Assembly: GCA_004563595.2 (NCBI GenBank) | Contig: CP042461.1 | Location: 720,001-752,000, forward strand | From: Candidatus Saccharimonadota bacterium | Lineage (GTDB): Bacteria > Patescibacteriota > Gracilibacteria > BD1-5 > UBA6164 | Length of the DNA: 32,000 nucleotides | Direction: 5' to 3' | Shown: one piece after another, positions 1-32,000 of the stretch | Position numbering within the stretch: position 1 is the stretch's first letter | How the letters are laid out: each line of letters starts with the position of its first letter | Notes under the pieces: generated by a model | Seen by the model: the letters and a program-made list of their open reading frames with translations, nothing else | What the model was told of the DNA's origin: nothing | Database searches by the model: none | Made by a program: the position numbers and the translations under genes

Positions 1-578
1 AATTCAGAATAAAATTGAATGAGTGAATCTCATAGCTTTGTAATCTCTTTTCATCATTTAACAATATTATAACCATTTGTTATATTTTCATTCTGAATGA
101 TCAGAAGAGGTTTTAGAAGTATATCTGCCAGAATAAAATCAAATCTAGCATTGTTAAAAGCTTTTTTTACTTCTTCCAAATTCATTGATTCCTCTTTGAT
201 AGCTTGGAGTTTATTATATCATGAATAAATAAATCATTGAACTATAAATTTAAATGAAATAATAAATATAAATATTCAAATAAAGACCCCTATCCATAAG
301 CGGGAAGATTTTATATTTAGAAAATGAGTATTATCATTATTTTCTTGTATATTAATATCTTTATTAAATTTAGATTTTGTAAATCAATCAAAATTTTGTG
401 TATTATTTTTATGTATTTGAACATATTTTGATTGAGATAAATTAATTTCTTTTTTATTCAGAGTTATATCATTTGTAGAGTTTCATTTCAATTGATTCAC
501 TGTAATATCTGTGATATCATCTTCTCGCCTCATATCAATGTCTTTTTCTAAATTTGTCTCTATGTCATTTATTTTCAT
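1..578 (-). CDS. hypothetical single-pass membrane protein (3' end runs off the window)
   Basis: Table-25 translation from the ATG at complement 576-578 gives MKINDIETNLEKDIDMRREDD... The frame stays open to position 1 when TGA=Gly. There is one hydrophobic span, LWIGVFIGIFIFIISFKFIV. No family recognised, and it is not dnaN. Confidence 0.5.
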
Positions 579-631
579 TCGTAAAAACGCTAAGAATATT
601 TAGCTTTATAGTAAAGAAAAAAGGTATTTTC

Positions 632-665
632 ACAAATAAAAAAAACTGGTATTTTCCAGTTTTTC
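632..665 (-). terminator. rho-independent terminator downstream of dnaA
   Basis: Stem aaaactgg (642-649) pairs with ccagtttt (656-663). On the minus strand it is followed by a T-run (ttttttttatttgtg). It lies 15 nt after the dnaA stop. Confidence 0.6.
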
Positions 666-679
666 TTATTTGTAATATA

Positions 680-2098
680 TTATAATCAAATACTATCTCT
701 AATTCTATTTACTTCTTGAAGTAACACTTGATCTTTTTTGATTATCTTCTGAAGTTTATTACATGAGTAAAGAACAGATGCATGATTTCTTCCAGAAAAG
801 ATATTTCAAATTCTTTCATAAGTATAATTCATTTTTGTTTTTAACAAATACATAGTGATTTGTCTTGGTATCATAAATTCTTTTCTTCTATTTCCTCAAA
901 GAATTCATTCTCTTTCAATTCAAAAATGATTACTTACTGCATCAATGATATCTTCATAACTTTTTATAGTTGTTCTTTCTTTTGATTTTCAACTTCCGAG
1001 TAAGTCAGTTGTAAAACTTAGTTTTTTAAGTTGAGCAGAAATCCTTAGGAGAGTTGGTCCATTTCAAGTAAGTTCATATTCAGCGATCATTTGATTTAAT
1101 ACTCACTCTAATTCCCTTACATTTTCAACAACATTTGCTGCAATAAACTCCGCTACATCTTGAGGGATCATAAATTCTCTTTCCCTTGCTTTTTCTTGTA
1201 AGATAGCAAGTCTCGTTTCAAAATCTGGTTTTCAAATATCAACAGTAATTCCCCACTCAAATCTACTTCTGAGTCTTGGTTCTAGTTCTGTAAGCTCTTT
1301 TGGTGCCCTATCTCAACTAATAATAATTTGTTTATTTGAATCGTAGAGAAGATTGAAAATATTATATAATTCATTTTGTGTTTGTTCCTTTTTTGCTAAG
1401 AATTGTACATCATCAATAATAAGTACATCTATTTCTCTATACTTTAGTCTTAACCTTTCTATACTTCTTTTTTTAACAGATGTTACATATTCAGTAATAA
1501 ACTTATCTGCTGTAGTATACATCACATTTTTATCTTTGAATTTTTTCATAACTGCATTTCAGGCAGCTTGTAATAAATGTGTTTTTCCAAGTCATACGTC
1601 TCCATAAATGTAGAGTGGATTATATGAATGTCATGGATTTTTACAGACAGCTTCTGCTGCAGAAAATGCAAGTTGATTATCACCTCAAACAATAAAATTG
1701 TTCAAACTATATCTATCATTAATACATTTAGCAGTTTTTCATGAAATGTTCATTATATCATTTCATGAAATTTTTTTAGCTTTTTTAGCTTTTGCATTTG
1801 TTTTATAAAAACTTGCACAATCAACTACATTTGTACTTGATGGGTTGTCAATATTTTGATCTACTTTGAATTCAATTCTTTCAACTGTAGGAATTTCTTT
1901 TTTTGTATTCTGTAAAATTTGGTCGTAAAATTTTGCTTCAAGATTATCTTTCATAAATGCTGATACAACTCAAAAAGTTACTTTTGTGTCTGTAGCATCC
2001 AAAAGAGACATTTTTCTAAAATAGACTAAGAAGTCTTGTTTTTTTAGATCATCTATTAAGAACGTTATTATATTTTTTAATTTATAGTGTTTTTCCAT
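680..2098 (-). CDS. dnaA: chromosomal replication initiator protein DnaA (472 aa)
   Basis: Continuous table-25 frame of 1419 nt. Walker A is [14 protein letters not shown], with the Gly before LGKT encoded by TGA at 1592-1594. Walker B region is [27 protein letters not shown]. The C-terminal DNA-binding signature is [16 protein letters not shown]. Stop is TAA at complement 680-682. Confidence 0.95.
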
Positions 2099-2387
2099 TT
2101 TTTATAATTCTGTTCTATATTAAAAATGCATCCTCTATTTTGTCATTAGCCTGTTTTGAGCTGCAAACAGTTTATAAAAAAAAACATATGCGTCAAAGTT
2201 ATATTTTTCCTTGACATTGTTTCGGTGTTTAAGTTTGTTGAACGTCTATCTTATCTTTCGCTTTAGACTAAAGAATAGTCATTATTTTAATGAAAACATT
2301 TTTCTTTATCTAAGATGGAAATAGTATACTATATTTTTGAAAAAAATAAAATAAATTTTTAATTTTATAACTCATAGATATACTGCT
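2099..2387. promoter_or_regulatory. dnaA-upstream intergenic region: candidate oriC/DUE and divergent promoters (unresolved)
   Basis: A 289-bp non-coding gap sits next to dnaA, with a pure A/T tract around 2333-2370. I found no canonical TTATCCACA boxes by eye, only degenerate ttatc-containing sites near 2260 and 2310. Confidence 0.25.
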
Positions 2388-2775
2388 CACAGCAAGGGCA
2401 GGTACCTACCTATTTTTCTTTGAAAATTAGGAGGAAAGTCTGGACATCATGAGGATAATCGTAGAAGATAACTACTTCGGCTTACATATATAATTCATAA
2501 AATGTAAGTACCACTAGTGCCACAGAGACTATACTAATTCTAACTCGTTAGAATGAAAGGTGAAAAGTCATTTGATGTAAGCAATTGCTACAAATGATGC
2601 TATGATGTGAGTTATAGCGTTGGTAAACTGTACGTGATGCAATGGGAATGGTATTTTTATTTTGATACATCCTCTACTGCAATATAAAGATATACTCAGC
2701 TCGAGCATATGGGTGACCATATGCCTAGATAGATTGGTACCTAGATACAGAATCCGGCTTATTACTCTTGCTAAA
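2388..2775 (+). ncRNA. rnpB: RNase P RNA, bacterial type A
   Basis: Universal motifs occur in the correct order: ggaggaaagtctggac (compare GAGGAAAGUCCGGGC), agtgccacagagac, aaggtgaaaag, ggtaaactg, gcctagatagatt and acagaatccggcttat (compare ACAGAACCCGGCUUAU). P1 pairs agcaaggg (2391-2398) with ctcttgct (2765-2772). P2 pairs aggtacc with ggtacct. Confidence 0.9.
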
Positions 2776-2794
2776 TTAAAAATTTTTGGTATAT

Positions 2795-2830
2795 TCCCTT
2801 TTGTAAAAACGCAAAGGGGATTTATTTATT
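2795..2830 (+). terminator. rho-independent terminator after rnpB
   Basis: Hairpin tcccttttg...caaagggga is followed by tttatttatt. Confidence 0.55.
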
Positions 2831-2843
2831 AAAGAATATAAAT

Positions 2844-3452
2844 ATGAAATTAGTGTTTACATGAATACAAGGTTGTGGGAAATGAACTCAAGCGAGATTT
2901 CTCGTTGAAAACCATGGTTTTACTCTCGTTGAAATGGGGTGAGAATTTAGAAAAATTATAGCAAGTTGAAGTAACTTATGATTACAACTTAAAGAAATAT
3001 TAGACTCATGAGCACAGGTAAATGCTGAAATGTGAATCGCAGTCATGGAAGAAGCTATTGCAAGACAAACAAATGAGAAAATAATATTTGATGCATTTGT
3101 AAGAAATGATTGGAATAAAGTAATTTTTGACAGAGAATTACCGGAATACCAAGTAATTTTCTTTAATTTATCAGAAGAAAAAGCAAAACAAAGGCTTCTC
3201 GGAAGAATGTTTAATTCCACAACAGGTGAGACTTTTCCTTATGGAACAAAAATAGATCCAAAAACAGGAGAAAAACTCATTCATAGAAGTGATGATAATG
3301 AGGAATCTATCCTTAAAAGAATAGAAGAATATACAACAAAAACTCTTCCTATTCTAGAGTTACAAAAAAAAGAATGAAGGGTCCTTGAAATTAATGCTGA
3401 TCAGTCGGTAGAAGAAGTAGCAAAAGAAATTGAAGAAAAACTAGGATTATAA
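2844..3452 (+). CDS. adk: adenylate kinase (202 aa)
   Basis: The protein starts MKLVFTGIQGCGKGTQARFL (P-loop), with two of the P-loop Gly encoded by TGA (2862-2864 and 2883-2885). Also present are HRSDDNEESILKRIEEYTTKTLPIL and EINADQSVEEV. The frame matches track ORF 3045-3377. Confidence 0.9.
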
Positions 3453-3467
3453 TATAATAATAAAACA

Positions 3468-4622
3468 ATGTATTGATTTCTTCTATGAAGAGAGTTTAAA
3501 TTATCTCAAGCTGAATTACTCACTGTATTTTCAAGTAATAGTATTGTATATCAAAGTAAAGAGATTTTGATCTTAGATTGATTAAAAAAAGATGATATTC
3601 TAAATACAGCATCTTTTTTATGATGAACGATTAAAATTATTGAAATAGTTGAATCTGAAGAGACAATAGAAAACCTCATACTTGATTGCGTAAATACAGA
3701 TACAAAATTTAAATATGGTCTGAGTCTCTATGGAGAAAAAAAATCACTCAAAGAAATTCTTAATAAGACAAAGAAACTTCTAAAAGAAGGGTGAATTTCA
3801 TCACGTTTCGTAAACAAAGATTTTAACAACCTCAGTTCAGCTCAAATTAAGTGAGAAAATCTTATAAGAAAAGAAACTGACTTTACTTATATTATAACTT
3901 CAAAAGTAAATTATTTCTGAAAATCTATTTGGGTACAGGATATTGATTCATATTCATCTAGGGATTATTCAAAAGAAAGAGATATGCAGGTTGGTATGCT
4001 TCCACCAAAGTTATCACAAATGATGGTGAATTTATCAGAATGAACTACGGTATATGACCCATTTGTATGACTGGGTACTATCCTCATAGAATCTCTTCTT
4101 ATGTGAAATAAAAAAGTATTCTGAAGTGATCTCAGTGAAAAAATGGTAGAAACGTCTACTGCAAATATCAAGAAACTTATTTCTGAAAAATCACTGAATG
4201 CTGACTTGGATATATTTAAGCTCAATGCTAAATTTATAGAAGAATCTGAGTATTTTAATGAATGAGTTGATGCTATTGTTACAGAGTGATATCTTGGTGA
4301 GATAATGACAAAGAAAAACATTGCTCCTGATAGAGTACAAAAACAAAGGGATCCTCTTGAGAAAATATATCAAGCATTCTTTGCCTGACTACAAAAAATT
4401 AACTATTCATGAGCTATTGTAATATCTTTTCCATTTTGGGAAATCAGATGAAAATATTATTATTTTGACGAGGTATATAAAATACTATGAAAATATTGTG
4501 AAGTACTTCCCTACTTCCCTACTGACTATCAAGTCCAAGCTTCAAAGTCATGAAGTCTATTATATAAGAGACCAAGTCAATTAGTTTGAAGAGAAATATT
4601 TAAATTAAGAATGAAAAAATAA
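3468..4622 (+). CDS. SAM-dependent RNA methyltransferase, UPF0020/Trm11-like (384 aa)
   Basis: The table-25 frame is continuous and contains 20 in-frame TGA codons. Motif I is VYDPFVGLGTILIES. The motif IV region is DAIVTEGYLGE, in place of (D/N)PPYG. The substrate cannot be assigned by eye. Confidence 0.65.
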
Positions 4623-4647
4623 AACACCAAAATTGGTGTTTTTTATT
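4621..4647 (+). terminator. rho-independent terminator after the methyltransferase gene
   Basis: Stem aacacca (4623-4629) pairs with tggtgtt (4634-4640) around a 4-nt loop, followed by a tttttt run. Confidence 0.7.
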
Positions 4648-4674
4648 TGACTTAACAAATAAACATTTTATACT
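4647..4674 (+). promoter_or_regulatory. sigma70-like promoter candidate for the 186-aa membrane protein gene
   Basis: TTGACT (4647-4652), a 16-nt spacer, then TATACT (4669-4674). Confidence 0.35.
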
Positions 4675-4766
4675 TTCCCCGCTATACATTTTAGTATAAA
4701 AAAATCGAGTAGCTAAATGACTATAAATCATTTTGTTATTTATATTTGGGAAAAAGGGGAAAGTTA

Positions 4767-5327
4767 ATGTCTAAAACAAAAATATTTTTTCTTGCAATTT
4801 TTATAGTAATTCTTAATGCACTACCTACAATAGGAATTGTAGTTACTAATTACCTTAACGAAGGCTTGATGCCTCATGTTATTGGATTAATAATGTTTGC
4901 GTGGATAATTGCAACATTCGTAATGGCAGAGTATTTAAGAAATCAAGATACCTTAAATACGATTGACATAGCATCTTCTATACTTTCTTTTGGAGCTGGG
5001 TGTACTTTAGTATTCCATTTCTATGATATGGATATATTAGCTTTGGGAACTATTGGCTCAGTTATTGATTATAATAGAGATTTAACTATCTATACTCAAT
5101 TATTTGGTTCATTCATCGATTCAATTTTGATTGGTATTTTTATAAATTTTTATAAAAATATACGAAAAAAACAAGAATACTCCATAAAAAATGAAGCGGT
5201 TGAAAATAAACAAATCATTGCATTAGAAAATACAATAACTGATTTAGAAGATGACAATACAGATCTGAGGGCAGAACTAGAAAAAAGCAATCGGAAAATG
5301 AATAAAGAATCTGCTATTGCTGCATAA
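4767..5327 (+). CDS. hypothetical multi-pass membrane protein with C-terminal coiled coil (186 aa); TGA-free
   Basis: ATG at 4767 lies 6 nt after the SD-like aagggga. There are 4-5 hydrophobic spans (IFFLAIFIVILNALPTIGIVV and others). The acidic/basic heptad-like tail is ENKQIIALENTITDLEDDNTDLRAELEKSNRK. The gene ends in a double TAA TAA stop. All 9 Gly are GGN. Confidence 0.7.
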   Translation: MSKTKIFFLAIFIVILNALPTIGIVVTNYLNEGLMPHVIGLIMFAWIIATFVMAEYLRNQDTLNTIDIASSILSFGAGCTLVFHFYDMDILALGTIGSVIDYNRDLTIYTQLFGSFIDSILIGIFINFYKNIRKKQEYSIKNEAVENKQIIALENTITDLEDDNTDLRAELEKSNRKMNKESAIAA

Positions 5328-5344
5328 TAATTGACTTAACTAAA

Positions 5345-5378
5345 ATAAAGACTGGATTACTCTAGTCTTTATTTTTTA
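5345..5378 (+). terminator. rho-independent terminator
   Basis: Stem ataaagact (5345-5353) pairs with agtctttat (5364-5372), followed by a T-run. Confidence 0.6.
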
Positions 5379-5531
5379 TATTAACTCACCCTTAATCATA
5401 TATCTAACCAACTCCACTAACTCAACATTTACTAAGTCTCATATTTTCACTCAATCTTCATCTACTTTAAAAACACCTCTTTAAAGTATCTCGTTCTTTC
5501 AAAAACAATATAAGTCCTTGAATCATCAACC
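5376..5531 (-). pseudogene. duplicated, frameshifted 3' fragment of miaB (TRAM-domain end)
   Basis: The minus strand reads ...KVDEDGVKIGDLVNVELVELVRYMIKGELI*, against ...[30 protein letters not shown] at the real miaB end (6240-6396). A 1-nt deletion (tttttt to ttttt) breaks the frame upstream. There is no start codon and no upstream gene body. Confidence 0.75.
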
Positions 5532-5550
5532 AGGTAGAATAATTTTTAAC

Positions 5551-5578
5551 TTGACTTTATAGAAAAATATCCTATATT
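5551..5578 (+). promoter_or_regulatory. sigma70-like promoter candidate for the 177-aa membrane protein gene
   Basis: TTGACT (5551-5556), a 16-nt spacer, then TATATT (5573-5578). Confidence 0.4.
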
Positions 5579-5636
5579 TTTAGTACATTTTTTTAGCATT
5601 AGTCTATTATGAAATAAACAGATTAGGAGAAAAACA

Positions 5637-6170
5637 ATGGTACTTGAAATAAAGCAAGAAACAGCTCTCAAAAATACGAGAAGTATTAATTTTCGTGAAT
5701 GGTTAGACCTATTTAAAAAATTGAAGAAACAAGTAACTTCATTAATAGTACACTGCCTACCCATAATTCTTACTTCATTTATTTATATATTTGATATTTT
5801 TTCAAATATAGGAACTGAATGTATGATAATGACACCTGATACATTTTCTACTGCAAGAGCGATGATATTTACAATACTAATACTATGGGTATTTCGTTCA
5901 AGATTCTTTGCAAGTGATTTAAATCCATCACGAAAGAAAGTATTAACAGGTATTATTAGTTCTATTCTTAATTTCGCATTTATAGTCTGCTGTATGACGA
6001 TAGGGTTAATAGATTATCATCTAGATTCTGGCTTAACTCGCCAAGATTATTATAGTATAATTTTTCTGATTTCTATTGCTAGTATGGCAAATATTGGATT
6101 TGTATTAAATACAAATAGAGAACTCTTTCTCGTAAATAAAAATGTTAATAAAAATAGGGTAGTAAACTGA
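5637..6170 (+). CDS. hypothetical 4-TM membrane protein (177 aa if TGA stops; 203 aa to TAA 6246-6248 if TGA=Gly); TGA-free body
   Basis: ATG lies 6 nt after SD aggaga (5625-5630). The basic N-terminus is followed by four hydrophobic spans. All 5 Gly are GGN. The first in-frame TGA (6168-6170) sits exactly where a standard-code stop would be, just before the terminator hairpin. Confidence 0.7.
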   Translation: MVLEIKQETALKNTRSINFREWLDLFKKLKKQVTSLIVHCLPIILTSFIYIFDIFSNIGTECMIMTPDTFSTARAMIFTILILWVFRSRFFASDLNPSRKKVLTGIISSILNFAFIVCCMTIGLIDYHLDSGLTRQDYYSIIFLISIASMANIGFVLNTNRELFLVNKNVNKNRVVN

Positions 6171-6206
6171 AATAATAATGACTCAAAATTAAAAGTCATT
6201 CGTACC

Positions 6207-6236
6207 AAAAAAAGCGTATCATTGATACGCTTTTTT
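6207..6236. terminator. bidirectional rho-independent terminator (gene at 5637 and miaB)
   Basis: Stem aaagcgtatc (6211-6220) pairs with gatacgcttt (6224-6233), flanked by an A-run on one side and a T-run on the other. Confidence 0.7.
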
Positions 6237-6239
6237 AAT

Positions 6240-6396
6240 TTATACTAATTCACCCTTGATAACATATCTATCTAACTCTACTAATTTAACATTTACTAAA
6301 TCTCATACTTTTACGCTTCCCTCTTCTGCTTTAAAAAAGACCTCTTTAAAATTTCTTGTCCTTCAGAAATAATATCAATCCTTAAATCAATTCACA
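6240..6396 (-). repeat. copy B of the roughly 155-bp miaB 3'-end direct repeat (copy A is 5376-5531)
   Basis: By-eye alignment gives about 75-80% identity with one indel. Both copies start right after a terminator hairpin. Confidence 0.75.
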
Positions 6397-7694
6397 AGTA
6401 TTTCTTGAACTGAATCAAGCATTCTCCCATTTCTCTTTATAACATTTTCCAATAATACATCATTCAGTATATGCCATCTCTCTGCTTTTACAGAATCAGG
6501 AACATCGTCAGGATATATCTTACTTGCTATAGTCCCCTTTCTTACTGAATATCTCGCAGTATATGCAAAATCAAACTCACATTCACGGAATGCTTTTATA
6601 GTATCTTGAAACATCTCTTCTGTTTCTCATGAATATCAAACAATAATATCTGTTGATATTGAGAAAAAAGGGTCCTTTGATCTGAGATACTCTACTTGTT
6701 TTTTGAAGTCCTCATATGTATGTCTTCTATTCATTTTCTTTAGTAGAGTATTACTTCCAGATTGAAGAGCAAAATGAAGATAATTACATGAAGAATCTAA
6801 CTTATGATGAGCATCTAAGATATCCTGAGTCATATCATGAGGATTACTTGAAGTAAAACGGATTCTATCTAATCCTTCTAGTTCATTTAAGTCATCAAGA
6901 AGTTTTCTAAATGGTGATTTTCATAATCCATCATTCCACATGGACTTTTCTTCATTCCAAAGTTTTATATTCGATTGTTTTCAATATGAATTTACATTTT
7001 GTCATACAAGACTAATTTCTTTGGTCCCATTTGCAACAAGTTCGCGAGCCTCTGATATGATTTCATCATGTGATCTACTAATTTCTTTCCCTCTTGTATA
7101 TGGGACAATACAAAAGGTACAATAATTATCACATCATGTTTGAACTATGACTGAAGCTGAGTATGGATTTTCTCTAAGTTGCTTAGATTTAAGATAATCA
7201 TCGAACTTATCATCTGATCATATGGCTTCTCAATGAATATGAGTCAGAATAAATGATAAATATTTAACCTCTTCTATTCTCAAAGTAAAATCTAAGCTCT
7301 CTAGTCTTGGAAATAATTTATCATCATTATTAAATATTCCATTTTTATCTGTAATATATTGAATTTTTCTTGCTCTTTTTCTATTTATATCCTCAGCAAG
7401 GTACATTTTATGGAGTCATGTCTTTCTGACCATACAACCTGTAATCCCAGTAATAATTCTTTTAGGATTTCCATCGATTTCTCTCTGAGCATTTTCTTTT
7501 CTGATTTCTTCCGACATACCAAAAACTCTATCTTCTCATTTTTGCCTTACAGAACAGGTATTATATATCACTAAATCCGCATCTCTCCATTCTGATGTTT
7601 TTATAAGACCTGATTGTAACAAGATCATATTGATCTTCTCGCTATCAGCTTTGTTCATCTCACAACCAAATGTCTTTATATAGTATTTTTTCAT
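6240..7694 (-). CDS. miaB: tRNA-2-methylthio-N6-dimethylallyladenosine synthase MiaB (radical SAM methylthiotransferase, 484 aa)
   Basis: N-terminus is [21 protein letters not shown]...[18 protein letters not shown]. The radical-SAM cluster is [19 protein letters not shown]-terminal TRAM domain is present. The 1455-nt frame agrees with track ORFs 6387-6614 and 6636-6833. Confidence 0.9.
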
Positions 7695-7801
7695 TGCTAT
7701 TATTATGTGTAAATATTTGTAGTATTGTATCTAAAAATAATTTTTGTAAAGGGCTTCATGAGACATACCAAATATATCTCATAAATATAATTTCCTGATT
7801 C

Positions 7802-7830
7802 TTGACAAAAGAATAATGTTCTGTTAATAT
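7802..7830 (+). promoter_or_regulatory. sigma70-like promoter candidate
   Basis: TTGACA (7802-7807), a 17-nt spacer, then TAATAT (7825-7830), upstream of the 7882 gene. Confidence 0.4.
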
Positions 7831-7881
7831 AGTTTATATATAATGAAAATATAATAATTTTACTACTAAGATTAAGTACCA

Positions 7882-8265
7882 ATGGAGAATTCAGGGACTA
7901 CTAATACATTTAGTAAAAATCAGTGAGTTTTAACTACGCTTCTTGATAGTGACTTCAATAGGTTTGATAAGATTAAAATTAAATGAGAACCATTTTGAAT
8001 AATCTCAATAAAAAGAATAGTGCATGCTAGGTGATTTATGATACGATATTGAGTAAATGCACACCCTGCTCTACGAGCAAAAGAGCTTGCTGTTACACTA
8101 GGTCAATTTAATAAAATACTACATCAACCGGGTAATACTAAAATAGGACTAGAACTGAGCTCTCCAACCCTAATAATAACAGGTACAATGCTGAATAAAA
8201 AAATTGAATGAGTAGTTGAAGATATCAATAAAAATGCAAATAAAACTCTTAATAGAGATCGTTAG
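7882..8265 (+). CDS. hypothetical protein (127 aa)
   Basis: Table-25 ORF MENSGTTNTFSKNQGVLTTLLDSDF... contains 6 in-frame TGA codons and ends in TAG. It overlaps dcd convergently by 17 nt. No family recognised. Confidence 0.5.
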
Positions 8266-8824
8266 AAATTCTACTCTCTTCAGGAAGCACTTGGTTCATA
8301 TACTTGCTTCCTTTTCTTTTGTCATAAGTATTTTCAACTTCTCATACAATAGTTTCAAAAGCGAACTGCCCAATCCTCATACCTGTATATAGAGCAATAG
8401 GAACTTCATTTATATTTGTCATTTCCAAAGTGATAGTCCCCTCAAATCAAGGATCTATAAACCCTGCTGTTGAATGAATAATAACTCCGAGCCTTCAAAT
8501 AGAACTTCTTCATTCACATCTTGCTACAAGATCGTATGGAATTTTTATTTTTTCAAGAGTCACTCATAATACAAAATCACCCGGATGGAGTACAAACTTA
8601 TCTCAATCTTGAAGTGTAATTGTCTCTACATGATCTGGATCCACTCCATTTCTTGAATCTATTACTGTTTGCCTTGATTTTCTAAAAATCTTAAAAGAAT
8701 TCCCAAGCCTAAAATCTAAACTTGCTGGTCAAATTTGATCAAGGACTTTGTAATCTCATAGAGAGAGAACTTCCATATCTCAAGATTCCAGCCTTCTTCT
8801 TATTTCTGTATCTGATAGTATCAT
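8249..8824 (-). CDS. dcd: dCTP deaminase (191 aa)
   Basis: Motifs seen: MILSDTEIRRRLE, QIGPASLDFRLG and [37 protein letters not shown]. Confidence 0.9.
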
Positions 8825-8846
8825 AATATTATATCAAAAAATTAAA

Positions 8847-9296
8847 TTATTTTATTATTCCAGAAGCAGTATTAATCACTCATGAAGCTGAGTTCACTAC
8901 ATCTTTAAATCTATTTATAAAATCTTCGGTTTCTTCAATTGTTTGGACAGCTCCACTTAAAAATTTTATAGTTGAATTGTAAGTATCCTCTGCACCTGAA
9001 AGAGTTCCTCTCACATCATTTATTTTGTCTCTTGTAAAATCAAGAGTATCAACTACGTTATTTTTAAAATCATGAGCTCCACTCAGAGTTTCTGTATATT
9101 TATTTTCAATTTCATTTTTTGTAGGAATATCAGTGACCGTATTATCAAAAAGATCTTTAAATTCCAAAACTGCTTGATTAAATCAACCGAATCAAAATGC
9201 ATCTTCAATACTATCCGCAACAGTAGGAACTTTGAATATGAGTAATACATACAAAACCAAAACTATAACAAAAAACCAAAATATTTTTTGAATCAT
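8847..9296 (-). CDS. hypothetical N-terminally anchored protein (149 aa)
   Basis: The N-terminal TM segment is MIQKIFWFFVIVLVLYVLLIF. The helical body has three LSGA-containing repeats (TLSGAHD, TLSGAED, FLSGAVQ). It extends track ORF 8880-9167 at both ends through TGA codons. Confidence 0.6.
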
Positions 9297-9363
9297 AAAA
9301 AAATATGAAAAAATAAAACTATATTTCCGATTAAATATAGTTTTATTTCATGAATTATCAAGT

Positions 9364-9756
9364 TTATTTTTCGCTTCATCAAAGGAGATCTGAAACATCT
9401 AAGTTTCTCTTTTTTAAGTCAGTATTGAGATTAATAATTTCTTCATCTTTTATACTCTCAATTGATCAATTCTGAATAATCGTTCCAGAGATATTTCACT
9501 TTAACCCCTCTAAGACATTTTTAATTTGCCCAATCTTATCTGAACTAAAATTCATATTTGTGAGATCCATAGATAAAATTTCTGACTTAATCATTGAATG
9601 TTTTTTACAATTTGGACATTCAATATCTATATTGATCGTGCTTCAAGCAGCACCAATAACATCAACATTATTATCTTGTACATCATGAGAACATTCAGGA
9701 CATTTATATGTCTGAACTAAAGAATCTATCATTCACTTTAATGCTTTAAAATTCAT
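9364..9756 (-). CDS. hypothetical zinc-ribbon protein (130 aa)
   Basis: Two CxxC pairs are present, YKCPECSHD and IECPNCKKH. The table-25 frame of 393 nt is continuous. Confidence 0.55.
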
Positions 9757-9856
9757 AGTCTGAAAATTATTTATTAAACATAATCTGCGAATATTATATC
9801 ATAATCTATTCTCCCTTTCAAGCTTTTTTACAATATTTATGTTGACGAATCCTATT

Positions 9857-11338
9857 TTACTGTCACAAAGTTTTTAAAGTATTTTCTAGTCTCTTAATTG
9901 ATGTATCAAGCCCCAATATATACATCATTTCTAAAGCTCCAGGTGAAAATTCTTCTCACGATAAAGCTACTCTTGTTGGCCATAAAACTTGTCCGTTTTT
10001 CATTTCTGCTTCTTTGATTTTTTCAACAAATACATTTTTTACATCATCCACAGATTCAAAATCAGATGATTGAGATTGTAATACATTTAGAGTAAGTTCT
10101 AATCATTTTTTTACAATATCTAAGTCTGTGATTTTCATTTTTTCATTCATCAATAAATCTGATGATGGATTTTTAGCATCCCCGTAGAAGAAAGTTGTTA
10201 AATTTTGTAGTTCATCAAACTTCTTTATTCTTCATTTAAGCTCTGATAATATTTTTTTATTATATTCTTCTGGAAAACTTTGAAGCAGATCATAAAAATC
10301 TGAATTATATCTTTTTAAGTAGGTTAATAGTTTATTATAAATATCTGAAATATCAGATTTTTTTAAATAATTTGAATTAAAGAAATCTAGTCTTTCTACA
10401 TCAAAGATAGCACCTGATTTATGAACTTGTTTCAAATTAAATTTCTCAATTAATTCATTAATGGTAAAAAATTCATCTGTAGTTTTTGGGTTCCAACCAA
10501 GAAGTGCAATGTAGTTAATAAGAGCCTCGGTTAAATATCCTTTTTCTAAATATTGTTCAACGGCTACATCTCAAGTTCTTTTCGAGAGTTTTTTCTTATC
10601 ACTTCAAAGTAAAAGTGGAATATGTGAAAAAACTGGAGCTTCCCATCAAAAAGCTTCATACATAAGTACATGTTTTGGAGTTGATGGTGTCCATTCATCT
10701 CATCTTATTACGTCAGTAATTCACATTAAATGATCATCTACTACATTTGCAAGATGATAGGTAGGAAACCCATCAGATTTTAACAATACTTGTTCATCTA
10801 TATCTTTAGAATCAACCTCAATTTTTCATTTTACGGTATCATAGAAGATAACTTTTCTCGCTTCAGGAACTTTGAGCCTTACTGTATAGGGAATTCAACT
10901 CTCTAATTTTGCCTGAATTTCATCATCGGATAAATATCTACATAATTTATCATATTTTGTTGCCAATCAAAGTTCTTTTTGTTCTGTTCTAAGATTATCT
11001 AGTCTTTCACTACTGCAAAAACAATAATATGCTTTATCTTTTTCAATCAGTTCATCTATATATTTTCTATATATCTCCAGTCTTTCAGATTGATAATATG
11101 GTCATTTTTCTCATGGATTATTTGGTCCTTCATCTGGAATAAGTCAAACTGAAGCAAGTACATGAATCATATTTTCAATACTCCCTTCCACAAGTCTTGT
11201 TCTATCCGTATCTTCCACACGAAGCATAAACTTCCCATTATGTTTTTTTGCATATAAATAGTTATATAAAACAGTTCTCAAACTTCAAATATGTAAATAT
11301 CATGTTGGACTTGGTGCAAATCTTGTAATTACTGTCAT
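9857..11338 (-). CDS. gltX: glutamate--tRNA ligase (493 aa)
   Basis: HIGH motif is RFAPSPTGYLHIG, with both Gly encoded by TGA. KMSKS-type motif is [17 protein letters not shown] is also present. The frame matches track ORF 10232-10435. Confidence 0.92.
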
Positions 11339-11503
11339 TTTCTCTCTCTTTTAGGGAATTATTTTAGGTCTGTTTTTATAATAATAACTATTGATATTTT
11401 GTAAAGAGGAATAGCTATAAAATTATTATTTTTCACAAAAAAATTGTATTTTAAAAATAACTTTTATAATATGGATATAATATATATTAATAAATAGAGT
11501 AAT

Positions 11504-12127
11504 ATGAAAATCTTCTGAGAAAAAAGATCTAGAAAACAAATAAAAAGTATGTTAATCCCAACTGTAATCGATAAAACTCCATCATGAGATAGAGCATATG
11601 ATATTTACTCAAGATTATTAGAAGACAGAGTTGTATTCCTTGGAGAATGAATTGATAGTCATGTAGCGAACACTGTTATTGCACAATTACTCTTTCTTGA
11701 AAAACAAGATCCAAAAGCTCCAATTACTATGTATGTAAACTCACCAGGATGACATGTAACAGCTGGTCTAGCCATTTATGATACTATGCAATATATTAGT
11801 TGTCCAGTTCATACAGTTTCAATAGGGCTTTCTGCTTCAATGGGATCAATTATCCTATGTGGTGGTGCAAAATGAAAAAGATATTCCCTTCCTCATAGTG
11901 AAATAATGATTCATCAGCCACTTGGTTGAGCTGAATGACAGGCTACAGATATCAGACTTGCTGCTGAACATATAATCAAAACAGGAGAAAGACTCTATGC
12001 AATCATAGCAAAACATACTTGAAAAAGTATAGAACAAGTTGAAAAAGACTGTGATAGAGATAATTTTATGACAGCTGAGGAAGCATTAAAATACTGATTA
12101 ATTGATAAAATCATTCAAAATAAGTAG
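11504..12127 (+). CDS. clpP: ATP-dependent Clp protease proteolytic subunit (207 aa)
   Basis: Motifs seen: [25 protein letters not shown] (second Gly is TGA at 11750-11752), active-site GLSASMGS and IMIHQPLGG. Confidence 0.92.
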
Positions 12128-12150
12128 GTTTTCCCTACTTATTTTTATTT
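12122..12150 (+). terminator. rho-independent terminator after clpP
   Basis: Stem aagtagg (12122-12128) pairs with cctactt (12134-12140), followed by atttttattt. The hairpin overlaps the clpP stop codon. Confidence 0.55.
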
Positions 12151-12164
12151 CAAAAATATATTTT

Positions 12165-12932
12165 ATGCAATATTCAAAAATACATTCACATATTATTTGT
12201 TATAGCGCTTTTAAATATGCTCATACTGAAACTTTAAAAGAATTTTTAGTATCTCAAGAGTTAGAAGCTATATGTAAAAACCTTACAGAGCAAAGTGTAG
12301 TTGTTCTTGGTTGAGACGGTACTATGCTCAGAGCAATAAAAGAAAATTATACAAAGAATCTACCATTTTTATGAATCAACCTATGAAATAAGTGATTTTT
12401 ATTAAACGATAAAGGATATGTAACAAGAAATTCTACATATAAAAAAGAAGTCTTTCCAATCATGGAATGTGATATAGTCACTCAGGATAAAAAATATTCA
12501 GATATATTTATAAATGAAGCTAATATATCTGCTGGATGATGAAAAATGCTTGAACTCTGAGTAGAGCTTGGAAAAAGAAATCATTTTCATGTAAAAGGTG
12601 ATGGTTTATTAGTAGTTACGCCTCTGTGATCTACTGGATACAACACATCACTATGATGACCAATAATGGCGCATAGTACTCAGAACTTATCTATTACACC
12701 AAAAGCAATTTGGTTGCCAAAATCACAGCAATCTATCATTATAAATGATAATGAAGTTATACAACTGAATAACTCATGAAGGTGTCACTCAATTGAAATA
12801 TACGCTGACTGAAGAGAAATAGTAAAAACGGAGCATGAAACACATATAACAATAATAAAATCAGATATGAATCTGACTTTATTGATAGCAAAGGACTATG
12901 AAAATATTTGGGATAATAAGATATTAGGGTAG
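12165..12932 (+). CDS. nadK: NAD kinase (255 aa)
   Basis: VVVLGGDGTMLRA is present, with the second Gly encoded by TGA at 12312-12314. Also seen: LGINLGNKGFL and GDGLLVVTPLGSTGYNTSLGGPI. Confidence 0.9.
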
Positions 12933-12962
12933 TAGAATAATGAGGGATTCTAAAAAGTTTTC

Positions 12963-13853
12963 CTACCTCTTTCTCTCTCCAATATATCTCACGATAAATT
13001 CTAACTTCTCAGAATTAAGTTCTTTTGCAGAATTAAGACAATACTCAATAAGAGCCTCAAGCTCTTTTTTTGTTTTTTCAAGTCACATAAAATGTACAAA
13101 TCCTTTTTTTTCTCATCATACACTTTTCCCTGTATCTTTGAGTGACCCTTCAATATCTAAAATATCGTCTTTGATTTGAAAGGCAAGTCATATCTTTTCT
13201 CAAAAAATAGAATATTTTTCTATATCTGAATTACTATTTGCTACTATAAGAGCTCAAATAATTGAACTTTTAATTAAAGCTCCTGTTTTTTTATTATGTA
13301 AACCCACAAGATTATCATGTGTTAATGCTTCTTTATTACATTCAAAATACATATCATCAACCTGTCATCATACCATTCAATAAAAGCCTGTATGAGAAGA
13401 TAGGAGTTGCACTAAGCTTATTGCTATTTTTGGATCTGATATTTGAGAAAGTATTTCAAAAGAAAGTGTATTTAATAGGTCTCATGCAAGAACAGCTTGA
13501 TATTCACCAAACTTTTTCCAAGTAGTAAGCTCTCACCTTCTATACTCATCATCGTCCATACAAGGGAGATCATCATGTATAAGAGAATATGCATGCATAC
13601 ACTCAAGAGATATAATAAATTTTACTATATCATCATCTCTATCAAGAGTCGATAGAGGTTTATTTGAAAATATTAAATAAATCTCTAAAGCAAAAATAGA
13701 ACGGATTCTTTTTCATCATTTCGTAGCATACAAAATAATATCTTTGAATTTTTCAGATCAAATACAAACCTTATTATTAAAATAAGTTTTCAAATAAGAT
13801 TCTATTGATTTATCAATGAAGCTTTTATAATCAGAATACCAAGAAGGAAGCAT
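12963..13853 (-). CDS. ispA: polyprenyl (farnesyl/geranylgeranyl) diphosphate synthase (296 aa)
   Basis: First Asp-rich motif is [17 protein letters not shown]. Second is [16 protein letters not shown] is also present. Product chain length cannot be determined by eye. Confidence 0.85.
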
Positions 13854-13875
13854 ATATTAAAATTGAGTTTAAAAA

Positions 13876-14553
13876 TTATTTTCAAAAATTTCTTTTTGAT
13901 GAGGAGAATCTATCACATACATTTTGTAATTCTTCTCTATTAAATTCTGGCCACTTCTTTTCAGTAAAATAGTATTCAGAATAATCAGAAGAGTATAACA
14001 AAAATCAACTATGCCTAATGTCTCACCCAGTTCTTACTATAACATCTGCTGGTGGGTACTTTCAAGTATCTAAATAATTTGTAAATGAGCTTTCATCCAA
14101 GTTATCTATATCTCATCCCTCAGAGATAAACTTCTTTATTCATCTAATAATCTCATTTTTTCAACCATATACCAGAGCCAGTACAACTGTAATTTTATGA
14201 TTTTCTTTTGTTTCTTCTACGAGTTCATTTAAAACAAGTTGAGATTCGTTAGGTAGTTTATTTATATCTCAGATTAATTCAATTTTTGCTCAGTTTTTCA
14301 TCAAATTTTTCAAATATTTTTTTGCTCAGTTTATTATTTTTATAATATCTTTTACCTCGGTATCACTTCTTTTTATTAAATTTTCTGTACTTAATCACCA
14401 AAAAGTAATATATTCTATTCACTGCTCTATAGCAGATTCAACCACTTTTTCAATATTTTCTGCTCAAGCCTTGTGTCACATGACAGATGGCAAGAATCTC
14501 TCTTTTGCCCATCTACGATTTCAGTCCATTATAATTCAGAGATGTTTTATCAT
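13876..14553 (-). CDS. uppS: undecaprenyl (di-trans,poly-cis) diphosphate synthase (225 aa)
   Basis: Motifs seen: MIKHLGIIMDGNRRWAKE, ITFWGLSTEN and VIVRTGGDIRHSGFLLYSSDYSEYYF. Confidence 0.9.
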
Positions 14554-14567
14554 TTATCAGTATATAA

Positions 14568-16319
14568 TTAATTTAATATCAAATGGTCAACGCTTGCAAG
14601 ATCGTAAAATTTTCATTCTTTTTCCATTAAGTCATCATAACTTCATGACTCTACTATTTCTCATTTCTCAAGGACGAATATTCTATCTACGTGTTTTATA
14701 GTACTGAGTCTATGAGCTATGATTATAGAAGTTCTTCACTTCATGAGTGTATCAAGAGCCTTTTGTATAAGTTTTTCAGTTTTATTATCAAGTGCTGAGG
14801 TCGCTTCATCAAGGATGAGTATTTTTGGATTTTGGAGGAATAATCTTGCAATAGAGAGCCTTTGTTTTTCTCATCAACTCAGTTTTAATCCCCTTTCTCA
14901 AATTACAGTATCAAGTCAATTCTCTAAATCAAAAACAAAGTTTGCATTTGCCTTGTTAAGTGCACTTTCTAATTCTTTCTTTGTAGATTTAGGGTTTGCA
15001 AAGAGTAAGTTTTCTCTAATACTGAGATTGAATAAACTATTGTCTTGAGAGACAACTCAGATATGCGACCTAAGAGATTTTTTATTAATCTCTTTAATAT
15101 TATGATTATCAATCATAATCTCTCAATCATTTATATTCCAAAATCTTAATAATAAGTTAATTATTGTTGATTTTCATGCGCCAGTACTTCAAACAAATCC
15201 TATTTTTTCTCCTGGAGTAATTTTAAAGTTTATTTTTTTTAAAACTATTTTTGATTCTAGATATCAAAAGCTTACATTATTAAATGTAATATATCACTCT
15301 ATAAATTTAATTTTTTTTGACTTTTTCGTATCCTCATCCAGAGATACATTATCAAATTCACTATGAAGTTTCTCAATTGAAGTAAGATATTCAGATACAT
15401 CTCTTAATCTCATAAATATATTTCACAAGGGAAAATAAATCCATCAAATATATGAAAAAAACAAAAATAACATGGCTAATGTAAGTGTTCAATGAATCAA
15501 AAAGTACACTCAAAATCATAATACTAACATTCTTGATATCATGACTAAAGTTCAAGTATATATATATGAGAAACTCCAAAGTTTCATTAAATGGGTCTGT
15601 TTTCAATATAAATAATCAAGTTTTGATGAGATAGATTTTAAAAAATTTTTTTCTAAAACTAAATTTTTTGTAAGTGCAAAGTTACTAAGAATATTTCATA
15701 TATCTCAAAATATAGACTCCCATTTATTAGTTAATTTTCTCTGATCTGGGATTAATCTTTTGAAAAATAATAAATTAATTATTACCATAAATGGTAGCAT
15801 AGATAAAACTAAAACAGCCATCCTAACATCAAAATACATAAGCAGAATAATAATAAGAATTATTCATGTTAAGTCTTTTATAATTTCTCAAAAGAATAGG
15901 TACAATAATCTTTCTTGTCACATGCATCATCTATCAAATATTTTATATAAACTTCATTGTTTTTTTCATAAGTATTCTCAATAAGGCATATTTATAATTA
16001 CATTCGCATATTTTTTATTCAAATCAACATAGTTTTTCATAATCGATTTTGACATCAGAGAATATCTATAAAAATATTGAATAATTATACTAAATAATAT
16101 AAATAGAGCCCAGAATCATATATACCAAATTAATTCTTCAAAATCAAATGTTCATGCTGAGTAAAATATTTCAACTTTTTTAATAATTTGAATAAATATT
16201 AAAGGTTCCAATACAGTAATAAAAGATACGAATACTCAAAAAAACAGTATGAAAATAAATTTTCTCATTCATACTGTTTTGATAAAACTTTCAAATATTT
16301 TTTTTATTGTCTGTTGCAT
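14568..16319 (-). CDS. ABC exporter, fused permease/ATPase (MsbA-like, 583 aa)
   Basis: The N-terminal half is a transmembrane domain. The ABC signature and Walker B read [27 protein letters not shown]. The H-loop region is [11 protein letters not shown]. Confidence 0.88.
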
Positions 16320-16327
16320 TATTTTAT

Positions 16328-17347
16328 TTAAACAACTATTTTATCTTCTGGATCAATAACTACTTTTTTATATACTGAAAGTTTTTTATTTTTATTCACC
16401 ATATATAATATTGGTGAAGCTATGAAAATAGATGAATATGTTCATACAATCGTTCAGAATATCATAACCAGCACAAATCCTTTAATAGTCTCTGGACCAA
16501 AAAAGAAAATAGTAATCAATACAAATGCAAGAGTAAGACTCGTATATATACTCCTCGTCACAGTTTCAGTGATAGAAAGATCTACAATCTCTTCTAAGTT
16601 TTTTGCATCTTTTCACGTTTTCCCTCAGAATTGTTTTAAGTTTCATCTAATTCTATCAAATACTACAATAGTATCATTAATAGAGTATCAAAGTATAGTA
16701 AGAAGAGCTGTAACAAAAAATGTATCTATTTTAAATTCTGGGAAGAATGAAGATATACCTACATATAATCAGGTTGATATTAATACGTCATGGAAAAGTG
16801 TAATAATAGTAATAACTGCAAAAGACCAGATACTTATACCTCATATAACTCATGAAAAAGCATATGTTACATAGATTGCAATTGCTACAATGGCAATAGC
16901 AAGAGTGAGGATTGCTGTATCTTTTATATAATCTCAAAAACTTTTTCAAATATTTACATATTTTGCTTCAATGGCAGAATCATCTTGTGCTTTAATTATG
17001 GCAAGAGTTTTTGCTCTGAAATCTTCCTTTAAAGTATCAAGGGTTTTATCATCAATATCATTATAAAATCATACTACAGCTGAGAGAGTATTTTCTCATG
17101 TAATTTTATATGCTGAAGTGTTATTAATCACTTGTTTCCCATCGTTTAAAAAACTTTCAGACTCGGTTTTTAAATCTTTTTGAATAGCTGTGATATCGAT
17201 ATTTTTTGAATAGTTATAATCCATTTGGATTCATCAAGTCATATCAATTCATAGATTTAATTTTCAAGCGAAAATAAGAAAAATAGATATAATGAGAAAA
17301 ACAGCTGAAATAGCAACGTAGATCTTACTATTTTTTACAATTTGCAT
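16328..17347 (-). CDS. secF: protein-export membrane protein SecF (339 aa)
   Basis: Motifs seen: GIDMTGG, TILGYSINDTIVVFDRIRGN and TETVTRSIYTSLT. No adjacent secD. Confidence 0.85.
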
Positions 17348-17479
17348 TAGAGATACATTAAAATATAAAAGTTGCAATCATTTTAAACAAAAACTCAAAA
17401 AAGCAAGAAATAACTTGTAAAAAAACAAAAATCTGATAGAGTTTGAGCGAAAAAAATTAAAAATAAAACAAAAAATAAC

Positions 17480-18244
17480 ATGTTGAAAAATATATTCAAA
17501 AAAATAATACATATTTTAAATATCATACTTATTTGACTGAGTTTTTCACTCGCTCTTATTGCTCTGTTTAAGAAGGAATGGATTGAACAATTTATTGAAT
17601 GGATGAAAGTTCTGATTGATTGACTTTGAATGTGGAATTATTTAATAGCATGACTGAGTAGTCTCATTGAATCTTTTCCTGTCTTAGGAATCGTAGTACC
17701 CTGACAAAATATTCTTCTGATTGTCTGATGATTTTTTGGAAATATCAGTACTACTAACCTCATATATGTTGTTATTATCGCTTCTATCTGAGCAATAATA
17801 TGAAACTATATTTGATATCTCCTTTGAAAATACTTTTGAGATTCGTTCTTTAAAAAATACTGACTCTGGTTTGGTATCTGACTTACAGAAGTAAAGTACT
17901 TAAAAAAATGAATTGATAAATGGGGACCTCTGTGAATCATTCTTTGAAAGTTTCACCCAATGACAAGATCATTTCTTCCATTTATAGCATGAAGCATGTG
18001 AATGCATTCTGCTAAATTTATGCTCTATAATATAATTTGATCAATTATCCGGGCAACGGTTATAATAGTTTTATGAGTTATATTTGTAGCGTATTATAAA
18101 ATAATCCTAGAACACTTAGGAACTGTAATGATCTGAGTTATGGCACTTGTTTGATTCTATATATATAAGTTTAAAAGAGTTGAGTTTAAAAAATATATGG
18201 ATGAAAAAAATAAAGAATTTGAAGAAATATCAAAAAAGAAGTAA
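17480..18244 (+). CDS. DedA/SNARE-associated family membrane protein (254 aa)
   Basis: Motifs seen: ESFPVLGIVVPGQ, GNYIGYLLGKYFG and HPMTRSFLPFIAG. By hand count, 23 of 28 Gly codons are TGA. Confidence 0.85.
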
Positions 18245-18267
18245 TAGATATTACTTCTTTTTTTTTG
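18236..18267 (+). terminator. rho-independent terminator after the DedA gene
   Basis: Stem aagaagtaata pairs with tattacttctt, followed by a 9-nt T-run. Confidence 0.65.
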
Positions 18268-18313
18268 TAAACGTGAGGTCAAAATTAATATATTTTGTCT
18301 TAAGTCAGGTAAA

Positions 18314-18512
18314 ACCTCTCACTTGAATTCTCTCCCCTTAACAGGGGAAAGAGGCTACATGTTCATATTATATTGAAAAAATATTGAGTTCTCACTTCGA
18401 AGTTCTTTATTTTAAGATAAATATACCCAATTAAATAAAACTAAGTTTAAATATAGTTTTATAAGATGCAGCCCTTTTCTCCTGATAAGGAGAGAAGATT
18501 CAGATGAGAGGT
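18314..18512. repeat. MITE-like element: 47-bp imperfect terminal inverted repeats around a roughly 105-bp AT-rich core
   Basis: The left arm (18314-18360) is acctctcacttgaattctctccccttaacaggggaaagaggctacat. The reverse complement of the right arm (18466-18512) is acctctcatctgaatcttctctccttatcaggagaaaagggctgcat. That is 37 of 47 matches. Each arm also folds into its own G+C-rich hairpin. Confidence 0.6.
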
Positions 18513-18753
18513 GAAAATACAGGCATAGCGAAGGATTGTAGAGTAATATATTGTAATATTCATTATAAATAGTTTTATACTTGATCTATTATCAAGTTTT
18601 TAACAAAGAAAAAAAATATTTTTTGTTCTTAATAAGTTTATTTATATCATCGTTTCGATGAAAAATAGATAATATTGTATAGTAATATAATGATTATATG
18701 AAACAAAGGAGGGAATTTGTGGGCCATTATTATGTAACCTATTTTTTTGTTGT

Positions 18754-18828
18754 ATGAAGACTTATCTAAAGAAAACCATATCATTGTTTTTAATTATTGC
18801 ATTTTTAAGTAGTAACCTTGTTTTTGCT
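18754..18828 (+). other. Sec signal peptide of the 1883-aa protein
   Basis: MKTYLKKTISLFLIIAFLSSNLVFA followed by ENDKK: basic n-region, hydrophobic core, and an A-x-A-like cleavage context. Confidence 0.7.
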
Positions 18829-21800
18829 GAAAATGATAAGAAAATAAGTAAAAAATTAACTGAAAAAGTTAAAACTATCAAAGAAAAGCAGAAGAAAAAA
18901 GAGAAGAAATTTGCTAAAGTAGTTTGAAAGGCAGATACAATTATCAAAAACTATCAGGAAAAAGTCAAAAAAAAATGAACTGGATATAATAAAAGAAATA
19001 AAGAAAAAATAGAGGCTGTTGTTAAAAAAGCAAAGAAAACAAAGCTAAAATTGATTGAAAGAGCAAATGAACTTTTAAAAGATAATCTTGAAAAAGATGT
19101 TGATGAAGAATTAGACTTATGAGTGATCACTTCAAAGGAAGCATGAGATCTCAAGCAAGAAATCCAGCCAAACTACCTCTTTGAGCTGCAAGAATTAGTA
19201 GGGACTGATATAGTTCCTGTAGATACGAATTTTTCAAACCAATGGGGGTTACAAAACATAGTAAATTGAGAAGTATGAAATAAACTCCTCTATACTTGAG
19301 AAAAAGTAACCGTTGCTGTAATAGATACGTGAGTAGATTTCTCTGTAGAAGATTTAAACTGAAAGCAGTGGAAAAGTGAAACTTGTGTAGATAGTGAATG
19401 AATAGCAATTCCAGGTTGATGTATGGAATGATGATATGATTTTGTAGATGATGATACCAATCCCTACCCAAGTGATAACTATACTCACGGAACCAATGTA
19501 TCATGAATCATCTGAGCAAATACAAATAATAGTGTTTGAATATCAAGTATCGCAAATGATAACGTTGAGATCATGAGTTTGAGAGCCTGTTGTGGTCAAT
19601 GAAACTTCTTCTGAGCGAATGATATTAGTAAAGCAATAAAATTTGCGGTGAATAATGGTGCTGATATTATTAATGCCAGCTTTGGTGGGCCTACGGATGC
19701 TCCTGAAATCAAAGAAGCTATAGAATATGCAAATAATGCATGAGTAACCATTGTAGTTGCTGCATGAAACTATGCTTCGAATAATGATACAAATCCAATG
19801 TATCCAGCAAATTATGCTAATGTGCTGAGTGTAGGATCTATAGATAGTACTGAAAATAGTTCATATTTTTCAAACTACTGAAATTCTGTAGATATTGCAG
19901 CTCCAGGCTCTACTGTATATACAGTAGATTTCAATAATACATATAGAACACTGGATGGGACAAGTTTTTCAACTCCTTTTGTTACCAGTGTTGTTGCGAG
20001 ATATAAATCTCAAGATGCCAGCTTATGAGTTGTTGATTTAAAAAATAAATTATTTATTGCTTCTATTCAAAATCCAGCTTTGAGTTGAAAAGTAAATAAT
20101 GGAATGCAGTTAAAGCTTGATGCGAGTAGTATTGAGAAGGCTTTGGTTGAGAGTGGAGAGGTTGTTGTGGAGGAAGAGTTTGATATACCCCTCCCTAACC
20201 CTCCCCTTCCAGGAGAGGGGACTTGAGGTGATGTTAGTTGAATAGAAATTGATGAGAGATATGTGAAGTTTATGAAACAAATTTCAAAGTTAAGAAAGTG
20301 AAAGATTTCTCAAGAAAGTACAAAGGATACGATAAGTCTTCAAGAAGTAAGTGAACTGGAAGCAGAGCTTCAGACTTTTATAACTTCTGAAAGAGTCAGG
20401 CTTCTTTCTATTAATGGAGTTGATGAACTGAAAATATCTCGTTATATATCATTACTCAACGATCAACTTGATCTCGTAAAAAACTATAATACTACTATTA
20501 ATAATGAATCCAACCAAACAACAGTACAAAGTAGCTCAGTCCAAGATTTTCAAGCATTTTCAATAGAAACCCTCTCAAATCTAGGAATAGAACAAAAAGA
20601 AGCTTCAAAAGATATTCAAACTCTTTCTGATATGAGTTCTTTTAGTTTCTGAGATAGCGTGGAGAATATAGGAAGGCTTTCAGATTATAAAATGATTTTA
20701 GAAAGTAGAGTTCCAACCTCATCAGAAGAAATATCATTTTTAGCTACAGAGTCTTTTGTCCCTGTTCAATTAGAAGACTTACAAGAGAATGAAGAAGTTA
20801 TCATTTCTTCAGACATACAAGACCTAGCAACAGAGTTACATAATAATCCTGTTTCTATATTTAATTATGTTAAAAATAATATAGAGTATGAACCATACTC
20901 AGGAGTAAAGAAAACATCTACTCAGTGTCTGAGAGATAGATCATGTAATGATTATGATAGCTCTTCCCTTCTTATATCACTCCTCAGAGCTTCTGGAATC
21001 CCAGCAAGATATAAACAAAGTCATATTCTCGTATGAAAAGACAATGTAAATAAACTCCTCTGAGTATCTGATATTAAATCAGCATATTACGCATTATCTC
21101 AAGGAAAAATTCCTGTATATATAATGAGCAATGGGAGTCCTATTGATAGCAATTTTGAAACTGCTGATTTCTCAGGAGTCACTCAACTCGTTGTAAAATG
21201 GACCTTTGCAGAAATGTATTATGACTATGATCATAGGTGAGCAAATCATAGTAATGATGTATATTTTTCTGATATTACTACTCAGGCTGAATTAGATACA
21301 AGGCTTGTTGATTACTCTAATAGAGAATGGTTAAAGATAGATCCAACTTTCAAGTTTACTCTCGTTTGAAATGAGGTTTCTGATTCTCATGTAATAGAAG
21401 ACTCTACCATTGATACTCACACATTCTTTGAATCATATTTACAAACCTGAGATACTGATTGAGCATTAGAAGCTTATAAAAAGAAACTTATAGAAACTTC
21501 TCCTGCAACTGATGATACAGAATTAGCTTTATACAATTTCAATAAAAATAATCAAAATACTCACTTTGAAATGCTTCCAGTTACTTTTCCTTATTCTCGT
21601 ATTACATGAACAACAAGCAGTGGAGTAATAATAGAAGATAGTGCTTTTTCTACTATCTCAGATACTGAAAAACAAAAAATAGAAATAGAATTGAAAGACT
21701 CAACTACTTGAAGCGTAGTTCTAAAAAAATCATATAAAGTTACTGAAATAAATAATATTCCTCTCGATCTTCATTATCAATGAGCAACTCAAGCTGATAT

Positions 21801-24405
21801 AGATATTATAGAGAGTTATGGAAGTCTTCATTTAACTCCGAGTAATCTTGTAAATATACAACCAGCGTTTGTATGAGCGGAGTTTAACACTGTTGAATGA
21901 GAAACAATCACAGATAATATTCCTGTGAAAATTTGAGATCAATTGATTCTTACTTTTAGATATTTTGTAAATGGAGTAGAAACAAATGTAAGTTCAAAAT
22001 TTTCGACTGCATGAAATAGAGAAGGTATCTACTTAAACTTCTCAAAAATTGTTTCTGATACTATGGATACTGATTCAAAAGTACTCTTAGCATGAAACTG
22101 GGCTATTGCGAAAAAATATCTTGAAAGACTTGAAATAGCAAGTAATGAACTAGAGCAAATCTTTAATAGAGAAAATACTCTCAACTATTCAAGAGCTGTA
22201 GTTACACAAAATAGAATACTCAATGAAATAAATGGAGATCCTACTACTTTTGAATTTAAATGACTTACTCTTGATGCTCATAGTTATATTGGTGATTACT
22301 ATAGATGAACTGATTTAACGAATTCATATAAAAAGTATTCAAGTGAATTTTGAAAAATCTATGGACTCTATGCTTCAGAGCAAGAAGGACAAATCTTTGA
22401 TGATATTACAGGGTTAACTGGTATCTCAACAGTAAAAGGTCTTCAATATGCATATGCAAATCCTGCAGACTATACCATTCATAAAATTGATAGTTCAAAT
22501 AAATCAGTTATTGATAGTCTTATACTTTCTGAGAATACTAAGACTCTTATGGGAGCTTATGTAGATGAGTGAAGAACTATTACAACACCAAATAAGTTGG
22601 TGAAAAATCAAACTTGGGAAGGTTTGTTTTATACTGCAATTGATAGTGATGGAGAATGAGTGTATGCGATTGGTGAAGGGGTTGCGCAGAATGGTGGGTT
22701 TAGTGTTGATGAAATGCTTGATATGTGAGAAGGAGTAAATGGAGCTCTTATTGCTTGTATAGAAAATTGAGCAACAGAATTACTCGCAAATACCTGTAGT
22801 GCATTTAAAAATTATGAAACAGTTAACTTTAGTTATAGATGAATAGTAAAAAGTAATGATGAACAATCTGTAAAAGACTTATTTTCGTGGGAAGAAAGTA
22901 ATGGACAATTGATAACAACGAGTTATTTAAATTATGGATACCATAATCTTCTATTTACTAAAAATTGAGTTATTTTTGATAACTCATGAAAGGAAATAAA
23001 AAACTGAGATTATAAATATTTTATCTCATATTCTGATATCTCTACAAAACTCAAAAATCATTTTTCTGACCTAGAAAAAATGCACCTTTCTTTAGATGTA
23101 TGAACTTTTTTCTCAGATATAACATCAAGTGAGTATATATATTATTCTCCAAATCCTAATGCTGGAAATGTCTATTCTGTAAAGTGAGCTTTTTTAAAAA
23201 AGCTTAAGAAAACGTATCGTAAATGAGAGGTAAATACAGTTCAAGAATTACTTTGATTCCCAACTTGAGATGAATTATGATGAACAACAATAGAAAGCAA
23301 TGTTGGTTACAAGTATAAATCTCAACCATTTATAAATGGAAATTTATACAGATATGAAAATTTTTATAATATATTTCCTAATACCGTTTATACATACTGA
23401 GCCCTAGAAGAAACCCTTACTAATAATTGATCTGTGACAGCTCTATGACTCCCCGCAGATGATCCAGATTTCTCTGGTAAAAATGATATTATTCAAGAGT
23501 ATGATAGTTGAGTGTTAATAAAGTTAAATCAAGATTGAGAAACAAACTTAGTGTCAGATAAAAGATACGCTTGTTATTTAGCTAATAATTCTGAAATTAC
23601 AAGTAAAACAAAATTAAGACTTGCATTAATTCACTGATTTTTTTCAGAAATTCAAGACGTAATATGATTAGTCCCCGAATTGATTTTTGGAATATCAAAA
23701 TGAATTATAAGATCTGATTTAGAAATTAGAAAAACAGAATTTTATCTTGATGACATAAAAGATTTATTAATTGAAGTAAGTAAGATAAGGCTTAGTTCAA
23801 TAAAAAACTTTTTTCTAGCTACCTGAAATGGTATTTGAAGTGCTTTATATGATGAAATGAATAGTAGTGATACTACTTGTCCTCTCAGAGAAAGCTATGT
23901 GATTTGAAAAATATGGTGAACATTTGTAACGGCATGATTATGATGAGTATGAACTGCAACAAAAATTGAAAAGATTAACGAAGCAAAAAGATTAGCGAAA
24001 TTAATTAATGCATGAAAATTTGATGATATTGTAAAAGCCAAAAAATTTGCAGATGGTAAATTTAATATAAATTGATTTTATGAATTGAATTATCATTTCT
24101 GAAAACATGGTGAAAATTTTTGATTAAACGTAGATAATTTAAATTTAAAATACAAATATCAAGAAATAGCAGAAAAATTTATAATTAAAGGGGGCTGAAA
24201 TAATGTACTTGAATTTTTACAAAAATCATGAAACGCACATGATTATATTAGAATTAATTATAGTGATGAAATAATTTGAATCTACCGTTTAGAAACAAAA
24301 GAAATTACAACTTTCTTTGAGTTTGACAATATAGATAATATGAATTCTAAAATAAAACAAATACTAAATAATATAAATACAAGTAAAATTTCTTGAAACT
24401 ATTAA
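18754..24405 (+). CDS. giant secreted multidomain protein (1883 aa): signal peptide, Lys-rich coiled coil, subtilase S8, transglutaminase-like domain, long unknown region, distinct C-terminal module (polymorphic-toxin-like)
   Basis: A single table-25 frame was verified at 19324, 20659, 21901, 22981 and 24001 (all in the same phase) and ends at TAA 24403-24405. See the domain sub-features below. Confidence 0.85.
19240..20130 (+). other. peptidase S8 (subtilase) domain with an intact Asp/His/Ser triad
   Basis: Asp is in VAVIDTGVD (codon 19324-19326, with the following Gly encoded by TGA at 19330-19332). His is in HGTNVSGIIGA (19486-19488). The oxyanion Asn is in AAGN (its Gly is TGA at 19765-19767). 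Ser is in GTSFSTPFVTSVVA (19963-19965). Confidence 0.9.
20188..20232 (+). repeat. G+C-rich hairpin-like patch inside the coding sequence, related to the arms of the 18314-18512 element
   Basis: The sequence cccctccctaaccctccccttccaggagaggggacttgaggtg is about two-thirds G+C, in a gene of roughly 30% G+C. It shares ctcccctt, aggagag and gaggtga, in the same order, with the inverted-repeat arms. It encodes PLPNPPLPGEGTGGD in a linker. Confidence 0.35.
20850..21360 (+). other. transglutaminase-like (papain-fold) core domain
   Basis: RSCNDYDSSSLLISLLRASGIPARY carries the Cys at 20944-20946. It is followed by WTFAEMYY and EWLKIDPTF (Asp present). The position usually occupied by the catalytic His aligns by eye with Trp. 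Confidence 0.7.
24040..24402 (+). other. C-terminal module of about 120 aa, candidate toxin domain (family not recognised)
   Basis: FNINGFYELNYHFGKHGENFG carries an H-x2-K-H motif at 24094-24108. It follows a Gly-rich hydrophobic segment, IWGTFVTAGLGGVGTATKIEK. It sits directly upstream of two small paralogous genes. Confidence 0.4.
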
Positions 24406-24422
24406 TTTTTAACTTTACTAAT

Positions 24423-24824
24423 ATGGAAAATAGAACTTACGTTTGCCCAAATTGTTGATTTAATGATTTAGCATGAACATATAGTGTATGTAGGGTATGT
24501 ATGTGGGAGGAAGATTTAGATTGAAAAATATATCCCCTTATAGCAACTTGACCTAATAATAGCTTGTATGATGAACAACAAAAAATTATAAAAAAATATC
24601 CATTATCGATCAAAAAAACTATTTTTTTTGATAAGTATGAGAATAAAAATTTTATGATAATGCGATCAAGTAGTTGGAAGCCAATAGATATAGGAGATAT
24701 AAAATATAAAGATAAGCCTTTCATTGAAAAATGGTATTATGAAGATTATATAAAATCTATTTATTGAGATGATTACAATCATTTATTTGAAGAAGCTCAA
24801 GAATATAACCCTACTGATTATTAA
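24423..24824 (+). CDS. CPCC-type cysteine-rich zinc-ribbon protein (133 aa), candidate immunity protein 1
   Basis: MENRTYVCPNCGFNDLAGTYSVCRVCMWEEDLDG...GPNNSLYDEQQ matches the CxxC...CxxCxWE(D/E)D signature of the Cysteine-rich CPCC domain. The C-terminal part reads KDKPFIEKWYYEDY...EAQEYNPTDY. Confidence 0.8.
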
Positions 24825-24965
24825 AGTAAAAAAATGATTGAAGAATTTTGAGAAATATGAACGTTTTATTAATTTGAATCATTAGAAAAGCAAATTAGTA
24901 AAATTGAGTGAATAGTTAGTAGATGAATAATTATTTCTTGAAAAAAATAAATTTTAACTTTATAT

Positions 24966-25343
24966 ATGAAAACAGAATATTTTATGTGTATATGTTGTTG
25001 ATTTTATACTTTAAAAAACCCTTTTGACTCCGAGGGTATTTGTAAAGTTTGTAAGTGGCAAGATTCAGCTAATGATAAATTTTATCCTTATTCAACATGA
25101 TGAGCAAACATTGATAATTTAGTGAATTCACAAGAAAAATTAGGATTTCTAAATGGTATGAAAGAATTTGATTGATATATTAGAAACCCTAATTGGAAAT
25201 TACTTACTGGAATCAAAATTAAAGATAAACCTTATGTTGAAAAATGGTTTTATAAAGATGTACTAGAAATTTATAACTCTGAATATTACGAAAAAATCTA
25301 TAAAGAAGCCCAAAAATATAACCCTACTGATTATGAAATATAA
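24966..25343 (+). CDS. CPCC-type cysteine-rich zinc-ribbon protein (125 aa), candidate immunity protein 2 (paralog)
   Basis: The N-terminus is MKTEYFMCICCGFYTLKNPFDSEGICKVCKWQDS...GGANIDNLVNSQE. The shared C-terminal part reads KDKPYVEKWFYKDV...EAQKYNPTDYEI. Confidence 0.8.
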
Positions 25344-25663
25344 AGATTTCTTTAAAAGTTTTCTAAAAATGATTATCTGAACAATGGTATGATATATGAT
25401 TTGAATGTTAGTTATTATATGATTATTTTTATTATATGTATATATAGCACTTCCTACAAAAATCTGATACTAAAATATTGATTTAAAACTTTATAATAAT
25501 TACAAATACATGATAAATTTTAATAAATACATTGATTTACATAAGAGTTTAGCCAATGAAAAATTCATATCAGAAGCAAAAAGGATTTCTAAAAAATTAA
25601 ATAGTATTTGAATTATTGAAATATAAAAAAAATAAAAACCCTTAAAACTATAAAAACTTCTAA

Positions 25664-28600
25664 ATGAAATTTAAAAAACTACTATCCCTACTAACCATCT
25701 CAACACTCCTCATATCTACAACGAACTTACAACACGTAAACGCAAACGTAGATATAGGTTTTGATGTGAGTAATGCAAATGAAATAAATATCCCTGCATT
25801 TCCTGAGGATATTGATACAGCTCCTACTGATTGGTCGGAGACAGATTGGGATTCAGAGACTATCCTCCCTGCAGATAAATTTGCTTATGAAAAGAAACTT
25901 GAAGAGCTTCTAAATGCAGGTGATTTTGAAGCTGTAAAAAATCTGGAGATGAAAAAGACTTCTCTGTCTGATGATGCCTCACTTGAAATCTATGATGTAC
26001 CAAAAGAGGTGCAAGAAGTAGTAAAAGATCATTATGAAAATAGTGGTTGAATTTCTGTACAAGGAGTCTGAAAACCCCTTACATTAAAAGAAAAATTACA
26101 AAAACTCCCTTCTCCTTACAAAGGAAAGGAGCTTGATGTGAGGTCTGAAGATCTTACAATAGAAAAAGAACTCCCTGAAATTTCAAAAAATAAATTGAAA
26201 ACAGTGAAGAAAAAATCACTCCAAGCAATCTCTCTTGGGAAAGCGAACATTTGAAATCTACAATTAGAGGAGCAAGTTGAAAAAGATAGAAGTATTTCTC
26301 TTCAAGGAGTTAATACTCCACTTATAGAATACTATGACGGAATCAGTAATAATAATGTTGATTATGCATTATACTCCCTTACCTCTCTTCAATCTGAAAA
26401 TGGTCTGATATGAAACTCTAGCAGAAATACCTATGAGTTTTTACAACTTTTAAAATCATTTAAGAAAACAGATAACTCAGCATATTACAAAGCAAAGAAT
26501 TACTTTCTCAATCTCGTACCAAGAAATAACCTAGAACTCGTATACAAAATACAAGTTATGAAAGATGAATGACAAGATTATTCTTCTCTTGTAACAAGCC
26601 TCAAAAACTCGATGAACTCAGATAAAGGATACCCTCTTTTAGAAGGATATGATTCTGATATTTATACTAGTATTGAAACTCTCAATCTCCTCACTGATCT
26701 CAATGACTCAGCATACATTGATCCTATGAATTATATACTTTGAAATATTTGATCTACTGGAGAAATTAAATATTACCTTGATTGATGAAAAAATAGTTCT
26801 CTCCTTTCATACAAAGTATTACAAACACTGGAAAAACTTACATTTGCTGATAAAGATACTTATATCACAAAAATACGTGATAACTTAGCTATAAATAGTG
26901 AGAGAAGTACACTAGAGTCATCTCTATACGGTCTTTTACTTGAAAAAGATGGAAATGTACTCGATGAAGTTCAATTCATGAAAAATGACTTAAAAAAACT
27001 TCAATCTTATGACTGAAGTTTTACTGATGATCTGACTACTATATACACTTCCCTCTTTCTTGCTGAAGCTGATTTAGTCATTGAATCCGTTACTCCAGTT
27101 TGAACACTCAAACATAAAGATGCTGCAAAACTTACGGTAACAATTAAAAATAATGGATATAAGAAATCTCTCCCTGTATGAATCCATACATATACAAATA
27201 AATATTATCATGCATGAAAAGCAACAGCTATTAGTGATAGTATAGATTCAAATAGTACTGTCATATTCGAACTTGATTTCAGTTCAACCCCTAGATTTAA
27301 GTGAGATGTAGAGTTTGATTTTTTCCTTGATAATCAAGGAGATATAAATTATGAAGATAATTGGTTCAACTCAGCATTTAATTTTGTAAATACTTCTGAT
27401 AATTCCCCAGTACTTCCGATGAATTATTCAGCTTTCTCACACGAAAGTAGTGCATGACTTGGAATTGCGGCTATTTGGAATGATACTGGTGATATAGATC
27501 TACAAGAATATGTAGTACTTGTAAGAAATAAAGGAGAGTCTGATTGGAAAGAAATTGTATTGAATAAAACTCTCTACCCTGAAGGTGCCTTTATCTCATG
27601 ATTTAATGAATGAGATAAAGTGGAGGTAACAATGTGAGTAAGATTAGCTGATAGCACACTCTCATATTTTTCAAATTTTTCTGAGTTTACTATTACTCCG
27701 ACAGCCAATAAGCTCACTTCTAATGTAAATTGAAAACTATACTCAAATAAACTCTGAGTATATAATGAACTCTTAAAGTGAAATTGATACAGTACAACTT
27801 CTGAACCAGGTTGAGATTTTGATATCTCAGTTCCTGCTTGAAAAACTATTATATCTATTGATAAAGGCTCAGGATACGAGAGCTTTGAAAATAGTATTAC
27901 TGCTGATGGAGTAACTGACATAACTTGATATGAATATCATACAAGACTCAAAGTTGATGCAGAAAAACCAGTAATGTCAGATTTAAAATTTAATGATAAT
28001 TTTGCTATAAAAAATAGGAAAACAAAAAATATTATTATATCATGAACTGATAATATAGGCATTAGAGAGTTTCATTTATATTATTATGATCCAGAATATG
28101 CTTCTTGGATATTTGAAAATAGTATGACTCCTGATTATGGACAATCCACTTATACTTGGAGTATTCCAGAAACTCTTCTCTGAACTTGATATAAACTCAA
28201 AACTGTTGCTATAGATTACAAATGAAATGAGTCTCTCCCACTTGAATATGGTCCATTTGAGATAATAGATTGAACAGCTCCAGAATGAACCATTGAAATC
28301 ACATGATTAGAGGCATGAAGCAAATGGAAACTTTGAGATACAAAAGAGTTTACTTGGAACGTAGATCTTGTTTATGATCTACAGCAAATAGTAAATGTAA
28401 AACTCCATTATGAAAATGCGTTCACATATATTGCGAATTCTATTGATGTAATAAAAACATCTGAATCATATACTATCCCTATTGATTCAAAGTATTTGGC
28501 AAATGTCTGATATATAAGCTTACTGGCTTGTGATGTACAAAATAACTGTAGTACACTTGAGTCACCAAGATTTGAAATATATGAAGAAGAGTTCCAGTCA

Positions 28601-29896
28601 AAATGACCATGGAATCAACCAAGTGATATATGAATAAGTCTCTCAAACTGAAATTACAATAGATATATAGAAAAAGTATTTTTCTGAGAAAATGAAACTA
28701 TAGAAGTTATATTTTCTGAATTTGATAAATATACTTGAAGAGACTATAGACTCGTATATAGAAAATATGAAAACTGAGTTTGGTGAGATGAACAAGTAGT
28801 AAAACAATATAATAATCCAAGTAGTTGACCTTCTCATTCATTTAATTCAATAAAGAGTGTGAAACTAGGAAATAAAATTTGAATTACTTACAGTGATTTT
28901 TACAAAGACCTCACTGCTTCATGATTTGGATATGATGAGTCTGAAATATATGCGATAACTATTGAGAATAGTATTCTTGGAAATCTGACACAAATAAGTA
29001 ATGATACAACTCTTTCATATAATCCTGAATTAGAATTTGATGACAATGGTTTATATGTAATATGGAAAGAATGATATAGTATTACTACAGAAACATGAAA
29101 TAGGAAATTAAAATTACGAAAGGCAGATATAAACTGAATATGGAATAATGAAATTATACTGAGTGAAGATTCAGTTTCATACTATGATTTAGAATATCAA
29201 AATAATAGATTATTTATTTCATATGTATTTGAAGATAATCTGAAACTAAAAGAATATAATTACTCTACAAGCACTTGGAATAATGAAATTCTCATAGGAG
29301 CAGAAACCGGAATAAAAGAAAACAAAATATTTCACAGAAATGGTACAGAAATATATGATCTATTTCTGAAAAAAATTACACCTAACACAACAGGTTTAGA
29401 GAAATATCATCTCATTCACAAGAAAGTAGATCTCACTTGATGAACTGCAAATATATTATTAGAGAAAAATATAACAGCAGCTTCAGATTTAGAAAGCCTT
29501 CAAAAATATACGATTGAAAATAAAGATGGTACTACATATCACCTTGTTTATACAAAACTTTCTCTTACTGAAAACGGGGATAAAATTAGTATAAATTATT
29601 CAGAATATGGAGATAATTTAAATACAAACTATTTAGTTCTCTCTCCTGCTACAAATATAATTTCAGGATCTAATTACTTGTTTACTAGCAAATTAAATGA
29701 TGTGTTAAAACTATGATATGTTTCAACTATCTGATGAGTAACTAAATTACAATATGTCACATGAGATTTTACTCCAAAATCATCTGAATTTAGTTTTCCT
29801 GAATTTGACATTGACGTAACAATGAATCTCAATGAATTTAGAGTTACATTCATATTCCTCTGATACAGATTTAGTTTCTGGCTAAATTTACTTTAA
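25664..29896 (+). CDS. large secreted surface protein (1410 aa): prenyltransferase-like alpha/alpha repeats, CARDB-like and Ig-like beta domains
   Basis: Signal peptide is MKFKKLLSLLTISTLLISTTNLQHVNA. The table-25 frame was verified at 27599, 28622 and 29879 and ends at TAA 29894-29896. It extends track ORF 25664-26050. Confidence 0.85.
26330..27060 (+). other. prenyltransferase/terpene-cyclase-like alpha-alpha toroid repeats
   Basis: Recurrent Q/S-x2-(D/N)G-aromatic repeats: LQSENGLIGNS, NSDKGYPLLEG, GSTGEIKYYLDGG and LQSYDGSFTDD. Confidence 0.4.
27068..27330 (+). other. CARDB-like domain
   Basis: ADLVIESVTPVGTLKHKDAAKLTVTIKNNGYKKSLPVGIHTY... matches the usual DLvv-x-vtvtvkNqG pattern. Confidence 0.5.
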
Positions 29897-29934
29897 TATA
29901 TATAATATTTATTACTTTTATAATTTCATATACA

Positions 29935-31920
29935 ATGAAAAAAATACTTTCAATACTTTTGATTTTCTGATTATTACTTCAAAGTTTATTTGTTACAGGT
30001 ACTGCTTATGCAGTAGAAGAAACAACTGTAGATATTGATGGATTATATATGCCTCAATTTGAAGATCCTCTTTTTAAAGAAAATTTTCTAAACAATATAA
30101 TCAAAAATAACTGATTTAATTTACAAGCAGGAGATAACTGAATACCAATTACTACACATGGAGCAAACTATCCTACATACTCTCCTGATGGGAACTATAT
30201 TGTTTATTCTAATAAAGATGGTTCACACTATATATATAAAAAAAATAGTTCTGATAATTCAACTGGTATCCAGTTAGGAACAAAAATAAGTCGAGCTCTT
30301 GTTTATACTCCTGATGGTAATAATCTTATATATACAAATTATAATGATTGATATGCTATATATAAGAAAAGTGCTAATGATCTTGCTAACTGAAACTGAA
30401 TTACAAATTATTATTGATATTACCCTCAAGTTTCACCTGATTGAAATGATTTATATTTTGTAATAAAATGATCTAATACTTATAAAGTCTATAAAAAAGC
30501 AATAAATGCACCAATAAATGACTGAGATCTAATAATTGATAAAGAAGTATACTGGATATCACTTTCTCCAGATTGAAATAATTTAATATATAAAGACTGA
30601 GCTAATAATCTTTTATACAATAGAGATTTAGTAAATAACACAACTAAACTAATTACAAGTGTTGGTTGAGCAACATTCACATATTCTCCAGATTGAAAAT
30701 ACCTAATTTATACAAATGAAAGTGATTGATATAAACTTTACAAAAAAGATCCAAACACCTTGTCTAATGGGACGGCAATAAATAGTGTATCTTCATTCTA
30801 CCCTGCATTTTCTCCTGATTGAAAATACTTAGTTTATACGAATATCAGTGATGGATATAAAATGTATAAAATTGAGATGCCTTTTGTCACTGAACTATGA
30901 TCAATAACATCTACTCAAACAGTTATTAATTCTAATAATGAAAATTCAGTAGATTTTTCAATTAGCTGAATTAAGGATACAGATAGTGGAAATACAATCA
31001 CTTATAGCTATTCTTTTAATAATTCCACTTTTACAAATCTACCTGTTACAAATACAAGTCCAATATCAAATGGGACTTATAATTTTAATTTAGATTTATC
31101 AAGTAGACCATCTTGAGATATTACGGTATATATAAGAGCAAATGATGGAAGCGAAAATTCTAATGTAGTAAGTATAACTCTTGTAAAAAATAATACCCCT
31201 ATTCTTGATTCATTAACTTCAACTCAAACAGATATAAACTTAGATAATGTTTTAAGTCTAGATTTAAAAGTGAATTGAATCAATGATCCTGATACATCAA
31301 ACACTCTAAGCTATAGTTACTCTTTTGATAATATCGATTTTACTGATTTAACGGATACTTGAATCTCACCAATTTCAGATGGAAATTATAATTTTGATTT
31401 AAATCTCTCATGACAAGATGATGGATTAGTCAACATATATGTAAAAACAAATGATTGATATGAAAATTCAAACACGGTAAGTTTAGCTTTAAATAAAAGT
31501 GCTACATTATTAGTCCCAACTGCACCTTCAGCTGTGAATACAAATAATATATCATTAAACTGAGCAACATATAGTTGGACTGATAATTCAGAAGGTGACA
31601 ATAGAGAGTATAAACATGTCATTAAAGATCAAGATAATAATATTATAGTTGATGAAATTTGAGCAAATGCTACAAATATTATAGAATCATGATTAACTCC
31701 AAATACGTCATATCAAAGAAAAATATGTGCAGTAAATGATGCATGAGAAGCTTGTAGTATACTAATAAATTTTACTACAAAAATAGAAGTAACATGATGA
31801 AAAACAACTACCTTTGACTTTGCATGAATTGTCATCAATATTGTTGAAACACTTGAGATGTTTAAAGTAGAATTTAATATCTGAGAATTTAAAATTAATT
31901 TTAGTATTGAAAAGATATAA
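29935..31920 (+). CDS. secreted TolB-like beta-propeller protein with tandem Ig-like repeats and an FN3-like domain (661 aa)
   Basis: Signal peptide is MKKILSILLIFGLLLQSLFVTGTAYA. There are six PD40-type blades (YSPDGNYIVY, YTPDGNNLIY, VSPDGNDLYF, LSPDGNNLIY, YSPDGKYLIY, FSPDGKYLVY). The frame ends at TAA 31918-31920. Confidence 0.85.
30150..30880 (+). other. six PD40 (WD40-like) beta-propeller repeats
   Basis: The x-SPDG-x-x-L-(I/V)-Y ... Y-K-(I/L/V)-Y-K-K periodicity repeats six times. Several of the SPDG Gly codons are TGA. Confidence 0.8.
30901..31518 (+). repeat. intragenic tandem duplication: two 309-nt (103-aa) Ig-like units
   Basis: Unit 1 (30901-31209) reads SITSTQTVINS...YSYSFNNSTFTNL...ISNGTYNFNLDLS...VYIRANDGSENSN. 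Unit 2 (31210-31518) reads SLTSTQTDINL...YSYSFDNIDFTDL...ISDGNYNFDLNLS...IYVKTNDGYENSN. Confidence 0.8.
31516..31780 (+). other. fibronectin type III-like domain
   Basis: PTAPSAVNTNNISLNGATYSWTDNSEGDNREYKHVIKD...GLTPNTSYQRKICAVNDAGEA fits the FN3 pattern of a conserved W, a T-x-Y and an A-x-N-x-x-G. Confidence 0.55.
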
Positions 31921-32000
31921 AATAAGCCTCTACTACTAGATACATATTTCGTTTACTAAAATAAAGCGCTCTAAAAAAATAATAATATTAGTAAGCCTTT

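Follow-up and report, generated by a model that had tools for sequence, protein, structure and literature searches.

Candidatus Gracilibacteria bacterium 28_42_T64, which reads TGA as glycine (code 25), carries two adjacent membrane protein genes, ORF_A and ORF_B, that have no internal TGA codons and are each equipped with a promoter, a Shine-Dalgarno (SD) sequence, and an intrinsic terminator. On balance, we think that these are probably self-contained, moron-like cassettes acquired from a mobile pool in which TGA is a stop codon or which is neutral between the two codes. We analyzed the 32 kb of DNA in which they lie (the window, meaning the whole stretch), together with other Gracilibacteria loci. 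The features of the region are collected in Table 1.

Because TGA stands at invariant glycine positions in the P-loop of adenylate kinase and in Walker A of DnaA, we assigned code 25 to the host genome. In the 21 native genes of the window, TGA accounts for 407 of 642 glycine codons (63%), with a per-gene share of 40 to 89%, and the TGA-richest class is membrane proteins (ABC transporter 89%, DedA 82%, SecF 75%). ORF_A uses nine GGN codons and ORF_B, counted up to position 6167, uses five; neither uses TGA. The combined 0 of 14 is an outlier, as an earlier note made from the sequence had proposed (binomial P = 8 × 10^-7; Fisher p = 1 × 10^-6 versus the native 407/642), and the hand counts given there for DedA (23/28) and the methyltransferase (20/26) were exact. 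No native gene of similar length in the window lacks TGA. Two of the note's statements needed narrowing. It had called both genes TGA-free, which holds for ORF_A (0/9 Gly), but ORF_B is free of TGA only up to its own standard-code stop, which is TGA. It had also called them the only two long ORFs that survive standard-code translation. They are the longest (ORF_A, 193/186 aa; ORF_B, 177 aa) of 11 ORFs of at least 100 aa left under table 11 in 32 kb, but there are nine more of 109 to 150 aa; those of the nine that we cross-checked overlap native code-25 genes, sense or antisense. ORF_A and ORF_B are the only SD-led standard-code ORFs in the intergenic DNA of the window. De novo gene birth was ruled out, because a random intergenic ORF of such length should hold about three TGA codons. 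A code-4 donor was ruled out as well, because Trp is written TGG at all three of its codons and the stop of ORF_B is TGA.

Table 1. Features of the two cassettes and their flanks (window coordinates)
Feature	Position	Strand	Basis or detail
Bidirectional hairpin terminator at methyltransferase gene end; left edge of inserted region	4621-4642	.	Terminator scan, both strands
Cassette A promoter, TTGACT-N16-TATACT	4647-4674	+	Extended motif shared with L017 cassette
SD aagggga, 6 nt before ORF_A ATG	4754-4760	+	Unpaired in predicted leader fold
ORF_A, 186 aa	4767-5327	+	0 TGA, 9 GGN; ends TAA TAA
TTGACTTAAC, second exact copy	5331-5340	+	First copy 4647-4656; repeat search
Cassette A intrinsic terminator, 15-bp stem then T run	5342-5375	+	Folding z-score -6.7
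Pseudo-copy of miaB 3' end, about last 53 codons	5376-5540	-	79% identity to 6240-6390
Cassette B promoter, TTGACT-N16-TATATT	5551-5578	+	Motif TTGACT-N16-TATAnT
SD aggaga, 6 nt before ORF_B ATG	5625-5630	+	Context TAGGAGAAAAA, same in L017 cassette
ORF_B, standard code, 177 aa	5637-6170	+	0 internal TGA, 5 GGN; stop TGA 6168-6170
Code-25 read-through tail of ORF_B	6171-6248	+	25 sense codons then TAA 6246-6248
Cassette B intrinsic terminator, 13-bp stem then T run	6208-6236	+	Folding z-score -6.1
Native miaB: radical SAM, UPF0004, TRAM domains	6240-7694	-	14/30 Gly = TGA

The GC content, GC3, and overall non-Gly codon usage of the cassettes are host-like (z = -0.6 and -1.4), and the codon-usage likelihood of both ORFs is gene-like. 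CGN and GGC, which are rare Arg and Gly codons in the host genome, are enriched: CGN makes up 6 of 14 Arg codons (43%) versus 23 of 257 (9%) in native genes (p = 0.0015), and GGC was counted at 3/14 versus 6/235 (p = 0.01). These statistics bear on the possibility that ORF_A and ORF_B are not foreign at all, being long-resident native genes in which TGA, as a nonpreferred codon, is avoided and the SD is kept for high or robust translation. TGA share does vary with likely expression, with low values in frr (0/5), efp (4/21), and a secreted 223-aa protein at locus L014 (0/21), about 50% in ClpP, adk, and dcd, and 75 to 89% in transporters; host-like GC and general codon usage fit this explanation too. 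We nevertheless regard it as unlikely. An excess of the Arg and Gly codons that the genome uses least is the opposite of optimization, and 0/14 has a probability of about 8 × 10^-4 even at the lowest native TGA share (0.40).

The expression signals reported in the earlier note were all recovered, namely an SD tract 6 nt before each ATG, a TTGACT-N16-TATAnT promoter for each gene, and one terminator per gene. Within the window, this promoter, an SD, and an intrinsic terminator occur together only at ORF_A and ORF_B. The promoter motif has six occurrences in 1.24 Mb (both strands), four of which precede TGA-free membrane ORFs. No native gene of the window has a comparable SD, the only weak tracts being those before gltX, already pointed out in the note, and before a 183-aa gene. 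Nor are SD leaders common more widely, since a match of at least 5 nt was found for 25 of approximately 950 ORFs at 70 Gracilibacteria loci. Rfam identified no known RNA in the cassette leaders, and folding gave no significant leader structure.

In cassette A, the promoter has the extended motif TTGACTTA-N12-TTTTATACT, which also occurs in a cassette at locus L017. ORF_A is predicted to have approximately four transmembrane helices followed by a long C-terminal helix (residues ~106 to 185). The window contains only two exact copies of TTGACTTAAC, and from their positions ORF_A is bracketed by a 28-nt imperfect direct repeat with a 10-nt core. We also considered pairing of ACTTTCCCC (4671 to 4679) with the ORF_A SD, but ACTTTCCCC lies upstream of the likely transcription start, and we dropped the idea for that reason.

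For ORF_B, the predicted topology is an N-terminal charged segment and then four transmembrane helices. Its TGA stop lies 37 nt upstream of its own terminator and, because that stop is TGA, the frame in the host must run on for 26 codons across the terminator hairpin, to a TAA beyond the T run. The NCBI code-25 annotation of ORF_B is 203 aa long; one and the same stretch of DNA gives protein record P0002 when translated in code 4 and P0003 when translated in code 25. TGA as the last codon, with a terminator behind it, is not an arrangement that a native gene would ever have, yet it is found in ORF_B and in three module families from the oral lineages L091 to L100, which is a further argument against long residence. 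The earlier suggestion of genes maintained so that either code can read them is also weakened for ORF_B, since its end is not code neutral. This TGA stop, the miaB fragment, and the recurring module class are observations that go beyond the earlier note.

An unrepaired TGA stop, with a code-25 stop past the terminator that predicts non-stop transcripts, might also mark the cassettes as decaying relics, that is, remnants of a degraded mobile element that are nonfunctional in the host and await deletion. The adjoining miaB fragment is a pseudogene and both proteins are ORFans, as such decay would have it. We consider this very unlikely. Frames of 186 and 177 codons without TAA or TAG are highly improbable under neutrality at 28% GC, the promoter, SD, ATG, and terminator are intact in both cassettes, and codon likelihood remains that of genes. 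In addition, at one module end in locus L092 the TGA codon has been replaced by TAA, suggesting that the module has adapted to the host.

The methyltransferase and miaB genes converge on a gap that measures 1.6 kb here, with both cassettes. It also contains the pseudo-copy of the miaB 3' end, which has two frameshifting indels, retains four TGA codons at Gly positions, and differs from the resident miaB at 30 sites (6/6/18 by codon position). The other copy of this direct repeat is the 3' end of miaB itself (6240 to 6410), so that cassette B is bracketed by repeats spaced 864 bp apart. Judged from its sequence, the pseudo-copy is an insertion or duplication scar. The fragment is nearest to the resident miaB (79%, versus 72 to 78% for other lineages) and so may reflect an old in situ duplication. 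No extra miaB fragment was found at the 69 other loci.

The order miaB-methyltransferase-adk-dnaA is conserved in 19 syntenic relatives, among which the miaB-methyltransferase gap ranges from 25 bp to 5.9 kb and has unrelated contents. Comparison of these loci agreed with the acquisition that the earlier note had suggested: tblastn under code 25 detected homologues of ORF_A and ORF_B in 0 of the 19. A metagenome scan with the methyltransferase as the query revealed no close relatives. Absence from all 19 relatives, the ORFan status of both proteins, and the insertion scar speak against native genes as well. The neighborhood comprises dnaA, RNase P RNA, adk, the methyltransferase, miaB, dcd, and gltX. 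We found neither an integrase or transposase gene nor a phage gene in the 32 kb. Its code-25 translations (part of which were run through Pfam) include no gene of recognizable phage origin and show no apparent tyrosine recombinase.

Because the region acts like another genetic code, contaminant standard-code DNA joined into a Gracilibacteria contig during assembly or binning also has to be weighed. Such an artifact is extremely improbable. The genome was manually curated and closed (PMC6851277), native code-25 genes lie 25 to 70 bp from the cassettes on each side, the cassettes have the GC content of the host and are interleaved with a miaB fragment carrying TGA Gly codons, and several assemblies made independently from other lineages show equivalent modules in the same setting.

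Homology searches yielded no relatives of either protein. Among the 5.8 billion proteins covered by a word-indexed search, ORF_A and ORF_B matched only themselves, and a full HMMER scan of 1.84 billion representatives returned, for ORF_B, itself and a spurious repeat protein (P0004). Neither had a significant match in Pfam, PHROGs, or PADLOC, and IMG/VR scans and tblastn against INPHARED were negative. The earlier note had proposed a standard-code donor. A source in which TGA is a stop is favored by the TGA end of ORF_B, the CGN and GGC codons, the scar, the hotspot, and the repeated TGA ends of this module type in other code-25 genomes at codons where an orthologue has TAA, but no donor was identified, since the searched libraries of standard-code organisms, phages, and plasmids hold no homologue and both proteins are ORFans in every library; the host-like GC content likewise does not favor a foreign donor. 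ORF_A and ORF_B are not significantly similar to each other by BLASTP (E = 0.09 to 0.35) and do not resemble the cassette proteins of L017 or L039, so the modules form a class by architecture rather than a protein family. Proteins of the L017- and L100-type cassettes were also negative against Pfam, PHROGs, IMG/VR, and INPHARED. Single-sequence AlphaFold2 models of ORF_A and ORF_B were poor (pLDDT 61 and 58, pTM ~0.3).

Modules of the same type recur in other Gracilibacteria. Loci L017 and L080 to L082 contain five small SD-led, TGA-free genes that are 73 to 93% identical in nucleotide sequence between strains, versus 97 to 100% for their flanks. L039 contains one SD-led, TGA-free module, and the oral lineages L091 to L100 contain tandem promoter-SD-ORF-TGA-terminator modules. 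In these oral lineages, TGA ends stand directly before terminators in three independent module families, and one such TGA occupies the codon at which the L092 orthologue has TAA. At L100, a 339-bp duplication of a neighboring gene end brackets the cassettes. SD presence is associated with zero TGA (15/42 versus 30/681, p = 2 × 10^-9, with nonindependent orthologues included). Across strains, cassettes of the L017 type have been passed on at a fixed position, which, along with the lack of a donor, would suit native genes.

Another explanation holds that the modules belong to a code-neutral pool under selection and are TGA-free because they are needed where TGA is not Gly. They might shuttle on phages or elements able to replicate in standard-code hosts as well, or they might have to stay readable during attack by an invader that makes TGA a stop again or depletes tRNA-Gly(UCA), in which case they would be code-switch-proof defense or exclusion genes. 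Code-11-compatible phages have been predicted for Gracilibacteria (PMC10746230). Moreover, the module genes remain open, SD-led, and TGA-free at 66 to 77% amino acid identity, while UvrD and Band_7 of the same strains are 99 to 100% identical, and some ends are readable either way (TAA TAA in ORF_A, TGA TAA in the 47-aa gene of L082). ORF_B and most oral modules, however, end in TGA alone. The sampled divergence is too short to separate selection from recency; TGA/GGN switching in the flanking genes of these strains is almost nil (1 mixed column in 53). The case is also entirely inferential as regards a phage-encoded RF2 and a second host. We therefore consider it decidedly unlikely. A broader proposal, which we rate as unlikely, is that the flexible genome of Gracilibacteria holds a standard-code compartment of envelope protein modules, exchanged through hotspots and kept TGA-free by selection, either because elements cross between codes or because invaders interfere with TGA decoding. 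Either way, code-switch-proof exclusion or defense genes would result.

Under the acquisition that we favor, two cassettes would have been acquired independently, each consisting of a sigma-70-type promoter, an unstructured leader, an SD, a gene for a membrane protein with approximately four transmembrane helices, and an intrinsic terminator. They would have been written in a genetic system in which TGA is a stop or is avoided altogether, and such an origin would account for the lack of internal TGA, the SD, the rare CGN and GGC codons, and the TGA end of ORF_B. The most plausible source is a Gracilibacteria-specific mobile pool, especially the reported code-11-compatible phages. The cassettes may have entered a recombination hotspot adjoining miaB, where the placement of cassette B would have left the duplicated miaB 3' end. 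This scar fits single-crossover (Campbell-type) integration or unequal recombination, and the partner DNA may have come from a related Gracilibacterium in which another cassette occupied this site. ORF_A would be translated unchanged in the host, and the TGA of ORF_B would be read as Gly, giving up to 26 extra residues or a non-stop transcript. We infer that the likeliest role is a strain-specific envelope function like that of phage morons, such as exclusion, immunity, or defense.

Stop-codon reassignment is often called a genetic firewall. These cassettes suggest that the firewall is one-way, in that standard-code genes can enter a genome in which TGA is Gly and, presumably, keep working there. 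TGA usage then becomes a built-in marker of foreign genes in a recoded genome. A TGA-ended gene would represent the state just after crossing, with forced read-through into its own terminator, and later repair would fit the one orthologue pair in which one member has TGA and the other has TAA at a shared codon. Should the module class prove general, the flexible genome of uncultivated recoded bacteria could be found by a simple sequence rule, and there would be candidates for poorly known envelope, phage-interaction, and host-interaction genes; the class would also be a chromosomal counterpart of the reported code-11-compatible phages.

We compared the cassettes with several known systems. Holins are small proteins with one to four transmembrane domains and a charged C-terminus, and they have an endolysin neighbor in a lysis cassette. 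ORF_A and ORF_B have approximately four predicted hydrophobic helices but, at 177 to 186 aa, are larger than most holins; PHROGs and Pfam gave no holin family match, and their neighbors are the methyltransferase and miaB genes, with no lysis cassette. Integron cassettes are usually promoterless, end in attC, and lie beside the intI integrase. Here too, small single-gene units lie in tandem at one site, but every unit brings its own promoter and terminator, and there is no neighboring integrase. Flexible islands and hotspots share with this locus the conserved flanks (miaB and the methyltransferase), contents that differ wholly between relatives, and partial duplications of flanking genes at the junctions (here and at L100). 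The units described here differ in being tiny (0.7 to 0.9 kb, one gene each), in having neither an integrase nor a tRNA target, and in a coding style other than that of the genome.

Another architectural parallel is with morons, which were reportedly described by Juhala and Hendrix in 2000 as autonomous promoter-ORF-terminator units between genes of lambdoid prophages. Many moron products are small membrane proteins or lipoproteins, and they differ from strain to strain. Like a moron, each cassette has one ORF served by a sigma-70 promoter and an intrinsic terminator of its own, is placed between unrelated genes, and bears a signature unlike that of its neighbors. That signature is TGA usage and the SD rather than GC content, and the cassettes lie between chromosomal housekeeping genes rather than in a prophage.

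Code-11-compatible phages were predicted for Gracilibacteria and Absconditabacteria by Liu et al. 2023 (PMC10746230), in which 34 of 38 predicted Gracilibacteria phages had no in-frame TGA. These are complete phage genomes for which CRISPR spacers provide the link to a host; the integrated prophages of Gracilibacteria and Absconditabacteria hosts are TGA-rich (PMC10746230). Searches of IMG/VR, INPHARED, and PHROGs showed no similarity of ORF_A or ORF_B to such phages. Genes of these phages are reported to avoid TGA as a stop and to have several different stops clustered at their ends (PMC10746230), whereas ORF_B stops at a lone TGA with the next in-frame stop 26 codons on; the stops of ORF_A are in tandem (TAA TAA). 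What the cassettes and the phages have in common is DNA that is associated with code-25 hosts, lacks in-frame TGA, and is translatable in either code.

Under the standard bacterial code (table 11), just 11 ORFs of at least 100 aa span the 32 kb. With TGA as a sense codon, the same DNA resolves into 21 native genes plus ORF_A and ORF_B, two small membrane-protein genes lying between a methyltransferase gene and miaB. The native genes are dnaA, adk, the methyltransferase gene, miaB, dcd, gltX, clpP, nadK, ispA, uppS, an ABC transporter gene, secF, dedA, three genes for very large secreted proteins, and five small genes (three, encoding 191, 127, and 183 aa, lack a Pfam match; the other two are a CPCC-family pair). 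In the adenylate kinase P-loop and the DnaA Walker A motif, invariant glycines are encoded by TGA; therefore, the genome uses code 25, in which TGA is read as Gly, as an earlier note on this sequence had assumed. That note also took ORF_A and ORF_B for the only long standard-code ORFs; they are the two longest, but not the sole ones.

The CPCC pair lies directly downstream of the gene for an 1,883-aa secreted S8-peptidase protein, whose final 290 aa have no Pfam match; we take this arrangement to recall polymorphic toxin plus immunity genes. In related loci, several spurious "TGA-free" ORFs lie antisense to the RNase P RNA-type region. The ORF_A protein is identical to QFR39263.1 (Candidatus Gracilibacteria bacterium 28_42_T64). 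CP042461 is a curated closed genome described by Sieber et al. 2019 (PMC6851277), who do not discuss ORF_A or ORF_B.

Coordinates of features in the window and, where an L-number is given, in loci from other Gracilibacteria genomes
Feature	Coordinates	Strand	Remarks
RNase P RNA, bacterial class A	2390-2777	+	160 bits, E 4.5e-50; between dnaA and adk
TTGACTTAAC, first copy	4647-4656		-35 region of the ORF_A promoter
ORF_A	4767-5327	+	9 GGN, 0 TGA Gly codons
TTGACTTAAC, second copy	5331-5340		just past the ORF_A stop codons; no usable -10 element
miaB fragment	5376-5540	-	final ~53 miaB codons
ORF_B	5637-6170	+	5 GGN, 0 TGA Gly codons
ORF_B TGA (standard-code stop)	6168-6170	+	
ORF_B terminator hairpin	6208-6236		37 nt beyond the TGA
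Segment aligned with miaB fragment	6240-6390		79% identity, two indels
ORF_B TAA (code-25 stop)	6246-6248	+	10 nt beyond the terminator T run
CPCC-family (PF14206) small Cys-rich protein	24423-24824	+	E 9e-8
CPCC-family (PF14206) paralogue	24966-25343	+	E 2.5e-9
L014, 223-aa secreted protein	13606-14277	-	TGA in 0/21 Gly codons; locus 57% (p 2e-8)
L056, split miaB match	10001-12034		
L091, 183-aa ORF	14107-14658	+	TGA in 0/15 Gly codons, no SD; locus 64%
L100, direct repeat	2546-2883, 4120-4453		339 bp, 92% identical

In the native genes, TGA accounts for 407 of 642 Gly codons (40 to 89% per gene), whereas ORF_A and ORF_B use none (binomial P 8e-7, Fisher p 1e-6). The contrast noticed earlier therefore stands, and it is sharper than first stated because the most TGA-rich native genes are those for membrane proteins (ABC transporter 89%, DedA 82%, SecF 75%). 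The two ORFs are also enriched in Arg CGN codons (6/14 versus 23/257 in native genes, p 0.0015) and in GGC (3/14 versus 6/235, p 0.01). No codons are rarer in this genome, so simple codon optimisation does not describe the two genes. In GC content, GC3, and non-Gly codon usage overall (z -0.6 and -1.4), they resemble the host, as would suit native genes selected to be translated efficiently; given the rare codons and TGA-terminated ends, however, we consider that explanation unlikely. A code-4 donor was ruled out because every Trp codon (3/3) is TGG.

Both ORFs have a TTGACT-N16-TATAnT promoter, a purine Shine-Dalgarno (SD) sequence 6 nt 5' of the ATG, an unstructured leader by folding analysis, and an intrinsic terminator (folding z-scores -6.7 and -6.1). 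The promoters, SDs, and terminators described in the earlier note were borne out, and native genes have no comparable SD. Apart from ORF_A and ORF_B, no standard-code ORF of at least 25 aa in the window's intergenic DNA is SD-led. SD leaders are rare more widely, with a match of at least 5 nt at only 25 of about 950 ORFs in 70 Gracilibacteria loci, and the promoter motif occurs six times in 1.24 Mb, counting both strands. With signals intact and long frames open at 28% GC, the ORFs are improbable as decaying relics. Low-confidence models from single-sequence prediction are all-helical, with about four transmembrane (TM) helices and, for ORF_A, an additional long C-terminal helix.

Both genes are internally TGA-free in the standard code, but in the host's code this does not hold for ORF_B, which ends in TGA. 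Because code 25 reads this codon as Gly, the frame runs for 25 further codons, across the hairpin, up to the TAA; the NCBI annotation gives this 203-aa form. Following Campbell 2013 and Rinke 2013, code-25 bacteria are not known to have RF2. As read from the sequence, ORF_B transcripts ended at the terminator would have no stop codon, and the outcome would be a non-stop message or, where transcription reads through, a protein with 26 residues added at its end. Another explanation is a code-neutral pool of genes kept TGA-free through selection, including code-switch-proof defence, in line with the earlier suggestion of genes readable in both codes. The ORF_B end is not code-neutral, and the sampled divergence is too shallow for testing this explanation, to which we give a rather low probability.

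A copy of the miaB 3' end, keeping four TGA at Gly positions, separates ORF_A from ORF_B; the locus therefore consists of two tandem ~864-bp units, each comprising promoter, ORF, terminator, and miaB 3' end. Misassembly is highly improbable, as the cassettes are interleaved with this TGA-containing fragment and the genome was closed under curation. The fragment's 30 substitutions are distributed 6/6/18 over codon positions 1/2/3, and much of the divergence thus arose while it was still coding. This pattern fits miaB DNA imported from a related lineage, or else a duplication that is old; the fragment is slightly more similar to the resident gene than to that of any relative sampled, and no relative examined has a second miaB fragment. 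The two exact TTGACTTAAC copies, one on each side of ORF_A, are the sole ones in the window and sit within a 28-nt imperfect direct repeat; the second may be what is left of a displaced promoter, or may mark a recombination junction.

The gene order dcd-miaB-[gap]-methyltransferase-adk-dnaA is kept in 19 Gracilibacteria genomes, and the gap, which in relatives contains unrelated TGA-rich genes and is 25 bp to 5.9 kb long, is a hotspot. Checking the locus for presence or absence with tblastn (code 25), we found ORF_A and ORF_B homologues in none of the syntenic relatives. In six loci (L023, L013, L050, L053, L062, and L063), miaB is directly followed by the gene for a conserved 84- to 91-aa protein (MIKLIKLLASLLMIVVFYVALVKV...) that has one hydrophobic helix, at its N terminus; this gene is native, since it contains TGA codons, and the window genome lacks it, having the cassettes at that position. 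In about 16 Gracilibacteria lineages (L055-L071), the miaB match is split at residues ~255 to ~260 by an extra ~0.45 to 0.7 kb, absent from the window's miaB, which could be an inserted domain, intein, or intron.

Both proteins are ORFans against 5.8 billion proteins, ORF_B also in a full HMMER search of 1.84 billion representatives, and neither matched Pfam, PHROGs, PADLOC, IMG/VR, or INPHARED. The search for a standard-code donor thus returned no homologue in any of the libraries searched.

The most informative result is the recurrence of this module type in other Gracilibacteria. At L017, the extended motif of window position 4647, TTGACTTA-N12-TTTTATACT, recurs after a hairpin; next come an SD context matching that of ORF_B (TAGGAGAAAAA) and genes for a 129-aa 4-TM protein and a 145-aa TM protein, both with 0 TGA. 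In three further strains (L080-L082), five small genes of this kind, SD-led and free of TGA, surround Band_7 and UvrD. Among these strains, the flanks share 97 to 100% nucleotide identity and UvrD and Band_7 99 to 100% protein identity, whereas nucleotide identity falls to 73 to 93% in the cassette zones and amino acid identity of the 129-aa protein to 66 to 77%. The modules are therefore hypervariable among near-identical strains, yet remain open, SD-led, and TGA-free. L039 has TTGACT-N16-TATAAT, a GGAGG SD, an 81-aa TM protein (TGA in 0/11 Gly codons), and a GC-rich terminator.

Oral HOT-871-like genomes (L091, L092, L093, L099, and L100) carry tandem arrays of compact modules beside dnaA, each with a TTGACA-N17-TATAAT promoter, an AAAGGAG SD, a 30- to 115-aa lipoprotein or TM ORF without internal TGA, and a TGA stop 8 to 12 nt before the terminator hairpin. 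Where an oral ORF has exactly one TGA, it falls within the last 3 to 13% of the code-25 frame (10/10), and in one family the L092 orthologue carries TAA at that very codon; TGA was therefore the stop codon when these genes were written, a signature they share with ORF_B. The L100 repeat, formed by the 5' end of a neighbouring 746-aa gene, encloses two cassettes that are SD-led and end in TGA, along with further SD-led TM ORFs (31 to 32 aa) ending in TGA just before terminators; it is a scar of the kind that the miaB fragment represents in the window. Across 723 ORFs of at least 60 aa pooled from loci with TGA at 40% or more of Gly codons, the presence of an SD and the lack of any TGA were strongly associated (15/42 versus 30/681, p 2e-9), a figure inflated by orthologues. 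Separately, the TGA-free L014 protein has a sigma-70-like promoter without SD and is the product of a native gene with high expression or else of a further import; L091 also holds a TGA-free 183-aa ORF.

We consider it somewhat likelier than even that ORF_A and ORF_B are acquired cassettes, which would come from a gene pool that uses TGA as stop or avoids it. Absent internal TGA, a terminal TGA, an SD otherwise unused in the genome, rare Arg and Gly codons, insertion scars, a hotspot site, ORFan status, and strain-level turnover in analogous modules are together simple for imports and hard to explain for native genes. The earlier proposal of standard-code import thus gains from the TGA stop, rare codons, scars, and hotspot, but not from the donor search or the host-like GC content and codon usage. 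Liu et al. 2023 (PMC10746230) found no in-frame TGA in 34 of 38 predicted Gracilibacteria phages; a donor pool of a suitable kind, specific to the lineage and poorly sampled, is therefore known. The same study reported that prophages integrated in these hosts are rich in TGA. We found no sequence link from ORF_A or ORF_B to phages in IMG/VR, INPHARED, or PHROGs. By analogy, and because related modules are hypervariable, we infer a possible envelope role that differs from strain to strain, for example in exclusion, immunity, or defence. Like a phage moron, each unit is an autonomous promoter-ORF-terminator with an envelope-protein gene; unlike morons, the units lie outside any prophage, and for that reason we do not class them as such.

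Follow-up and report, generated by a model that had tools for sequence, protein, structure and literature searches.

A decayed second copy of the miaB 3′ end beside TGA-free genes in a Gracilibacteria chromosome: probable relic of an old insertion

How does the end of a conserved gene come to stand twice in one chromosome, with another gene set between the two copies? The question is raised by a 32-kb stretch of Gracilibacteria DNA (the window, the whole sequence that we analysed), in which the last part of miaB recurs farther downstream. An initial annotation had described the 3′ end of miaB as repeated at 5376–5531 with 75–80% identity, the second copy as frameshifted and without a gene body, and a gene for a 177-aa protein, with its own promoter and terminator, as lying exactly between the two; it had likened the arrangement to the trace of site-specific integration, perhaps from a decayed or integrase-independent event or at a cassette-exchange site. 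Pairwise alignment of the region bears out the description (Table 1). A Smith-Waterman comparison of 5300–5640 with 6140–6480 pairs 5367–5525 with 6230–6389, with 127 identities in 162 columns (78.4%) and five gap columns. The score of 142 is far above that expected for shuffled AT-rich sequence (23.7±3.0 in 300 shuffles, maximum 39). The same pair was found by a repeat search of the window, with the copies spaced 864–865 bp apart, and when the window was compared with itself by blastn the repeat was the top internal match (79% over 152 nt, E=5e-29), with no third copy of the miaB end in the 32 kb. The homology stops sharply: one limit is the stop codon with the terminator, and the other falls about 20 bp short of the -35 box of the cas2 promoter. 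Beyond these ~155 bp no similarity was detected; when terminators, promoters, or coding sequences are compared between the two units, the scores stay at the level of shuffles.

Table 1. Features of the miaB–methyltransferase region, in positions of the window (cas1 and cas2 denote the two cassette genes).
Feature	Position	Strand	Description
Methyltransferase gene	3468..4622	+	Pfam UPF0020/N6_N4_Mtase; convergent with miaB; other border of the variable gap
T0	4621..4642	.	two-way terminator between methyltransferase gene and cas1
cas1 promoter	4647..4674	+	TTGACT-16-TATACT; holds the 10-mer TTGACTTAAC; conserved in L159
cas1 (cassette gene)	4767..5327	+	186-aa membrane protein with coiled-coil tail; no in-frame TGA; ends TAA-TAA
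T1	5342..5375	.	two-way hairpin terminator after cas1, abutting the copy 2 stop; z = -6.9, -5.5
Copy 2	5376..5531	-	miaB 3′-end pseudogene fragment; 78-79% identity with copy 1; its TGA can still be read as Gly
Out-of-frame stretch of copy 2	5469..5494	-	from 1-nt deletion (5469) to 1-nt insertion (5494)
cas2 promoter	5551..5578	+	TTGACT-16-TATATT; 10/12 matches, a shared top value for the region; copy 2 ends ~20 bp away
cas2 (cassette gene)	5637..6170	+	177-aa ORFan membrane protein; no in-frame TGA; ends at TGA
T2	6208..6236	.	two-way hairpin terminator common to cas2 and miaB; folding z = -5.7 (+), -4.7 (-)
Copy 1	6240..6396	-	functional last ~52 codons of miaB and its stop codon
miaB	6240..7694	-	484 aa with code 25 (TGA = Gly); 14 in-frame TGA = Gly

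Two finer claims of the initial annotation did not hold. Similarity had been thought to reach into the stop regions of both cassettes, but the score of 22 compares with 17.2±2.8 for shuffled sequences and was equalled by 21 of 300 shuffles. The 10-mer TTGACTTAAC, proposed as a mark of cassette boundaries, is present at 4647 and 5331, yet the region contains 11 identical 10-mer pairs where 12.4±5.9 are expected. The two sites are not equivalent either: one is a -35 box that follows a terminator and the other precedes a terminator.

The two copies have fared differently. The MiaB protein matches Pfam UPF0004 and Radical_SAM (its TRAM match falls under Pfam's cutoff), and the gene has orthologs in more than 150 Gracilibacteria loci. 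Copy 1 is nearer than copy 2 to all 67 relatives compared. It is 81% identical over the last 155 bp to the ortholog in L159, the closest relative, a value equal to that for the whole gene, and along the alignment of the two miaB genes neither a breakpoint nor a jump in identity can be seen. Copy 1 completes full-length MiaB and stays intact while copy 2 decays. Three-frame translation carries the copy 2 peptide from frame 2 to frame 0 and back to frame 2, with a stop codon inside the shifted stretch, and nothing of miaB lies upstream. Within 155 bp this copy contains three indels, two of them frameshifting (5469 and 5494), and radical changes hit invariant residues (N to Y in RTRNFKEV, D to V in LDRY).

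In a three-way comparison with L159, 21 changes are specific to copy 2 and six to copy 1, and at 17 sites the two copies agree with each other against L159. Copy 2 changes about 3.5 times faster than copy 1, which, together with its indels, is the pattern expected of neutral decay. The clock test (6 versus 17, p=0.035) and the rooted synapomorphies (5 versus 3 versus 3), for which the one close relative L159, a 3.6-kb contig, provides the root, would place the duplication after the split from L159. They also suggest, weakly, that copy 2 is a duplicate of the lineage's own miaB end and not an allele from far away. Differences between the copies fall on the three codon positions as 7/6/18. We considered the third-position excess as proof that both copies had worked in different genomes, but it is not decisive, since one neutral and one constrained copy predict about 1:1:1.8, which is compatible with the counts.

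Comparison with other genomes shows a variable site. The convergent pair of miaB and the methyltransferase gene is kept in 32 related loci, and the gap between the two genes ranges from 22–25 bp in L020, an empty site, up to 5.9 kb, with unrelated contents; across lineages, the gap is a hotspot of gene turnover. Neither the miaB-end duplicate nor cas2 is present in these 32 loci, closest relative included. A second miaB end was likewise absent from 158 related loci searched by Smith-Waterman alignment against their own gaps, by tblastn with code 25, and by blastn, with a single borderline score in the own-gap comparison (L019, z≈3.4). L159 shares 81% nucleotide identity in both flanking genes and carries an ortholog of cas1, without cas2 or a second miaB end. 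The absence of duplicate and cas2 from all relatives points to an old, lineage-specific insertion. The initial annotation had named purifying selection on both copies in relatives as a finding that would speak against an insertion scar. The data show otherwise: a second copy is absent from the relatives, and copy 2 is clearly degenerating. No integrase or other mobile-element gene was found in the relatives' gaps, in which Pfam matches are limited to SLT-like, RelA/SpoT-like, and MscS-like genes and the remaining genes have no match. One ORF in these gaps resembles ribonucleotide reductase by eye.

The DNA between the copies is an autonomous unit with a promoter, a single gene, and a terminator, and its GC content (0.28) equals that of the genome. 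Translated with code 25, cas2 is read through its TGA to the TAA at 6246–6248, which gives the 203 aa of the public gene calls; this next in-frame stop lies 26 codons past the TGA, beyond the terminator. The AlphaFold model consists of four long helices at low confidence (pLDDT 58). A word-indexed search of 5.8 billion proteins and an exhaustive HMMER search of 1.84 billion returned self-hits only, the HMMER match to P0003 being a repeat-driven false one, and cas2 has no match in Pfam, PHROG, or PADLOC. No Rfam family matches in the region. The neighboring gene, cas1, has a positional ortholog in L159 that was found by synteny (BLASTP E=1e-5, ~25% identical), with promoter and RBS layout conserved. 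Its family evolves extremely fast, as ~25% protein identity to this ortholog stands against ~81% nucleotide identity in the flanks. Beyond the L159 ortholog, no cas1 homolog was found among the 5.8 billion proteins, on viral contigs, or in Pfam, PHROGs, and PADLOC. The searches of viral contigs, made with single sequences and with a two-sequence profile, revealed relatives of neither cas1 nor cas2.

The locus is best explained by one old insertion event in this lineage with the topology of a single crossover, of which copy 2 is the non-functional relic, a reading to which we assign a probability of about 0.6. The ancestral order would have been miaB, terminator T1, cas1, methyltransferase gene. 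Into the miaB 3′ end, ~865 bp would have been inserted that comprised a promoter, cas2, T2, and a duplicate of the terminal ~155 bp of miaB. Circular DNA carrying these 155 bp may have integrated by a single crossover within them (Campbell-type integration), catalyzed by a site-specific recombinase since lost or proceeding by homologous recombination. One copy would then have completed miaB under selection, and the other, stranded beyond the insert, would have decayed. The source of cas2 was probably a pool of TGA-free genes, mobile or phage-derived, in circulation among Gracilibacteria; as cas2 is homolog-free, no donor or element can be named.

From the site-specific integration put forward in the initial annotation, the attL/attR-like topology stands, as does an insert where relatives have either an empty site or other contents; site-specific recombination itself would be one candidate mechanism. 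The annotation had reported no integrase, and we found none in the 32-kb window, nor an excisionase or transposase, in scans of all but the three largest proteins, the medium-sized ones being housekeeping. No cassette-boundary motif was recognised at the locus, and no att core is recognisable because the longest exact match between the copies is only 12 nt (5424–5435); a divergence of 22% could have wiped out an original core. At only ~0.7 kb, the insert is too short for a site-specific element unless a large part was also deleted. If copy 2 is native to the lineage, host sequence must already have been part of the incoming DNA, which is easier to reconcile with re-integration after aberrant excision, or with homologous recombination, than with a classical foreign attP. 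The arrival of cas2 may also have been separate: the gene could be a later replacement of an earlier one after the duplication, and the contrast between its intact ORF and the three indels in 155 bp of copy 2 counts against joint arrival.

An illegitimate, one-sided recombination without a circular intermediate would strand the resident 155 bp as copy 2 in the same way. We regard it as unlikely. On one route, miaB–T2–cas2 DNA from a related strain would have been anchored in the body of miaB, as in homology-facilitated illegitimate recombination, a process known from naturally transformable bacteria, and its far side would have been joined, illegitimately, at a point 155 bp before the stop codon of the resident gene; a replication template switch is a second route. 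Either would produce the arrangement in one step and would need no integrase, which matches the absence of one. The gap differs between lineages, hence donors with other contents exist, and the 5/3/3 rooted sites allow one copy to stem from a sibling lineage at roughly the distance of L159. However, no known donor has cas2 beside miaB, the clock test favours the two copies as sisters, and miaB compared with L159 has no breakpoint but the same 81% overall and in its last 155 bp.

A tandem duplication of a ~864-bp unit (miaB end, terminator, and cassette gene), with later divergence or replacement of the cassette gene, would account for the near-equal lengths of the two units (864–865 bp spacing) and for their common layout of promoter, ~180-aa four-helix membrane ORF, two-way terminator, and miaB end. 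The cas1 family does evolve extremely fast, and the cas1 and cas2 proteins show a marginal similarity (BLASTP E=0.087, reached by 2 of 500 shuffles). Yet hhalign gives cas2 a probability of 4% against the cas1 family profile, L159 has a single unit, and DNA similarity outside the 155 bp is zero. A neutral fragment of equal age is still 78% identical, so the synonymous sites of true paralogs should be recognisable. We rejected this improbable scenario, as only the 155 bp align while terminators, promoters, and coding regions stay at shuffle level.

It is very improbable that copy 2 was kept for a function of its own, be it to serve the cas2 promoter as spacer or UP region, to act as an antisense or small RNA, or to provide a recombination target for cassette swaps. 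It does lie between a terminator and a promoter and survives as a recognisable block, in a gap that is a hotspot of gene turnover; but it is missing from all relatives including L159, has no Rfam match, accumulates changes at ~3.5 times the rate of copy 1, with indels, and is accompanied by no repeated boundary motif. A head-to-tail fusion, during metagenome assembly, of the miaB downstream region from two strain variants is hardly credible even for uncultured source organisms with a gap that varies between lineages, given that copy 2, 22% diverged, frameshifted, and mutated at invariant residues, is no working allele of a co-occurring strain, that its junction with the cas2 promoter has no shared sequence able to mislead an assembler, and that cas1 and cas2 are on record from several sources, in two to three contigs that include one of 1.34 Mb.

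The insertion with single-crossover topology has a well-studied counterpart. In E. coli, e14 integrates at the icd 3′ end, 165 bp inside the gene, with a displaced icdC pseudogene at the far end (PMC6379469). In NC_000913, e14 extends over 1196209-1211412, icd ends at 1196373, and icdC occupies 1211413-1211577; the identity between icd and icdC is 92.7%, third codon positions account for 11 of the 12 differences, and neither reading frame is broken. As with e14 (and phage 21) at icd, the element would supply the working gene end and the displaced end forms a direct-repeat pseudogene, and the repeats are of near-equal length (155 bp at miaB, 165 bp at icd). In contrast, e14 is 15 kb long and carries intE/xisE, whereas the miaB insert is 0.7 kb without a recombinase. 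With 78% identity, a 7/6/18 distribution of differences, and two frameshifts, the miaB case is older and more decayed than icd/icdC at 92.7%. The stranded miaB copy may moreover have been duplicated from the lineage's own gene and not be a foreign allele.

In their build the cassette genes are reminiscent of phage morons, which are solitary genes, each equipped with a promoter and a terminator, that are set between other genes and often encode small exclusion or conversion membrane proteins. Each of cas1 and cas2 is a single ORF with a near-consensus sigma-70 promoter and an intrinsic terminator and encodes a small membrane protein without database homologs, very fast-evolving in the case of cas1. 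Unlike morons, they reside in the chromosome between housekeeping genes and not in a prophage. No phage genes were detected in the window, where PHROG matches are no better than E=0.013, and protein, PHROG, and viral-contig searches revealed no link in sequence or context between cas1 or cas2 and any phage. With integron cassettes they have in common that they are short units of one gene each, alike in orientation, within a variable region, but an integrase and a common attC-like element are missing, each unit has its own promoter, and the shared 10-mer occurs at chance level. A cassette-exchange site in the integron sense, which the initial annotation had entertained, is unsupported because T1 and T2 have no significant sequence similarity; nor is there any repeated boundary sequence.

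Both cassette genes avoid TGA, which lends the insert a foreign look. They contain no in-frame TGA in 364 codons, versus 16.2 expected (P≈1e-7); their off-frames hold 4–7 TGA each. Glycine is encoded in the native genes by 399 TGA versus 233 GGN codons, and GGC makes up 3 of 14 glycine codons in the cassette genes versus 6 of 632 in native ones. The L159 ortholog of cas1 is TGA-free as well (0 of 176 codons). Since this ortholog is only ~25% identical, the avoidance may be maintained and thus more than a relic. Predicted Gracilibacteria phages without in-frame TGA have been described, whereas all integrated prophages found in the same study are TGA-rich (PMC10746230). Like those code-11-compatible Gracilibacteria/Absconditabacteria phages (PMC10746230), cas1 and cas2 lack TGA where it is a major host glycine codon, and the TAA-TAA end of cas1 recalls their back-up stop codons. 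Unlike the TGA-rich prophages of that work, these chromosomal genes are TGA-free; a difference from the phages is that cas2 ends in TGA, with the next stop past the terminator.

We offer only tentatively the reading that the absence of TGA from cas1, its L159 ortholog, and cas2 is actively maintained, which would make them 'dual-code' genes in a code-25 chromosome. The state could be upheld by repeated exchange with a TGA-free phage or mobile pool, for which the miaB–methyltransferase gap would be a landing pad. It could also reflect selection for translatability when UGA decoding is disturbed, as for membrane proteins that act in exclusion or abortive infection and are produced while a standard-code phage infects the cell. 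That a phage might turn a release factor against UGA decoding is pure speculation; PMC10746230 makes no mention of one. If the dual-code reading is true, the miaB-end duplicate is so far the sole physical trace of the entry of such DNA.

A gene-end duplication left by a gene-preserving insertion is a known, textbook-type scar, and the one at miaB adds an example from an uncultured, recoded group in which next to nothing is known of mobile-element biology. A more useful lead comes from the presence of standard-code-like genes in a chromosome that encodes glycine mainly by TGA, with cas1 TGA-free across two lineages despite near-complete divergence of the protein. Chromosomal TGA-free genes beside an integration scar would be direct evidence that standard-code DNA has entered and persisted, and they bear on the question of whether a changed genetic code truly bars gene transfer.

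The strongest internal repeat of the window joins the functional 3' end of miaB (copy 1, 6240-6396, minus strand) to a duplicate (copy 2, 5376-5531, minus strand). Alignment of 5367-5525 with 6230-6389 gives 127 identical columns out of 162 (78%) and a score of 142, against 23.7±3.0 for shuffles, and the window holds no third copy. Copy 1 supplies the C-terminus of a full-length MiaB. The same ~51 residues can be read from copy 2, where glycine is still written as TGA; there, a 1-nt deletion (5469) and a 1-nt insertion (5494) disrupt the frame, a stop codon lies in the shifted stretch, and no gene body is present upstream. One border of the homology is the stop codon, and the other lies ~20 bp from the -35 box of cas2; the adjoining terminators, promoters and coding regions of the two copies are no more similar than shuffled sequence. 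Here cas1 and cas2, which are not the CRISPR genes, denote the two cassette genes for membrane proteins in the gap between miaB and a methyltransferase gene. Cas1 and cas2 are preceded by the joint-best promoter matches in this region (at 4647 and 5551), and three strong two-way hairpins (4621-4642, 5342-5375 and 6208-6236) close the units. The initial annotation had described the repeat, its broken second copy and the promoter/terminator unit between the copies correctly. The similarity it suspected between the stop regions of the two cassettes is not significant, and the recurring 10-mer it took as a boundary hint is at chance level (11 pairs vs 12.4±5.9 in the AT-rich stretch).

Genes and RNA around the miaB-methyltransferase gap
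Feature	Coordinates	Strand	Remarks
dnaA	680-2098	-	
RNase P RNA, bacterial class A	2390-2777	+	full length, 160 bits; between dnaA and adk
adk	2844-3452	+	
methyltransferase	3468-4622	+	
cas1	4767-5327	+	
cas2	5637-6170	+	
miaB	6240-7694	-	
dcd	8249-8824	-	
gltX	9857-11338	-	

Other repeats lie elsewhere in the window: two tandem paralogs with a Cys-rich CPCC domain (24423-24824 and 24966-25343), whose 3' parts align as DNA (24701-24835 vs 25215-25347, 75%); internal DNA repeats at 30304-31488 (units of ~125-310 bp, 66-82% identical) within gene 29935-31920, which encodes a secreted-looking 661-aa product; and an intergenic 67-nt inverted repeat (18314-18378 vs 18446-18512, 75% complementary) upstream of a 1883-aa gene.

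We compared the locus with 158 related loci that came from one protein search and two scans of collections. The convergent pair of miaB and the methyltransferase gene seen in the window recurs in 32 of these loci, with a gap of as little as 25 bp (L020, practically an empty site) and as much as 5.9 kb. Gap genes change between lineages, are TGA-rich in the relatives and include no integrase there. This gap, within a few kb of dnaA, is a gene-turnover hotspot across Gracilibacteria (for example, L020 11452-11477 and L004 11452-17309); its unrelated fillers include SLT-like, RelA/SpoT-like and MscS-like proteins (Pfam) and, by eye, one ribonucleotide reductase-like protein. In many relatives MiaB itself carries a ~190-aa in-frame insertion, always following LWNxExxxW at a single position close to residue 258 of the window MiaB, which has no such insertion (L055 9526-11607, L056 10001-12034, L132 10001-12031, L137 10001-12064 and ~15 more loci); by eye, the insertion resembles a HAD-type phosphatase/nucleotidase in L055, L056 and L132 and a DUF559/Vsr endonuclease in L137.

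The closest relative, L159, is a 3.6-kb contig reached via the 90% cluster of MiaB; its miaB and methyltransferase genes are 81.5% and 80% identical to those of the window at the nucleotide level. Its gap contains a TGA-rich 141-aa gene and, adjoining the methyltransferase gene and oriented like cas1, a gene for a membrane protein of 175 aa whose tail is a coiled coil. The latter matches cas1 (BLASTP E=1e-5, ~25% identity), shares its promoter and RBS layout and lacks TGA; cas1 therefore predates the split of the two lineages. In none of the 158 related loci is there a duplicated miaB end or a cas2 relative, so both are specific to the window lineage.

All 67 of 67 orthologs are closer to copy 1 than to copy 2, which carries replacements at otherwise invariant residues. 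A three-way comparison with L159 yields 21 changes specific to copy 2, 6 specific to copy 1 and 17 sites at which the copies agree and differ from L159. Were copy 1 and L159 sisters, two working genes would have evolved at oddly different rates (6 vs 17, p=0.035). With six outgroups as root, five shared derived sites unite the copies, against three for each alternative. These counts weakly favor a copy 2 that was duplicated from the miaB end of its own lineage once L159 had split off and then decayed neutrally, changing ~3.5 times as fast as copy 1. The differences between the copies by codon position (7/6/18), with their third-position excess, fit such a duplication and do not require a foreign allele.

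In its final form the locus runs from gene body to working end, then insert, then stranded end. A circle carrying the last 155 bp of miaB and integrating by a single crossover within that stretch would produce it. We regard the miaB-end duplicate as an insertion scar with a probability of about 0.8; the single-crossover route, site-specific or homologous, has even to slightly better than even odds. Confidence is limited to these levels because all marks of site-specific recombination are missing: a recombinase gene (none among the window proteins scanned), an exact core of >12 nt shared by the copies and a nameable element, cas2 being an ORFan. The topology agrees with the earlier proposal of an insertion that restores the gene end; site-specific integration and cassette exchange, also part of it, are not demonstrated. 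The main rival invokes illegitimate recombination at one side only, or a template switch during replication. Two further readings are unlikely: that copy 2, with its broken frame, has a function of its own, and that these diverged copies are an assembly artefact. Tandem duplication was rejected, as the similarity is confined to 155 bp.

The same layout is annotated for e14 in E. coli K-12, which begins 165 bp inside icd and has the 165-bp icdC pseudogene at its other border (PMC6379469). There, icd and icdC are 92.7% identical and 11 of 12 differences fall at third codon positions; by comparison, the miaB case resembles an older version that has decayed and is far smaller. As a restored-gene-end insertion it is a further example of an already known type of scar.

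The window has 28% G+C, and its genes are unbroken only when TGA is a sense codon; the nearest MiaB relatives all come from Gracilibacteria MAGs. Codon usage of 20 confident genes (399 TGA vs 233 GGN, TGG still in use, all stops TAA or TAG) identifies TGA as glycine, the code-25 pattern. One public source read TGA in this genome as Trp (code 4): its entries P0001 and P0004 have W at each TGA position, and its MiaB is 97% identical to the code-25 translation. Each native gene has at least four in-frame TGA, which makes up 40-89% of glycine codons (63% overall). Cas1 and cas2, side by side in the gap, are the only TGA-free genes of the window, with 0 TGA in 364 codons vs 16.2 expected (Poisson P≈1e-7) and GGN at 14/14 glycines (P≈1e-6); in each of their off-frames 4-7 TGA occur. 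GGC provides 3/14 of their glycine codons vs 6/632 in native genes.

The cas2 ORF is intact; the neighboring 155-bp pseudogene, copy 2, has three indels. Cas2 ends in TGA (region 6168-6248). Under code 25 translation should continue for 26 codons, across the last of the three hairpins, to a TAA at 6246-6248 that overlaps the miaB stop codon, and public gene calls give it 203 aa. Transcripts ended at that hairpin would be without a stop codon, and cas2 may be poorly adapted to the host code.

The cas1 ortholog of L159 (2367-2894, minus strand) also lacks TGA (0/176 codons), among neighbors with TGA at 72% of glycine codons; in the gene beside it TGA makes up 10% of all codons. Between the two orthologs every codon position is saturated (identity 0.41/0.54/0.42), while their promoter region is still alignable. 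Since they are saturated and both TGA-free, this state is not a leftover of recent transfer. Many phages predicted for Gracilibacteria have no in-frame TGA and carry back-up stops, and prophages seen in the same survey are all TGA-rich (PMC10746230); no sequence link of cas1 or cas2 to any phage was found. From the codon comparison, either selection or recurrent replacement from a pool of TGA-free genes seems to keep the TGA-free state, and these predicted phages are a known pool of that kind. This apparently maintained avoidance of TGA by the gap genes is the part most worth following up.

Follow-up and report, generated by a model that had tools for sequence, protein, structure and literature searches.

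CPR/Patescibacteria are thought to be attached to other cells, and the molecules that they use for attack or competition are largely obscure. The question raised by the locus described here is whether a 13.6-kb block of co-oriented genes, three of them coding for large secreted proteins, encodes a weapon of this kind. The block lies in a window of 32 000 nucleotides (the whole stretch of DNA analysed). A previous sequence-only reading had proposed that it serves in host recognition and killing, a role that we likewise infer. Most likely, the block encodes a secreted toxin with an exchangeable tip, together with probable antidotes (two genes) and a giant surface partner, and is a concrete weapon candidate. 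In the literature searched, giant surface proteins of code-25 predators were described and no mention of polymorphic toxins in these lineages was found.

Genetic code and layout of the locus

Translation of positions 18754-31920 under table 11 gave short ORFs only. When stops were limited to TAA and TAG, the same region was occupied by five plus-strand ORFs (genes A to E), which reproduced the five substantial genes placed by the sequence-only reading after a DedA gene and a MITE-like element. TGA codons were found at the invariant Gly of Walker A motifs (DnaA, ABC transporter, Adk), of the ABC signature LSGG, of GltX 'PTGYLHIG' and of the S8 motifs 'DTG' and 'AAGN'. The bacterium uses genetic code 25 (TGA = Gly), in agreement with the earlier assignment to table 25. 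In public protein collections, 4% of the residues of these proteins are wrong (Trp where Gly belongs), so that the proteins are hidden from homology searches.

The final gene upstream of the block is the DedA gene (VTT domain), and an imperfect inverted repeat of 47 nt lies between it and A. The sequence-only reading had also proposed to look for terminators; no terminator-like site was found on the plus strand between the genes of the block. Genes A, D and E together make up 37% of the window. As had been described for the three large proteins, their N-termini read as Sec signal peptides, with a K-rich n-region, a hydrophobic core (located in A by a KD scan) and an AxA-like cleavage site (VFA/E, VNA/N and AYA/V, respectively). 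The features of the block are as follows.

18754..24405, plus strand: gene A, 1883 aa (ORF, Pfam, family comparison)
19297..20052, plus strand: S8 subtilase domain of A, aa 182-433 (Pfam Peptidase_S8 PF00082, E 3e-45)
20764..22722, plus strand: transglutaminase-like module and subsequent beta-rich domains of A, aa 671-1323 (Pfam, BLASTP, 3ISR alignment)
23800..25660, plus strand: replaceable cassette, comprising the pre-toxin stretch, tip, B, remnant, C and spacer (DNA identity between the window and locus L001)
23878..23958, plus strand: pre-toxin stretch 'CPLRESYVIGKIWG...' of A, aa 1709-1735 (motif in six family members; C-terminal alignment)
23986..24405, plus strand: variable, putative C-terminal toxin domain of A, aa ~1745-1883, 'NYHFGKHGENFG...'
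24423..24824, plus strand: gene B, CPCC zinc-ribbon protein, 133 aa from ATG (TTG at 24393 being a possible earlier start)
24873..24950, plus strand: apparent decayed toxin-gene 3' end 'FESLEKQISKIEGIVSRGIIISGKK*', resembling the end of A (spacer translation, DNA alignment)
24966..25343, plus strand: gene C, second CPCC protein, 125 aa (Pfam, B/C comparison, junction remnant)
25664..29896, plus strand: gene D, 1410 aa, predicted secreted giant protein (L001 orthologue, neighbour loci, domains)
29935..31920, plus strand: gene E, 661 aa, predicted secreted protein (Pfam, repeats)

Gene A and its variable tip

Judged by its sequence, A appears to behave as a Sec-exported polymorphic toxin. Its signal peptide is followed by a Lys-rich coiled coil, the S8 peptidase, the transglutaminase-like module, a beta-rich core, the pre-toxin stretch and the variable tip. 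The S8 peptidase looks active, since catalytic D191, H245 and S403 and the oxyanion N339 were all retained on motif inspection. The S8 modules nearest to it lie within the RHS/Tc-type toxins P0006, P0009 and P0068. The domain is missing in most members of the A family.

Transglut_core was matched at aa 697-753 (Pfam, E 7e-8), and aa 671-1323 were homologous to the N-terminal module of the RHS-repeat toxin P0127 (BLASTP, E 3e-30). In an ungapped alignment to 3ISR, the position of the canonical transglutaminase Cys was occupied by Asp. At the position judged to be that of the His (canonical HxWxE motif), an invariant Trp was found in three aligned A-family members. From these alignments the module appears catalytically dead, although the active site could have shifted, and a transglutaminase enzyme in A is not supported. 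An AF2 model of the core, poor outside the transglutaminase region (pLDDT 53.6), was searched with Foldseek, and only the transglutaminase/papain-like core was recognized. RHS_repeat and TEN_YD-shell had no Pfam match in A, nor was a shell-like fold matched by Foldseek. No Pfam match was obtained in A or D for a TPS domain, FHA repeats, a VENN motif or an Omp85-type CdiB.

The A family comprises 11 distinct members; two come from code-25 genomes, and one bears the label Ca. Uhrbacteria (a CPR lineage). Up to the pre-toxin stretch, A was 58% identical to its relative in L001, 34% to P0003 and 30% to that in L003; the tails thereafter were unrelated. The pre-toxin stretch is the last segment common to the relatives before the tails diverge: across the family, the body is conserved up to 'C..R..Y..G.I.G' and is followed by at least six unrelated C-terminal classes. 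This arrangement of variable tails on a conserved body, together with the toxin-associated modules, bears out the earlier description of A as a 'protease-toxin'.

For the tip of A (aa ~1745-1883), no relative was found by word search, in PDB sequences, in Pfam (E up to 10) or in NCBIfam, and the tails of its relatives were unrelated to it. An exhaustive phmmer search of 1.84 billion representatives, the sensitivity of which was reduced by 8 Gly-to-Trp substitutions in the query, returned the query itself and a spurious repeat only. As the tip has neither a homologue nor a recognizable catalytic family, we infer its toxicity from position only. The tail in L001 matched Pfam Tox-REase-7 under the gathering score (E 1e-3) and is compatible with the GxxxE, D and ExK motifs listed for that family (Zhang et al., 2012; PMC3482391). 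Most tips of the A family have no Pfam family, and several candidate new toxin tips are thereby flagged.

The cassette and its conserved neighbours

DNA identity between the window and L001, its closest relative, was 65-74% at 22.5-22.8 kb, about 33% (background) over 23.8-25.6 kb and again 80-84% from 25.75 kb, at the start of D. The cassette is flanked by conserved sequence, the A body on one side and the 5' end of D on the other, and could therefore be swapped by homologous recombination. In the family, the small genes downstream of A track its tail. REase-like tails (E 1e-12 to 4e-40) were found with one small-protein family (E down to 1e-13) and 'SGHY' tails (E 2e-36) with a separate one (E 2e-15), so that the co-variation covers two tail classes. 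The unique tail of the window is paired with the CPCC proteins. An exception was L006, where the small protein after a weakly 'SGHY'-like tail bears no relation to the other two small proteins.

B and C both matched Cys_rich_CPCC (PF14206), with 32.2 and 37.2 bits, respectively, for a gathering cutoff of 24.5, and were 34% identical to each other (E 1e-22); the C-terminal half of about 70 aa falls outside the model. B, which has no signal peptide or TM segment, sits in the slot where the small genes co-vary with the tail type. Since such genes co-vary and the drop in identity is confined to the tip, B and C, both are probable immunity genes, B being probably the cognate one. C is probably an immunity gene that was orphaned or duplicated, and the 3' end of a decayed toxin gene precedes it. 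The junction of about 45 nt after this decayed end is the same as that preceding B (DNA alignment of both junctions), and the short remnant gives modest evidence for an orphan toxin-end/immunity cassette. An immunity function is not established for the CPCC family, and a literature search found no paper tying its proteins to immunity. On a Priestia plasmid, a CPCC gene is flanked by Barstar and CdiI immunity genes. If the immunity role is true, it would be the first function for the CPCC family. The sequence-only reading had rightly called B and C immunity-like, as their cassette position and the co-varying small genes indicate. It missed the central feature of the locus, which is the exchangeable C-terminal toxin domain and immunity cassette set between two conserved genes.

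D starts with a conserved N-terminal 'DWxxxDWD...LPxD' segment, followed by a CARDB/Ig-like body. Its orthologue in L001 is 75% identical, and its relatives end in variable lectin-like tips (CBM_4_9, Laminin_G_3, FG-GAP). D homologues adjoin A-family genes in L003, L004/L012, L006, L008, L009, L010 and L011. A, a variable cassette and D were found together, adjacent and co-oriented, in nine of the 10 informative loci. These loci belong to genomes of 28-48% GC that use the standard code or code 25. The association was recovered from both sides: A lay upstream in four of five loci when the search was seeded with D, and D lay downstream in every locus with sufficient downstream sequence when it was seeded with A. 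In L002, an SLH protein stands in place of D after the small gene. The partner ranges from 1400 to more than 4200 aa in the family, and A and D remain adjacent even where the protein identity of each is as low as about 23-30%. On these comparisons, D is taken to accompany the A family as a conserved partner. The scattering in relatives that would have spoken against a common module was not found for A and D.

E carries a PD40 match (E 2e-17), six [ST]PDG blades (a six-bladed PD40 propeller) and two tandem 105-aa Ig-like repeats that are 51% identical. Only the start of its orthologue is visible in L001, and no homologue was found in the distant A-D loci. E is a lineage-specific neighbour outside the conserved module. 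The earlier proposal of one adhesin, propeller and protease-toxin module holds for A and D and fails for the propeller, which is restricted to the window and L001. Most of the earlier domain assignments (S8 and transglutaminase in A, CPCC in B and C, blades and Ig-like repeats in E) agree with Pfam and the repeats found. Two fell just under the Pfam gathering scores, namely CARDB in D (21.7 vs 22.7 bits; clear in one D homologue, 31 bits) and FN3 in E (23.8 bits vs 25).

The same genes could be read as ordinary CPR cell-envelope proteins, with A a surface maturation protease or cross-linker, D and E an S-layer or fibre, B and C unrelated zinc ribbons, and the tail of A a non-essential end in fast drift. 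This is improbable: drift does not yield discrete classes of unrelated tails, found again in distant genomes alongside matching small genes, nor a sharp identity cliff with 80-84% resuming at D. Adhesion and Ig-like modules do make up D and E, the S8 triad of A is intact, the gene after the A-like one in L002 codes for an SLH (S-layer homology) protein, the tail in the window has no toxin signature, and code-25 CPR predators commonly have giant surface proteins (PMC8080830). Against such a role for A, most family members have no S8, the transglutaminase Cys and His positions are apparently replaced, and the modules are common to RHS toxins. The term 'island', used in the sequence-only reading, finds no support, and a mobile genomic island, with the 13.6-kb block gained by horizontal transfer, has very little to recommend it. 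Neither a tRNA nor a GC break relative to the flanks was seen (the window ends before the right border), the window ORFs scanned (housekeeping or surface genes) included no integrase or transposase, and in another lineage the same module directly follows rpoA-L17-L13-S9. The MITE-like inverted repeat at the left edge and the upstream neighbours, which vary between loci, are what would fit an island.

Other alternatives bear on D. A, B and C could form a polymorphic toxin-immunity locus to which D (and E) are mere neighbours, kept adjacent because the 5' end of D acts as a recombination arm or shares a promoter, with no part in toxin delivery. A recombination arm would predict the stray copy of the N-terminal ~110 aa of D present in the L010 cassette. 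D is also absent from L002, RHS toxins with the same transglutaminase module have no D-like neighbour, and RDD, Yip1 and extra small genes lie between the immunity genes and D in some loci. This possibility is nevertheless rather unlikely, because adjacency and co-orientation that persist to about 23-30% protein identity and under two codes go far beyond usual neutral synteny in bacteria; in addition, D proteins end in different lectin-type modules, which is what a target-binding component would lead one to expect. A protective D, acting as an alpha-2-macroglobulin-like or other trap for proteases or toxins and shielding against A or the toxins of neighbours, is hardly credible. D is large, multi-Ig and directly after the immunity genes, and aa ~219-285 faintly resemble an alpha/alpha-toroid protein, a fold that the sequence-only reading had assigned to D. 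The best match there, the prenyltransferase beta subunit, was non-significant, however (E 0.12), the CxEQ thioester motif was absent from D and four homologues, and variable carbohydrate-binding tips suit outward ligands, not protease trapping.

Proposed mechanism and comparison with known systems

A, B and C quite probably form a Sec-dependent polymorphic toxin-immunity locus with D as its conserved partner. A would be exported by its signal peptide, its body (optional S8, dead transglutaminase-like module, beta-rich core) bearing an exchangeable C-terminal toxin domain of about 140 aa. This domain would be released by proteolysis, plausibly through the S8 domain of A itself. B would act in the cytoplasm as the cognate immunity protein and shield the producer and its siblings, while C may be a second immunity gene, orphan or duplicate, left behind a decayed toxin end. 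D may be a secreted surface giant that attaches to the target cell and presents A or delivers it. The locus would thus offer a strain-exchanged toxin tip, two candidate antidotes and a giant partner that may set target choice. A more specific version is put forward tentatively and is, in our view, somewhat doubtful: the A and D families could make up a contact-killing apparatus of CPR/Patescibacteria, Sec-dependent and with two components, that has not been described before. The target cell would be recognized by D, as a lectin-tipped surface fibre, and A would dock on D, perhaps by its dead transglutaminase module to 'DWxxxDWD'. The swappable tip would be delivered and the cassette exchanged through recombination in its two conserved flanks, the body of A and D's 5' end, and the tip in the window would be a new toxin fold neutralized by the CPCC proteins.

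Subtilisin and inactive transglutaminase are listed among the features of Sec-type polymorphic toxins (Zhang, de Souza, Anantharaman, Iyer and Aravind, 2012; PMC3482391). Like A, such toxins (e.g. the RHS toxin P0127) have a signal peptide, an N-proximal transglutaminase-like module without catalytic residues (E 3e-30) and an optional S8 domain. Their loci further resemble that of A in the C-terminal toxin domain, which is exchangeable, in the immunity gene directly downstream and in orphan remnants. Unlike RHS toxins, members of the A family lack RHS/YD repeats, and no other known filament or shell is present in them; only the N-terminal transglutaminase module is common, and the core of about 900 aa matches no assigned domain. 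The conserved giant gene downstream of the cassette is absent from the RHS-transglutaminase loci.

CdiB-CdiA-CdiI resembles the A-D locus in its large exported toxin, conserved pre-toxin boundary motif, variable C-terminus, orphan modules and cognate immunity. Each of the two depends on a further conserved protein, the position and nature of which differ, and by Pfam A and D have no TPS domain, FHA repeats, VENN motif or Omp85-type CdiB, unlike CdiBAI. CPR cells are generally considered to have no outer membrane. WapA-WapI of Bacillus subtilis is likewise a Sec-dependent cell-surface polymorphic toxin of a single-membrane bacterium with an immunity gene directly downstream; WapA differs from the A-D locus in using RHS and wall-binding repeats and in the lack of a conserved giant partner. 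In MafA-MafB-MafI of Neisseria, as in the A-D locus, a Sec-exported polymorphic toxin is encoded with a conserved accessory gene (in the same operon in Neisseria), immunity genes and orphan cassettes (arrays of tips and immunity genes in Neisseria). The two loci share no sequence similarity, and the small lipoprotein MafA has its gene ahead of that for the toxin, whereas the partner in the A-D locus is a giant multidomain protein encoded downstream of the cassette.

Gene layout and genetic code

Read with the standard bacterial code, the region yields short ORFs only. When TGA was treated as a sense codon, the ORF scan gave five plus-strand ORFs, coinciding with those of the sequence-only reading:

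18754-24405, plus strand: A, 1883 aa, candidate Sec-exported polymorphic toxin
24393 or 24423-24824, plus strand: B, CPCC zinc-ribbon gene
24966-25343, plus strand: C, CPCC zinc-ribbon gene, 125 aa
25664-29896, plus strand: D, large secreted protein, 1410 aa
29935-31920, plus strand: E, large secreted protein, 661 aa

TGA is a glycine codon in the window. Invariant glycines encoded by TGA occur in three Walker A motifs, in the ABC signature LSGGE, in the GltX motif 'PTGYLHIG' and in the S8 protease motifs 'DTG' and 'AAGN'. The remainder of the window is occupied by housekeeping genes (dnaA, adk, a miaB-like gene, dcd, gltX, clpP, an ABC transporter, secF and a DedA/VTT gene), and the genome has about 28% GC. 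The domains first described were also recovered with Pfam: Peptidase_S8 (E 3e-45) and Transglut_core (E 7e-8) in A, CPCC in both B and C, and PD40 with a marginal fn3 (23.8 bits for a gathering score of 25) in E, which carries six [ST]PDG blades and a pair of tandem repeats with 51% mutual identity. CARDB was slightly under the Pfam threshold in D and clear in a D-homologue. The alpha/alpha toroid reading of D alone was not confirmed, the sole match among PDB sequences being a prenyltransferase at E 0.12.

The A family and its variable tails

In the best-supported reading, A is a Sec-exported polymorphic toxin, B its cognate immunity gene and C an orphan immunity gene. The first full-length relatives of A were P0002, from another genome using code 25 (TGA read as glycine), and P0003, from a standard-code genome. 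Later searches added L003, L004/L012, L006, L008 and P0122-P0126. Two family members come from code-25 genomes and one is labelled Candidatus Uhrbacteria, a CPR lineage. A scan of species-representative genomes, in a collection that lacks the source genome, returned one locus. All members align as far as a 'C..R..Y..G.I.G' stretch (A aa 1709-1735), past which the tails split into at least six mutually unrelated classes. The PD-(D/E)xK (REase-like) class comprises four loci, interrelated at E 1e-12 to 4e-40. One of its tails, from the closest relative L001, matched Pfam Tox-REase-7 under the gathering score (E 1e-3) and agrees with the GxxxE / D / ExK motifs listed for that family (PMC3482391). 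The 'SGHY' class is clear in two loci (E 2e-36), and the L006 tail matches it only weakly (E 1.6e-4). Four classes are singletons, the window's tail among them.

Upstream of the tail, the S8 domain of A has an intact catalytic triad, and the nearest S8 modules are embedded in RHS/Tc-type toxins. S8 is absent from most family members and is therefore accessory. By analogy with the S8-type processing protease proposed for Sec-type polymorphic toxins (PMC3482391), that of A is plausibly a processing protease. An RHS toxin has an N-terminal module homologous to residues 671-1323 of A (E 3e-30); RHS repeats were not detected in A with Pfam. Aligned without gaps to the TGase-like protease 3ISR, A has Asp at the catalytic Cys position. 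One Trp of the TGase-like module is invariant among three aligned members and, going by the canonical HxWxE motif, was judged to occupy the catalytic His position. On these residues, the module matches those described as 'inactive transglutaminase', for which a role in anchoring toxins through peptide binding has been suggested (PMC3482391). An AlphaFold (AF2) model of the A core, built from nine sequences, had a pLDDT of 53.6 and was confident for about the first 620 residues only; Foldseek recognized its TGase/papain-like core alone. The description of A as a protease-toxin is borne out for the polymorphic-toxin anatomy and the S8 triad; its toxicity is inferred.

The window's tail (A aa about 1745-1883, 'NYHFGKHGENFG...') is a short domain carrying a His/Lys-rich motif. 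It had no match by word-indexed search, by phmmer against the PDB, in Pfam at E up to 10 or in NCBIfam. Exhaustive phmmer against 1.84 billion representatives returned the query and P0121 only, at a sensitivity lowered by the use of the Trp-containing version as query. A is stored in public collections as P0001, with all 83 TGA codons given as Trp, and P0002 is likewise stored with every TGA as Trp. Such storage of code-25 proteins degrades homology searches; P0121 was rejected as a spurious relative, a low-complexity repeat matched through the artificial Trp residues. A link between the tip and P0122, suggested by a 'YH[FY]xKH' motif present in both, was also rejected (BLAST match of 6 residues, E 0.34; downstream gene not CPCC). 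A single-sequence AF2 model of the tip was unusable (pLDDT 46). The tip appears to have a cytoplasmic antidote; that it is a nuclease is a guess of low confidence.

The proposed immunity slot and the cassette

Tail and small gene co-vary in two tail classes. Behind REase-like tails comes one family of 136-161-aa proteins, with a duplication in L008, and behind the two clear 'SGHY' tails a second small-protein family (E 2e-15), to which the small protein after the weakly 'SGHY'-like L006 tail is unrelated. Membrane proteins, DUF7957 proteins or a 244-aa protein follow other tails, and the window's tail is followed by B and C. No signal peptide or membrane segment was found in B or C, which fits immunity against a toxin acting in the cytoplasm. 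A Priestia megaterium plasmid carries a CPCC gene in an array of small genes that all share one strand, flanked by a Barstar gene (E 2e-20) on one side and a CdiI-type immunity gene (E 5e-29) on the other; this context lends modest, independent backing to CPCC proteins as immunity proteins. Our literature search found no paper tying CPCC proteins to immunity. The immunity-like label given to B and C agrees with their place in a slot where small genes vary with tail class, and immunity itself we infer.

DNA identity between the window and L001 is 65-74% in the A body, drops to background (about 33%) at about 23.8-25.6 kb and is 80-84% from the exact start of D. Bounded in this way by the A body and the start of D, the segment makes up a replaceable cassette some 1.8 kb long. 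Within it, the approximately 45 nt preceding the start codons are alike in B and C, and the translation of the B-C spacer, 'FESLEKQISKIEGIVSRGIIISGKK*', resembles the end of A. Judging from this shared junction and A-like end, C seems to be an immunity gene, orphan or duplicated, that sits downstream of the decayed end of a toxin gene. Conserved sequence borders the cassette on both sides, and these two stretches can serve as recombination arms. This idea is fitted by a stray copy of the D-family N-terminal ~110 aa in the L010 cassette: a 254-aa gene (5529-6293) with a signal peptide, a 'DWxxxDW' segment, 35% identity to D aa 2-108 and an unrelated C-terminus. This gene resembles a trace left by recombination at D's 5' end.

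Other small genes were observed around D. The 320-nt C-D spacer contains a small hydrophobic ORF (25369-25473, 'MIIGTMVGYMIGMLVIIGLFLLYVYIALPTKIGY'), at the place where other loci have an RDD- or Yip1-family membrane protein directly before D. A 116-aa gene right behind the D-homologue of L006 (16742-17092) resembles an immunity-type small protein.

The probable partner protein D, the locus and known systems

The proposed link between A and D was upheld by searches from both sides. A search seeded only with D-homologues gave five metagenome loci. In four, the gene directly upstream belongs to the A family and has the same orientation; in the fifth, the upstream sequence is too short to judge. 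A search seeded only with the A body gave a D-family gene downstream in every locus with enough downstream sequence (the P0122 contig ends too early). The order A, cassette, D was found in 9 of 10 distinct loci, the exception being L002, where an SLH protein is present instead. These loci come from genomes of 28-48% GC and of both genetic codes, with protein identity down to about 23-30% in both partners. No D-like gene was found beside RHS toxins with a related TGase module, so the partnership is specific to the RHS-less family. A body of roughly 1250 aa is common to the D-family proteins, whose C-termini vary: three CBM_4_9 modules in L003, three Laminin_G_3 modules in L006, FG-GAP/UnbV_ASPIC in L010 and HYDIN-type Ig repeats in L009. 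Such variation is the pattern expected of a target-binding component, and D, a surface protein, would most likely provide target binding or presentation, the putative target being a host cell or a competitor. No thioester motif was found in D.

E was not retained in the module to which its propeller had been assigned. In L001, a D-orthologue (75% identity) lies behind the small gene and is followed by the start of an E-orthologue; no E homologue was found near the D genes of distant loci, and E is best seen as a lineage-specific surface protein. Secreted repeat proteins also follow D in L004 and L006, none related to E. D and E resemble each other over their last ~40 aa (29774-29896 and 31798-31920): each has a beta-strand-like tail of the pattern 'F.F....I.V...L.EF+V.F...G..F..F', placed in the same register at 5 residues from the C-terminus. 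The tails align with a score of 40 (shuffle mean 22, sd 4.4), reached by 4 of 2000 shuffles, a modest significance; the tail could act in sorting or anchoring, as a signal specific to the lineage. No plus-strand terminator-like site was found between the genes. A promoter scan was uninformative in this AT-rich DNA (84 matches for 89 expected).

The block had also been proposed as an island, a claim that was not sustained: there is no tRNA and no compositional break at the block, and the A/D module lies behind differing genes, namely ribosomal protein genes in another lineage, uvrD-like and ndk genes in L003 and DedA in the window. Nothing marks the block as mobile, and its right border lies beyond the window. 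A MITE-like element, single copy in the window, was noted between the DedA gene and A (18314-18512), with two 47-nt imperfect inverted arms (37/47 matching) about 105 nt apart and a small hairpin in each arm. In the 16000-18800 region, the minimum of the cumulative GC skew falls near 17 kb, at the change of gene orientation from mostly minus to plus, 15 kb from dnaA (680-2098); neither DnaA boxes nor a cluster of them turned up around the strand switch (about 18 kb).

Giant surface proteins have been described in code-25 predators (PMC8080830), and our literature search found no paper on polymorphic toxins in these code-25/CPR lineages. The locus has the defining genomic features of polymorphic toxin systems, save that its tip is outside any known toxin family. 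It belongs to none of the RHS, CDI and Tc systems. What is new is that the body lacks RHS repeats, that a conserved giant partner is encoded downstream of the cassette, that several toxin tips are unclassified and that CPCC proteins occupy the immunity slot.

Follow-up and report, generated by a model that had tools for sequence, protein, structure and literature searches.

What is encoded by the giant gene (gene A: 5652 nt, 1883 codons and then TAA) that lies in the 32,000-nt stretch of Gracilibacteria DNA analysed here (the window; positions 720,001 to 752,000 of contig CP042461.1), and could its product be a weapon, as an earlier note on this DNA had proposed? Under table 11 the frame of gene A contains 84 stops; under tables 25 and 4 the terminal stop alone remains, and table 25 reads the 83 in-frame TGA codons as Gly. 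Two invariant glycines of subtilase motifs, residue 193 in D-T-G and residue 338 in A-A-G-N, are encoded by TGA, which therefore specifies Gly and not Trp. In-frame TGA codons are also found in every other long ORF of the window, and from the base composition of the window the chance of 1883 codons without TAA or TAG is about 1e-55. The translated protein has the same sequence as NCBI QFR39277.1, an 'S8 family serine peptidase' of Ca. [quoted passage not shown] That the frame is an artefact, with several genes joined into one through misassembly or sequencing error, or with internal starts yielding separate products, is scarcely credible: we found nothing in support of it, promoter-like hexamers within gene A show no excess over shuffled sequence, the plus strand between domains carries no terminator-like site, homology is unbroken over all domain boundaries, and the genome is closed and curated. 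Moreover, the contig collection lists, in 61 blocks, an independent orthologue (1908-1922 aa) whose parts follow one another in the same order; all 24 contigs read carry it, and there is no sign of the split into several genes that the earlier note had allowed for.

Table 1. Features of gene A and its downstream neighbours, with positions in the window.
Feature	Position	Strand	Evidence
Giant gene A, candidate polymorphic toxin, secreted multidomain, 1883 aa (table 25)	18754..24405	+	Single open frame; = QFR39277.1; full-length orthologue P0010/P0011
Sec-type signal peptide, residues 1-25, putative cleavage after VFA	18754..18828	+	Read by eye from sequence
Lys-rich stalk, probably coiled-coil, residues 26-180	18829..19293	+	Lys content
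Peptidase S8 (subtilase) domain, residues 182-433	19297..20052	+	Pfam PF00082, 3.4e-45
GC-rich palindromic element, ~40 nt, in-frame insertion, translates to PLPNPPLPGEGTGG	20186..20230	+	Repeat comparison with L001
Transglutaminase-like (papain-fold) domain, residues ~681-870, predicted catalytically inactive	20794..21363	+	Pfam PF01841, 7e-8; Foldseek
Family-specific body, residues 871-1600	21364..23553	+	Conserved in 17 loci
Pre-toxin domain, residues 1603-1750	23560..24003	+	Homology to L011/L012 (E 2e-11) and L009
Variable C-terminal module, candidate toxin domain, orphan, residues 1751-1883	24004..24402	+	No homologue found
CPCC-family small protein 1, 133 aa from ATG, candidate immunity protein	24423..24824	+	PF14206, 9e-8
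CPCC-family small protein 2, 125 aa, paralogue, candidate second/orphan immunity protein	24966..25343	+	PF14206, 2.5e-9
Partner B, secreted, 1410 aa	25664..29896	+	Homologues after giant in 15/17 loci
PD40 beta-propeller/fn3 secreted protein	29935..31920	+	Pfam PD40, 1.9e-17

The protein consists, in order, of a signal peptide, a Lys-rich coil, an S8 subtilase, a linker, a transglutaminase-like domain, a body, a pre-toxin domain and a C-terminus of its own (Table 1). The first three parts had been recognized correctly: the N-terminus reads by eye as a signal peptide (MKTYLKKTISLFLIIAFLSSNLVFA/EN), Lys makes up 30% of residues 26-130, and the subtilase domain (155 bits in Pfam, cut-off 21.8) is complete, with D191, H245, N339 and S404 all intact. 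This domain is the best-conserved part of gene A, with 70-76% identity to the orthologue P0010/P0011 from marine Gracilibacteria (locus L001), and the stalk is 45-54% identical. The palindromic element is present in L001 genes too, at non-homologous positions. The earlier note had cast the subtilase as a releasing peptidase, but as a general role for the family this fails: the S8 domain is absent from 15 of the 17 family members compared below and in gene A lies ~1300 residues upstream of the junction with the C-terminal module, and a releasing role is therefore not required. It appears to be a lineage-specific add-on whose active-site residues are intact.

The papain-fold core proposed earlier is present as a fold, but not as an enzyme. 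Transglut_core matches residues 697-753 (33 bits, cut-off 23) with the first half of the profile only, and a model of the domain aligns in Foldseek with 3isr, TgpA and CPR-C4. In the alignment, however, the catalytic Cys of 3isr_A faces Asp732, and Trp816 occupies the position of the catalytic His in the family alignment; with Cys replaced by Asp and His by Trp, the domain is predicted to be catalytically dead.

Beyond this point no Pfam family was matched in residues 900-1883. The AF2 model of residues 669-1309 is well predicted (pLDDT 70-90), and Foldseek returned no PDB fold match for it outside the transglutaminase core; the description of some 800 aa as unassignable thus stands with respect to Pfam and PDB, although the body is itself conserved across all 17 loci. 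It spans about 730 aa and includes two LGFP-like repeats at ~1500 and ~1564, with LGFP matches below threshold and in homologues only. The pre-toxin domain that follows ends in a junction motif, C-P-x-R-x-x-Y-x-x-G-K-I-x-G...T-K-I-E-K in the alignment, where relatives have C-[PA]-x-R-x-x-Y-x-x-G-[RK]-[IVLM]-x-G-[EQ]...P-[AT]-x-K-[LG]; the last two elements in the window protein are T-F and T-A-T-K-I. The Gly-rich hydrophobic stretch pointed out earlier does exist (about residues 1725-1745), but is not a separate segment; we rejected it as a free linker, as the alignment places it at the end of the conserved pre-toxin domain.

A distinct C-terminal module, put at about 120 aa in the earlier note, is confirmed as the last ~133 aa of the protein. 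Neither a word-index search nor phmmer against 1.84 billion representatives found a homologue; no Pfam, NCBIfam or PDB sequence matched, and no catalytic motif is recognizable in it. AF2 run on the single sequence gave a model too poor to use (pLDDT 45), and with neither homologue nor model we can only infer what the module does. Its GC content of 20% is the minimum for gene A, compared with 30-35% in the S8, linker, transglutaminase-like and body regions, a drop that we count in favour of the toxin reading. Residues 1765-1883 are mildly acidic (pI 5.9), in which many nuclease toxins differ; this acidity, and the lack of a relative or catalytic motif, we count against toxicity.

Two small paralogous genes directly follow, as had been noted. 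The first starts 18 nt past the gene A stop and its product has no signal peptide; an alternative TTG start at 24393 would make it overlap the end of gene A. The two proteins match each other with E 5e-21 (identity 34% by BLASTP, 39% in a MAFFT alignment), and both match Cys_rich_CPCC (PF14206) above the gathering score in their N-terminal CxxC...CxxC halves; an additional C-terminal half of ~70 aa, common to both, is absent from the Pfam model. No close relative of the pair was found, and the searched literature holds no published function or immunity role for CPCC proteins, which also counts against a toxin. On a Priestia plasmid, a co-directional array of small genes includes a CPCC gene flanked by a Barstar gene on one side and a CdiI-immunity gene on the other, and from this one array and the gene position we propose that the CPCC proteins may confer immunity. 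Partner B, farther downstream, has a weak Pfam match to CARDB; its homologues are 24-36% identical to it over ~700-1400 aa where significant, and for that of L008 the direct match is confined to the N-terminus. Among the loci, only the orthologous one in Gracilibacteria has the PD40/fn3 protein in synteny; the protein is 38% identical to L001 18566-20380.

Comparison of orthologous loci had been set beforehand as the test of a toxin architecture. CPR genomes yielded fifteen further loci, and the 17 loci of the family comparison represent six or more named CPR lineages; for tail typing the 15 were grouped together with L003 and L005-L007. The family is CPR-wide and previously undescribed, its organism-labelled members all being CPR/Patescibacteria except for one distant relative, with a transglutaminase plus body, in a Geobacteraceae MAG. 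The closest comparison is with L001, which has the same signal, coil, S8, transglutaminase and body arrangement: in 100-residue windows identity is 30-76% up to residue ~1600, and then falls to a background of 18-22%. Its small gene is unrelated to CPCC, whereas the two genes beyond it have orthologues in the window (36% and 38% identity). Judged from the sequences, this is a cassette swap, in which C-terminus and small gene were exchanged and the flanks kept.

The same pattern extends across the family, where about ten unrelated types of C-terminus lie behind a shared pre-toxin region and junction motif. One tip is an AHH nuclease (PF14412, 36 bits, cut-off 22.3), one tail has a PD-(D/E)xK-like motif, and L019 includes a free-standing EndoU_bacteria module (1.7e-16); another tip is NAGPA, of glycosidase type and not a classical toxin, and we count it against a toxin role. 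In 16 of the 17 loci a small gene, encoding no signal peptide, begins within the interval from 40 bp upstream to 28 bp downstream of the giant's stop, the exception being L011, with its first called gene 426 bp downstream. Small-gene family and tail type change together in the groups {L009, L013, L018}, {L011, L012} and {L005, L006}, and L003 has a second small gene that matches the first small gene of L016, a pattern of orphan immunity. Co-variation is incomplete, since L003 and L014 have a common tail type but first downstream genes that are not recognizably similar, a mismatch likewise counted against a toxin. In L008, the tip matches L011/L012 and the pre-toxin region L005/L006. A partner B homologue follows the giant in 15 loci, and the remaining two contigs end before that point.

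Keeping the body while swapping the last ~130 residues together with the downstream small gene or genes is characteristic of a toxin/immunity weapon, and the polymorphic-toxin architecture with immunity genes that was proposed earlier is supported by this comparison. We conclude, with a probability of roughly 0.7 and on sequence evidence, that gene A supplies the toxin-carrying part of a polymorphic toxin system specific to CPR bacteria, notwithstanding that no delivery mechanism is evident. Conservation of a large secreted partner, the peptide-binding anchor role proposed for inactive transglutaminase-like domains, the LGFP-like repeats, the NAGPA tip and a window tip lacking a toxin signature would also suit an apparatus for epibiont adhesion or host attachment, formed by gene A and partner B, with a variable C-terminus for host-specific binding or cell-wall modification and small genes that are unrelated or chaperones. 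This is unlikely, as AHH and EndoU act inside cells, the cytoplasmic small genes co-vary with tip type, and DUF1963 and CdiI/Barstar-type neighbours point to an immunity logic. Less plausible still is a tethered subtilase with a mainly nutritional or processing role, feeding an amino-acid auxotroph, the rest being a surface anchor with a neutrally drifting C-terminus. The complete and highly conserved S8 agrees with this, as do the numerous peptidases reported in the genome paper, which argues that the organism lives on externally derived peptides; but the 15 members without S8 nonetheless have the body, junction, variable tip, small gene and partner B, and drift explains neither unrelated tips joined at one motif nor tips common to otherwise divergent bodies, as in L008.

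For a polymorphic toxin, we infer tip toxicity, CPCC immunity, surface display, an A-B complex and a target as follows. The gene A protein would be exported by Sec and displayed on the surface or released, with display through the coiled stalk, the inactive, presumably peptide-binding transglutaminase-like domain and the conserved body, and would probably act jointly with partner B. The residues beyond the pre-toxin junction would be an exchangeable effector damaging a competing bacterium or host, and the two cytoplasmic CPCC proteins would neutralize it in the producer. The S8 domain may process the gene A protein or attack surface proteins of the target.

The suggestion that this is not a described scaffold was half right, for both subtilisin and inactive transglutaminase domains occur among the Sec-exported polymorphic toxins of Zhang, de Souza, Anantharaman, Iyer and Aravind (2012, Biol Direct 7:18), who also proposed the inactive domain as a peptide-binding anchor. 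With the Sec-exported (T2SS-type) toxins that have an N-terminal inactive transglutaminase, gene A shares the signal peptide, the fold without catalytic residues, a long presentation region, a variable C-terminal candidate toxin, a candidate immunity gene directly 3' and some orphan cassettes. It differs in that its centre is a family-specific body, here put at about 900 aa and free of Pfam or PDB matches, and not RHS repeats, its transglutaminase-like domain is not right behind the signal peptide, a large secreted partner follows the candidate immunity genes, and its labelled members are, bar one distant relative, CPR/Patescibacteria. An intact S8 and a variable C-terminal module in one polypeptide recall the Ntox32-bearing RHS toxins (Zhang et al. 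2012, Tables 1 and 2), but here the S8 domain is ~1300 residues away from the junction, on its upstream side, and 15 of the 17 members do without it. Although the junction motif differs from those of CdiA and Rhs/WapA (VENN, PxxxxDPxGL), and the system has no TpsB/CdiB transporter, RHS shell or T6/T7 marker, it resembles them in having a conserved motif at the recombination junction, in the shuffling of C-terminal modules among scaffolds, and in the C-terminus and candidate immunity genes forming a unit.

Gene A, at window positions 18754-24405 on the forward strand, forms a single frame of 5652 nt that contains 84 stops under translation table 11 and, under table 25, none but the terminal TAA; with the base composition of the window, the chance of 1883 codons without TAA or TAG is about 1e-55. 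In-frame TGA codons are present in all of the long ORFs of the window, and in gene A they occupy the invariant glycine of the subtilase motifs D-T-G and A-A-G-N; TGA thus encodes glycine. The translation is that of NCBI entry QFR39277.1, an 'S8 family serine peptidase' in the closed genome (1.34 Mb) of Ca. Gracilibacteria bacterium 28_42_T64, so the gene is annotated already, as a peptidase only, and the suggestion of the earlier note that it would be invisible to standard annotation does not hold. The genome paper of 28_42_T64 does not discuss it. A promoter and terminator scan of gene A gave counts no different from those of shuffled sequence, and no tRNA genes were found in a search of the window.

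Segments of the gene A product and associated features of the window and of L001, a marine Gracilibacteria locus (residues are those of the window protein)
Feature	Location	Evidence or remarks
Sec-type signal peptide	residues 1-25	basic n-region, hydrophobic core, VFA/E; predicted, read by eye from sequence
Stalk	residues 26-180	30% Lys over residues 26-130
Peptidase_S8	residues 182-433	155 bits
Coiled linker with in-frame GC-rich palindromic element	residues about 441-680
Transglutaminase-like domain	residues about 681-870	PF01841 and Foldseek
Conserved body	residues 871-1600	without Pfam family
Pre-toxin domain	residues 1603-1750	homology and junction alignment
Terminal module	residues 1751-1883	no homologue
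L001, first downstream gene (147 aa)		unrelated to CPCC
L001, second downstream gene (1427 aa)		36% identical to window 25664-29896
L001, third downstream gene (604-aa PD40/fn3 protein)		38% identical to window 29935-31920
Bacterial RNase P RNA class A	window 2390-2777 (+)	160 bits, full length

The signal peptide, lysine-rich coil and complete S8 subtilase recognised in the earlier note all stand, the subtilase with a PF00082 match (cut-off 21.8 bits) that spans profile positions 1-269 of 288 and has the Asp-His-Ser triad and oxyanion Asn in order (D191, H245, N339, S404). The S8 domain is strongly conserved, is found only in two Gracilibacteria lineages of the family, and is therefore best regarded as an add-on to it. 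Its supposed function as releasing peptidase is not borne out as a general one, since the domain is missing in 15 of the 17 family members, and for the gene A product this role is putative. The transglutaminase-like papain-fold core fares differently in its two aspects. The fold is supported by a PF01841 match of 33 bits, above the cut-off and confined to the first half of the profile (positions 16-74 of 108), and by Foldseek matches of the model to 3isr, TgpA and CPR-C4. Catalysis is not: in the 3isr_A alignment the catalytic Cys (GVCRDFA) lies opposite Asp732, the His position is Trp816, and the Asp (D863 of IDPT) is the one triad residue retained, so the domain is catalytically inactive. 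A cysteine pair adjoining Asp732 (C724/C730, C-x5-C) is conserved without exception in the five-sequence alignment of the CPR subfamily and missing in the distant relatives P0007 and P0008; it presumably forms a disulfide.

The linker carries a GC-rich, partly palindromic element of about 40 nt, CCCCTCCCTAACCCTCCCCTTCCAGGAGAGGGGA, at window 20186-20230, which is in frame and translates as PLPNPPLPGEG. The element also occurs in L001 at 9320-9429, 10512-10546, 11055-11101, 14649-14695 and 15386-15432, in either orientation and at non-homologous positions of orthologous genes, and in this it resembles a small, mobile palindromic repeat whose insertion into ORFs is tolerated, as is the case for the Rickettsia RPEs. 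The intergenic region of 509 nt that precedes gene A contains two further GC-rich sequences, short and hairpin-like, CTCTCCCCTTAACAGGGGAAAGAG (window 18318-18350) and CCCTTTTCTCCTGATAAGGAGAGAAG (18473-18500), which may be degenerate copies of the element.

A long stretch without assignable family after the transglutaminase-like domain had been noted before, and Pfam searches at E<=10 indeed give no credible match for residues 900-1883, nor for residues 440-700. An AF2 model of residues 640-1600 from an eight-sequence alignment reaches pTM 0.61, with pLDDT 70-90 for residues 669-1309, and Foldseek of the body model against the PDB recognises the transglutaminase core alone, with nothing elsewhere at E<=0.001. 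The homologues P0003-P0005 score 15-17 bits for the LGFP repeat (PF08310; cut-off 22), for which the window protein has no match, and LGFPTG and LGLPAD motifs occur at residues 1500 and 1564 of the window protein.

Searches with the body as query recovered the homologues P0002-P0006 at 32-42% identity, and the P0002 cluster holds full-length proteins of 1908-1922 aa (P0010 and P0011) built of the same parts as the window protein, namely signal, coil, S8, linker, transglutaminase-like domain and body. In windows along the protein, identity to the orthologue lies at 30-76% as far as residue ~1600, with its peak in S8, and at 18-22% beyond. Comparison of the genes of L001 with those of the window shows that both flanks are orthologous and that the C-terminal module and the small gene behind it differ together.

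A family scan of one genome per GTDB species, using alignment A3 (narrower than A2), identified 15 loci; in a profile search with A2, the protein P0025 was the sole addition among 8000 candidates. Eleven of the 15 are labelled as CPR/Patescibacteria MAGs (Magasanikbacteria, Peregrinibacteria, Komeilibacteria, Uhrbacteria, Gracilibacteria, Peribacteria, Paceibacterota and unclassified Patescibacteria), and four (L009, L010, L017 and L018) are titled 'uncultured Gammaproteobacteria'. The gene content of these four resembles that of the CPR loci, so their labels may be placeholders or errors. The gene A family appears to be confined to CPR. The scanned loci with a complete frame, 11 in number, use the standard code and encode giants of 1277-1598 aa without S8.

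Across the 17 loci, the window included, there are about 10 tail types, and the expectation of the earlier note that orthologous loci would combine a conserved body with a variable C-terminus is confirmed by these tails together with the fall in identity to the orthologue. Five types are shared by several loci ({L009, L013, L018}; {L011, L012} with the tip of L008; {L003, L014}; {L017, L019}; {L005, L006}), and L016, L001, L007, L021 and the window protein each have their own. The switch occurs at a definable place. Homologues of pre-toxin residues 1603-1750 are present in L011/L012 (E 2e-11) and L009, and the shared region extends from [KR]-Y-x-C to C-[PA]-x-R-x-x-Y-x-x-G-[RK]-[IVLM]-x-G-[EQ]...P-[AT]-x-K-[LG], with unrelated modules beyond; the window protein differs at the last two elements, having G-T-F for G-[EQ] and T-A-T-K-I for P-[AT]-x-K-[LG]. 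Shuffling is illustrated by L008, which joins the pre-toxin region of L005/L006 to the tip of L011/L012, and by L016 and L003, which are alike over 242 aa and then diverge. Among the tips, that of L021 is an AHH nuclease (36 bits; cut-off 22.3) and that of L007 is NAGPA, and those of {L009, L013, L018} contain a PD-(D/E)xK-like D...E-V-K motif, a resemblance at the motif level only (Pfam DpnII-MboI E 0.19).

A small gene without signal peptide starts between -40 and +28 bp of the giant's stop in 16 of the 17 loci, the exception being L011, in which the first called gene lies 426 bp past it. The small genes of {L009, L013, L018} are mutually similar (E 5e-16, 3e-14 and 1e-5), those of {L011, L012} are 73% identical, and those of {L005, L006} have a DUF7957-like domain in common, so small-gene families co-vary with tail type in these three groups. 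L003 also has a second small gene, which matches the first small gene of L016 (E 3e-18), as an orphan immunity gene would be expected to do. In L019, the giant and its small gene are followed by a free-standing EndoU_bacteria module (1.7e-16) and a further small gene (14173-15178), and L017 has a homologous fragment (5453-5674); we interpret this as a probable orphan toxin/immunity cassette within the family. Other neighbours include a DUF1963 gene in L021 (2e-56) and DKNYY proteins in L014 and L007.

A large secreted homologue of partner B (window 25664-29896) is encoded downstream in 15 of the 17 loci, and the contigs of the other two, L007 and L017, end earlier. L005 also encodes a 254-aa secreted protein (5529-6293) with an N-terminal domain of ~100 aa of the partner B family (39% identity to partner B residues 33-108) and a C-terminus that weakly resembles the neighbouring giant's tip (E 0.002, small database), so that leaders of the partner B type may also carry toxin tips. 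Partner B and the PD40/fn3 protein encoded behind it end alike (29792-29896 and 31816-31920), with a beta-rich motif of ~35 aa, F-x-F...I-[DN]-[IV]...F-[RKQ]-[VI]-x-F...[FLW]-x-[ILV]. The motif is kept in L001, at the ends of 14229-18512 and 18566-20380, is missing in partner B of other CPR, and may serve as a C-terminal signal, specific to the lineage, for sorting or anchoring.

The tip of the window protein (24004-24402) has a GC content of 20.3% and a GC3 of 11%, the lowest of the gene, with the fall starting in the pre-toxin region; GC is 30-35% in the S8, linker, transglutaminase-like and body segments, and 28% in the whole window. A word-index search with the last 196 and 144 aa gave no homologue, the 133-aa tip matched no Pfam family, and phmmer against 1.84e9 representatives returned the protein itself only, a search that code-25 relatives fragmented by table-11 calling would escape. 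The tail, partner B and the two CPCC proteins all lack NCBIfam matches, and AF2 of the tip without an alignment gave pLDDT 45. Candidate assignments fail as well. The sole PDB match of the tail by sequence, eIF4A, is a chance one. The tip motif YHFGKHG at residue 1780 resembles both the HxxKH of the L003/L014 tips and the 'H, KH' signature of Ntox35, a BECR-fold RNase toxin, but there is no Pfam match at E<=10, and an HMM of the L003/L014 tails scores 0.0 bits, a score reached by 1231 of 2000 shuffles; the HxxKH link is thus rejected.

The two small paralogues behind gene A match Cys_rich_CPCC (PF14206) with 32.2 and 37.2 bits (cut-off 24.5). C8, C11, C23 and C26 (CxxC...CxxC) are invariant between them, and both are acidic to mildly acidic, are without signal peptide, and have in common an extra C-terminal half of ~70 aa. 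A metagenome scan with the pair found two remote matches, of the CPCC motif alone and in uninformative context. The searched literature assigns no function to CPCC, and does not link CPCC, DUF7957 or the gene A scaffold to immunity or toxins. On Priestia megaterium plasmid NZ_CP018879.1, an array of about 13 small genes runs in a single direction (1548-8385), and one of them, a CPCC gene, lies between Barstar (2e-20) and CdiI-immunity (5e-29) genes. The array looks like a poly-immunity island, and this context hints at a first functional lead for the family.

The conserved body, variable tips, common junction, small-gene co-variation and nuclease tips of relatives all agree with the proposal of the earlier note that gene A has a polymorphic-toxin architecture and is followed by immunity genes, and we put the probability that the system is a polymorphic toxin at roughly 70%. 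The gene A product would be exported by Sec, with a tip that can be exchanged at the pre-toxin junction; immunity against that tip would come from the CPCC proteins, and partner B would be a conserved co-factor for display or delivery. Tip toxicity, its neutralisation by CPCC, surface display, interaction between A and B, and a target in host or rival cells are what we infer from this arrangement. A bolder extension, to which we attach a good deal less credence, is that A and B form a CPR-specific contact-dependent apparatus injecting exchangeable effectors, with the tip a new toxin fold and CPCC a widespread immunity family; if true, A and B would be used by ultra-small epibionts against host or rival cells.

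The CPR/Patescibacteria make up much of bacterial diversity and have a lifestyle of attachment to other cells, and to our knowledge their means of attacking, holding or competing for hosts are largely unknown. As a putative polymorphic toxin, the locus would define a CPR-wide scaffold with a clear recombination junction and an obligatory large partner protein, and the family would give a catalogue of exchangeable tips, some without known relatives, as well as candidate new immunity families (CPCC, DUF7957-like and others).

The combination of S8 and transglutaminase domains had not been recognised in the earlier note as a described toxin scaffold. Both kinds of domain are in fact present in the systems of Zhang et al. 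2012, who described Sec-exported polymorphic toxins with subtilisin peptidases, as well as N-terminal inactive transglutaminase domains proposed to anchor toxins via peptide binding; what stands is that no polymorphic toxin family of this sort is described in CPR in the searched literature. Loss of catalytic residues is common to the inactive module of Zhang et al. 2012 and the window protein, but that module lies directly behind a signal peptide or TM helix, whereas about 650 residues including S8 precede the window domain, and it is followed by RHS repeats, none of which were detected by Pfam in the gene A product. By analogy, gene A would work like the toxins of Zhang et al. 2012 with an architecture that is not identical, to which its family adds a family-specific body, a junction motif of its own and an obligatory partner gene.

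Follow-up and report, generated by a model that had tools for sequence, protein, structure and literature searches.

A Sec-secreted polymorphic-toxin-type protein of a UGA=Gly bacterium, with a probable colicin D-like BECR tip and two probable CPCC immunity genes

The window, i.e., the whole stretch of 32,000 nucleotides analysed (contig CP042461.1, positions 720,001–752,000), carries a gene for a large secreted protein with a C-terminal toxin-like module, followed by two small genes of the CPCC type. Positions in the window, strand and content of the features are as follows:

18754–24405, + strand: gene for carrier and toxin, encoding 1,883 aa in code 25, with 83 UGA=Gly codons and the stop codon TAA at 24403–24405
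18754–18828, + strand: N-terminal Sec-type signal peptide (MKTYLKKTISLFLIIAFLSSNLVFA) with a predicted cleavage site
19297–20052, + strand: Peptidase_S8 (subtilase) domain, aa 182–433, Pfam E=3.4e-45
20842–21012, + strand: transglutaminase-like core, aa 697–753, Pfam E=7e-8
23890–24072, + strand: Gly-rich junction or linker, aa 1713–1773, which precedes the toxin tip and has no Pfam pre-toxin domain
24073–24378, + strand: toxin tip, aa 1774–1875, probable divergent member of the CdiA-CT(O32:H37)/colicin D-like BECR family
24094–24114, + strand: H1781-F-G-K1784-H1785-G-E1787 with the predicted catalytic His/Lys/His, on helix 1 according to the prediction
24298–24318, + strand: K-E-I-T-T-F-F, equivalent of the family strand-4 motif R-E-I-R-T-F-Y
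24423–24824, + strand: putative immunity gene 1, 133 aa, PF14206 E=9e-8, 32.2 bits, starting 17 nt past the toxin stop
24966–25343, + strand: putative immunity gene 2, 125 aa, PF14206 E=2.5e-9, 37.2 bits, starting about 560 nt past the toxin stop

Translation of the region 23890–24405 with table 11 produced 14 in-frame stops, each of them TGA, in addition to the terminal TAA. With TGA taken as a sense codon, the summed length of the ORFs of at least 100 aa rose from 2,220 to 14,889 aa, and the 1,883 codons of the carrier/toxin ORF were read without interruption. The genetic code is 25 (UGA=Gly) and not code 4, because TGA occupies invariant glycines of housekeeping genes, namely in the P-loop of adenylate kinase (GxGKGT), the 'HIGH' motif of GltX and the 'DGNRRW' motif of UppS. 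Gracilibacteria and Absconditabacteria are known users of code 25. Both peptide strings quoted in the original prediction matched the code-25 translation exactly. The carrier/toxin protein was missing from a collection of 5.8 billion proteins; standard-code gene calling and sequence checks conceal genes of this kind.

The signal peptide is the sole segment of the carrier at the hydrophobicity of a membrane helix, with a Kyte–Doolittle 19-residue mean (KD-19) of 1.83 at a usual threshold of about 1.6. The subtilase triad, read from sequence motifs, is complete and consists of D191 (VIDTG), H245 (HGT) and S404 (GTSFSTP). In the transglutaminase-like core Cys731 is kept, and the domain may be of an inactive, anchoring type (cf. 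Zhang et al., 2012, section 19), since the Pfam alignment does not span its His/Asp part. Subtilisin and inactive transglutaminase are both among the domains given for Sec-dependent polymorphic toxins by Zhang et al. (2012), and the polymorphic-toxin layout of these authors is complete at the locus, comprising the signal peptide, the S8 domain, the transglutaminase, the tip and two downstream immunity genes. Searches for close relatives of the carrier or of the tip found none, nor was the carrier encountered with another tip; the tip family as such is shuffled among many carriers. An orphan tip was not seen within the window. A weapon of the polymorphic-toxin type is here recorded for a lineage in which UGA encodes Gly.

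The two downstream 'CPCC proteins' named in the original prediction proved genuine, both of them exceeding the PF14206 gathering cut-off of 24.5 bits. They are paralogs with 39% identity and a common architecture of an N-terminal CPCC zinc ribbon and a C-terminal extension of about 70 aa. The two genes served as baits, leading from CPCC relatives to a toxin-tip family: the relatives pointed to an RHS toxin of Chitinophaga ending in '...EHFQKH...EFG...EIRTYY', with a CPCC gene next to it, and the family grew from 8 relatives to 873 representative clusters at E<=1e-3. In many cases the tip is the very C-terminal end of a protein of 1,000–4,200 aa, the carriers being of the types Fil_haemagg/CdiA (with TPS and ShlB neighbours), RHS, PT-HINT, eCIS_core and SLH/VWA. 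A CPCC gene lies immediately 3' of the tip in seven of the seven carrier-borne or cassette loci (L001, L004, L007, L008, L009, L010 and L014). The 17–22 'stretches' of one protein, P0064, were rejected as artefactual, being the sum of weak matches to Ig-like repeats, and a second metagenome scan, baited with the CPCC alignment, returned only two standalone, uninformative CPCC loci. For lack of a Pfam model of the tip family, the original prediction could not place the module. The pairing of such tips with CPCC proteins was absent from the searchable literature and was found only in PDB entries 8EY3 and 8EY4. PF14206, of unknown function in Pfam, emerges as the partner that recurs in the immunity role beside the colicin D-like toxin tips of a large family (873 clusters).

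Searches of Pfam, NCBIfam and PDB sequences with the window module itself gave no match, nor did DNA-level searches of GTDB genomes, JGI metagenomes and IMG/VR yield any relatives. In word-indexed protein searches neither the Gly reading nor a combined Gly+Trp alignment retrieved a match, the sequence itself included. Pairwise BLASTP against the first Chitinophaga tip was not significant (E=0.15), a shallow profile of 9 sequences missed the module (E~7), and direct BLASTP against the 8EY4 toxin fragment produced no alignment. Homology was accepted only upon the agreement of three comparisons. A 154-sequence HMM matched the module with 18.6 bits (E=1e-4, Z=1000), aligning profile positions 10–88 of 96, at a top score of 9.1 bits among 999 shuffles; hhalign of module and family gave P=2.1e-5 over 74 columns with a probability of 77%; and BLASTP against the family member P0066 gave E=3e-7 at 25% identity over 100 aa. 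In addition, phmmer with the module recovered 21 of 155 members at E<0.01 (top shuffle 11.1 bits), and the alignment indels of the module fell mostly in loops of the family model. To judge from these sequence comparisons, the window module is a divergent member, and the most divergent one seen, of the CPCC-paired CdiA-CT(O32:H37)/colicin D-like BECR family. The proposal of a C-terminal toxin module, the tip of a secreted protein of the polymorphic-toxin type, was thus borne out by homology to a toxin-tip family, and its description as 'novel' was abandoned, since the family is large (873 clusters) and has a solved representative, 8EY4.

The original prediction had staked itself in advance on conservation of H-x2-K-H among homologs. 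In 154 homologous domains the H, K and H were conserved at 95, 93 and 96%, respectively, the remainder being gaps; the motif is also present in chain A of the solved toxin 8EY4, and on both counts it exceeds chance. The longer motif K-H-G-E held only in part: the H/K/H residues are conserved, but the glutamate, E1787, stands one residue before the conserved Glu position of the family. Among the aligned columns conserved at 85% or more, 11 of 14 agree in the window tip, H, K and H included, and three strongly conserved positions are altered (E to N, L to Q and the strand-4 Arg to Thr). In the E-F-G loop after helix 1, F1789 and G1790 agree and the 96%-conserved Glu column is occupied by N1788. 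In the strand-4 motif I-R-T-(F/Y) the window has the I, T and F, and Thr replaces an Arg which is conserved at 93% and also present in 8ey4_A. This Arg was treated as a variant position that would not bar family membership. The three substitutions make an altered or lost activity or specificity possible.

A degenerate, catalytically dead BECR domain, kept for instance as a decoy or for binding, with the CPCC genes as relics, would accommodate the exchange of the strand-4 Arg for Thr and the Asn in the conserved Glu column, as well as the extreme divergence of the module and its want of close relatives in the collections searched. We regard this reading as distinctly unlikely: H, K and H are all kept, as are 11 of the 14 conserved columns; the Arg is also replaced by L, N or K in a few other members; the ORF is intact over its 1,883 codons; and two intact, tightly linked CPCC genes stand right behind the tip, as expected if it were still toxic.

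The preferred reading, a functional member of the BECR family, draws on an AlphaFold model of the family, not of the window tip (pLDDT 92.7, pTM 0.84), which places H-x2-K-H on helix 1. By homology to this family, the window tip would have the BECR fold, with two helices ahead of an antiparallel sheet of four strands. The top six Foldseek matches of the family model comprised 8ey4_A, with a probability of 1.00 and TM 0.60/0.68, and tRNase domains of colicin D, with a probability of 0.99, which supports the earlier suggestion of a BECR kind of RNase toxin. The family profile also matched the sequence of 8ey4_A (E=0.0019, 'GHWTKHGKEF...PRTMF').

The closest solved representative and top fold match of the family, 8EY4, is a CdiA-CT/CdiI complex from E. 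coli O32:H37, the immunity protein alone being in 8EY3. In its tip the first helix bears H-x2-K-H-G-x-E-F and the last strand x-R-T-x-F. Unlike the window carrier, a subtilase/transglutaminase protein secreted by Sec from a bacterium using code 25, this proteobacterial toxin is delivered by a two-partner-secretion CdiA filament that has a PT-VENN junction; its strand-4 Arg is Thr in the window. The two tips have no detectable pairwise similarity and are connected through the family profile. The literature searched on CPCC, PF14206, 8EY4 and O32:H37 contained no paper on the activity of the 8EY4 toxin, and the label 'tRNase' therefore rests on fold similarity to colicin D. Colicin D cuts the anticodon loops of tRNA-Arg without metal, with His611 as the catalytic general base on a helix of a helix plus four-strand-sheet fold (PMC9990079). 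Its tRNase domain (PDB 1V74, 1TFK, 1TFO and 5ZNM; Pfam PF11429; clan Colicin D/E5, BECR) was matched by the family model with a probability of 0.99; Colicin_D PF11429, however, gave no match at E<=1 to the window module and none to the relatives tested, and ImmD of colicin D is not a CPCC protein, unlike the immunity proteins of the window.

The tips borne on RHS, PT-HINT, eCIS and CdiA proteins (the Chitinophaga rupis RHS toxin of locus L001, NZ_FOBB01000012, and P0012, P0023, P0025 and P0066) are homologous, extreme C-terminal and followed by a CPCC gene, but their identity to the window tip is at most about 25%, their carriers are different and their code is standard. A further candidate relative is Ntox26, given by Zhang et al. 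(2012) as an alpha+beta domain with KHxx[DE], Q, W and H, a predicted two-His metal-independent RNase carried on T2SS, T5SS, LXG, HINT, RHS and FilH proteins. On the strength of this one-line description, its motif (KHxxE, then Q), carrier range and predicted activity would fit the family; these authors list no immunity protein for it, and the K-H-G-E of the window tip corresponds to KHx[E], not to KHxx[DE].

It was also considered that the module might be an EndoU-like or an unrelated, truly novel RNase toxin whose likeness to the CPCC-paired family is convergent, in line with the His/Lys/His layout perceived in the original prediction and with the want of sequence matches to the module in Pfam, NCBIfam and PDB. 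The profile alignment, however, is collinear and near full-length, it, hhalign and BLASTP stand well above shuffled controls, and the downstream immunity family is identical to that of the CPCC-paired tips. EndoU_bacteria (PF14436) did not match the window module, and EndoU structures were not among the top Foldseek matches of the family model, the resemblance being to CdiA-CT O32:H37 and colicin D. The 'EndoU-like' label was dropped accordingly, and this explanation is considered very improbable.

Returning to the assignment to the CPCC-paired family, the two window immunity proteins are homologous to the immunity chain 8ey4_I (gene 1, E=6e-5; gene 2, E=1e-4), which bears, together with 8ey3_A, the PDB name 'Cys_rich_CPCC domain-containing protein'. 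The 8EY4 immunity protein is a bare CPCC domain of 70 aa, to which the window pair adds the C-terminal extension, while the immunity proteins of the standard-code relatives (about 157–190 aa) have an N-terminal helical domain of about 110 aa before the CPCC, which the window pair does not. This homology and the position of CPCC genes after the tip in all seven loci agree with the expectation that the CPCC proteins neutralise the tip, and on these grounds the two zinc-ribbon genes are its presumptive cognate immunity genes.

Altogether, it is highly probable that 18754–24405 encodes a Sec-secreted polymorphic-toxin-type protein with a colicin D-like BECR tip, accompanied by two CPCC immunity genes. 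On this reading the locus is a genuine, if commonplace, module of bacterial warfare. Building on the observed translation, domain content, family homology, motif conservation, family fold and toxin–CPCC gene pairing, its action may be pictured as follows: after export the intact subtilase domain may free the tip, which would then enter the target cell, where H1781, K1784 and H1785 on helix 1 would cleave RNA independently of metal, by analogy with His611 of colicin D. By the same analogy the substrate would most likely be tRNA. In the producer the CPCC proteins would attach to the tip and block it, in the manner of the 70-aa CPCC protein of 8EY4. A formerly unplaceable sequence thereby receives a specific annotation as a toxin tip with predicted catalytic residues and two immunity genes.

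A further, joint reading would make the tip and the two CPCC proteins a distinct subfamily limited to code-25 candidate-phyla bacteria, in which the strand-4 Arg-to-Thr exchange and the shifted position of the Glu direct the RNase to another RNA, immunity recognition proceeds via the unique C-terminal extension of about 70 aa and not the CPCC ribbon alone, and the organism, an epibiont or predator, aims the Sec/subtilase-released toxin at its host or prey and not at kin. In this combined form it is rather unlikely.

As to the junction before the tip, its Gly-rich hydrophobic stretch could be imagined to anchor the protein C-terminally in the membrane, leaving the last ~140 residues as the cytoplasmic tail of a surface protein and not a delivered toxin. 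This idea finds a stop-transfer-like feature in VIGKIWGTFVTAGLGGVGTA and the Lys-rich stretch after it, but is barely credible and was dropped on hydrophobicity, the junction KD-19 being at most 1.09–1.33 (at most 1.09 in aa 1713–1773) and thus too low for a membrane helix, against 1.83 in the signal peptide and the threshold of about 1.6; moreover, the module is homologous to a toxin-tip family borne C-terminally on secreted carriers, and immunity genes sit downstream. The junction had been described as 'PT-TG-like', which was not upheld: PF14449 (PT-TG) had no match at E<=1 in aa 1621–1883 or in the full protein, and PT-TG did not precede the tip in any relative examined, the junctions in these relatives being of the RHS-core, PT-HINT or PT-VENN type.

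Translated with the standard bacterial code, the region 23890-24405 contains 14 in-frame stops, every one of them TGA and all coinciding with positions given as glycine in the original prediction. ORFs of 100 aa or more across the window added up to 14,889 aa once TGA was read as sense, against 2,220 aa before. Since TGA encodes invariant glycines in the adenylate kinase P-loop (GxGKGT), the GltX 'HIGH' motif, UppS 'DGNRRW' and positions in ClpP and Dcd, the code is 25 (UGA=Gly) and not 4, and it is used over the whole window (1-32000; 28% G+C). Code 25 is used by Gracilibacteria and Absconditabacteria. With this code, the toxin gene (18754-24405, + strand) encodes a product of 1,883 aa and has 83 UGA codons of its own. 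The C-terminal module and its H-x2-K-H-G-E motif, as originally described, were confirmed: both quoted peptides match the code-25 translation exactly and the motif, H1781-F-G-K1784-H1785-G-E1787, is located at nt 24094-24114. Tools using table 11 give only fragments for window 1-32000. The 1,883-aa protein is absent from a 5.8-billion-protein collection in both the Gly and the Trp reading.

Domains of the toxin carrier and CPCC genes
aa 182-433 of the carrier (+ strand gene): Peptidase_S8, Pfam E=3.4e-45
aa 697-753 of the carrier, window 20842-21012: transglutaminase core, Pfam E=7e-8
24423-24824: CPCC gene 1, Cys_rich_CPCC (PF14206), over the gathering score
24966-25343: CPCC gene 2, Cys_rich_CPCC (PF14206), over the gathering score

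The carrier sequence includes the subtilase triad motifs VIDTG, HGT and GTSFSTP, and its N-terminal signal peptide is the sole segment with membrane-helix hydrophobicity. This architecture fits the Sec-dependent polymorphic toxin class, because the modules of such toxins include subtilisin and an 'inactive transglutaminase' (Zhang et al., 2012). The transglutaminase core may be one of those anchoring modules, although here it sits after the subtilase domain instead of directly after the signal peptide. Its Cys is kept (C731), and the Pfam alignment ends ahead of the His/Asp part. Pfam detected no domain in the last 260 residues, and the PT-TG-like junction proposed there had no PF14449 match.

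The module itself had no match in NCBIfam or among PDB sequences and no relatives in GTDB genomes, JGI metagenomes or IMG/VR, and neither the Gly reading nor a Gly+Trp alignment retrieved anything, self included, in the word-indexed protein searches. In the absence of close relatives, the two CPCC paralogs (39% identical) were therefore taken as bait, which brought up a CPCC gene directly 3' of an RHS toxin in Chitinophaga rupis. Past the DPxGL motif the tip of this toxin reads '...LAEHFQKHVIDQQEFGDITQAEYL...KEIRTYYIDDG', and the window tip, '...LNYHFGKHGENFG...KEITTFFEFDN', has the same layout. Pairwise BLASTP of the two was not significant, so homology was not accepted on that pair.

Eight relatives of the Chitinophaga tip were present in the protein collection, and a profile built from them matched 873 representative clusters (E<=1e-3). 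Many of these matches lie at the very C-terminal end of proteins 1,000-4,200 aa long. Among the carriers are filamentous-haemagglutinin/CdiA proteins, whose neighbours are TPS and ShlB, along with proteins of the RHS and PT-HINT types, eCIS-core cargo and one SLH/VWA surface protein. Among carrier-borne or cassette members with readable downstream sequence, a CPCC protein was the next gene in 7/7 tips (L001, L004, L007, L008, L009, L010 and L014). The recurrent partner is PF14206, described in Pfam only as 'Cysteine-rich CPCC', and no paper describing the pairing was found apart from PDB entries 8EY3 and 8EY4. The domain was originally proposed as novel, which holds in that the tip family has no Pfam model, but the family is a large one and includes a solved structure; it may correspond to Ntox26 of Zhang et al. 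(2012). The kind of tip is already known, and what is new is this carrier and lineage, where it was not noted before.

A subfamily of small proteins (P0007, P0008, P0100; ~145-190 aa) consists of a signal peptide and the domain, and its short 'HFQKHGAEFG' form is closest to the window motif. No CPCC gene follows the domain at L011 (2501-3067), the sole small-protein locus with readable downstream sequence; such a gene is lacking for the standalone secreted P0100. Another candidate, P0064 (5,306 aa), was rejected as a false positive that arose by adding up weak scores, since each of its 17 stretches was insignificant and lay within Ig-like tandem repeats. A second Chitinophaga RHS toxin (L002 2803-8554) has another tip; a 373-aa gene and then an orphan 77-aa CPCC gene come after it, and the 373-aa gene has a homolog 3' of the CPCC gene in the first locus (L001 10286-11419). 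Such an arrangement resembles the shuffling of cassettes that polymorphic toxin loci typically show.

Sequence comparison identifies the window module as a divergent member of this CPCC-paired, colicin D-like family, in line with its original reading as a toxin module. It scored 18.6 bits against a 154-sequence family HMM (E=1e-4 among 1,000 sequences; best of 999 shuffles, 9.1 bits) in a collinear alignment over profile positions 10-88 of 96, and hhalign gave P=2.1e-5 over 74 columns with a probability of 77%. With the module as phmmer query, 21/155 members were found at E<0.01 (top 18.3 bits, best shuffled 11.1 bits), and BLASTP aligned it over 100 residues (E=3e-7, 25% identity) with P0066, which is itself an orphan tip cassette with a CPCC gene after it. 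The window matches 11 of the 14 aligned conserved columns (>=85%), including the predicted His, Lys and His (95%, 93% and 96% conserved in the family). The conserved Glu column is Asn, with a Glu one residue earlier, one conserved Leu is Gln, and the strand-4 Arg (93%) is Thr.

The AlphaFold model of the family, built from the eight-sequence alignment, was confident (pLDDT 92.7, pTM 0.84) and is ordered as helix 1 with the H, K and H, a loop with E-F-G, helix 2, four antiparallel strands (R-T on strand 4) and a C-terminal helix. Its top Foldseek match in the PDB was 8EY4 chain A, CdiA-CT of E. coli O32:H37 (probability 1.00, TM 0.60/0.68), with the colicin D tRNase domain at ranks 2-6 (probability 0.99); these model matches support the proposed BECR type at the family level. 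An EndoU affinity, also suggested originally, had no support from Pfam or from the Foldseek matches. Chain A was reached by sequence as well, by a 40-sequence profile against all PDB sequences (E=0.0019; 'GHWTKHGKEF...PRTMF'). Chain I of 8EY4 (also in 8EY3) carries the name 'Cys_rich_CPCC domain-containing protein', so a crystal structure also shows the pairing that gene order suggested.

Direct BLASTP of the window module against the 8EY4 toxin fragment gave no match; the toxin-side link therefore passes through the family. The immunity-side link is direct: the window CPCC proteins match chain I at E=6e-5 and 1e-4, which, together with the gene order, argues for the predicted role of these proteins as neutralisers. 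They are without the ~110-aa N-terminal domain found in immunity proteins of the standard-code relatives and have a ~70-aa C-terminal extension (KDKP[FY][IV]EKW[YF]Y ... EAQxYNPTDY) that has no match in Pfam. In 8EY4 the immunity protein consists of the CPCC domain alone (70 aa), indicating that the ribbon suffices for binding a toxin.

Colicin D needs no metal to cut the anticodon loops of tRNA-Arg, and its general base, His611, sits on the helix of the BECR fold (PMC9990079). By analogy, H1781, K1784 and H1785 would make up the catalytic centre of an RNase that works without metal and that the CPCC proteins would block in the producer; after Sec export, the intact subtilase domain may free the tip.

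Two more large signal-peptide proteins are encoded 3' of the immunity genes, at 25664-29896 (1,410 aa) and 29935-31920 (~661 aa). They end in beta-strand-like tails that resemble each other (...EFRVTFIFLGYRFSF... in the first, ...FKVEFNIGEFKINFSI... in the second), possibly a shared C-terminal sorting or anchoring signal, and 'YSPDGN-L-Y' units are repeated in the second product.

Follow-up and report, generated by a model that had tools for sequence, protein, structure and literature searches.

The window, that is, the whole stretch of 32,000 nucleotides that was analysed, has a G+C content of 24-32% along its length and belongs to a Gracilibacteria/Absconditabacteria-type genome with genetic code 25. 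This code, in which TGA is read as Gly, is that of Gracilibacteria and Absconditabacteria. Reading TGA as Gly is needed for the housekeeping genes of the window, where in-frame TGA codons occupy universally conserved glycine positions of GluRS ('PSPTGYLHIG') and adenylate kinase ('GCGKGTQ'), and code 25 was assigned because these conserved glycines are read correctly in no other way. When ORFs were called in the window with table 11, the giant gene and the ORFs of 133 and 125 aa described below were all absent, and annotation pipelines that apply the wrong genetic code would miss loci like this one. With code 25 the locus comprises the following features, all on the + strand:

18754..24405, + strand: giant secreted carrier protein, 1883 aa, by code-25 ORF call.
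24040..24384, + strand: predicted C-terminal toxin domain, aa ~1763-1877 of the giant protein (E 3.1e-30 with a family HMM that includes this toxin sequence itself).
24388..24417, + strand: 30-nt leader, copy 1, upstream of paralog 1, made up of the last codons of the giant gene, its stop and the ribosome-binding region.
24423..24824, + strand: CPCC paralog 1 (PF14206), 133 aa, with its ATG 18 nt past the last base of the giant stop codon.
24933..24962, + strand: 30-nt leader, copy 2, directly upstream of paralog 2.
24966..25343, + strand: CPCC paralog 2 (PF14206), 125 aa, 561 nt past the giant stop codon.

The sizes of the two small ORFs and their distances of 18 and 561 nt from the giant gene, as given in the initial annotation, are exact under code 25. 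Other ORFs of the window near the locus encode SecDF, a VTT-domain protein, a CARDB protein and a PD40 protein, and none of the window's ORFs resembles CdiB.

The giant protein consists of a signal sequence, a subtilase domain, a transglutaminase-like core, a long uncharacterised middle and the C-terminal toxin domain. The signal sequence (MKTYLKKTISLFLIIAFLSSNLVFA|E) was judged by eye to be of the Sec type. Pfam recognised only Peptidase_S8 (PF00082, aa 182-433, 3.4e-45) and Transglut_core (PF01841, aa 697-753, 7e-8) in the protein, and VENN, haemagglutinin and TPS domains were not found in it. The window thus lacks what marks contact-dependent growth inhibition (CDI) proper, namely a CdiA with TPS domain and haemagglutinin repeats, a VENN pre-toxin motif, CdiB and type V secretion, and the overlap of the locus with CDI is the toxin/immunity cassette alone. 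The combination of a signal peptide with subtilisin and transglutaminase-like domains is instead one of the listed architectures of Sec-dependent polymorphic toxins (Zhang et al. 2012, PMC3482391). As a large exported protein with a C-terminal domain that is common to unrelated carriers, the giant protein also answers to the description of a polymorphic toxin.

Both small proteins scored above the gathering threshold of Pfam PF14206 (Cys_rich_CPCC; 24.5 bits), with 32.2 bits for paralog 1 and 37.2 bits for paralog 2, the match spanning just residues ~6-57 of each. Their earlier identification as cysteine-rich CPCC proteins is therefore confirmed by the Pfam check. All of the motifs quoted for them are also present: CPNC...VCRVCMWEEDLD...GPNNSL in paralog 1, CICC...ICKVCKWQDS...GGANIDNL in paralog 2, and the common C-terminal segment KDKP[FY][IV]EKW[YF]Y...EAQ[EK]YNPTDY in both. 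The N-terminal region with four Cys residues (C8, C11, C23 and C26 in paralog 1; C8, C11, C26 and C29 in paralog 2), whose positions are invariant or nearly so throughout the subfamily, is predicted to be a zinc ribbon and would presumably bind zinc; its second knuckle is followed by an acidic motif, 'CMWEED' in paralog 1 and 'CKWQDS' in paralog 2. After the zinc ribbon, paralog 1 has a C-terminal extension composed of a beta-hairpin and a long helix. The two proteins had been described as divergent paralogs, and a BLASTP comparison with 34% identity and E 7e-23, far beyond chance, agrees with this; the range over the comparisons made was 34-39%. Neither N-terminus is hydrophobic by eye, consistent with the earlier description of both as cytoplasmic proteins that lack a signal peptide. 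Neither Pfam nor RefSeq assigns a function to PF14206.

Of 2000 dinucleotide shuffles, 3 reached the score of the local DNA alignment between the two leader copies, ATTTCTTGAAA..A.TAA.TTTTAACTTTA. Beyond the leader, the 141-nt spacer before paralog 2 showed no significant similarity to the 3' end of the giant gene (z = 0.4), and the toxin HMM found no match in this spacer. A decayed orphan toxin tail at this place (translation 'EIGTFY*FES...ISGKK*') was considered and rejected, as the similarity is limited to the proximal 30 nt and is unaccompanied by a toxin-HMM match. No terminator was found between the giant gene and paralog 1; the promoter/terminator scan gave promoter-like sites at background frequency and zero terminators.

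The toxin domain of the giant protein carries the signature 'NYHFGKHGENFG ... Y..IA..F ... EITTFFEF'. In an alignment of 7 toxin tails, including that of the window, the two His and the Tyr of 'H..KH...Y' are invariant. In the family (alignment numbering), invariance is complete for H21 and Y42 and nearly complete for H25 and T93; all four are retained in the window toxin, which is the most divergent member of the family with 12-34% identity to the others. As a single sequence, the window toxin or giant C-terminus found no match in Pfam, NCBIfam or the PDB (phmmer), and none was returned by a word-index protein search with the giant C-terminus. Neither Pfam nor NCBIfam has a model covering the toxin family. 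The family profile was more sensitive: built from the 7 sequences it matched chain A of PDB entry 8EY4 ('PT-VENN domain-containing protein') with E 2.9e-6, and built from 25 sequences, with the PDB sequence left out, it matched the same chain end to end with E 7.8e-34. Assignment of the domain to the family of the E. coli O32:H37 CdiA-CT (8EY4 chain A) is supported by these profile matches. The sole recurrent PDB matches of the toxin profile below significance were Colicin D chains (E 0.12-0.83). The window toxin had no Pfam match to Colicin_D (PF11429), and HHalign against a Colicin_D cassette gave a probability of 5.5%, so that kinship with Colicin D is not established. The activity may tentatively be taken as probably that of an RNase of the colicin-D/BECR kind. 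Because the core of the window toxin is not basic, it shows no obvious simple charge match to the acidic zinc ribbon.

Entry 8EY4 is titled 'Contact-dependent growth inhibition toxin-immunity protein complex from E. coli O32:H37', and entry 8EY3, which holds the immunity protein alone, 'CDI immunity protein from E. coli O32:H37'; both were released on 2023-11-08. The CPCC subfamily profile matched the second chain of the complex, 8EY4_I ('Cys_rich_CPCC domain-containing protein'), with E 6.3e-10 and 8EY3_A with E 7.5e-10, and paralog 1 alone matched 8EY4 chain I in phmmer with E 6e-5. Structure prediction gave the same result. The AlphaFold model of paralog 1 (pLDDT 92, pTM 0.84) had 8EY4_I as its top Foldseek match (probability 1.00, TM 0.85, rmsd 1.3 A over 56 columns), and so did that of paralog 2 (pLDDT 80; probability 1.00, TM 0.74), with 8EY3 next. 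The toxin HMM match ends at 24384, the giant stop at 24405, and paralog 1 starts at 24423. The fold match, together with a gene position directly 3' of an 8EY4_A-homologous toxin domain, makes paralog 1 a probable CdiI-type protein of the 8EY4 class. Homology of the window toxin and the paralogs, partner for partner, to the crystallised toxin-immunity complex is thus supported at the level of profiles and models. According to the initial annotation, no zinc-ribbon immunity element for this module had been characterised; structurally this was wrong, given the complex and 8EY3 released in 2023. A literature search on CPCC/PF14206 immunity, 8EY3/8EY4, E. coli O32:H37 CDI and Gracilibacteria polymorphic toxins found no relevant paper. 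What is new at the present locus is the candidate phyla radiation host, the carrier with Sec signal, subtilase and transglutaminase domains, and the extension which doubles the immunity protein.

An exhaustive HMMER search with paralog 2 (database form P0001) returned only 29 proteins with E <= 0.001 among 1.84 billion representatives. A profile search gave 17 members with contigs, and these contigs were re-called with code 25. A search of the genome and metagenome collections with the alignment of the code-25 subfamily yielded no confirmed locus. In the re-called contigs and the window, a toxin tail is followed by a CPCC gene at eight independent junctions (the window; L005; two in L002; two in L006, one of them with a frameshifted orphan; L008; L009), with a gap of 0-5 nt apart from the window's own 18 nt. 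Across six independent code-25 metagenome loci, each toxin tail of the window's family has a CPCC gene 0-5 nt downstream. L004/L005 is syntenic with the window, with the tail of a giant protein, two CPCC genes and a secreted protein of ~1417 aa; L005 has the same three genes as the window at ~35-50% identity. The giant proteins of the window and L005 were considered as strain variants and this was rejected, since their identity is ~35% throughout with no sharp drop at the toxin boundary; they are divergent orthologs.

Locus L002 encodes a subtilase-bearing protein of >2036 aa with the toxin tail 'HYSKHGKEF...GTFHK' and a CPCC gene 3 nt on. Three orphan cassettes lie downstream, each restarting at the junction peptide 'MMAIEKKLKKLKIVLKLK': the first pairs a second toxin of the window's family with a downstream CPCC gene, in the second a helical non-CPCC protein comes after a Colicin_D domain (PF11429, 1.7e-16), and the third is an EndoU fragment. 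Orphan cassettes that begin with this junction peptide of the main gene are found in L002, L006 and L009. Such restarting of orphan cassettes at a shared junction is a hallmark of polymorphic-toxin recombination. In L006, besides the toxin-then-CPCC junction, the frameshifted orphan toxin precedes a third CPCC gene. The toxin-then-CPCC junction is repeated in L008 and L009-L011, and L009 has in addition a different toxin type with a non-CPCC partner. In the code-25 arrays the immunity type co-varies with the toxin type, other toxins having non-CPCC partners. The window itself contains one toxin and an extra immunity paralog but no orphan toxin cassette. The term 'immunity array' used earlier is therefore apt for L002, L006 and L009, where true orphan cassette arrays exist, and rather loose for the window with its one toxin and two CPCC genes.

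From these data, both small zinc-ribbon genes very probably confer immunity to the toxin domain in which the giant protein ends, as the initial annotation had proposed. This interpretation is supported because both partners match chains of 8EY4 and because the adjacency of toxin and CPCC genes recurs in the related genomes above and in the unrelated genomes below. We would place at about 0.85 the probability that a code-25 candidate-phyla-radiation bacterium here encodes a polymorphic toxin exported by Sec, of which the locus forms the toxin-immunity end, and we are similarly confident that paralog 1 is the cognate immunity protein. The extreme C-terminus of the giant protein would be a toxin cassette of ~100 aa, of a family which elsewhere is common to CdiA, Rhs, PAAR/pyocin-S and PT-TG carriers. 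Paralog 1 would be translated off the transcript of the giant gene, 18 nt downstream. By analogy with the crystallised complex, its zinc ribbon of CPCC fold may bind the toxin one-to-one and block it both in the producer and in sibling cells that receive it. Release of the toxin could be brought about by the protease domain of the carrier. Paralog 2 would have arisen as a diverged duplicate of the immunity gene plus the 30-nt leader. As a conjecture, it most likely serves either as orphan immunity against a variant toxin of neighbours, or as redundancy.

Paralog 2 could also be no orphan at all, if it or both CPCC proteins together, as a heterodimer or redundantly, neutralise the resident toxin. 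The two-gene layout is kept in the syntenic L004/L005 and in L001, and the duplication of the leader means that both CPCC genes are probably expressed alike. Six relatives (P0004, P0005, P0010, P0011, P0022 and P0027) have two CPCC modules in one polypeptide, and these fusions suggest that two modules may cooperate. Against this, a single CPCC chain of 58-70 aa is the immunity partner in 8EY4, and many toxin-CPCC junctions (L008, L009 and the toxin-first loci with standard code) have one CPCC gene only. The low identity of the paralogs noted above is, moreover, typical of different specificities. Joint neutralisation of the resident toxin is accordingly a possibility that we regard as unlikely, but worth keeping in mind.

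The toxin tail or the CPCC genes could also be non-functional vestiges, which persist because the giant surface protein is needed otherwise, for adhesion or proteolysis. The lack of polymorphism and orphan cassettes in the single sequence of the window and the strong divergence of its toxin from the rest of the family would fit this. However, the window toxin has kept the whole set of family residues, and the CPCC ORFs are intact, with four zinc ligands kept and confident AlphaFold models. The occurrence of the same three genes in L005, at the identities given above, argues for purifying selection over long divergence. We therefore consider loss of function very unlikely, and functional immunity genes remain the preferred interpretation.

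In genomes with standard code, a scan of species representatives yielded 586 confirmed classical CPCC loci; the counts below are for a kept set of 80. The toxin HMM matched 29 of the 80, and 34 after one iteration, and at these 34 loci the toxin domain nearly always directly adjoins the CPCC gene. Where the toxin gene comes first, the domain forms the very end of PAAR + Pyocin_S, RHS, DUF637/CdiA, TcdB/RHS and PT-TG proteins, and the CPCC gene, of 64-100 aa, typically overlaps the stop codon of the toxin gene. In RefSeq, 54 of 5426 complete E. coli genomes have a gene annotated as 'CPCC family cysteine-rich protein' behind one for a 'hemagglutinin repeat-containing' or 'VENN motif pre-toxin' protein, and these CPCC genes sit in typical CDI orphan arrays. 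The similarity of toxins was correlated with that of the adjoining CPCC proteins (Mantel r 0.70, p 2e-4, 19 pairs), also for the 12 standard-code pairs alone (r 0.46, p 0.016), although both correlations are partly confounded by phylogeny. Co-variation between C-terminal type and CPCC partner, which had been proposed for a survey of related genomes, is thus observed both in this correlation and in the non-CPCC partners of other toxins. In Clostridia the order is reversed, with the CPCC gene first and then a toxin ORF of 110-240 aa without an obvious carrier.

This last arrangement resembles type II TA operons and could indicate that the pair in the window is an intracellular toxin-antitoxin (addiction) pair and not an interbacterial weapon. 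But in the window the toxin ends a protein of 1883 aa that bears a signal peptide, and the relatives of this toxin are found on CdiA, Rhs and PAAR carriers, so an addiction pair is highly improbable here.

The remaining 46 of the 80 classical CPCC loci have no toxin of the window's family, and their neighbours are heterogeneous, unrelated housekeeping genes. CPCC proteins are therefore not always toxin-linked, and many CPCC genes stand alone, serving either orphan immunity or some other purpose. Conservation of CPCC genes at loci independent of toxin-like neighbours had been named as an argument against immunity; it holds in part for the wider family but not for the subfamily of the window. 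These solitary loci, and the lack of a Pfam function, are what could speak for CPCC genes as general zinc-ribbon housekeeping or regulatory proteins lying beside the giant gene by coincidence, but this is hardly credible when both partners match two chains of one crystal complex and the adjacency is found at 8 code-25 junctions and in 34/80 other genomes, with essentially zero toxin-HMM matches expected by chance.

The conserved C-terminal extension of the immunity proteins has the motif 'R..xWKP...KPYIEKW.Y...EAQKYNP' in a beta-hairpin and helix, and Foldseek searches with both AlphaFold models found no counterpart of it in the PDB. Among database relatives, the full-length two-domain CPCC form is seen in W-rich proteins only, which points to TGA-recoded genomes. 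A tentative and rather doubtful proposal would be that the extension is a new functional module confined to TGA-recoded lineages, and that the two paralogs in tandem amount to a small repertoire of immunity proteins. The extension could then, for instance, widen or change the range of toxins recognised, or it could anchor the immunity protein to the giant carrier ahead of export. If true, such a repertoire would let a genome-reduced episymbiont survive the variant toxins of its neighbours while using its own toxin on competitors or hosts.

Immunity to a toxin would supply a function for the widespread PF14206, which is still a name only in RefSeq and Pfam, and would define its partner toxin family, for which a crystal structure exists but a Pfam or NCBIfam model does not. 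Polymorphic toxin-immunity cassettes would be common to Proteobacteria, Firmicutes and code-25 candidate-phyla-radiation bacteria, which bears on competition and attack by the tiny, host-dependent cells of the latter.

Compared with the PF14206 family (RefSeq 'CPCC family cysteine-rich protein'), both paralogs have the two CxxC knuckles and the W-E/Q-D/E motif, but paralog 1 has CPNC in place of CPCC, and the model spans only the first ~50 residues. With the Colicin D tRNase and ImmD (PF11429; PDB 1V74, 1TFO) the locus has in common a small C-terminal cassette of nuclease type and 'KH..[DE]FG' near its start. A genuine Colicin_D cassette also shares the orphan array of L002 with CPCC-linked toxins, but its partner there is the helical non-CPCC protein.

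The Sec-dependent polymorphic toxins surveyed in PMC3482391 resemble the window in the signal peptide, the subtilase, the transglutaminase-like domain (inactive in the survey's systems), the C-terminal toxin and the adjoining immunity gene, and also in the orphan cassettes with conserved junction of the window's relatives L002, L006 and L009. They differ in that the toxin family and CPCC immunity of the window are absent from the families named in the survey's main text, and in that the host of the window uses code 25.

The closest system is the CdiA-CT/CdiI pair of E. coli O32:H37. There the toxin sits on a CdiA with VENN pre-toxin motif, delivered by type V secretion (CdiB/CdiA), whereas the carrier in the window is a Sec-exported giant protein with subtilase and transglutaminase-like domains, and the hosts are E. 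coli and a code-25 candidate phyla radiation bacterium, respectively. The E. coli CdiI has 58-70 aa and the window proteins 125-133 aa, about twice as many; the toxins have ~15-20% identity; and 8EY4 contains one CPCC chain, whereas the window, like L001 and L004/L005, has tandem duplicate immunity genes. In spite of these differences both partners are homologous to those of E. coli. The toxin signature 'H..KHG.EF ... RT.F.P' is conserved, both paralogs resemble chain I in sequence and fold over their N-terminal ~56 residues (E 6e-5 to 6e-10; TM 0.74-0.85), and in both systems the immunity gene lies directly 3' of the toxin.

The genome from which the window derives uses genetic code 25, in which TGA encodes glycine (e.g. 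at 9857-11338 and 2844-3452). When the window, with a G+C content of 24-32%, was read with table 11, the majority of its genes were broken into fragments. The copies in public databases are code-4 translations with W replacing G, as in P0001, the database form of paralog 2. Neither Pfam nor NCBIfam has a model for the toxin family to which 8EY4 chain A and the C-terminal domain of the giant protein belong, and the RefSeq name for the immunity partner of the 8EY4-type toxin is simply 'CPCC family cysteine-rich protein'; therefore, both are under-annotated.

Among the related code-25 loci, the metagenome contig L002 carries a textbook orphan cassette array at 5776-8947. The junction peptide 'MMAIEKKLKKLKIVLKLK' occurs three times in this array, and the cassettes found behind it are as follows:

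second toxin from the family to which the window's toxin belongs
Colicin_D cassette, partnered by a helical protein of 82 aa
EndoU fragment, after the Colicin_D cassette

At its end, the contig carries a fragment of an rve integrase. Another code-25 locus, L009, has a different toxin tail type ('...VIEHMNESGRFIPVTMLKEVILKGNF...') behind the same junction peptide (3-751), and the next gene encodes an 89-aa non-CPCC protein.

Some code-25 relatives have two CPCC modules in a single polypeptide (P0004 and P0005), and P0005 possesses an additional N-terminal domain of about 190 aa. A small Cys-rich protein in L002 ('CRICGF...CTCCG...') has only the 'EAQKYNPDERVHLDC' tail in common with the CPCC relatives; the positions recorded with the CPCC fusions and this protein are L002 7378-7689 and L006 2699-2962. 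Since the tail is found on an otherwise different Cys-rich protein, it acts as a separable module. At locus L003 (389-1197; genome G+C 34.5%), a CPCC gene with this tail sits at the contig start, preceded by a 129-aa ORF and not by a toxin, and may belong to an immunity-only gene cluster.

Three ORFs follow paralog 2 in the window:

25333-25473, + strand, ORF of 46 aa, predicted to contain a single membrane helix (MKYKDFFKSFLKMIIGTMVGYMIGMLVIIGLFLLYVYIALPTKIGY)
25664-29896, + strand, large signal-peptide protein of 1410 aa with a CARDB-like domain
29935-31920, + strand, large signal-peptide protein of 661 aa with PD40 beta-propeller repeats and fn3

There is an 11-nt overlap between the 46-aa ORF and the stop of paralog 2. 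The syntenic locus L005 lacks an equivalent of this ORF, which could be spurious. Synteny of the CARDB-like protein is kept in L004 and L005, where it has 1417 aa. At their C-terminal ends, the two large proteins carry a similar short motif, '...EF[RK]V.F.....F.....'.

In Clostridia the gene order is reversed, with CPCC followed by an ORF of 110-240 aa having the toxin domain at its end (L016, L022, L023, L028, L042, L044, L062, L065, L074 and L086; at about 4400-5950 in most). In several of these loci the CPCC domain makes up, in frame, the last ~55 aa of an otherwise unrelated protein. The proteins concerned are a CHASE-HisKA-HATPase-receiver kinase in L062/L074, a TMEM164 protein in L028 and an FMN reductase in L016. 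The pattern resembles insertion of a two-gene CPCC and toxin cassette at the 3' termini of genes; a variant of TA type would be the other reading.
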